Notes under the pieces: model-generated
What the model saw: the letters and a program-made list of their open reading frames with translations, nothing else
Told to the model about the DNA's origin: nothing
Databases searched by the model: none
In this document: piece by piece, positions 1 to 30,773 of the stretch
How positions within the stretch are numbered: position 1 is the stretch's first letter
Layout of the letters: every line of letters starts with the position of its first letter
IMG/VR virus record: IMGVR_UViG_3300042991_000725
Coordinates: 123,632-154,404 of that record
Reading direction: 5' to 3' (one strand)
DNA: 30,773 bases
From: a virus
Taxonomy: Duplodnaviria > Heunggongvirae > Uroviricota > Caudoviricetes
Position numbers and translations under genes: made by a program

Positions 1-246
1 ATTCAGCTTACAAAACATTTGGCCACACACTTCGCCCCTAACATCAGAGTTAATTGTGTGATGCCCGGAGGCATATTAAACAATCAAAATAAAGAGTTTG
101 TATATGCGTATTCTGGTATGGTTCCTGCTGGTAGAATGATGGATGTCGAAGAGGTTTGTGGTATTGTCCAGTTTCTTGTATCGGACGATTCTTCGTACTG
201 TACTGGTGGGGTTTTCCCGATAGATGGCGGGTATACAATTTGGTAG
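1..246 (+). CDS. Short-chain dehydrogenase/reductase, C-terminal part only (5' truncated by window); resembles the PtmA-like SDRs found beside NeuB genes
   Basis: Frame 1 is open from base 1: IQLTKHLATHFAPNIRVNCVMPGG...GIVQFLVSDDSSYCTGGVFPIDGGYTIW. IRVNxxxPG and FLxSDxSxYxTG...DGG are classical SDR C-terminal motifs. Confidence 0.85.
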   Translation: MQLTKHLATHFAPNIRVNCVMPGGILNNQNKEFVYAYSGMVPAGRMMDVEEVCGIVQFLVSDDSSYCTGGVFPIDGGYTIW

Positions 247-334
247 TGTGGAAGTTTTACCGGAGTTGGTACTGAAGAGATTCAAATGGTCCAAACTTGA
301 GAATCGTGTTACATAAAACCTGCATGTAAAAGGA

Positions 335-1201
335 ATGCAAATGTTAAATTTTAGAAAATTAAAAAGACCTTATTTGATTGCAGAAATTGGCGTAAACCAT
401 CTGGGCGATTTACAGATCACCAAACGTTTGATTGATGCCGCTTATGCTGCTGGATGGAACTGTGTTAAGTTTCAGAAAAGGACTCCAGAATTGTGCGTTC
501 CTGAAGACCAGAAGCATAAAAAGAGAGAGACGCCATGGGGAATTATGGAGTACATAGAATACAGGAATATTGTCGAATTTAGCAAAAGGGAATATGATTA
601 TATAAGAAATTATTGTAGAGAGAAGCCAATAGCATGGACGGCGTCTGTTTGGGACATTGAAAGTTTGGAATTTTTATGTACATATAAGAACGAGATAGAG
701 TTTATAAAAATCCCGTCTGCCCACCTAACGAACGACGATCTTGTTGTTTTTGCGGCGCGTTCTGGAATCTCTGTTATTTTGTCTACTGGCATGAGTACCC
801 TAGAAGAAATCGACCACGCTGTTGATCTTTTGAAAAGCAATAGGGCAGAATTTGCTCTGATGCACTGCAATTCTTCATATCCTGCAGCCAATAATGAGCT
901 GAATCTCAGCTGTATAAGGTCGCTGACAGACAGGTATTCGTGTGTTGTTGGTTATAGTGGCCACGAGGTAGGACTGTCGCCAACAGAAATGTCCATTGCT
1001 TTTGGTGCTATTATAATTGAGAGGCACGTTACGTTAGATAAAAACAGTTGGGGCACGGATCAGAAAAATTCTATTATTCCAGAAGAGATGTGCGCCCTAA
1101 AGAAAAATGTCGATGAGGCGTTTGATTGTTTGGGGGATGGCAAAAAGAGGGTTTGTGATTCTGAGATACCTCATCGTGATAAAATGAGGGCAAAGAAATG
1201 A
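335..1201 (+). CDS. neuB: N-acetylneuraminate (nonulosonate) synthase family protein, short form without the C-terminal SAF domain
   Basis: Motifs PYLIAEIGVNHLG, VKFQKR, IKIPSA, ILSTGM, LMHCNSSYP, VGYSGHE and IERHVTLD. The protein ends just after GDGKKRVCDSE. The start could be 335 or 341. Confidence 0.92.
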   Translation: MQMLNFRKLKRPYLIAEIGVNHLGDLQITKRLIDAAYAAGWNCVKFQKRTPELCVPEDQKHKKRETPWGIMEYIEYRNIVEFSKREYDYIRNYCREKPIAWTASVWDIESLEFLCTYKNEIEFIKIPSAHLTNDDLVVFAARSGISVILSTGMSTLEEIDHAVDLLKSNRAEFALMHCNSSYPAANNELNLSCIRSLTDRYSCVVGYSGHEVGLSPTEMSIAFGAIIIERHVTLDKNSWGTDQKNSIIPEEMCALKKNVDEAFDCLGDGKKRVCDSEIPHRDKMRAKK

Positions 1202-2190
1202 AAAAGAGATTTTTGATTGTTTTCCCAATAGCCTCTCCATATAGCAAATTGGTGGTTGCAAAAAGAGCATGCCGTTCTATTATTGACAAATTTTCTTACG
1301 AAGAAGACGATGCATTCTATACCGGATTTGACTATAAGCTTGTTTTTTATGTAGATGAATCGGTCTGTAGTGGAGATATAGTAAATTTTGCAAAAGGGGA
1401 GGCTAGAAGTAATCCAAATATCGTATATAGAAAGCACATGGGTTCTTGGACTAAAGATGTAAATCAATCCATCATAGACTGTGTTGCAGAAAGATACGAC
1501 TATCTAGTTTTGTTTCATGATGACATTTTTGTGGAAACAGACGGATGGAATGTTTTGATTGATAATTTTGCAGGCAAAAGGGATGATGTTGGCGTCATAA
1601 CATTTACAGATACGGTATATAGGAAAATATGTAGCTGTATTATTCCAATGCGCGAGGGGTATCACATAGATTCGTTTAATGGCGCATGGTCTACTAATAC
1701 GCTATTTCAGTATCACAAATTTCAGCCTAAGTGGTCTATAGATAAAAAGTTTCAAAGGTGGGACAGTATTTTAGAATCGAAACTGGATTATCCGACCGCT
1801 CCAGTGAAGATGTTTGCTAGCTGGTCAATGGTTATGATTGTTCCATTGAATGTGCTTAATTCTGGAGTAAAGTTTGAAGATTGGACCCCGTGGACACTTT
1901 TAAATGAGGCCGACTTTAATATGCAGTGTATTGAGATGGGGTACAATAATTGTTATATGCCCAACATTTGTTACGAACACCACAGGGAGAACAACATACC
2001 CAAAACTAGGTCAATGGATCAGATTATTCAATATAGGAATGTTGCACATGCGGCGTTCAGAAACAAGTGGGGCTTTTCTCATGAGCCAGAGGTTGCAGAC
2101 AAAAAGAAGATTTTTGAGAGATTTAAGAATACTACTGCTGAATGTTTGTTAAACACAAATAGTTTTGATTGGCAATATTTCAATGAATAA
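1198..2190 (+). CDS. GT-A/GT2-like glycosyltransferase, paralogue A
   Basis: DYLVLFHDDIF (DxD-like after a hydrophobic strand), LNEADFNMQ (ED-like catalytic region), and YxP...EHHR. ATGA overlap with neuB. Confidence 0.65.
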   Translation: MKKRFLIVFPIASPYSKLVVAKRACRSIIDKFSYEEDDAFYTGFDYKLVFYVDESVCSGDIVNFAKGEARSNPNIVYRKHMGSWTKDVNQSIIDCVAERYDYLVLFHDDIFVETDGWNVLIDNFAGKRDDVGVITFTDTVYRKICSCIIPMREGYHIDSFNGAWSTNTLFQYHKFQPKWSIDKKFQRWDSILESKLDYPTAPVKMFASWSMVMIVPLNVLNSGVKFEDWTPWTLLNEADFNMQCIEMGYNNCYMPNICYEHHRENNIPKTRSMDQIIQYRNVAHAAFRNKWGFSHEPEVADKKKIFERFKNTTAECLLNTNSFDWQYFNE

Positions 2191-3148
2191 ACTATTTATT
2201 TGTCAAGTCTTGGCATCTCCTGAAATTAGATTCCCTATTTTTAGGAAATCTTTTGAATCTATCTTTTATGCGACAGGACTTGATTATTCAGAATTCCAGC
2301 ACGTTGTTTTTGTGGATTGGAAAAAGATTCCTAAAACTGCGGAAATGTATTTGAAGTGGTTCTGTGGGATTCATAAGAATATTTCAGTATTTGATCATCG
2401 TGGAACGTGGGCTAACGATATTAATTGGAGTTTTCAAAAAGCGTGGCTTGACGATTTCAAATGGGTTGCGTGTTTTCATGACGATGTTTACAATGATACC
2501 GATGATTGGTTTGTAAAACTTGAGGCGGCTTATGAGGACAAACCCAACGTTGGCGTCATAACATCAACCGACATTATCTACAGAAAAACTGCAAGCTCAT
2601 ACCCTGTAGCTAGGCCCGGATACTATAAAGACGTTTATGAAAATAGCTGGGATGTTGGCAATATATTTCAGTTTAACAAATTTCGTGTTGATTGGAGGTA
2701 TGGTAAAATTTTTGATGAATGGAATGAAACCTTAGAGAATTATTTAGATTATCCGTCTGGTCCAGTAAAGACATTTTCGTCTTGGTCTTGTGTTATGGTT
2801 TTAAGGTCTGAACTTGCTAGAAAGCTACATGCTGAAAATTGGGTCCACTGGACCTTGCTGAATGAGCTCGATCTGAACATGCAGACGATGATGCTTGGCT
2901 ATTATAATTCATGGTTTCCGAAATGGGAGACTGAGCATCATAGAGACGACCCAAGCCATCCTGTGACTAGATCAAATTCATTAATAAAAGATTATAAAGA
3001 CGTGGCGCACAAGGCTTTTGAAAATAAGTGGGGGTTTAGCCATTTAGCGAAGAAGGAAGAGGTGGATCGTATAAGGAAACTTACAGAAGGGACGCTGCTC
3101 CGTGAGTTTATAGGCGAAAAATACACATACGATTGGGATTATTTATAA
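2183..3148 (+). CDS. GT-A/GT2-like glycosyltransferase, paralogue B
   Basis: WVACFHDDVY, LNELDLNMQ and TEHHR. Collinear with 1198..2190 (GVITxTDxxYRK, LDYPxxPVKxFxSWS, AHxAFxNKWGFSH). ATG at 2183 overlaps the upstream TAA and is preferred to the ATT start at 2165. Confidence 0.65.
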   Translation: MNKLFICQVLASPEIRFPIFRKSFESIFYATGLDYSEFQHVVFVDWKKIPKTAEMYLKWFCGIHKNISVFDHRGTWANDINWSFQKAWLDDFKWVACFHDDVYNDTDDWFVKLEAAYEDKPNVGVITSTDIIYRKTASSYPVARPGYYKDVYENSWDVGNIFQFNKFRVDWRYGKIFDEWNETLENYLDYPSGPVKTFSSWSCVMVLRSELARKLHAENWVHWTLLNELDLNMQTMMLGYYNSWFPKWETEHHRDDPSHPVTRSNSLIKDYKDVAHKAFENKWGFSHLAKKEEVDRIRKLTEGTLLREFIGEKYTYDWDYL

Positions 3149-3933
3149 TGGCCTTAATAAATGGCAGACAATCTATGACCGTTGTTATCACTGGTCGAAA
3201 TGATGGTTATTATGTCAAGCCGGACATTTACTACAAGATAAACAAGTACATTGAGAGTCTCAATAGGTCTTTTGGTCGCATAGAGAAAGATATAATATTT
3301 GTTGAATATAACAATCCAGAAAATGAACCTCATTTGTTTGAAAAGGTAAGGGGGAATAAGATTCGATGGATTGTTGTGCCACCGTCGTTTCATAAAACAG
3401 TAACCAATTTGGACTATATGTCGTTTTGTGAATTTTTTGCTAAAAACATAGGGATGAGAAGGACATCAGTAGATTGTGATTTTATTCTTGTTGGCAATCC
3501 CGACATTATTTTTAGAGATGGTTTTGCTAGAACACTTGAAAAAAGAAATTTATATCTTGGGGCTAAGTGGCATATGTTAAAGGGTATGAATGCGTGTCGT
3601 GATAAAAAGGACGCAAGTGTTCACGGTGCTCTTGGCGACTTTATGATTTTCGATAGAGAGTCGTGTTTCGAACTTAGGGGGTTTAGGCAAGCAGTAATAT
3701 GGGGAGGAATGGATACTAGATTTGCGTATGACTGGGTTGCAAGCAAAAGGAAGGTGATTGAAATGAGCAATTTTATTTTGCTCCATGAAGATCACGACAA
3801 AGATAGTCAATCACTTTTTGATCAGCGAAGGAAGAGAGAAGACAATAGAGCAAGAGGCGTTTTGGACAATCCGCCAGAAAACAGTCAAGATTGGGGATTC
3901 CCTCAAGTGGACTTTCAAGAGGTGATAGAATAA
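3148..3933 (+). CDS. Putative GT-A fold glycosyltransferase
   Basis: TVVITGRNDGY, IIFVEYN, DFILVGNPDIIF, GDFMIFDRE, GF...WGGMDTRF and LHEDH follow the order of GT2 motifs. TAATG overlap at 3148. Confidence 0.55.
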   Translation: MALINGRQSMTVVITGRNDGYYVKPDIYYKINKYIESLNRSFGRIEKDIIFVEYNNPENEPHLFEKVRGNKIRWIVVPPSFHKTVTNLDYMSFCEFFAKNIGMRRTSVDCDFILVGNPDIIFRDGFARTLEKRNLYLGAKWHMLKGMNACRDKKDASVHGALGDFMIFDRESCFELRGFRQAVIWGGMDTRFAYDWVASKRKVIEMSNFILLHEDHDKDSQSLFDQRRKREDNRARGVLDNPPENSQDWGFPQVDFQEVIE

Positions 3934-3934
3934 T

Positions 3935-4573
3935 ATGCCTATCGACAAAAATACTGTAGAGATGGTTCACGAATATTGGATGGACAACAAGACGTATGAA
4001 ATTTGGATACAGGACGAAGATTCTTCGTGTAATGGTGGCAATGGTGAATCTGGAATAACCAACACGTCTGCCATTAGGGTGATTAAGAATCTCAATATGC
4101 TCAAAGGCTATATGTCTAACGGCAATTTGGCGAGAGTCCATTTGTATAGTATAGGAGGAAGTGTTGAAGATGGGCTTGCAATTTATGATACCATTATGTC
4201 TATGCCTTACAAAGTCGTCATGTATTGCTATGCTTACGTTCCAAGTATGGCTTCTGTTGTTTTGCAGGCCGCAGACGAAAGAATCTTAATGCCATCAGCA
4301 TACTTGATGCTTCATCATGGTGAGATCAATGTTGGAGAAGGCAGTCAGGCGGCGTATGCTACTGTTGATTTTTGTAAGAAATTGGACAGTAAAATTCTTG
4401 ACATCTATGCTAATAGGGCGGTGCGTGGTCCAAAATTTAAAGGCAAGTCTGTTAGTTTTGTTAGAAAGAAATTTGACGAAGCGATGAACTCTAAGGGCAA
4501 TTTATATTTGAGTCCAGAAGAGGCTATTGAGTGGGGGTTGGCAGACTCTATAGTTAAAGGAAAATCTCTATGA
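3935..4573 (+). CDS. clpP: ClpP-like peptidase (S14 family), catalytic Asp apparently replaced by Asn
   Basis: HLYSIGGSVEDGLAIYDTI, PSMASVVLQAADER (Ser104), YLMLHH (His127), NLYLSPEEAIEWGLAD. N189 aligns with the Asp of the ClpP RDxFLSAxEA motif. Confidence 0.85.
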   Translation: MPIDKNTVEMVHEYWMDNKTYEIWIQDEDSSCNGGNGESGITNTSAIRVIKNLNMLKGYMSNGNLARVHLYSIGGSVEDGLAIYDTIMSMPYKVVMYCYAYVPSMASVVLQAADERILMPSAYLMLHHGEINVGEGSQAAYATVDFCKKLDSKILDIYANRAVRGPKFKGKSVSFVRKKFDEAMNSKGNLYLSPEEAIEWGLADSIVKGKSL

Positions 4574-5334
4574 ACTATGTCGATATAATCAAAAACAATA
4601 AAGAGGCGTTTGTTTCTAATTTTTATCCCAATAAACTTGGCCGTTGGTCTGAAGTCATCTATACTTATGACGATAGCAAAGAGCCAAAGATTCACGAAAT
4701 AGATATTTATAATATAATGAAAAGAGTAGAAAATAGAGACTATGAAAGTATGGGATTTCCAGACTTGGCTCCTGTTTTCCACGAAACGGTCAAGCGGCTC
4801 ATGTCTGTATCGAACAAGCTTAATGTTGCAAATTTTGGAGCTCTTCTGGGTGCATGGACAGCTCCCTATTTGTTTTATGAGTCTTTAGACAATATAGATG
4901 TTTATGAGCTTAGGCCAACAAACATCGAGCATCCTAAAATCAACGTAATATATAAAGATATGACTATGGAGCCATTGGACAAAATACGTCCAAAGTACGA
5001 CGTAATCAGCTGTATAGATTCAATTAGCCATGCTGGACTTGGCAGATATTCTAGTCTTGTTAGTCCAAATGCAGACATTAATATGGGCAAAAGAGTTTGT
5101 GGTTTATTGCGTCCCGGCGGCTATCTTATTATTGCTATAACGTGTGTGCTCAATGAAAGTGATGGCGGTATTATATTTAATATTCAGCGCAACTATACTA
5201 AGCATAGAATATCACTCTTAACAGAGGGCTTGGAACTAATAGAATGTTTGACAGAAGATTCCAAGCTAAAGGTTTTGCGTTCGGACATCCCGTCTGTTCG
5301 TAGGATGTTTTTATTTAGGAAGAGTAAACAATGA
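4570..5334 (+). CDS. DUF268-like SAM-dependent methyltransferase-fold protein
   Basis: YDVISCIDSISHAGLGRY...P.ADI...LLRPGGYLIIA...FN.QRNY matches the SxEHxGLGRYGD...LKPGG...FNxHRIY pattern of DUF268 proteins. Confidence 0.65.
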   Translation: MNYVDIIKNNKEAFVSNFYPNKLGRWSEVIYTYDDSKEPKIHEIDIYNIMKRVENRDYESMGFPDLAPVFHETVKRLMSVSNKLNVANFGALLGAWTAPYLFYESLDNIDVYELRPTNIEHPKINVIYKDMTMEPLDKIRPKYDVISCIDSISHAGLGRYSSLVSPNADINMGKRVCGLLRPGGYLIIAITCVLNESDGGIIFNIQRNYTKHRISLLTEGLELIECLTEDSKLKVLRSDIPSVRRMFLFRKSKQ

Positions 5335-5972
5335 ATGTTATAGCAATAGGTGCTCATATCGACGATATAGTTATCGGCTGTGGGGGAACACTATCAAAGT
5401 TTGTAGACAGAGGGGCGCGTGTTTTTGGTTTGACAATGACCAATTCGGAGACTCATTTTAACGAACGCGACATACATCGGACAAGCGAGGATGCTCATTG
5501 TGAAGAAAAAATGGCTTCTAAAATTATCGGCTATGATATTTACCAGTTTGATAATTTAGATATAAATGTTGGCGAGTTGTGCTACAGTGCTAGTTTGATG
5601 AAAAAGATAGAGTCTATACTTTTTGAAAATCATATAGATTATGTTTTTACTCATTGGCGCAACGATATAAATACGGACCATGCAGAGTGTTTTAAGATAG
5701 TAAGGACTGCGGCTAGGCATACAAAAAACGTATTGACATTTAGGACCAACTGGTATTGTGATGCAACAGCGCCAATTATCGAAAATGTTTATTCCAACAT
5801 AGATTCTACAATTTATCGAAAGGTAGACGCTTTGCATTGCTTTAAGACCGAGATAGACAATCGTGGAGAAATTTGGTTGCGTAGTTTCATCGATTATAAT
5901 GAGACATTGGGTTTTTGGCGTGGTGCTAAATTTGTTGAGGCTTTTGAGTGTGTTAAGATGGAGATGCCATAA
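5331..5972 (+). CDS. PIG-L/LmbE-family N-acetyl-sugar deacetylase
   Basis: IAIGAHIDDIVIGCGGTL (HxDD metal motif), VFTHW...NTDH (HxDH-like, first His is Asn), and C-terminal RKVDALHCFKTE...FVEAF. Confidence 0.85.
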   Translation: MNVIAIGAHIDDIVIGCGGTLSKFVDRGARVFGLTMTNSETHFNERDIHRTSEDAHCEEKMASKIIGYDIYQFDNLDINVGELCYSASLMKKIESILFENHIDYVFTHWRNDINTDHAECFKIVRTAARHTKNVLTFRTNWYCDATAPIIENVYSNIDSTIYRKVDALHCFKTEIDNRGEIWLRSFIDYNETLGFWRGAKFVEAFECVKMEMP

Positions 5973-6577
5973 TGGGACAACTTCAGAAGGGCAGACAATA
6001 TGACGAATTTTTGCTTGAATCGTTTGAATCTATTATTGAAAAATTTGAAATAAATAGTTATGTTGAGACTGGATTTCGCCATGCTATTTATATAGAAAAA
6101 TTACACAACAAATACAAGCATTTATTTGTTGGAGGTGCCGAAATAGACTCGGCGTGTTGTGAGTGCGCGTCTGGTTATTTAGGTAAAAGTAGTAGGTCGA
6201 TTTTAGAACAGTCAGATTCTGTAGTTTTTTTACGTAAACATATTGGAGGATTCCCCTCTCCTATATTGTTTTTTTTAGACGCAAATACTGAAGGTCAAGG
6301 AGCTAGGACTCCGGTTCAGGAAGAATTGAGATGTATCGCAGATGTATGCAGCAAATGTGTTGTTGTTATACACGATTTTAAGAATACACGAAACACGAAT
6401 CATAAAGGAACCATTTCATCCATAGAGTCTATTTCTTGGTTTTTAGAAGAAAAAAGACATACGGCATTGAGGTTCAATTACAATAGCACTTACGGTTGGG
6501 CAAATGTGCCCGTTGGAGCCGCATTTGTTTGGATTGGGTTTACACGAAAAGAAGTTGACAATTATCAGCCAAATTAG
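5972..6577 (+). CDS. Class I SAM methyltransferase-like hypothetical protein
   Basis: YVETGF (ETGT-like motif I), AEID, SDS, ILFFLDA, PVQEEL and VVIHDF match a common phage and bacterial methyltransferase-like family. TAATG overlap. Confidence 0.5.
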   Translation: MGQLQKGRQYDEFLLESFESIIEKFEINSYVETGFRHAIYIEKLHNKYKHLFVGGAEIDSACCECASGYLGKSSRSILEQSDSVVFLRKHIGGFPSPILFFLDANTEGQGARTPVQEELRCIADVCSKCVVVIHDFKNTRNTNHKGTISSIESISWFLEEKRHTALRFNYNSTYGWANVPVGAAFVWIGFTRKEVDNYQPN

Positions 6578-6586
6578 GAGGGCAAA

Positions 6587-7519
6587 ATGAACGTTCTTAT
6601 TACTGGGATTCTTGGTGTTATAGGCAGTGCTTTGGAAAGAGAGTTTCGCAACAGAAATGTGAATGTTTTTGGTTGTGATTTGGAACATACCAGCAAAGAC
6701 CGCTATATGCGTGTAGACATTGCCGACTTTAGAGAAATGAGAAGGGTTATAAAAACATTTAAGCCCGACATTGTTTATAATGCGGCTGCAGAGTTTGGAA
6801 GGTGGAATGGCGAAGATTATTATGAGCAGCTATATAGAACTAATTTTATAGGAACAAAGAACATTATCAGGCTTTCTGAGGAATACGGATTCAAAATTGT
6901 CCATTTTAGCTCTAGTGAAATATATTGTGATTACGATGGAATTATGACGGAAGATGTTCCAGACAAGGTTGTTTTGATTCCATTTAATGATTATGCCGCA
7001 TCTAAAAGGCTTAATGAATATCAGTTGACGAATAGTAGAAAGGCGTATGATACGGACTATGTGATAGTGAGACCATTTAACCTGTATGGAGAAGAGCCAT
7101 ACACGCCATACAGAAGCGTTGCTTGTAGATTTTGCTATCACGCACTTACATCTGCACCAATAACCGTGCATCGTGGACACAAAAGGTCTTCTTTATATAT
7201 AGATGATGCAGTAAGAACTCTAGCGAATATTATATACAACTTTAAGCCGGGAGGTGTATACAATCTAGGAGACGCCACAAGAACACATACGATAGAGGAA
7301 CTTGCAGATATAATATGGCGTTGTACTGGAGCTGACCCGTGCTTGATTAAATATGCCGATCCAGAGCCGATGACAACATTAAGCAAGATTACAGATACAA
7401 AGCGCGCAGAGCAAGATCTGGGTCATGAGGTCACAGTTAGTCTTGAAGATGGCATAGAAAAAACTGTGTCTTGGATGGAGAAAAAATATGGACTTATTCG
7501 TCCGAGGAATAGCCGATGA
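6587..7519 (+). CDS. NAD-dependent NDP-sugar epimerase/dehydratase (extended SDR)
   Basis: NVLITGILGVIG Rossmann motif, VYNAAA, HFSSSEIY, YAASK (YxxxK), RPFNLYG, VYNLG and SLEDGIEKTVSW. SD GGAGG at 6577-6581. Confidence 0.9.
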   Translation: MNVLITGILGVIGSALEREFRNRNVNVFGCDLEHTSKDRYMRVDIADFREMRRVIKTFKPDIVYNAAAEFGRWNGEDYYEQLYRTNFIGTKNIIRLSEEYGFKIVHFSSSEIYCDYDGIMTEDVPDKVVLIPFNDYAASKRLNEYQLTNSRKAYDTDYVIVRPFNLYGEEPYTPYRSVACRFCYHALTSAPITVHRGHKRSSLYIDDAVRTLANIIYNFKPGGVYNLGDATRTHTIEELADIIWRCTGADPCLIKYADPEPMTTLSKITDTKRAEQDLGHEVTVSLEDGIEKTVSWMEKKYGLIRPRNSR

Positions 7520-7620
7520 ACGGAGATCGTAGGTGTTTTGTTCCAAGTGTATACGAAAGAAGGGCCTATTCTAAGAATGGCGAAGATGGCATTCTTATGT
7601 ATATTTTAATCATAATTTAG
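7516..7620 (+). pseudogene. 34-codon remnant of a YSQxGEDG-type (FkbM-like) methyltransferase gene
   Basis: Reads MNGDRRCFVPSVYERRAYSKNGEDGILMYILIII*. It starts with an ATGA overlap like its neighbours and stops right after the family's N-terminal signature. Not in the ORF track. Confidence 0.5.
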
Positions 7621-7629
7621 GGAGGATGT

Positions 7630-8766
7630 ATGGATATTTTGTGGTGTGGCCCAGTTGCAGACTCTTCTGGTTATGGACATGCTTCTAGGCACTATTTGCA
7701 CTGGCTTCATAAAGAATACAAGGATGCCATAAATGTTCGCGTTGTGCAACGTAACTTTTTCAATGGCGAACTCATCCCTATTTCTAAGGATTACCCAGAG
7801 ATAACAGAAATGAGTGTGGCCCAACATGACTCGTATTCGTGTTATATTCAAAACTTGACTCCAAATACATTTGCATTAGATGATATTGCCAAATTTCACA
7901 TAGGGATGACAACTTTTGAAACAGACGGATTGCCACGCAATTGGGTTTCTAATATGCAAATGATGGACGCTATAATAACTTATACAGAATTTAATCGTAC
8001 CACATTTCAATCTTCTGGTGTAACTCGGCCGATTTATGTCGTTCCGCATGGAGTGGATACAGATGTTTTTAAGCCAAATGGCCCGTGTTTCCAAAAAATA
8101 AGGGAAACATTGGCCGGGTCCTATATATTCGGAAGCGTTTTTGACTGGACTGAGAGGAAAAACCCAGAACTGTTGCTTGAGGCATATTTTAAAGCGTTTG
8201 AAGGTAAATCTGACGTGGCCCTTATTCTAAAGTGTTTTTATCAGTTCCCTATAAGTCGGTCTAGAAAAATCATGATGGAAAAAATAGATGCTGTAAAGAG
8301 CAAGATGGGCACGTCAAAGTTGCCTCCTGTCTACATCATTAGCGACGTTCTTTCTGATATGCAAATGCCTATGTTTTATAATTCAATAGATGCATTAGTG
8401 AGCTGTTCGGGGGGGGAGGGGTGGGGTTTGTGTTTTAGCGAAGGTATGGCGTCTGGCCTTCCCGTTATTGCTACGAATTGGTCTGGCAATACAGAATTTA
8501 TGAATTCGGACAATAGTCTTTTGATCGATTGTACAATCAGAAATATTCCAGATAAATTCGTAGCCATACATCCGGATTACTCTGGACAAAAATGGGCATT
8601 CCCAGAATATAACGATCTTGTGGATAAGATGAGATTTTTATATCATAATAGGCAGAAGGGCGCAGAGCTAGGGGCTGTAGCCAGAAAAGACATTGAAGAG
8701 AAATGGACATGGAAACATGCGGTTGATAAGTTATCGTCGATATTAACTTCTATGTTTGGAGAATAA
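7630..8766 (+). CDS. GT4 (GT-B, group 1) glycosyltransferase
   Basis: SGYGHASR, VVPHGVDTDVFKP, ERKNPELLLEAY, SGGEGWGLCFSEGMASGLPVIATNWSG (ExxGxxxxE motif) and WTWKH. SD GGAGG at 7621-7625. Confidence 0.9.
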   Translation: MDILWCGPVADSSGYGHASRHYLHWLHKEYKDAINVRVVQRNFFNGELIPISKDYPEITEMSVAQHDSYSCYIQNLTPNTFALDDIAKFHIGMTTFETDGLPRNWVSNMQMMDAIITYTEFNRTTFQSSGVTRPIYVVPHGVDTDVFKPNGPCFQKIRETLAGSYIFGSVFDWTERKNPELLLEAYFKAFEGKSDVALILKCFYQFPISRSRKIMMEKIDAVKSKMGTSKLPPVYIISDVLSDMQMPMFYNSIDALVSCSGGEGWGLCFSEGMASGLPVIATNWSGNTEFMNSDNSLLIDCTIRNIPDKFVAIHPDYSGQKWAFPEYNDLVDKMRFLYHNRQKGAELGAVARKDIEEKWTWKHAVDKLSSILTSMFGE

Positions 8767-8767
8767 T

Positions 8768-9463
8768 ATGAAAGACTACATGTTTGATAAAGAATATTTT
8801 ACAAATAAAAATATTACATATTATGCCAAATTCAATATGGATTCATATATGGAAGTTTATAAAAGGCTGTTTGGTAGGATTATGACAATGCTGGATTATT
8901 ATAGACGAATCGGATTGGCTGATGGCACCATTAAAATTTTAGATTTAGGAAGTGGTTTAGGATATATGACAAAAGCCTTGGTTGATAACGATTTTGATGC
9001 TTACGGGATAGATATCTCGAACTATGCCAAAGAGAATGTGTGCTATAGTTTGATTAAGCACAAAACTATTGTTGGGGATATTAGGGAAATAGACAAGTAC
9101 TTTGATGACAATTTTTTTGATATAATAATTGGAACGCATGTTTTAGAATATTTTACAGAGCCTGAACTTAATTCTATAATGTCCAAATTAAGTGTTGTGT
9201 GCAAGAATGGAGCTAGGTGTTTGTTCACGATTTTTACAGACACAGACGACAAGGATATAAATAACAAGGTTGGATATATTGACAAATACAGAACGAAAGA
9301 TAAGTCGGTTGTTTTTTGGCGCAATTATTTTTCCAAGACAGATAATACAAACATGGAGCATGTTGGGCACTTAGTTAATGGTGCGGAAGAAATTATTTTT
9401 CAAATCAGTATGCATCGGGTCATTGGTCAAGAAAAAAAAGACTTATATTTGATTGAGGCATAA
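8768..9463 (+). CDS. Class I SAM-dependent methyltransferase
   Basis: KILDLGSGLG (motif I), YGIDIS, VGDI, FDIIIGTHVLEY and NG ahead of the CLFT strand. The start could be 8756 or 8768. Confidence 0.85.
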   Translation: MKDYMFDKEYFTNKNITYYAKFNMDSYMEVYKRLFGRIMTMLDYYRRIGLADGTIKILDLGSGLGYMTKALVDNDFDAYGIDISNYAKENVCYSLIKHKTIVGDIREIDKYFDDNFFDIIIGTHVLEYFTEPELNSIMSKLSVVCKNGARCLFTIFTDTDDKDINNKVGYIDKYRTKDKSVVFWRNYFSKTDNTNMEHVGHLVNGAEEIIFQISMHRVIGQEKKDLYLIEA

Positions 9464-9958
9464 ATGGATAGAGTAATCAGGATAATAAAAGACACCAGAG
9501 AACCTAGCTCATTCACTTTCGCTGGTCTACAAAAAGTAGATGCTGTAGATATTTTGAAATTAGATTTTGGAGATTATACAACGGAGAAGCTTAAGAACCT
9601 TGTGGTCATTGAAAGAAAGGCTAAAGGGGACCTCTTCCATACATTGGGGAGCGACCATGAGAGATTCGCAAAAGAACTTGATAGGGCCAGAGCGGTTGGT
9701 GTAAAGTATTTTTTTATTGTTATAGAGGCGTCTTTGGAAGGTGTGTATGAGGGGAACTGGGTTTTTATAAAAGGCAAAGGCAGGACTATGACGTTCCCTT
9801 ATGGTAGTAGTGCGGTATCCCAGCTCATCAATTATTCACTAAAGGACGGGATGCGCATTATCCCGGTGTATGCTGACAATATAGGCACTTCTAGAAAAAT
9901 CATCCGCGATATTCTGATTAAGGCTGAAGAGATGTTGGAGAAAGGAGTTCTTAAATAA
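9464..9958 (+). CDS. ERCC4-domain (XPF/Mus81-type) structure-specific nuclease
   Basis: IIKDTREP, LDFGDY, VVIERKAKGDL, RFAKELDR and FIVIE give the DxRE / GD / ERK signature of ERCC4 domains. Confidence 0.85.
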   Translation: MDRVIRIIKDTREPSSFTFAGLQKVDAVDILKLDFGDYTTEKLKNLVVIERKAKGDLFHTLGSDHERFAKELDRARAVGVKYFFIVIEASLEGVYEGNWVFIKGKGRTMTFPYGSSAVSQLINYSLKDGMRIIPVYADNIGTSRKIIRDILIKAEEMLEKGVLK

Positions 9959-12900
9959 TGTATTATACGTTTGATACTAAAAACCCATTTTACGATCTTA
10001 TAGTTTCAAAGCTGCCAATTGAAGAGCAGATCGTTCATGTTGCAATGAGAAATCCTGCGTTTGCATGTAAGTACATTTTCAATACTGAGATTTTTGCGTT
10101 CCAGAACCTGATGTTCAAAATTTTTGCAGAAAAACCGTTTCCTTTGCTGGTTGCAAACAGAGGCTATGGCAAATGTGTAACTGGTGATACTAATTTAGTC
10201 ACAAATTCTGGTTTTGTTAAAATATCCGAAATCGTGGGTGATTGTGATGTAATGGTTAAAAAGAAGCATGATAATTTATTGTTACATGGTGAAAACGGAT
10301 ACAAAAAAGTGAAATATTCGTGGAATAATGGAGTGTCTGACACGCTAAAGATTGTTACTAGAAGTGGGTTCCAGATTGAGGGGACATATAACCATCCTGT
10401 TCGTGTCGTTAGGAGTGGTAAATTAGAATGGATTGATTTAAAAGACGTTGTTGTCGGCGACAGACTTCCAATTATAAGGGACGACACTTGGTTTGATGAG
10501 ACCAACAAGCTTACTCAAGATGAAGCCTATTTATTTGGGTTGCTTGTGGGAGATGGTGGATATACTGTTCGTGGCAGCGTTTCTTTTACAAACAAGGATA
10601 CTTTCCTTGTTAGTGAAGCAATGCGCTTATCCAAGAAAGTTTTTGGCAAGAGTTTTGTAGATGTATCCTCTGCACCGTATGGTCACAAATTGTATGGGAC
10701 TGATATTTGGGATAGTTTGTTTAATAAATATGGATTTAATTCTTCTGTGTGTGGCGAAAAAGATTTTCCCACTTCGGTTTTGTCGGCCCCTAAGCGCTCG
10801 ATGATATCGTTTATTCAAGGGCTTTTTGATACGGACGGTTATGTTGGAGTGGCCGAGATTGGTATTACGATGAAGTCGGAAAATATAATACGTAGACTTC
10901 AATATATATTAACATTTTTTGGTATTATCTCCAATGTTAGGATTAGATACAACAAGAAATACGAAACAAGTTATTTTTGTTTATCTATGTTTGGTAAAAA
11001 TGCAAGACTGTTTTTAAGCAAGATAGGATTTAGATTAAAGCGCAAGCAGACTATTGGCGTATTGAGATTGTCTAAAAAAACCAATTCTAACACAGACACA
11101 ATACCTAATAATTTAATTAAAGATGTAGTTTTGAAAATAAGAAATAGGTATGCAGAGATTTGTCGGCACAAAATTAGATCTGCCGGGAATATAAAGGACT
11201 ACGAATGTACTTATGAATTTTTACAAAAAATTTTGAAAACCGCAATATCTTGCAATAAAAATAACGTTTGTAGTGATTCTGAAATAAAGTACATTCAGTC
11301 TATTATGCATAAACATTATTTTTATGATACGGTAAAAAAAATATCTGCTAGTAAAAACAAAACATACGACGTTAATATACCGAAAGACCATTCTTTTAAT
11401 AGTAACGGATTCATATCTCACAACAGCTTTGCTCTTGCCGTACATGCTGTATTAACCGCGCTATTCAATCAGGGATCTAAGACAATACTTGTGGCTAGAA
11501 ATTATAGACAGTGCGTTGACGGCAAGTCTCTATTATTTAGTGACAACGGCATTATTAGAATGAGAGACGTGTCGGTAGGATACGTTGTTGCCGATGGGGA
11601 TAGCGTTAACAAGGTGCGTCATCATTGGGAAGTTGCAGAACAGCAGACGACAACAATTACAACAAACAATGGGTATTTTATTCATGGTGCCGACAATCAC
11701 AAGGTTCTCAAGAATGGTTTTTGGTCTACATTGAGCCATACTGAGGTTGGAGATGCCGTTCAGATATTCTACGGACAGGATTTATTTTCTAAAAAAGACG
11801 TTGATCTGTTACCTATGGGTTTTAATCGCGTATCTGTCCAGGACAAGAGATTGCAGTTACCAAAAAGTGTCGACAAAGATCTTGCATGGATTTTGGGGAA
11901 GATATTCTCTAAGAGGGCGTCGGAGGATAATGGCACTATTCGTTTCAATATTAAAGATGCCACTACGAGAGACAGATATTATAGGAAAGTGTCTAGTATA
12001 TTCAACTACAAGGTTATTCGGGAGTATAAAAAGAAAAGGAGAAGTTTTTACGCCGGAAAGATCATAAACAAAAATATTTGCAATTTCCTTAGAGAGAATG
12101 GTATTGATTTAACTAGGCGAATGTTGCCGTCATGCATATTGATGTCCAAGAAGGAAACTGTTTGTTCTTTCATATCTTCGCTTATTGAAGAGTCGGTTTC
12201 AATTGATAGGTTACGGAAGTCTATAGTTTTTAGGCACTGGTCAAATCCTCTGCTTAAAGATGTCCAGATTGTTTTACTTAATTTTGGGATTATTTCTAAT
12301 AGGGCATATGATCGTATTGAAATCAAGGGTCTTTCAAATATTGCCAATTTTGCCAAAAACTTTACAATAAAAGGTCAAGAGAACAACAACAAGTTAAATA
12401 CAATTTTATCAAAGTCTGATGATAGAGTTGGGCATGACATACTCGTCTTTGATGATAGAATTCGGTTTATATTAACGCACAATAAGGTCAATGTTGATGA
12501 GTGGAGAGGTGAGGCCATCGACGGCTTTATTCCTGTCAAGAAGCTTAAGGATATCGCGGATAAGTATAATTTGTCGAGTGTGTTGGTAGACTATATTTTG
12601 CCAAATTGTTTTTGTGATAAGGTTATTTCTATAGAGAAGTCTCTTGGGATAACTTATGATGTCGAGATTGACGAGTCTTCAAGATATTTCGCCAATGGAT
12701 TTATTAATCACAATTCGCAGCTGGTGTTTGATTATATTACAACCATATACAATAAGTCCGAAATTTTACAGAATATAACGAATAAGCCTCCTACAAAGGC
12801 CACATCTTCTTGTTTATTCACTATTGGAGATTCTTACATAAAGGCTATTCCTCTTGGTGATGGTTCTGGCGTCCGTGGCGAACGTGCTACAAATATCCTT

Positions 12901-14166
12901 GTTGACGAGTATCCGTTTGTTCCAGAAGATGTTTTTCAGACGGTTATCCGTGGTTTTGCTGCAGTTTCTGGCGATCCAGTACAAAGGGTGCGGATGAAAG
13001 CAAGGATTAATGAATATATTAGAAAGGGACTTCCTGTTCCTAAGGAGCTTAGGTTGTCGAGTAACCAGATATTGTTGACCGGAACTGCGTATTATGAGGA
13101 TAACCATTTTACTAAGACTTATTATAAATACAGAAATCTTATTGATAATAAATACTGTGGTTCAGTTGGAGATGTAGACCAAAGTGTTGCCGGAAATGAA
13201 TATGTTGACTACAAGGATTATGCCGTACTTCATTTTGATTATACCATGCTCCCAGATGGTTATATGGAAGAAAAGCAGATTAGCCAAGCCAAGCTTACGA
13301 TGAGTGAGTCTGCATTCGCAATGGAATATATGAGTAAGTTCCAATCAAATTCTCAAGGTTTTTATAAGCATAGTGATGTCCAAAAATGTGAAAGTGCTGG
13401 TACAGACAGATATGTTGTTGAGGTGCGTGGGAATCCTGCGTGCCAGTATGTGCTTGGAATAGATCCATCAAGTGGCGGAGTAGCAGAATTCGGTGTATGT
13501 ATAATGAAAATTACTAATGAATTTAAGCCAGTCGTTTTTGCAAAAGGTATGGAAAAATATACATTTCCTGAAGCATTAGAAGAAATTAAAAGGTTGCTGC
13601 GTATGTTTAATATTGTCAAGATATGCATGGACTCCCAAGGTGGAGGTTTTACTGTAAGGGATTTGCTTAGAGATTCAAGGATTATGGGCAGTTATCCTTT
13701 GATATTTGAATCTGCATCTGAAAACAAAACTGCGACTGGAAGATATATATTAGAGTTGGTCAATCCAACATCTGCTTGGAACCTTAAGGCTAACCAGGAT
13801 ATGCAATCAGACCTTCATCATAGAAGGGTCTTATTTCCAGCATATGGTTATGTATCTAATGATCCAACTGAAATTAGAGAAGCCGAAGACGCTGAAGACG
13901 AAATGCGCAAAATGAGGATGCAGTTAGAGAGTATAGAGCTTTCGATGACAAAAAACGGCTTTTCTCATTTCGATGTTCCGTCTAGAAAAATATCGGAGGG
14001 TGATGCAAAAAGGATTATTAGAATGAGGAAAGACTTATTTTCGGCGTTGCTTTTGGCTAATTATGCTGCTAATCAGATGTTAACAACTCCTTTAACTCAA
14101 TCTATATATAGCAATCCAGACAATTTTGGTGGTTGGGCTTCAGAATTTACTGGTCGAAATGGGTAA
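9958..14166 (+). CDS. terL: Terminase large subunit precursor with two inteins (about 584 aa after splicing)
   Basis: Removing the inteins restores Walker A ANRGYGKS. Also Walker B NILVDEY, LLTGTAY coupling motif, and an RNase H-like nuclease domain (YVLGIDPSS, ICMDSQGGG, KDLFSALLLA). Directly upstream of portal and head genes. Confidence 0.92.
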   Translation: MYYTFDTKNPFYDLIVSKLPIEEQIVHVAMRNPAFACKYIFNTEIFAFQNLMFKIFAEKPFPLLVANRGYGKCVTGDTNLVTNSGFVKISEIVGDCDVMVKKKHDNLLLHGENGYKKVKYSWNNGVSDTLKIVTRSGFQIEGTYNHPVRVVRSGKLEWIDLKDVVVGDRLPIIRDDTWFDETNKLTQDEAYLFGLLVGDGGYTVRGSVSFTNKDTFLVSEAMRLSKKVFGKSFVDVSSAPYGHKLYGTDIWDSLFNKYGFNSSVCGEKDFPTSVLSAPKRSMISFIQGLFDTDGYVGVAEIGITMKSENIIRRLQYILTFFGIISNVRIRYNKKYETSYFCLSMFGKNARLFLSKIGFRLKRKQTIGVLRLSKKTNSNTDTIPNNLIKDVVLKIRNRYAEICRHKIRSAGNIKDYECTYEFLQKILKTAISCNKNNVCSDSEIKYIQSIMHKHYFYDTVKKISASKNKTYDVNIPKDHSFNSNGFISHNSFALAVHAVLTALFNQGSKTILVARNYRQCVDGKSLLFSDNGIIRMRDVSVGYVVADGDSVNKVRHHWEVAEQQTTTITTNNGYFIHGADNHKVLKNGFWSTLSHTEVGDAVQIFYGQDLFSKKDVDLLPMGFNRVSVQDKRLQLPKSVDKDLAWILGKIFSKRASEDNGTIRFNIKDATTRDRYYRKVSSIFNYKVIREYKKKRRSFYAGKIINKNICNFLRENGIDLTRRMLPSCILMSKKETVCSFISSLIEESVSIDRLRKSIVFRHWSNPLLKDVQIVLLNFGIISNRAYDRIEIKGLSNIANFAKNFTIKGQENNNKLNTILSKSDDRVGHDILVFDDRIRFILTHNKVNVDEWRGEAIDGFIPVKKLKDIADKYNLSSVLVDYILPNCFCDKVISIEKSLGITYDVEIDESSRYFANGFINHNSQLVFDYITTIYNKSEILQNITNKPPTKATSSCLFTIGDSYIKAIPLGDGSGVRGERATNILVDEYPFVPEDVFQTVIRGFAAVSGDPVQRVRMKARINEYIRKGLPVPKELRLSSNQILLTGTAYYEDNHFTKTYYKYRNLIDNKYCGSVGDVDQSVAGNEYVDYKDYAVLHFDYTMLPDGYMEEKQISQAKLTMSESAFAMEYMSKFQSNSQGFYKHSDVQKCESAGTDRYVVEVRGNPACQYVLGIDPSSGGVAEFGVCIMKITNEFKPVVFAKGMEKYTFPEALEEIKRLLRMFNIVKICMDSQGGGFTVRDLLRDSRIMGSYPLIFESASENKTATGRYILELVNPTSAWNLKANQDMQSDLHHRRVLFPAYGYVSNDPTEIREAEDAEDEMRKMRMQLESIELSMTKNGFSHFDVPSRKISEGDAKRIIRMRKDLFSALLLANYAANQMLTTPLTQSIYSNPDNFGGWASEFTGRNG
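10174..11424 (+). mobile_element. Intein 1 (417 aa) with an apparently intact LAGLIDADG homing endonuclease
   Basis: Starts CVTGDT right after the P-loop Lys. Block B GTYNHPV, blocks C and E LFGLLVGDG and FIQGLFDTDG, end TYDVNI...NGFISHN followed by Ser. Confidence 0.95.
11512..12714 (+). mobile_element. Intein 2 (401 aa) with a degenerate LAGLIDADG domain
   Basis: Starts CVDGKS, block B GADNHKV, end TYDVEI...ANGFINHN followed by Ser. The endonuclease blocks read LAWILGKIFSKR and FISSLIEESVS. Confidence 0.9.
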
Positions 14167-14172
14167 ATTTAT

Positions 14173-14189
14173 GGTGTATATATAATTAG
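14173..14189 (+). promoter_or_regulatory. Candidate phage late-promoter motif, copy 1 (GGTGTATAT-ATA-A-T-TAG)
   Basis: In the 49-nt gap between terL and portal. Shares 13 of 17 positions with the copies at 17035 and 21802. Confidence 0.6.
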
Positions 14190-14215
14190 GCAATTTTTCT
14201 TGGAGAATCCATTAA

Positions 14216-15910
14216 ATGGCAGAAGATAAAGTTGGTGGCATTACCGCTGTCTCCAAAGATACATTCTCACAATTTGACTATGCCATGGCCTCAAGGGCTG
14301 GGAAAACCAAGGCGAATTTAGAACGAGATACCCATACCAATGGCATTAATGATGGCGAATATACGCTAGCATATAAAAATGTCGATTCGTATCATGAATC
14401 AATGATACAGTCGTCATCCGAGTATTATGCCAAGGTTTCGTTGCTTAAGAATATTGTCGATATGCTTGGAGATTTTGCTTCTGAAGAGATTGTAATTACC
14501 CATAAGAATAAAACAGTCGACGATTTTTATAAACAGTGGGCCAAGAAGGTCCGCCTTCAGTCTCGTATAAACACATTCATGACAGAGTTTTATAAGAGCG
14601 GCAACGTGTTTGTTTGGAGAGTTAATGGCAAGCTTAGTCGAGTGGCAAACAGGGGCAACTCTGATATAGAAATACCTGTAGCGTATCGAGCTATTAATCC
14701 ACGAGCTATAAAAATAGAGGGGGATGAGTTTTTAGGCACTCGTAGATTTTTCTTGACAAACACGACATCTGCTGCCCCATCTACTATCAACGATGTTTCA
14801 GACAACGAATTTGGCAAAGATCGCGGCGTTAATAACAAATCTAGCAATGGTATCGAACTTGATGCAGATAGAATTTTTTCTATGCAATATAAGAAAAGTG
14901 ATTGGAATAAATGGGCTCAGCCTCTCATTTATGCTACTCTTGCAGACATTGATTTTAAATTGAAGTTACGTGAGATGGACAAGGCTGCAATGGATTCCAT
15001 TATTAATGTTATTACGTTGTTTAAAATAGGATCAGATGAATATCCGCCAACTCGTGCTTTATTTGAAAAGTTAGCCAGCATAGTCGAATCTAGTAATCCT
15101 TCGATGAATTTGTTGTGGGATAATAATCTTACAGTTGAGCAGAAACATCTTCCTGTTGATGAGATTCTTGGCAAGGAAAAATATGACCAAATAGACAATG
15201 ATATTTTGGCCGGTATTGGTGTTCCTAAAATCCTAATCAATGGTGATGGTGCAAATTTTGCCAACTCTTTTTTACAGGTTAAAACCACTGCTGAAAAAAT
15301 TAAGCTTGGCCAAGAATTTTCGATAGAGTTTGTCGAGAGAGAAACAGCTTATTTGGCCGATATGCTTGGATTCAGGACATATCCAGAGGTATCTATTGAG
15401 TCTTCGTCGTTGCGCGATGAGATTCAGGAGAAGAAGACCATTATCAGTGCTGTTGACCGTAGGCTTATCAGTAGAGAGACCGGAGTGCGTAAGCTTGGCG
15501 AGAATCCGAACATCGAGTTTGAGAAGATTAAGAATGAAGCTAAGCTTGAGGAATCTGGAGAATTACCAGCGTATATGTCTCCGTTCACTGGCAAAGACAT
15601 GAGCGGAGGCGAAGGGAAGCCACAAAATCCAACTGGGCCGAATGAGAAAGACAGAATCGTCCCCCCAAAGGGATTGGGCCTTGGGGTCGAAGGCGATGTT
15701 GACGATGACCAGCCTCTTGAAATTGATACTGAAATTCCGGACAATCAAACAGAGGCTCCTGCCAAACTTGATCGTTGTGTCGTCGATGTCAAAAGCAAAG
15801 AGATAGAGCGTTATAAAAAGCGTTACGGCAAAGATCCTGACAAAAAAGCTATGAAAAAAATAGAGCGTAAGGCGTGGGCGATTTGTCAATCCAGCATTAA
15901 TGGTAAATAG
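14216..15910 (+). CDS. Portal protein
   Basis: 564 aa, located between terL and the protease/capsid genes. Portal-like segments FYKSGNVFV, WNKWAQPLI, ILAGIGVPKILI. SD GGAG at 14202. Assignment rests mainly on synteny and size. Confidence 0.75.
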   Translation: MAEDKVGGITAVSKDTFSQFDYAMASRAGKTKANLERDTHTNGINDGEYTLAYKNVDSYHESMIQSSSEYYAKVSLLKNIVDMLGDFASEEIVITHKNKTVDDFYKQWAKKVRLQSRINTFMTEFYKSGNVFVWRVNGKLSRVANRGNSDIEIPVAYRAINPRAIKIEGDEFLGTRRFFLTNTTSAAPSTINDVSDNEFGKDRGVNNKSSNGIELDADRIFSMQYKKSDWNKWAQPLIYATLADIDFKLKLREMDKAAMDSIINVITLFKIGSDEYPPTRALFEKLASIVESSNPSMNLLWDNNLTVEQKHLPVDEILGKEKYDQIDNDILAGIGVPKILINGDGANFANSFLQVKTTAEKIKLGQEFSIEFVERETAYLADMLGFRTYPEVSIESSSLRDEIQEKKTIISAVDRRLISRETGVRKLGENPNIEFEKIKNEAKLEESGELPAYMSPFTGKDMSGGEGKPQNPTGPNEKDRIVPPKGLGLGVEGDVDDDQPLEIDTEIPDNQTEAPAKLDRCVVDVKSKEIERYKKRYGKDPDKKAMKKIERKAWAICQSSINGK

Positions 15911-15918
15911 AGGGAGTT

Positions 15919-17799
15919 ATGGCAAACAAAATTCCTAAGTATATGACCTATGTAACTGCCAGTATCAAAAATGAGTCTCAGCTTGACGATGATAAAGCCA
16001 AGCAATTAGATAGTGTTCGCGCCAGCCTTGAAGATTTTATCCCACAACTTTATAGAGACAAGCAAGTAGATTTGGCGTATATTGACGCAATACAGGTGAG
16101 TGTTGGTGATAATACGAATGATGATGTTTTTGTTGGAGAAGAACTTTTTGCGGCTATTGACACTATCCCTCTTAAGCCTATTAATTCTGAACACAATAAA
16201 GAAAAGATTATTGGCGTCATGTATCGTAGCGATTTTGTAGATGCCGAATTCAAGATTAAGGCCAGAGAGGAAATCTCTGATGCTTTGGCCAATGACGAAA
16301 ATTATAAATTCCATATATTATCCAATGGAGTTTTATACAAATTTATCTACCCAGACGAAGTCGAAGAAATTGTTGCAGGCGCGAACGAGGGTAAGAAGTT
16401 TGTTTCAATGGAATGTTATTTCGATGGTTTCGATTATAAATATGGAGATGATATAGTCGATAGGAATGAACATACAGACTTTTTGTTCCCTTATTTGAGA
16501 GCTTTCGGTGGGAGTGGTGTTTTTAATGGGAAAACAGTGAAACGTGTTCTTCGAAAGATTATGTTCTCTGGCCAAGGGATCGTCGCCCACCCGGCCAATA
16601 AAGATAGCTTCATTCTAAGTATTGCTAGCGAACAGCTTCGGTACATAAAAATACAGAAGAAGCATTATCGTCCTGTCATAGTCAATGGAATGGTAGTTAG
16701 TTTGGCTTCTTATAAAGATAATATTTATAACGAAAAGGAAGAAATAGATACTGACAACGTTATTGTTTCTTATGACAATGAGTATTATAGGTATATTTTG
16801 ACCAAGTGTTTAGCGGCGTCTGACGTTGTAGCTTGGGTCGATGAGAAATTTCGTGTTGTAGATTTACTCCGTAGCAATATTGGTGGCAATAAGTTAATCT
16901 CTGATATGAAGGCTAAATATTTAATCAAAATAACAGACAGTATTGCTAGCGCTTGCGGCATTGGTGTTGGGGCCACTATCGACATAAACCCAGACGATAA
17001 TGCAATTTCTATGTGTTTAATTAAGGCAATAAACGGTGTATATAATAATAGTATAGCAAATTCTATTTTGACCGTTAAGGAGGAGAGCATGGATATTGAG
17101 ATGCTGAAAAAGGAAAATGAATCTTTGAAGGCCGAGCTTGAAAAGGCTTTTGCTGCCATTAAGCAGTTCGAAGGCCAGGAGGTGAACAAGAAGATTGAAG
17201 CCCTTTCTTCCGACATTAAGAGTCGCGACGAAAAGGTTTCTGCTCTTGAAAAGACCGTTGCTGAAATGACAGAAAAACAGACTTCTCTTGTTACCGAGCT
17301 TGAATCTAAGGGCAAGGAAATTGAGACGCTCAGCTCCAGCATTAAGGCCGAGATTGACAAGGTTGCCGAGATTGAGAAACAGAAGGCGGAGCTTGTTGCA
17401 CAGATTGAGAAGGTTGAAAGTGAGAAGATTATGGCTGCTAGGACGGCCGAGCTTTCCAAGTACGACCTTAGTGACAAGCAGCTTGAAGTTGTAAACGCCG
17501 AAGTTGCCGCAATCAACTACAAAGACGCAGACGCATTCACCAAATATGTTGGGAAACTTGCTCTGTTCACGAAGACGAAGGAGCAGAAGAATGCCGAAGC
17601 TGCCGCTAGCAATACAGAAACTGACGCTGCCAAGGCTGCAGCTGCTGCGCTGAAGGGCGCTCAGGCCGGAACGTCTAAGACCGACGAAGAGATTGCGAAA
17701 GAGACCGAAGCGAAGGCTGCCGAGTTGCGTACAGCTATCGTGAAAGATCTTCTTCCTCCTCCGGCTCAAAGGCGGGAAGACAAGAGCAAAAAGAGTTAA
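15919..17799 (+). CDS. Prohead protease fused to scaffold
   Basis: The N-terminal domain has INSEH..KIIG (His), FVSMEC (Ser) and GIVAHPANKDSFI, as in HK97/herpes-clan phage proteases. The C-terminal ~236 aa is an Ala/Glu/Lys coiled coil. Lies between portal and capsid genes. Confidence 0.7.
   Translation: MANKIPKYMTYVTASIKNESQLDDDKAKQLDSVRASLEDFIPQLYRDKQVDLAYIDAIQVSVGDNTNDDVFVGEELFAAIDTIPLKPINSEHNKEKIIGVMYRSDFVDAEFKIKAREEISDALANDENYKFHILSNGVLYKFIYPDEVEEIVAGANEGKKFVSMECYFDGFDYKYGDDIVDRNEHTDFLFPYLRAFGGSGVFNGKTVKRVLRKIMFSGQGIVAHPANKDSFILSIASEQLRYIKIQKKHYRPVIVNGMVVSLASYKDNIYNEKEEIDTDNVIVSYDNEYYRYILTKCLAASDVVAWVDEKFRVVDLLRSNIGGNKLISDMKAKYLIKITDSIASACGIGVGATIDINPDDNAISMCLIKAINGVYNNSIANSILTVKEESMDIEMLKKENESLKAELEKAFAAIKQFEGQEVNKKIEALSSDIKSRDEKVSALEKTVAEMTEKQTSLVTELESKGKEIETLSSSIKAEIDKVAEIEKQKAELVAQIEKVESEKIMAARTAELSKYDLSDKQLEVVNAEVAAINYKDADAFTKYVGKLALFTKTKEQKNAEAAASNTETDAAKAAAAALKGAQAGTSKTDEEIAKETEAKAAELRTAIVKDLLPPPAQRREDKSKKS
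17035..17051 (+). promoter_or_regulatory. Candidate phage late-promoter motif, copy 2 (GGTGTATAT-AAT-A-A-TAG), inside the protease gene
   Basis: Same consensus as copies 1 and 3. Ends 37 nt before the nested ATG at 17089. Confidence 0.55.
17089..17799 (+). CDS. Nested in-frame scaffolding protein (236 aa)
   Basis: AAGGAGG at 17077-17083, 5 nt before an in-frame ATG (codon 391). The coiled coil begins exactly here, and the promoter-like motif lies just upstream. Confidence 0.6.
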   Translation: MDIEMLKKENESLKAELEKAFAAIKQFEGQEVNKKIEALSSDIKSRDEKVSALEKTVAEMTEKQTSLVTELESKGKEIETLSSSIKAEIDKVAEIEKQKAELVAQIEKVESEKIMAARTAELSKYDLSDKQLEVVNAEVAAINYKDADAFTKYVGKLALFTKTKEQKNAEAAASNTETDAAKAAAAALKGAQAGTSKTDEEIAKETEAKAAELRTAIVKDLLPPPAQRREDKSKKS

Positions 17800-17832
17800 T
17801 TATTCCGATTATAATTTTTAGGAGATTTAAAA

Positions 17833-18279
17833 ATGGGACTTAAAGGTGATATGGTTGGCGTTCTCTACGAGAACAAGTACGTTGCGAGCACAAATGACAT
17901 GGAAAAGGGTGGTATTGCTTGCGTGTCTACGGCTGGTTCGGGAAATAAGACGACTATTTCTTATCCCGGCAATCCTAGCGGAGCATATGCTGTAGGCGTT
18001 CTCATGGAAACGGTAGATAAGGATCTGGATTGGACGGATCGTCCTCGTTACACTGAGAAGGGCACTCTTGACGCTGGTGAACAGGTTCCGCTTCTTGTTA
18101 TCGGTCAGGTCAACACGAACATGATCGTAACTGGCGTTACTCCTTCTCCGGGCGAGACTGCGTATCTTGGCGCTTCTGGTAAAGTGACGAATGTCCTTGC
18201 TGATGGCGCTCCGACTATTGGCCAGTTTGCTACGATGAAGGACGCCAATGGCTATGTGTATCTTGACGTTCGTCTGTAA
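17833..18279 (+). CDS. Putative capsid decoration/cement protein
   Basis: 148 aa, Gly/Thr/Val-rich, between scaffold and major capsid genes. SD AGGAG. AVGVL...IGQV...YLGASG...IGQF pattern recalls head-decoration proteins. Confidence 0.55.
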   Translation: MGLKGDMVGVLYENKYVASTNDMEKGGIACVSTAGSGNKTTISYPGNPSGAYAVGVLMETVDKDLDWTDRPRYTEKGTLDAGEQVPLLVIGQVNTNMIVTGVTPSPGETAYLGASGKVTNVLADGAPTIGQFATMKDANGYVYLDVRL

Positions 18280-18342
18280 TAAATGGTGTTGTAAACCCTA
18301 GCGGGATATAATATCCTGCGTTTAGGAAAAGGAGAAACGAAA

Positions 18343-19350
18343 ATGCTTAAGGCTGATGTAAAAACAATTGATCTTGTGAAGCGCATTGGTAGTGCTGACA
18401 TCAACATTCACCGTGAAGCGATGCAGGCGTTGGCTGCTGAGATCAAAGAGCCTATTCAGCGCCTTGTGTTCGACGGCGATATCTCTGAGCAGATTTTCGT
18501 CGAAATTCCGGCCGCTGAGTACGGCGGAAGCGTTCCGTTCCCCAAGGATTTCATCACCGCTGGCAATGAAGATGATTTTGTTGCCTATAAGATGCCTAAG
18601 CAGGGTGGTGTTCCTGAGAGACAGGTTGAAGGCGATGAGATTTGGGTGCCGACTTACGAGATTGCCAACTCGGTTGACTGGAAGCTCTCGTATGCTCGCA
18701 ATAGCCGTATTGATGTTATCAGCCGTGGTTTGGCTGCTCTGACTGCCGGATTCGTCAAGAAGAACAATGACGATGGCTGGACAACTATTATCACTGCGGC
18801 GGCTCAGAAGGGCACTATGTATGCTGACTCGTCTGCTTCTGCTGGTGTGTTTACCCCTGCAGCCCTCAGCAGCATGAAGACTGGCGCAATGAGAGCTGGT
18901 GGAAATGCTACGTCGCTGTGGAAGTTCGCAATCACCGACGTGTTCATCAGCCCAGAGGCTCTTGAAGACATTCGTGGTTGGGATCTCACGACCGACAAGG
19001 TTGATGAATACACCATGCGCGAGATCTTTGTGAACGACGGACTTGCCAAGATTTACGGCACTCTCGTCCACGTTTACAAGGAGTTTGGTGAAGGTCAAGA
19101 GTATCAGACGATTTACGGCGACACTTCTGGTAAGACAAATATGGCCGCTGGCGACCAGGAAATTTTCATCGGCCTTGACCTTGATCCTCAGAAGCGTTCT
19201 AACACATTCGTTCGCCCTGTTAGCCTGCCTCTTCAGATTTTCGAAGACTCTGCGACTCTTCACCGCAAGCAGAAGGCCGGTTATTATGCATGGATGGAGC
19301 TGGGAAATGCAGTAAACGATACAAGGGCAACTTATATTGGCTCATTTTGA
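18343..19350 (+). CDS. Major capsid protein (HK97-like fold expected)
   Basis: 335 aa, last gene of the head module. Strong SD (AAGGAG), strongly biased codons, followed by a terminator. Segments DVFISPEALEDIRGW and QKAGYYAWMELG fit capsid P-domain strands. Confidence 0.8.
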   Translation: MLKADVKTIDLVKRIGSADINIHREAMQALAAEIKEPIQRLVFDGDISEQIFVEIPAAEYGGSVPFPKDFITAGNEDDFVAYKMPKQGGVPERQVEGDEIWVPTYEIANSVDWKLSYARNSRIDVISRGLAALTAGFVKKNNDDGWTTIITAAAQKGTMYADSSASAGVFTPAALSSMKTGAMRAGGNATSLWKFAITDVFISPEALEDIRGWDLTTDKVDEYTMREIFVNDGLAKIYGTLVHVYKEFGEGQEYQTIYGDTSGKTNMAAGDQEIFIGLDLDPQKRSNTFVRPVSLPLQIFEDSATLHRKQKAGYYAWMELGNAVNDTRATYIGSF

Positions 19351-19376
19351 AATAGTTATCAAATAAGCACTTATGT

Positions 19377-19413
19377 AAAAATCCTCAATGAAAAATTGGG
19401 GATTTTTATTTTT
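19377..19413 (+). terminator. Rho-independent terminator after the major capsid gene
   Basis: AAAAATCCTCAAT-GAAAA-ATTGGGGATTTTT hairpin (one G.U pair) followed by ATTTTT. The A and T flanks suggest it works in both directions. Confidence 0.8.
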
Positions 19414-19417
19414 CCCA

Positions 19418-19445
19418 TTGACAATTTGAACTTCTATAGTATACT
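19418..19445 (+). promoter_or_regulatory. Sigma70-type promoter for the HTH-nuclease gene
   Basis: TTGACA (19418-19423), 16-nt spacer, TATACT (19440-19445). SD GGAG before ATG 19487. Confidence 0.6.
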
Positions 19446-19486
19446 GTCAATAGAGAAATAAAACATTAACCCATTGGAGAGATAAC

Positions 19487-21277
19487 ATGAGCAGGGTTTT
19501 TTGGACGAAACGTGACGAATATGTTTTGAGGAAGATGACAGAAATAGGATACTTTGCAAGTCAGATAGGGAATGTACTTGGTAAAAGTATTGGCGCTATT
19601 GACAGCAAGCGTTTTCATGATAATATAAAAAGTGGGGGAAGTGTTGATGTTGTAGATGACGAGGAGGTTAAGGCTATTTTAGCTGAAGCCGACGCCGCCA
19701 ATCCTCCTATTATCGCTGTTCAAAAGGCAAGATTCCAACACTGGACGCCAGAACAAGACAGCCAGCTTCGTGATCTTGTGGAAAAGAAATATAGAGACAT
19801 CGAGATTGCCAAGATATTTGGTACGACAAAAAAGTCTGTTGAATTTAGGCGCTATTATCTGGATATATCAAAGCGCAAGCGTTGCAAAAATTGGACAGAA
19901 GAGGAAAGGCAAGTTCTTAAATCTATGTATGAGGCTGGGAAGTCAGATGACGAAATCGCTGGAAAATTGGGTCGTCCATGGTCCTCTATAGAATTTACCA
20001 GAAAGCAGATGAAACTTATTAGAGAAGAACAGAGAAGGGCTAGAGTTGATAAATTGGCCAGTATGCGCGAAGCCGATATTCGAAAATACTTTGCTGAATA
20101 TGCCAGCCGAAAATTACCTAGCGAACTGGCCAAGGACTTAAATATTGGCCGGGAGCGTATTCTCAAACTTGGCAATGAGTACCATATTGATGTTTTTGTT
20201 TATGCGAAATCTTGTGTCATTGAAGATATTGAGCTTATCATCTGCAGGTTCGATGATGGAGAAGGTCTTGACGATATTGCCAGAGAGTACGAAATTGGCG
20301 ATAAACAGATGTCTGACATTTTCTATTCTTACTATGTCAAAGAAGTTAAGCGGGTCGATTGGGCAAAGTTGCCAGAAGACGACATTCGTGCTTATCTTAA
20401 AGAGACTATGGATTATGAAAAAGTGGCTGAGAAGTTTGGACTTACCGTACTTTGTCTGCAGAATCGCAACTATCATAACTGGCTGATTGATTGCCGATGT
20501 TACGAAATTGGTGAAGAATTGGCCGGTAAGATTAAGGCGGATTTAGAGGGTGGGTTGGGCTATGACGAAATAGCCGAAAAGTACGATGTGAGTTGTGACG
20601 CTATAGCTAGGAAAAATGTTACTTATTGGCACGTTAAACAAACTAATATTTTTGATTGGACTAACATTAACCATGAGGCCGTGAAGGAATTTCTTGAAAG
20701 TAGTGGAAGTTTGATTGAAACGGCAAAAAAGTTTAATATACCAAAAAACGCTTTATATTATTGGGCCAGAAAGAACAAGGTTTATGCTATTTATTGGACA
20801 CAAGAAGAATATGATTTGGTAAAGAAAACGCTTGAAGAGACTAGGGATTTTTACGAAACTTCGAAATTATGCGGTGTTGGTGTAAGGAGGATAGCAAGGC
20901 AGAACAGAAAGAATGGCAGATTTCCTTCTTTTTGCGTAGATATGCCTTGTGAATTCGGAAAACAAACCTTTGGCAAAGATGGCATTCTGTATCGCTCCAT
21001 ATTTGAAGCGTCCGTAGCCGACTATCTATTCGACGCCAAAATTCCTTATGAAGACCAAAAGCAGGTCTGTAAGGAAAGGTGTTGGCGTTGCGATTTTTAC
21101 CTGCCCAAGCAGAAATTATGGCTTGAAGTTGATGGGCTTGGAGACACTAGAAAAGAATATGATCGCACCTATCAAGTCTACCTAGATAAGATAAACTATT
21201 ACAAATCAAACAATTACAACTATTTTGTTTTGCCGCAATTCAAATGGCAGACTGTATTATTGTCTCTTATTTCTTGA
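19487..21277 (+). CDS. Multi-HTH repeat protein with a C-terminal PD-(D/E)xK (Vsr/DUF559-like) nuclease domain; possible free-standing homing endonuclease
   Basis: Three Myb-like WTxE...IAxxLG repeats, then six more HTH-like units (LAKDLNIG, IAREYEIG, VAEKFGLT, IAEKYDVS, TAKKFNIP, TSKLCGVG). C-terminus YRSIFEASVADYL...RCDFYLP...WLEVDG...KINYY. Confidence 0.7.
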   Translation: MSRVFWTKRDEYVLRKMTEIGYFASQIGNVLGKSIGAIDSKRFHDNIKSGGSVDVVDDEEVKAILAEADAANPPIIAVQKARFQHWTPEQDSQLRDLVEKKYRDIEIAKIFGTTKKSVEFRRYYLDISKRKRCKNWTEEERQVLKSMYEAGKSDDEIAGKLGRPWSSIEFTRKQMKLIREEQRRARVDKLASMREADIRKYFAEYASRKLPSELAKDLNIGRERILKLGNEYHIDVFVYAKSCVIEDIELIICRFDDGEGLDDIAREYEIGDKQMSDIFYSYYVKEVKRVDWAKLPEDDIRAYLKETMDYEKVAEKFGLTVLCLQNRNYHNWLIDCRCYEIGEELAGKIKADLEGGLGYDEIAEKYDVSCDAIARKNVTYWHVKQTNIFDWTNINHEAVKEFLESSGSLIETAKKFNIPKNALYYWARKNKVYAIYWTQEEYDLVKKTLEETRDFYETSKLCGVGVRRIARQNRKNGRFPSFCVDMPCEFGKQTFGKDGILYRSIFEASVADYLFDAKIPYEDQKQVCKERCWRCDFYLPKQKLWLEVDGLGDTRKEYDRTYQVYLDKINYYKSNNYNYFVLPQFKWQTVLLSLIS

Positions 21278-21284
21278 ATAGTAC

Positions 21285-21312
21285 TTGACAATATGGTAAT
21301 TGACTGTATTAT
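21285..21312 (+). promoter_or_regulatory. Sigma70-type promoter for the tmRNA
   Basis: TTGACA (21285-21290), 16-nt spacer, TATTAT (21307-21312), 23 nt before the mature tmRNA 5' end. Confidence 0.55.
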
Positions 21313-21335
21313 ATTGGTAGTTCTTTGATAATAAT

Positions 21336-21701
21336 GGGGATGACACAGATTCGATGCATATGCAATAATGTGACTGCATGACATGGGTGATGGGCCGGCC
21401 ATGTAAAAAGCCTATCAAAAAAAAGTGGCAACATCATGAAACTGGCTCCGGCCAGACTCGCTGCTTAAGGTGGCGACCGAAAGCGTGAGATATCCGTGGT
21501 AGCGTGAGTAGGACAGTACAACGGAATATGCTTGGTGATATTGGCAGACGGTTTTATCCCAAGGTGAAATTTAAATCGTCAAGACCTCCTATAGATGCTG
21601 GTTTCGTGCTTCAGGAGAAGATGTGAAGCGTTAGCCAGACAATCATGTAGACGCTACATTTGAGCGTACAGCACACGAGGGGGCAGTACCCTCCATCTCC
21701 A
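21336..21701 (+). ncRNA. ssrA: tmRNA, one-piece, CCA not encoded
   Basis: 5' GGGGATG pairs with 3' CATCTCC-A, giving the G3.U alanine identity pair and discriminator A. GATTCGA follows the 5' stem. T arm GAGGG-GGCAGTA-CCCTC. Pseudoknot 1: ACATGG/CCATGT with TGATGGGC/GCCTATCA. Helix CTGCATGA/TCATGTAG. Tag frame ends in LAA. Confidence 0.92.
21427..21468 (+). other. tmRNA tag reading frame, (A)GNIMKLAPARLAA*
   Basis: Follows the A-run directly after pk1 (AAAAAAAAGT-GGC). Ends CTC GCT GCT TAA, the LAA C-terminus recognised by ClpXP. The exact resume codon is inferred. Confidence 0.85.
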
Positions 21702-21722
21702 AATTATATACTGTAGTTGTTG

Positions 21723-21753
21723 GCGGACGGTCTTAACGGCCGTTCGCTTTTTT
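21723..21753 (+). terminator. Rho-independent terminator after the tmRNA
   Basis: GCGGACGGTC-TTAAC-GGCCGTTCGC hairpin (two G.U pairs) followed by T6. Confidence 0.8.
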
Positions 21754-21801
21754 ATTTGTTGTCACCAAAGCGATTACGCTTGTCAACTTACATCTCAATT
21801 C

Positions 21802-21818
21802 GGTGTATATTATAGTAG
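21802..21818 (+). promoter_or_regulatory. Candidate phage late-promoter motif, copy 3 (GGTGTATAT-TAT-A-G-TAG)
   Basis: Intergenic, after the tmRNA terminator and ahead of the second structural gene block starting at 21881. Confidence 0.6.
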
Positions 21819-21880
21819 GGACAGAGTATTGTCGTACTGTGCCCTTTTTTACATAACAACTTTAATAACAGGAGTTAATA

Positions 21881-22222
21881 ATGCCTAATCTAGAAAAACA
21901 CGACTATACTCATGGAGTCACAACGGTCACGGATCAGAGCAATAGCGCGGCTTCTGTTACCGCCACTGTTGCTTCTGACTGGGTTAAGCAATATGGTCTT
22001 GTTGCGTTCTCTGGCGGTTCTACCGATCAGGCATACAAAGTTGAAGTGAAGATTGCCGGAGTAACAAAGATTACCCATTATGGCGCTGCAGGGACCACTG
22101 CTGGATTAAGTTTTGCTGCTCCGTATGTTCCTCATACCAGCTTCAATGAGGCCCTATCTGTTGTGACTACTCCAGATATCACCGGGAAGTGTGTTGCAAA
22201 CATGTCTTACATAGAGTATTAA
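21881..22222 (+). CDS. Hypothetical beta-rich protein, probably virion-associated
   Basis: 113 aa, rich in Thr/Val/Ala/Ser, SD CAGGAG. First gene after motif copy 3. No family recognised. Confidence 0.55.
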   Translation: MPNLEKHDYTHGVTTVTDQSNSAASVTATVASDWVKQYGLVAFSGGSTDQAYKVEVKIAGVTKITHYGAAGTTAGLSFAAPYVPHTSFNEALSVVTTPDITGKCVANMSYIEY

Positions 22223-22236
22223 TTTAGGAGTAGGCC

Positions 22237-24735
22237 ATGGCAAATGGATGGTGGAGGAATGCAGCGGCCGATAACAATTTAAATAATGCCGCAAACTGGT
22301 ATGATGCAGAGTCTGGTGGCAGTCTTTTGGGTCGTGTACCAACTACTGGCGACAATGCTTATTTTTCGGCGACTGCTTCTTCGGCCAACGCCACTGCTTC
22401 TGCTGTTTTTGCTTGCGATGCGATTGATTGCACTGCGGCAGGACATGGTGGCACTGGTGACTATGGCGGCACAATTGATTTTGCAACCTTTGGTCTTACG
22501 CTGACTGAAATTTCCCAGTTTGAGGATGTTGATTTTGGTTCTGGCACACACACAGTAGCTTTCATTTATTTCAAGGGTACTGTTGATTTTGCTTCTTGTA
22601 CGATAACTTTTTCTTCGGTCTGCAGTCTTAACGGTGCAACAAGCGTGACCAAGGGAACGAGTACATTAAAGTTCGCTGGTACTACCGATTTGATAGCAGG
22701 GAGTGGTTCTGGGAAGGACGACTTCTACAAAATAGAGGTTGTTTCTGGGACTTTGACACACTACGATTCTTACGATTGGACAATTTCGAATAACTTGAAG
22801 GTTGATGGAACACTTTCAATTCCAAATGGCAGGAAAGAAACTCTTACTGGAACAGCTACAGTCACAGGGTCAGGAACAATTAGTAATGCTTCTACAGGCA
22901 AGATTGTTTATGCATCTACTGCCACATATGATTTTGCAGGAACTCAATCTGCAATCGTAGAATTCAAGGAATCTTGCACAATAAATGCACATACTTACGG
23001 TGATGAGGTTCGAGTTTATAATGACGCCGGAACTGGAACTGTTACGATTACTCCGGGAGCTGGGACGCACACCTTCAACGGTGATATTAGCAATGAGGGA
23101 ATGGTGGCTGGAGGCACATGTATCTTTGCTCTCAATACAAACAATCCAACCTTTGATGTCAACGGTTCTGTGACATTCAGCGCTACCGATGGAACATTCA
23201 CTGTCAATTTTGGAACCTCTACTATAGATTGTTGTTGCAATGTTAATATCCAAGCCATAACTACCATTACCGGAACCCCCACTTGGAATCTCACCGGGGC
23301 AGGAGCGGGCACGCAAACAATTGAGTTCTTCTATATGAATGTAGGGAATATCGTAGTGAATGACGCCGGAGCCACAAAGCGATTTTCGTCTGACGGTTTC
23401 ATTTGCACCAATTTTACCTTGACTGCTGGAACGGTAGACAATTCTGCGAATAATCCGCCGATGACTATAAAAGGCGATGTTGTGATAGATGCTGGAGCTA
23501 CATACACTTATGGATCAGGGACAATCACTATAGCCGGGACGGTAGCGCAAGATATAGATTTTGGCGCGAAAAGAGTCGAGAATTTGGTAGTGACGAATAA
23601 CTCTGCGATTGTTACTTTCTCTAATGATTTTGATACTTATAACTTCTTGTGCACTGTTATAGGGGCACAATTAGTTTTCTATGCAAGTGGTCTTTTCAAT
23701 ATTATAGCCGGTGGTTTATTTACAGTGACCGGGAACAGTTCTACAGATACAGTAATTAATTCTGGTACTGTAACTAGTCCAGCTTATATTGATTTGCCAC
23801 TCAAGACAAATATTGCATATTGTGACATAAGGGACATCCATAATACGAGCATAACAACACAGGATGTTTCGTTCTGTGATGATTTGACTGGCAATAGCGG
23901 TTTGATTTTCGTAGAAGCGTATATTTGGAATGGGGGGGGGGGAGACGAATTGGCTACGACTGGGGCAAATTGGATTGGCGGTAGCGTTCCGGCAGCTGGC
24001 TATCCGCTTTATTTTGGATCGACAAGCCCGAAAAACTGCACATATGATCTTTCCGCAAATTATACAAATATGGATCTCGATATGGAGTATACAGGGACAG
24101 TTACCCTTGGAGCGAATTTAAACATATCTGCAAATTTGACAGTTAATAATGGAGTATTAGATTTCGGTAGTTCTAATTCTATTGAAATAGGCGGCACATT
24201 AACGTTGGCTTCTGGTGGTGGGTTTGTTTTGAATGATGCAAATGTTTACTGTCTTGGCGATGTTAGTTTGGACGGCGGTGCGTCTCTATCCCCAGGAAGC
24301 AGCATTATCCACATCAATGGAACGGTCGTGCAAGACGTTTCTATCAACAACTTGCCCATTTACGACATCAATTGTTCAAACACTACGTCGTTGATTACAT
24401 TCTCGACTGGCGTCATTGGGAATAGCTTTGTAATACAGCCGTCTGTTTATATTCAATTCCAAGATAACGAGACTTTTGTTTTTGATAGTCTGGATTGGCA
24501 AGGTAAAGGTACTGACCATATTTATCTAGAGAGTGTTTCTGGTGGAGCGTGGTATCTAGACGTAAGCGGCACCGCCATTGTTAACTATGTCGAAGTGTCA
24601 GATTCAGACGCGTCTGGTGGTATTGAAATAGAGACTACAAACTCTTTGGACAATGGCGATAATATCAACTGGGTTTTTGGTCCTACTGGTTTGCTGAAAG
24701 TTGGTAATCACCTTTTGCTTATGGGCGTTGGATAG
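22237..24735 (+). CDS. Large beta-helix/adhesin-like fibre protein with two tandem modules
   Basis: 832 aa, rich in Thr/Gly/Ser/Asn beta-strand repeats. Each module opens with W...ANW...P...F and closes with D..GN/DN..xF. Ends LLLMGVG. SD AGGAG. Confidence 0.65.
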   Translation: MANGWWRNAAADNNLNNAANWYDAESGGSLLGRVPTTGDNAYFSATASSANATASAVFACDAIDCTAAGHGGTGDYGGTIDFATFGLTLTEISQFEDVDFGSGTHTVAFIYFKGTVDFASCTITFSSVCSLNGATSVTKGTSTLKFAGTTDLIAGSGSGKDDFYKIEVVSGTLTHYDSYDWTISNNLKVDGTLSIPNGRKETLTGTATVTGSGTISNASTGKIVYASTATYDFAGTQSAIVEFKESCTINAHTYGDEVRVYNDAGTGTVTITPGAGTHTFNGDISNEGMVAGGTCIFALNTNNPTFDVNGSVTFSATDGTFTVNFGTSTIDCCCNVNIQAITTITGTPTWNLTGAGAGTQTIEFFYMNVGNIVVNDAGATKRFSSDGFICTNFTLTAGTVDNSANNPPMTIKGDVVIDAGATYTYGSGTITIAGTVAQDIDFGAKRVENLVVTNNSAIVTFSNDFDTYNFLCTVIGAQLVFYASGLFNIIAGGLFTVTGNSSTDTVINSGTVTSPAYIDLPLKTNIAYCDIRDIHNTSITTQDVSFCDDLTGNSGLIFVEAYIWNGGGGDELATTGANWIGGSVPAAGYPLYFGSTSPKNCTYDLSANYTNMDLDMEYTGTVTLGANLNISANLTVNNGVLDFGSSNSIEIGGTLTLASGGGFVLNDANVYCLGDVSLDGGASLSPGSSIIHINGTVVQDVSINNLPIYDINCSNTTSLITFSTGVIGNSFVIQPSVYIQFQDNETFVFDSLDWQGKGTDHIYLESVSGGAWYLDVSGTAIVNYVEVSDSDASGGIEIETTNSLDNGDNINWVFGPTGLLKVGNHLLLMGVG
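23932..23942 (+). repeat. G11 homopolymer inside the fibre gene
   Basis: AAT-GGGGGGGGGGG-AGAC, encoding N-G-G-G-G-D at about codon 566. Confidence 0.9.
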
Positions 24736-24743
24736 GGGGTAGT

Positions 24744-25022
24744 ATGTCACCTAGGAAAGATTTGTCAGATACTCAGATACTCACGGCCATATATGAAAAT
24801 GTCATAGAGACCAATGACAAGCTAAATAGCATACATGTTGAGTTTGTCCAACATATAAGCGACAAAAGTATACATTCTGCTCATGAAATATGCGAAAAAC
24901 TAAAGACCCATTTGATAGAAGCGCATGACGATAAGATACTGGGGATAAAAGCGAAAATTGCCTATGTAGTTGTAGTTTTCGGTGCTTTATTGACATTTAT
25001 TATTTCTAAGTTCTCTAAATAA
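24744..25022 (+). CDS. Small protein with a C-terminal transmembrane helix (holin/XhlA-like topology)
   Basis: Soluble helical N-terminus, then IAYVVVVFGALLTFII and a basic tail. No endolysin is visible in the window, so lysis function is unproven. Confidence 0.4.
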   Translation: MSPRKDLSDTQILTAIYENVIETNDKLNSIHVEFVQHISDKSIHSAHEICEKLKTHLIEAHDDKILGIKAKIAYVVVVFGALLTFIISKFSK

Positions 25023-25023
25023 T

Positions 25024-25743
25024 ATGGGAAAAGACAAACTTACTCTAGAGCAAAAAGCCGAAATATATAAGACGGGCAGAGAGTATGTTATAGAAACAAA
25101 GAGTAAATTTGCTAAGGTTTGGGATTTTTTGAGTCGTAGCAACTGGTCGGTTCTTATTATAGTGATCGTTAGTTTCATGTCTTTATTATGGTTCCATAAC
25201 AATATTCTTAAGCCGTTCATGTTTAGGGTTATGGGGATACAGAAAACTGTAAATGGATATGTTGAGATTCAGCCAGAGTTCGAATTGTTTAGTGAGGCTC
25301 CGCCTACACGTGAATGTAGTACAAAGATCACATTAAAGGGTAAGGTTGAGGATGGGGGCAAGCTTGTAAAGAAAGACCTTTCTTGTTTTGTTGATAATAA
25401 GGGTCGAGTATATGCAAAACGTGAAGATGTTAGCAGTATTCACGTAGTAAATAAAGAAGCAAAGTTTGATTTCAGGTTCCAGCCGGGGATTGGCGTATTA
25501 TATTCTCCTATGACTGATGAGATCGAAGATATTATTAATGGTGCCATATTTGTCAGTCCATTGGAAATATATCGTAAAGTTGATGTTGATATTTATGCGA
25601 ATCATCTTCGTGCAGGAGGCGGATTGTCTATTAGATTGCCGTGGCGCATGTTGTCTAATACATTTGTAGGTGCTGGCATTGCTGTCCCATATGACAATCT
25701 TGTAATACGCGAAGGTGTTATTTATTGTAAGGTTAATTTCTAG
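25024..25743 (+). CDS. Membrane-anchored hypothetical protein with a beta-strand-rich C-terminus
   Basis: Transmembrane segment WSVLIIVIVSFMSLLWF. The C-terminal amphipathic strands end in ...GVIYCKVNF. Confidence 0.55.
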   Translation: MGKDKLTLEQKAEIYKTGREYVIETKSKFAKVWDFLSRSNWSVLIIVIVSFMSLLWFHNNILKPFMFRVMGIQKTVNGYVEIQPEFELFSEAPPTRECSTKITLKGKVEDGGKLVKKDLSCFVDNKGRVYAKREDVSSIHVVNKEAKFDFRFQPGIGVLYSPMTDEIEDIINGAIFVSPLEIYRKVDVDIYANHLRAGGGLSIRLPWRMLSNTFVGAGIAVPYDNLVIREGVIYCKVNF

Positions 25744-25752
25744 GAGCACAAA

Positions 25753-26214
25753 ATGTCAACAAATTCTTCACTTATAGGCTGGATTCGTTCAGATGTGGGC
25801 GACGACGCAACTACCCCCAAATATACTGATGCCAACATCAATACTTATATCGACAAGGCTGTCAATGTTATATTGCGCAGTAGGCTGGGCACAGATGACT
25901 TTAATTACACTTCGGCTAGTGGAGTCTTGGACCCAGATCCTTCTGGTGTTACTCATAAAGAGTGTGCTGTAAAAGAGCTTGTTGTTTTTACTGTTGAAGA
26001 CATTATTTATAAACGTGAATATAGGGATAGTACACGTAAGGGCATTAAAATTCAGGACGGAGACACGTCTGTTGATACAAGCGCCGCAATCGGCGGATAC
26101 AAGGATTTGATTTATGGAAAAGATGGATCAATTATAAAGTTAGAGAGAGCGATAAGAAGTTTTGTTCTTTGTTCCGGTGACGGGTCTGGAGGAGGCGCTT
26201 CGGCGTATTACTAA
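25753..26214 (+). CDS. Putative head-tail adaptor/connector
   Basis: 153 aa. LIGWIRSDVGD...YTDANINTYI resembles the IRxxIGD...xTDxEI start of helical head-completion proteins. IKIQDGDTSV hairpin. SD TAGGAG. Confidence 0.6.
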   Translation: MSTNSSLIGWIRSDVGDDATTPKYTDANINTYIDKAVNVILRSRLGTDDFNYTSASGVLDPDPSGVTHKECAVKELVVFTVEDIIYKREYRDSTRKGIKIQDGDTSVDTSAAIGGYKDLIYGKDGSIIKLERAIRSFVLCSGDGSGGGASAYY

Positions 26215-26303
26215 ATGCGTAATTTTGTTAAACCAAAGTTAAATGCCGATCAACAAAAAATGGTGTGTAAGCTGGTTATAGCCTATTATTAAGGCATAAA
26301 AAA

Positions 26304-26549
26304 ATGATTATTCCTCCATATGTAGAACTATGTTTGATGCCCCAAGAACTTTATTCAGAGATACCTTGCAACTTTGTACTGAAGAAGTTGGGTCGTCCTT
26401 GGATGGTTGGTAAGCGGGTTGGCGTTTTGTTTGATGACGTAGCCCAAGGGCGTAAGTGGTTGGTGTATTATTTTGAGCAGGAGCCTTCCAAAGGAACTTA
26501 TAATGGGTGGACTGCCCAAGAGTACGAGATAGAGGCATACAATGGCTAA
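26304..26549 (+). CDS. Hypothetical protein (81 aa)
   Basis: Overlaps the next ORF by 8 nt and fills the gap. No family recognised. Confidence 0.5.
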   Translation: MIIPPYVELCLMPQELYSEIPCNFVLKKLGRPWMVGKRVGVLFDDVAQGRKWLVYYFEQEPSKGTYNGWTAQEYEIEAYNG

Positions 26550-26859
26550 CCCCACCAAAGAAGAAGTTTTGGCTATGCCTCTGGTCGATTGGGTAGAGGA
26601 CGACTGCTCTTTCAAAATCGGCAATTCAGATACTCAGTGGCATGAGGGCAAAAGAATAGTACAAACCCATTCTACTGACAACAAGAAGTTCTGGATTTTG
26701 GTTTATTATATGGGCTTAGATGGTTTTACGAATCTTTATGGCACAAAGGTGAAAGTTAAGGAGGCAAAAACTAAGAGGTGTTTGAATTGCGATGGATTAG
26801 TAGAGGAAGACGGTAAATGTATTAAGGATTCAGATAGGAATAAGGTAAAGGATAAATAA
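26542..26859 (+). CDS. Hypothetical protein (105 aa) with a CxxC...C near the C-terminus
   Basis: SD GAGG, TAATG overlap with the next start, CLNCDG...GKC. Confidence 0.55.
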   Translation: MANPTKEEVLAMPLVDWVEDDCSFKIGNSDTQWHEGKRIVQTHSTDNKKFWILVYYMGLDGFTNLYGTKVKVKEAKTKRCLNCDGLVEEDGKCIKDSDRNKVKDK

Positions 26860-27018
26860 TGGCAACTAGAGAACAAAAAGACGTTACCTATATCTATGCC
26901 TTATGCGATCCGGATACGGAAACTGAGTGACGATAATGGATTAAGTAATGCAAATATTTATAAAGTTGTTTGTGGAAAATATAAACAATGCAATGGATGG
27001 AGTTTCATTTCTAAATAA
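26859..27018 (+). pseudogene. Internally deleted GIY-YIG homing endonuclease remnant
   Basis: 26859-26930 reads MATREQKDVTYIYALCDPDTETE*, the YIYAL.DP start of phage GIY-YIG nucleases. A second frame (26923-27018) reads LSDDNGLSNANIYKVVCGKYKQCNGWSFISK*, a NUMOD1-like C-terminal DNA-binding motif. Confidence 0.6.
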
Positions 27019-27047
27019 CCTATAGAAAAAAAGAACGAGGTAGCATA

Positions 27048-28580
27048 ATGGCTGCAAGAACGTGGACAGGCGCGGTAGACGCGGATGGAAATAATAGCGG
27101 AAATTATTCCGGTGCTGGCGCATTGTTGACATCAGACGACTTGACTTGGAATGGTTCTGCTGTCGGCAATTGCACTTTCACTGGCGCTCTTTCTGTTAAA
27201 TCTTTGACCGTTAGTTCTGCGTATACGGGGGCGTGGTCAGATGGAGGTCAAACTTTAACTCTTGCTGGTGGTTTTAATTTTGATGATAGTGGTGCAGGGA
27301 TAATTGCGTTCACAGGAACGGTAAATGTAACAGCCACAGGAACTTGGGCAAGCACTCTCAGTTTGAATAATTTGACTACTACGGCAGGGACTTCTGCAGT
27401 TACAATATCTGGAACAGTTATCGTCGCAGGAACATATACTAATTCAAATACCGGAACAGTGTCGGTTTATACGGGGACACTTATTTTCCAGGGCAATATT
27501 GCCGGTGCTGGTACGGGGGTTTTTGGTGGAGGTTCAGGAAATGCGGATTTTCAATTTACTGGAACTGGCGATAAAACATTTACATATGTGGCCTCCACGT
27601 TTGGTGCAGGTAGTGGGACAATAACTATTAATAAAGCATCAGGGAGACTATCTCTCCAACAGAATTCTTCTTGGTTGGGGAATATTGCTATTTCCTCTGG
27701 AGAACTTAATTGTAATACAAAGACCTTTACTATGATCACAGCACTAAAAACATTGACTGTGGGGGGAGGTACATTTACGGGTAGTAGCGCTACAAACACT
27801 TTGCGTAGCGTCAATATGTCGAGTGGGGTATTTACTGCAACAAGCGGAACTGCTGCAGTGCAAGGAAATTTTGTTGTATCGGGAGGAACATTTACGCATA
27901 GCAATGGGACTGTCAATGTTGGATTAACGAGTACAACATGTACTGTTACTTGCGCTCAAGATTTTTATAATCTATCAGTGCCCAACGCGGCTTCTGCCGT
28001 TATGGAGTTTGGCTCAAATATTGCAGTGACCAATAATTTTGGTGGTTCTGCAGGCTCACAAACTGCCACTGTTGATACAAAAGGTTATAATTTGACGGTC
28101 ACTGGGACTTTAAATATAGGAATCTCAGGCATTGCAACTTTTAAAAATACAGGCGATGAAACAATTGCTTATGGAACATTGTCGTTGGGCTTATTGTCAA
28201 ATGTAATGTATACCGCCACTTCCGGAACTCGCAGTATTCGTAATTGGGCGTATGTGAGTCTTACAATCAATGGAGCTGGTGGGACATTTACTTGTGCTAC
28301 TGCGAAGATTTGTACTGGCACTTTGACAATGTCTGCCGGAACATTTGGCGATAGTGGTCAGTCTTTAACTGCGGAAAGTTTCGCTTGGACTGGCGGAACG
28401 TTGATTCGTCCTTTTGTGATTTTCACAACAGGTGGGACCGAATGGACCTTGCCTGCAGAGGCTGATGTTAAAAATGGAGATTCGGTTGGTATGGGCACGG
28501 GAACGTATATACCGAGTGGCGGTGGCGGTGGAGGTTCAATAATCGGCTCTAGTATTATAACAGTCCTGGAGGTAGTATGA
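27048..28580 (+). CDS. Beta-helix/adhesin-like fibre protein
   Basis: 510 aa, very rich in Thr/Gly/Ser (TLTVGGGTFTGSS, NFVVSGGTFTHSNGTV). N-terminal ARTWTGA...GN motif resembles 22237. Gly6 linker near the C-terminus. SD GAGG. Confidence 0.65.
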   Translation: MAARTWTGAVDADGNNSGNYSGAGALLTSDDLTWNGSAVGNCTFTGALSVKSLTVSSAYTGAWSDGGQTLTLAGGFNFDDSGAGIIAFTGTVNVTATGTWASTLSLNNLTTTAGTSAVTISGTVIVAGTYTNSNTGTVSVYTGTLIFQGNIAGAGTGVFGGGSGNADFQFTGTGDKTFTYVASTFGAGSGTITINKASGRLSLQQNSSWLGNIAISSGELNCNTKTFTMITALKTLTVGGGTFTGSSATNTLRSVNMSSGVFTATSGTAAVQGNFVVSGGTFTHSNGTVNVGLTSTTCTVTCAQDFYNLSVPNAASAVMEFGSNIAVTNNFGGSAGSQTATVDTKGYNLTVTGTLNIGISGIATFKNTGDETIAYGTLSLGLLSNVMYTATSGTRSIRNWAYVSLTINGAGGTFTCATAKICTGTLTMSAGTFGDSGQSLTAESFAWTGGTLIRPFVIFTTGGTEWTLPAEADVKNGDSVGMGTGTYIPSGGGGGGSIIGSSIITVLEVV

Positions 28581-30773
28581 AACAGTATAAACTCGAACAG
28601 TTTTGGGAATTTGCATTTCAGACTCAAAATCCTAGTACTGGAGCAGCTGTTGATGCAGACAGTTTGCCTACATATAGGGTGTACGAGGAAAATAATAGCG
28701 TCGTTATTGGCACCGGCGACTGTTTGAAGCGTGACGACACAAATACTATTGGTTATTATTATGCTAGAGGATTGTGTGCTTCGGCTTCTGGATTTGAGAC
28801 GGGCAAGAATTATGATGTTAGAGTAGAAGCTACAGTTAGTGCTGCGTCTGGTGCCGGTTTGATTGGTAATTTCGAGGTTGTTCCTGTCACTGTTTGGGAC
28901 TCTATGTTTGGTGGTACGGACAATCTTGAAGTGGACGCTGTTCAGATTTCTGGTGATGGCACCGCCGCAGATAGTCTTGAGCTCCAGTTTGATGGGACTG
29001 GTGTGACAGGAGACACTTATCCGGCAAGGCAGGACCAAGTTGATACTATCGCTGTTACAGGATCTGCTATTAACGAACCGGCAGAATCGTTTACTCTTAC
29101 ATCTGGCGCACAAACTGGGACGTTTAGCGATACGGTAGCAAGAGACACCGACTACCACTTATTGCAGGATTTGGCTGCTGGCGGTATTATTGATGGCTAT
29201 TATCAGTTTGATGTTGGTGCCGATGGAGTCCCTGTTACTTGTCAAATATTTGGCAGGGCTAATGGTTTGAATGACCCAATAGGGATATATGGCTGGGATT
29301 GGACCGGCGTAGGTTCTTGGGTTCAGGTTTTTACCCTTCCTGGAACCAATTTAGCTACTGATATTTCTTACACCTTCGGTTTATATACCAATATGGTTGG
29401 CACTGGCGTCAATCTTGGGAAAGTAAGAATCCGCTTATATAACACCGGACTTTCTTCTCCAAGCACCCGTATTAATCAAATTTATGTTTCTTATGCGGTT
29501 GTTCGACGTACAATTGGATACGAAGGCGGAGCCATTTGGATTGATACGGTTAATGGCAATGCCGGGACTACTACTTTCACGAATGGCACCGCCGACAATC
29601 CAGTAAGCACTTTGGCTGATGCTTTGACTTTAGCTGCCGCTTTGAAAATTTATAAGTTGTATATAGCCAATGGCTCAAGCATAACCCTTGCAGCCTCTGC
29701 TGACAATTATGATTTCAATGGTCGTGGCTGGACTCTTGCGCTTGGTGGTCAGTCAATATCTGCCTCTGTTATCACTGGGGCAATCGTTACTGGCACGGCT
29801 ACTGGAGTAATCACGCCACACTTCTATGACTGCGATTTTGGGAATGGGTCTGCTGACCTTTCTCTACCAGCTCATATAGCAACTAATTGCAGAATGCATG
29901 TGACCGGATCTTATGCTGTTACGGTAGGCTCTGGAGTCACAATTTGGGAACGTTGTTGTTCTGCCGTAGCAGGGAATGTAACTCCTAGAATGATTTTCTC
30001 AACAGATACTGACTTTAATGTTCGTGGTTATTATGGTGGGCTGCAATTCGAATCCATGGGGGCGTCGAATTTGGCATCTTACGACTGTCCCGCAGGTCAA
30101 TTGAAATTGGCAGCATCTTGTACTGGGGGCATTATTCGTAGAGCAGGATTTCAGAGACTGACGGATAGTTCTGGTCTTGTCACGATTACAGATGGCTATG
30201 GCATGACGATAAGCACTGATGCTGATGAAAAAGTGACTCTTATATCCGCTTACGATGCGGCAAAAACAGCGGCTCAAGCTGGCGACGCAATGACGCTTAC
30301 CGTAGGTTATGACGCAGCAAAAACAGCCGCGCAAGCTGGCGACGCAATGACGCTTATTGCAGGTTATGACGCAGCAAAAACAGCCTCGCAAGTTGGCGAC
30401 GCAATGACGCTTACCGTAGGTTATGACGCAGCGAAAACAGCCTCGCAAGCTGGCGACGCAATGACGCTTACCGTAGGTTATGACGCAGCAAAAACAGCCT
30501 CGCAAGTTGGCGACGCAATGACGCTTACCGTAGGTTATGACGCAGCAAAAACAGCCGCGCAAGCTGGCGACGCAATGACGCTTACCGTAGGTTATGACGC
30601 AGCAAAAACAGCCGCGCAAGCTGGCGACGCAATGACGCTTATTGCGGGTTATGACGCAGCAAAAACAGCCGCGCAAGCTGGCGACGCAATGACGCTTATT
30701 GCAGGTTATGACGCAGCAAAAACAGCCGCGCAAGCTGGCGACGCAATGACGCTTATTGCAGGTTATGACGCAG
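28577..30773 (+). CDS. Tailspike/fibre-like protein, 3' truncated by the window (at least 732 codons); not in the ORF track
   Basis: ATGA overlap and SD GGAGG. I translated it stop-free to the end of the window (MKQYKLEQFWEFAFQTQNPSTGAAVDADSLPTYRVYEE...). GTADNPVSTLADALTLA resembles the cap preceding pectin-lyase-like beta-helices. Ends in 19-aa repeats. Confidence 0.75.
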   Translation, partial: MKQYKLEQFWEFAFQTQNPSTGAAVDADSLPTYRVYEENNSVVIGTGDCLKRDDTNTIGYYYARGLCASASGFETGKNYDVRVEATVSAASGAGLIGNFEVVPVTVWDSMFGGTDNLEVDAVQISGDGTAADSLELQFDGTGVTGDTYPARQDQVDTIAVTGSAINEPAESFTLTSGAQTGTFSDTVARDTDYHLLQDLAAGGIIDGYYQFDVGADGVPVTCQIFGRANGLNDPIGIYGWDWTGVGSWVQVFTLPGTNLATDISYTFGLYTNMVGTGVNLGKVRIRLYNTGLSSPSTRINQIYVSYAVVRRTIGYEGGAIWIDTVNGNAGTTTFTNGTADNPVSTLADALTLAAALKIYKLYIANGSSITLAASADNYDFNGRGWTLALGGQSISASVITGAIVTGTATGVITPHFYDCDFGNGSADLSLPAHIATNCRMHVTGSYAVTVGSGVTIWERCCSAVAGNVTPRMIFSTDTDFNVRGYYGGLQFESMGASNLASYDCPAGQLKLAASCTGGIIRRAGFQRLTDSSGLVTITDGYGMTISTDADEKVTLISAYDAAKTAAQAGDAMTLTVGYDAAKTAAQAGDAMTLIAGYDAAKTASQVGDAMTLTVGYDAAKTASQAGDAMTLTVGYDAAKTASQVGDAMTLTVGYDAAKTAAQAGDAMTLTVGYDAAKTAAQAGDAMTLIAGYDAAKTAAQAGDAMTLIAGYDAAKTAAQAGDAMTLIAGYDA
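30251..30773 (+). repeat. Coding tandem repeat, 57-bp unit (YDAAKTAAQAGDAMTLTVG), 9 full copies plus a partial copy
   Basis: Units start at 30251, 30308, 30365, 30422, 30479, 30536, 30593, 30650, 30707 and 30764. Variants are TLTVG/TLIAG and AAQAG/ASQVG/ASQAG. Confidence 0.95.

Follow-up and report, generated by a model that had tools for sequence, protein, structure and literature searches.

An uncultivated phage encodes, directly 5' of its packaging genes, about 20 predicted soluble enzymes that would build a glycan of the nonulosonate (sialic-acid-like) type. The leading reading, to which we assign a probability of about 0.45, is that this soluble pathway acts on the phage's own virion proteins. 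The window, that is, the whole 30.8-kb stretch of DNA analysed, is of phage origin, with host DNA and chimeric assembly ruled out, because it forms the terminal part of a phage genome that is closed at 154,404 bp. An earlier note on this DNA had named host chromosome or chimeric assembly as what would overturn its interpretation. A 50.7-kb contig from a second assembler showed zero differences across window positions 1-20000, and a sister phage from a separate sample (contigs L097 and L024/L004) has the same gene order.

The capsid protein of the sister phage is 58% identical to that of the present phage, and those of more distant marine relatives are 43-46% identical. Among GenBank phages the capsid protein had zero matches, which leaves no cultured relative for comparison. 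The lifestyle is apparently of the lytic type. A whole-genome family search gave no match to tyrosine integrase (PF00589), which makes classical lysogenic conversion unlikely.

A glycan cluster between the SSB/RNR genes and terL

The glycan cluster occupies genome positions 115607-133094 (~17.5 kb, 20 genes), its share of the window being positions 1-9463. It starts 8 kb 5' of the window and is thus bigger than the earlier note had it; the genes named there are all present and their positions were confirmed. The enzymes include ~8 transferases (six GT-A, one GT4 and one of GT-B fold), two or three methyltransferases and one PIG-L deacetylase. No convincing membrane span was found in the 31 proteins checked, from g01 through the gene 3' of the capsid gene. 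Within the window, the cluster consists of the following features.

1-246, + strand: C-terminal third of a classical SDR of 232 aa (adh_short_C2; whole gene at genome 123179-123877)
335-1201, + strand: NeuB-family nonulosonate synthase, 288 aa, without SAF domain (PF03102 221.8 bits, cut-off 22.1)
1198-2190 and 2165-3148, + strand: two diverged GT-A-like paralogues, 330 and 327 aa (both match one sister-phage gene, 38% and 43%)
3133-3933, + strand: third GT-A-fold glycosyltransferase, 266 aa (ESM Atlas features and structure, TM 0.82 to phage Glycos_transf_2 clusters)
3935-4573, + strand: ClpP-family serine protease (CLP_protease 71.3 bits; phrog_94 'head maturation protease' 8.5e-27)
4570-5334, + strand: DUF268-family, methyltransferase-like protein (PF03269 43.8 bits, above cut-off)
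5331-5972, + strand: PIG-L/LmbE-family de-N-acetylase (PF02585 57.4 bits; BshB1 56 bits, under cut-off)
5972-6577, + strand: 201-aa protein with Rossmann/MT-like motifs only (38% identical to sister-phage L004:104-709)
6587-7519, + strand: extended SDR, NDP-sugar 4,6-dehydratase/epimerase-like, 310 aa (PF01370 132.9 bits; phrog_540)
7520-7629, + strand: remnant gap of 110 nt, with a 35-codon remnant frame ending ...NGEDGIL...
7630-8766, + strand: GT4 (GT-B) glycosyltransferase (Glyco_trans_1_4, Glycos_transf_1; phrog_2170 1.3e-34)
8756-9463, + strand: class I SAM-dependent methyltransferase, 235 aa (Methyltransf_11, _23 and _25; 37% identical in the sister phage)

The slot has the order SSB/RNR, glycan cluster, ERCC4 nuclease, terL. 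Between the start of the cluster and terL, 20 of 22 same-strand junctions measure 9 nt or less, compared with 74 of 142 elsewhere in the genome (Fisher p = 4e-4). The tight packing described previously for positions 335-14166 was thus borne out except at 7520-7629; this gap and the 88 nt 5' of neuB are the two looser junctions in the window. Gene remnants sit in two cluster gaps, 7520-7629 being one. The claim that no terminator interrupts the run also held, as terminator-like sites are not commoner than in shuffled sequences and none is intergenic. At the 5' end, a 10-nt overlap links the RNR and GT2 genes, and the join of the cluster to SSB/RNR is as tight as its join to terL.

In the sister phage, 12 of the 20 cluster genes occupy the same slot, from RNR to ERCC4-terL. 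These genes, intact at 37-55% identity, include NeuB, the cytidylyltransferase, DegT and five transferases. An ERCC4-type homologue lies directly 5' of terL in all relatives (31-54% identity), and the marine relatives retain a sugar epimerase directly 5' of ERCC4-terL; some of them carry a methyltransferase and a GT2-sulfotransferase-like fusion within the structural module. The expectation that the cluster is conserved beside terL therefore holds for its core in the sister phage, but neuB and terL are 14-65 kb apart in nine other IMG/VR records where TerL is detectable alongside this NeuB type. The adjacency is therefore lineage-specific.

Enzymes of the predicted pathway

The NeuB-family synthase retains the residues invariant among 20 homologues. 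Its top PDB match is 6NCS (290 aa), and its closest relatives are bacterial proteins of ~283 aa (55-63% identity). It scores under the equivalog cut-offs of both NeuB_NnaB (217.9 against 399.65) and PseI (161.5 against 340.25). NeuA and NeuC/LegB-type genes had been proposed as partners to be sought upstream, and three candidates lie close 5' of the window: a CTP_transf_3 cytidylyltransferase (genome 120160-120942; PF02348 52.2 bits, cut-off 22.6), whose only NCBIfam matches are weak, KdsB-type and under every equivalog cut-off; a DegT aminotransferase (198 bits; LegC 172 and PseC 169 bits, both under cut-off); and an Epimerase_2 gene, which passes the non-hydrolysing WecB equivalog (235.5 against 210.15) and reaches just 57 bits with NeuC_NnaA. 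The 232-aa SDR scores 108 bits as a whole protein and 81.5 bits with NCBIfam PtmA, under cut-off, PtmA-like being one among many SDR matches. LegB matches of the cluster SDRs are weak (46 and 38 bits), as is the dTDP-glucose 4,6-dehydratase match of 6587-7519 (97.5 bits, under cut-off).

Together, the dehydratase-like SDRs, the DegT aminotransferase, a second SDR, the short SAF-less synthase and the cytidylyltransferase would yield a nonulosonate-type sugar in CMP-activated form, which probably belongs to the 5,7-diamino Leg/Pse class, while the WecB-type 2-epimerase would supply UDP-ManNAc. As to an N-acetyltransferase (PseH/LegH), no GNAT or hexapeptide family rose above threshold in the cluster proteins, which gave a 16-bit GNAT_acetyltran trace. 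No clear NDP-sugar hydrolase (PseG, LegG/NeuC) was found in the cluster; the protein g09 could provide this step, its model having generic fold matches.

This g09 protein, which adjoins the cytidylyltransferase, has a predicted GT-B fold nearest to TarL and TagF (Z 14.1), which are CDP-alditol transferases. The matches to TarL/TagF, UDP-GlcNAc 2-epimerases, SenB and PglA are tied within ~1 Z, and the fold therefore does not distinguish a transferase from a hydrolase. The model was built on three sequences (pLDDT 76), an exhaustive HMMER search having given three relatives only, and a sequence comparison of g09 with the PDB gave nothing significant. Also 5' of the window, the 276-aa g08 has a predicted GT-A fold (pTM 0.86), and the top PDB matches of its model are SunS and ThuS (E 4e-9, TMq about 0.5), enzymes of cytoplasmic peptide glycosylation.

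The three GT-A-like proteins of the earlier note stand: 2165-3148 and 3133-3933 group with phage GT2/GT-A clusters by ESM Atlas features, and 1198-2190 is a paralogue of 2165-3148. The two paralogues have no Pfam, PHROG or NCBIfam match; 3133-3933, also without a Pfam match, has a 39% identical counterpart in the sister phage, and the GT4 enzyme a 53% identical one. For the unnamed cluster proteins NCBIfam gave no match at all, nor was there one to a named nonulosonate transferase family. The six GT-A proteins, the GT4 enzyme and the small GT-B-fold protein would assemble a hetero-oligosaccharide, which the methyltransferases and the PIG-L deacetylase would then tailor. Two methyltransferases besides the DUF268-like protein had been listed previously. 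One, 8756-9463, belongs to class I families; the other, 5972-6577, shows Rossmann/MT-like motifs only, with zero family matches including NCBIfam. The latter has conserved blocks (ETG..GAE.D..FFLDAN..IHDF), and its counterpart lies directly 3' of neuB in the sister phage.

The ClpP-family gene encodes a protease and not a sugar enzyme. It reaches 64 bits with NCBIfam Clp_rel_HeadMat, under cut-off, and no homologue was found in the sister-phage and distant-relative loci fetched (L004-L010, L024, L097, L098 and L100). We did not adopt it as the head-maturation protease, because the gene is missing in these relatives and a conserved 626-aa protein with a coiled-coil C-terminal half fills the usual protease/scaffold position.

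The adjacency to terL may also lack functional meaning, if a permissive slot gathers horizontally acquired sugar genes, some of them in decay. Nor need the product be a nine-carbon sugar. The variable content of the slot, from one epimerase in the marine relatives to ~20 genes here, the remnants in two gaps and the insertion of the unrelated ClpP gene, missing in the sister phage, are consistent with this, as are the sub-cut-off equivalog scores of NeuB and the KdsB-type matches of the cytidylyltransferase. However, the 12 shared genes have stayed intact and NeuB retains the invariant residues. We consider this explanation very unlikely; it concerns position alone and is compatible with any target of the glycan.

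Packaging and head genes and the timing of expression

The cluster is followed by the packaging and head genes.

9464-9958, + strand: ERCC4-type nuclease (phrog_3490 3e-9; PF02732 22.8 bits, slightly under cut-off)
9958-14166, + strand: terL, large terminase, 1402 aa (Intein_splicing, LAGLIDADG_3; aligned with intein-free and one-intein relatives)
14216-19350, + strand: head module, in identical order in all relatives
14216-15910, + strand: portal (phrog_2739)
15919-17799, + strand: 626-aa protein with coiled-coil C-terminal half (from sequence)
17833-18279, + strand: cement/decoration protein (Phage_cement)
18343-19350, + strand: major capsid protein (phrog_2522 major head protein)
19351-19486, + strand: hairpin and T-run, then a near-consensus promoter (11/12, at 19418-19445); the predicted end of the terL-to-capsid unit

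The length of the terL product is due to two inteins, the extein being ~584 aa. Intein A (aa 73-489, nt 10174-11424) lies inside Walker A and carries LAGLIDADG, and intein B comprises aa 519-919 (nt 11512-12714). Against GenBank phages, the terminase matches via its inteins only.

Co-expression with the packaging genes, and hence late expression, had been proposed for the cluster. Late timing does not follow from the sequence, because the overlaps also tie the cluster to SSB and RNR. A sequence scan revealed a perfect sigma-70 consensus promoter at the head of the unit and a second one inside the cluster. Several other phages with the NeuB module have a perfect consensus ~280-840 nt 5' of neuB, and the sister phage contigs have none. 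A candidate late-promoter motif has seven plus-strand copies in the genome, none of them in 110.7-137.8 kb, and the earliest copy in the block of cluster, terL and head genes lies 3' of terL.

Possible targets of the glycan

The sigma-70-type promoters and the SSB/RNR junction fit early or middle expression, and thereby the main rival to action on virion proteins, which is remodelling of the host envelope. The glycan would be built on the host undecaprenyl-phosphate carrier or cap a host glycan, and the initiating transferase, flippase and ligase of the host would transfer it to LPS, capsule or S-layer. Superinfection could thereby be blocked, or progeny kept off infected cells and debris. The nearest relatives of NeuB come from bacteria, and both neighbourhoods inspected are polysaccharide-type loci, one with Wzx and Wzy. 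The distance of the NeuB module from terL in other phages points the same way, and the differing content of the sister phage, with 12 of 20 genes in common and remnants in two gaps, resembles that of fast-evolving surface-glycan loci. A published reading of 24 'LPS genes' in the lytic cyanophage P-SSM2 offers a precedent (PMC1079782). We nevertheless regard an envelope target as somewhat unlikely, since the cluster has no initiating transferase, flippase, polymerase, ligase or membrane protein, and Bac_transf (PF02397) had no match in the whole genome. The integrase search was likewise negative, ~8 transferases imply a new glycan, which both Wzx and ligase of the host would need to tolerate as a substrate, and the module adjoins the packaging genes in the sister phage as well.

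Because the cluster is without functions for lipid-carrier initiation, flipping or export, we infer a soluble cytoplasmic acceptor. The glycan would be built on it in the cytoplasm, virion proteins before or during assembly being the most likely acceptors. Peripheral GT2/GT4 enzymes acting on lipid-linked intermediates also look soluble, however, so that solubility still leaves room for an envelope target. With respect to the association of phage glycosyltransferases with virion genes, ~8 lie on the same strand within 18 kb 5' of terL, portal and capsid.

More tentatively, a phage-made CMP-nonulosonate may cap a methylated, partly de-N-acetylated glycan on the phage's own head or fibre proteins, through phage-specific GT-A/GT-B enzymes and without Maf. 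Maf/MptE-like proteins are the known type of protein O-nonulosonate transferase, and no such candidate (PF01973) turned up at E <= 0.01 when all six frames of the genome were searched. In the capsid, cement and 626-aa head proteins, no 30-residue window reaches 40% Ser/Thr; such windows occur only in an 832-aa fibre-like protein. The proposal of virion 'sialylation' in the earlier note accordingly keeps its footing in the phage origin of the DNA, the pathway genes and the conserved slot beside ERCC4-terL in the sister phage, and loses the argument from late expression; it is further weakened in that neither a Maf-type transferase nor a Ser/Thr-rich acceptor tail was found.

The glycan may instead be attached to another target in the cytoplasm, be it the bases of phage DNA, a small molecule or a non-structural protein of host or phage, and serve defence evasion or host takeover. 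This is suggested by the position of the cluster directly 3' of SSB/RNR and 5' of nuclease and terminase, by the soluble appearance of every enzyme, and by a weak match of the GT4 protein to the Pfam family 'GT4 in conflict systems' (24.4 bits, under cut-off). We think it unlikely. For DNA bases, the genome gave no match to a ThyA-like hydroxymethylase (PF00303), which would make hmC/hmU, and eight transferases with tailoring enzymes far exceed known DNA glycosylation systems. We know of no case of nonulosonate-modified DNA.

Viruses that encode glycan machinery of their own are known among giant viruses and chloroviruses and, in a few cases, among mycobacteriophages. The Mimivirus fibril clusters and the PBCV-1 capsid glycans involve virus-encoded nucleotide-sugar synthesis and many soluble transferases, which decorate the particle independently of the host. 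These are eukaryotic viruses, in contrast to a tailed phage, and to our knowledge no nonulosonate synthase has been shown to act in them. Bacterial nonulosonic-acid (Leg/Pse/Neu) clusters likewise combine a NeuB-family synthase, CTP_transf_3, DegT and SDRs with glycosyltransferases and methyltransferases, and bacterial loci with the same short NeuB have the same companion genes. The present cluster differs in being phage-encoded, in its 288-aa NeuB without SAF, in its WecB-type 2-epimerase and in that no PseH/LegH was found in it. The bacterial locus with the closest NeuB type (L015) has a Wzx-type flippase and Wzy_C, whereas the phage cluster is without Wzx, Wzy, initiating transferase and Maf.

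Glycans occur on the capsid and tail-tube subunits of mycobacteriophages (Freeman et al. 2023, as described in PMC12619734). In Che8, Corndog and Myrna, phage glycosyltransferases lie near structural genes and a cytoplasmic, protein-directed model applies, as we propose here; these phages have a few transferases and draw on host nucleotide sugars, and the glycans are on C-terminal tails of the capsid and tail-tube subunits (PMC12619734). The present system, as predicted from its genes, comprises ~20 genes, among them those for making a rare acidic sugar de novo, and its head proteins have no Ser/Thr-rich tails. In the archaeal virus HRPV-1, the spike VP4 carries 5-N-formyl-legionaminic acid, a nonulosonate cap that is apparently involved in adsorption, as could be the case here; HRPV-1 is enveloped and its host makes both sugar and N-glycan, whereas the pathway of the phage is viral (PMC6137143). 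The clusters of 'LPS genes' in the T4-like P-SSM2, read as host-surface modifiers (PMC1079782), are not beside terL, and a search of 50,697 GenBank phage records gave no P-SSM2 match to this NeuB.

Only two of these 50,697 records contain this NeuB. In IMG/VR, a single-sequence query gave nothing, and an alignment-based query found relatives in at least 243 contigs, some of them complete genomes of 186-203 kb. Our literature searches found no report of phage biosynthesis of a sialic-acid-like (nonulosonate) sugar, and a large NeuB phylogeny study does not mention viruses. If the sugar is on the particles, views of the surface charge and stability of phages, of how hosts and grazers recognise them and of their immune visibility would change; if it is on the host instead, a large, unexplored class of surface conversion by lytic phages would emerge. 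Either way, the SAF-less NeuB, the phage-only GT-A families and the minimal GT-B protein, possibly a novel nonulosonate transferase or hydrolase, are new enzymes.

Should action on virion proteins be correct, it would constitute virus-encoded virion 'sialylation', which may shield the particle or mediate adsorption, and the pairing of short NeuB with GT4, which recurs in dozens of viral contigs, would represent the trait's portable core. Of 80 viral loci with this NeuB type, 51 also have a GT4 homologue, on the same strand and 0.8-9 kb from neuB.

Gene content and predicted pathway

We consider it about 85% probable that the cluster is a functional phage module, predicted to make a CMP-activated nonulosonate-type sugar and to carry out the cytoplasmic assembly of a tailored hetero-oligosaccharide. 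The glycan block comprises 20 genes in about 17.5 kb (genome 115607-133094). It belongs to a plus-strand unit that begins, upstream of the window, after a divergent promoter region; the real genes of the window are likewise all on the plus strand. The upstream part of the unit is ordered as follows.

Plus strand: two unknown genes, SSB, class II-like RNR
Plus strand: GT2 (10-nt overlap with RNR), Epimerase_2 enzyme, second GT2
Plus strand: g08 (276 aa), g09 (276 aa), CTP_transf_3 cytidylyltransferase, 291-aa extended SDR
Plus strand: 184-nt gap with an SDR remnant, DegT aminotransferase, SDR running into the window

Every gene that the earlier note had listed in the window was present, but the ClpP-family protease was missing from that list.

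1-246, plus strand, SDR C-terminus
335-1201, plus strand, NeuB
1198-2190, plus strand, protein without Pfam match, paralogue of 2165-3148
2165-3148, plus strand, protein without Pfam match, paralogue of 1198-2190; phage GT2/GT-A clusters in the ESM Atlas
3133-3933, plus strand, protein without Pfam match; phage GT2/GT-A clusters in the ESM Atlas, also by structure (TM 0.82)
3935-4573, plus strand, ClpP-family protease, Ser and His motifs present
4570-5334, plus strand, DUF268
5331-5972, plus strand, PIG-L
6587-7519, plus strand, extended SDR
7630-8766, plus strand, GT4
8756-9463, plus strand, methyltransferase
9464-9958, plus strand, ERCC4-like nuclease
9958-14166, plus strand, terL

Downstream of terL, the window encodes among others the cement (17833-18279) and capsid (18343-19350) proteins, a 113-aa protein (21881-22222) and an 832-aa fibre-like protein (22237-24735).

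The earlier note had proposed looking in the upstream contig for NeuA and for NeuC/LegB-type genes; a NeuA-type gene and other genes of the pathway are present there, namely those for the cytidylyltransferase, DegT, Epimerase_2 and SDR enzymes. From g09 to NeuB, the nonulosonate core occupies genome 119337-124832. The Epimerase_2 enzyme passes the WecB (non-hydrolysing) equivalog and scores just 57 bits against NeuC, while the DegT aminotransferase scores 172 bits against LegC and 169 bits against PseC. The NeuB synthase and the cytidylyltransferase fall outside curated equivalogs. DegT together with the dehydratase-like SDRs points to a 5,7-diamino sugar (Leg/Pse) rather than Neu5Ac as the predicted class; an acetyltransferase was not found.

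The transferases amount to six GT-A proteins, one GT4 and one GT-B-fold protein. The g08 protein has DTGS.D and DGDE motifs and a predicted GT-A fold (pLDDT 82, pTM 0.86). In the PDB, this fold comes closest to two peptide S-glycosyltransferases, SunS and ThuS (E 4e-9, TMq about 0.5); SpsA, WrtF, TarS and collagen galactosyltransferase rank lower. The g09 protein, with only three relatives among 1.8 billion representatives, is predicted to be a small GT-B protein (pLDDT 76). TarL and TagF head its fold ranking (Z 14.1), with UDP-GlcNAc 2-epimerases, SenB and PglA within about 1 Z unit. On this model, g09 may supply the NDP-sugar hydrolase still missing from the pathway, or may act as a CMP-sugar transferase. 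A second Glycos_transf_1 (GT4) domain lies far from the cluster, in a 560-aa open frame (genome 44709-46391) near the split DNA polymerase III genes.

Junctions, promoters and expression timing

The tight packing described in the earlier note held for 20 of the 22 same-strand junctions from the first glycan gene to terL, which are 9 nt or less, compared with 74/142 elsewhere in the genome (p = 4e-4). That note had no mention of the 35-codon remnant frame (window 7513-7620, ending ...NGEDGIL...) in the 110-nt gap at 7520-7629. The 184-nt gap upstream holds a 68-codon frame (L003:16796-17002 of the upstream stretch, genome about 121795-122001) with the N-terminal Rossmann part, including GSSGMAGS, of an SDR resembling GDP-fucose synthase. 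Remnants thus sit in two of the cluster's rare intergenic gaps; it is gaining and losing genes.

The earlier note had suggested late expression of the cluster from its tight junctions with the packaging genes. The same reasoning applies at the other end, where the cluster is joined to SSB and RNR as tightly as it is to terL. Terminator-like sites occurred at chance level, and none was located between the genes. Ahead of the unit's first gene lies a 12/12 sigma-70 consensus with an extended -10 (genome 111108-111135). Another perfect consensus falls within the gene for the 291-aa SDR (genome 121182-121210), some 800 nt 5' of the DegT start, and an 11/12 site lies ahead of ERCC4. Perfect TTGACA-N16-18-TATAAT sequences were also found about 280-840 nt upstream of neuB in five other viral loci (L029, L049, L058, L064 and L083).

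A candidate late-promoter motif, GGTGTATAT...TAG, was counted by its 9-mer core GGTGTATAT, which occurs seven times on the plus strand where 1.1 copies would be expected (p about 2e-4).

Plus strand, genome 3058, 14056, 52297 and 77566, copies of the core
Plus strand, genome 137804, 140666 and 145433 (window 14173, 17035 and 21802), copies of the core

One copy precedes the portal gene, one is internal to the gene for the 626-aa head protein and one precedes the fibre block; of the four at other places, two are found shortly 5' of ORFs belonging to the plus-strand block at 0-50 kb. No copy occurs between genome 110.7 and 137.8 kb, and ERCC4, terL and the glycan cluster have none ahead of them. 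A clear unit boundary is found at window 19351-19486, where a hairpin and T-run directly 3' of the capsid gene are followed by a TTGACA-16-TATACT promoter before a 596-aa multi-HTH gene. The promoter and junction picture, as predicted from sequence, removes the basis for calling the cluster late.

The phage, its relatives and the module in other genomes

The IMG/VR record (154,404 bp, 127-bp terminal overlap), the last 30.8 kb of which (123632-154404) form the window, is rated complete, and its GC content (~0.37-0.40) is even through the cluster. The single public run containing the stretch is a cave metagenome, which may be the source sample; in an independent assembly of it, a 50.7-kb contig spans window 1-20000 with zero differences and flat depth. 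The capsid protein has more than 600 metagenome relatives, many of them marine (Tara), and none among 50,697 GenBank phage records. A tyrosine integrase was not found in the genome. The genome is that of a large, uncultivated phage, which is probably virulent.

Two sets of contigs from the same other sample, L097 and L024/L004, represent one sister phage, since they abut within the same DegT gene. Its capsid protein is 58% identical, and its genes are ordered as follows.

g01, g02, SSB, RNR, GT2, GT2, g08, cytidylyltransferase, MT24, g09, DegT
radical SAM/SPASM, NeuB, 201-aa protein, two GT-A genes, radical SAM, 286-aa protein
GT4, methyltransferase, ERCC4, TerL, portal, 626-aa homologue, cement, capsid

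Conservation beside terL, a check that the earlier note had suggested, was thus observed: 12 of the 20 cluster genes are shared with the sister phage (37-55% identity) in the slot before ERCC4-TerL. The 2-epimerase, two extended SDRs, the classical SDR, ClpP, DUF268 and PIG-L are absent from the sister phage and are replaced by other tailoring genes. The slot and core are conserved, and the tailoring set turns over. The other relatives likewise have no counterpart of the ClpP-family protease, and the usual protease/scaffold position is occupied by a conserved protein of 626 aa (15919-17799) whose C-half is coiled-coil. The ClpP gene product therefore probably does not serve as head protease.

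In marine relatives at a greater distance, whose capsid protein is 43-46% identical, the order ERCC4-TerL-portal-X-cement-capsid is retained, and a single sugar epimerase is all that they carry upstream of ERCC4-TerL. Their terL-containing unit is headed by a sigma-70 region 2-like gene (L098:6987-7508). In some of them (L005:14421-17128; also L006-L008), Methyltransf_24 and a 717-aa GT2 fusion that weakly matches sulfotransferases are encoded further downstream, among the structural genes.

An alignment-based scan revealed this NeuB type in at least 243 IMG/VR contigs, including complete 186-203-kb genomes, while only two GenBank phage records matched, a 484-kb huge phage and a Kyanoviridae single-virus genome in which SDR, cytidylyltransferase, DegT and NeuB are consecutive. 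Of the best 80 loci (L016-L095), 51 encode a GT4 homologue of full length (21-27% identical) that shares the strand of neuB and lies 0.8-9 kb away, usually upstream; the cytidylyltransferase, DegT and SDR could each be detected in 23-26 of them. Because neuB lies 14-65 kb from the Terminase_6N gene in all nine records, other than the sister phage, in which such a gene was found, terL adjacency is a trait of this lineage and not of phage NeuB modules generally.

The closest NeuB relatives are bacterial, from many phyla (55-63% identical, about 283 aa), and likewise have no SAF domain. In both bacterial neighbourhoods examined (n=2), NeuB is accompanied by a cytidylyltransferase, an aminotransferase, SDR, methyltransferases, radical SAM enzymes and GT4. 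One of the two (L015) also encodes a Wzx-type flippase and Wzy_C, whereas the phage cluster has no export parts; the phage retained the soluble chemistry.

The glycan acceptor and the terminase region

Virion proteins are favored as the acceptor, at slightly below even odds, by the all-soluble enzymes and lytic lifestyle, by the conserved place adjoining packaging and head genes, by relatives that carry sugar genes within their structural modules and by the resemblance of the g08 fold to SunS. This reading is weakened by the promoter picture, by head proteins without Ser/Thr-rich acceptor tails and by the failure to detect a known protein nonulosonate transferase. Transfer to the host envelope via host machinery is the main rival and is rated somewhat less likely. 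Other cytoplasmic targets, DNA included, are rated unlikely. No convincing membrane span was found in any protein encoded from g01 through the gene that follows the capsid gene, and no Bac_transf, Maf/MptE-like domain or ThyA-like hydroxymethylase occurs in the genome.

The cluster belongs with known virus-encoded glycan machinery. PMC12619734 describes glycans on mycobacteriophage virions, P-SSM2 carries "LPS genes" (PMC1079782), and HRPV-1 VP4 carries legionaminic acid made by the host (PMC6137143). Our literature search found no published description of phage-encoded nonulosonate synthesis.

The ERCC4-type nuclease gene lies immediately 5' of terL in every relative examined (L004-L010, L098 and L100), and no small terminase was recognised. 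The nuclease may be packaging-linked. TerL itself contains two inteins 29 residues apart, both running Cys1...His-Asn|Ser.

10174-11424, plus strand, intein A, within Walker A (GK|S), LAGLIDADG domain present
11512-12714, plus strand, intein B, after RQ|C

The sister phage has B only, L005 lacks inteins and the marine relative L009 carries one at a third site; because number and site differ in this way, terL is an intein hot-spot in this phage family. Separately, the sister RNR (L097:4782-7991) is 1069 aa long versus 812 aa here, with a ~250-aa insertion, possibly an intein, after the position matching residue 291.
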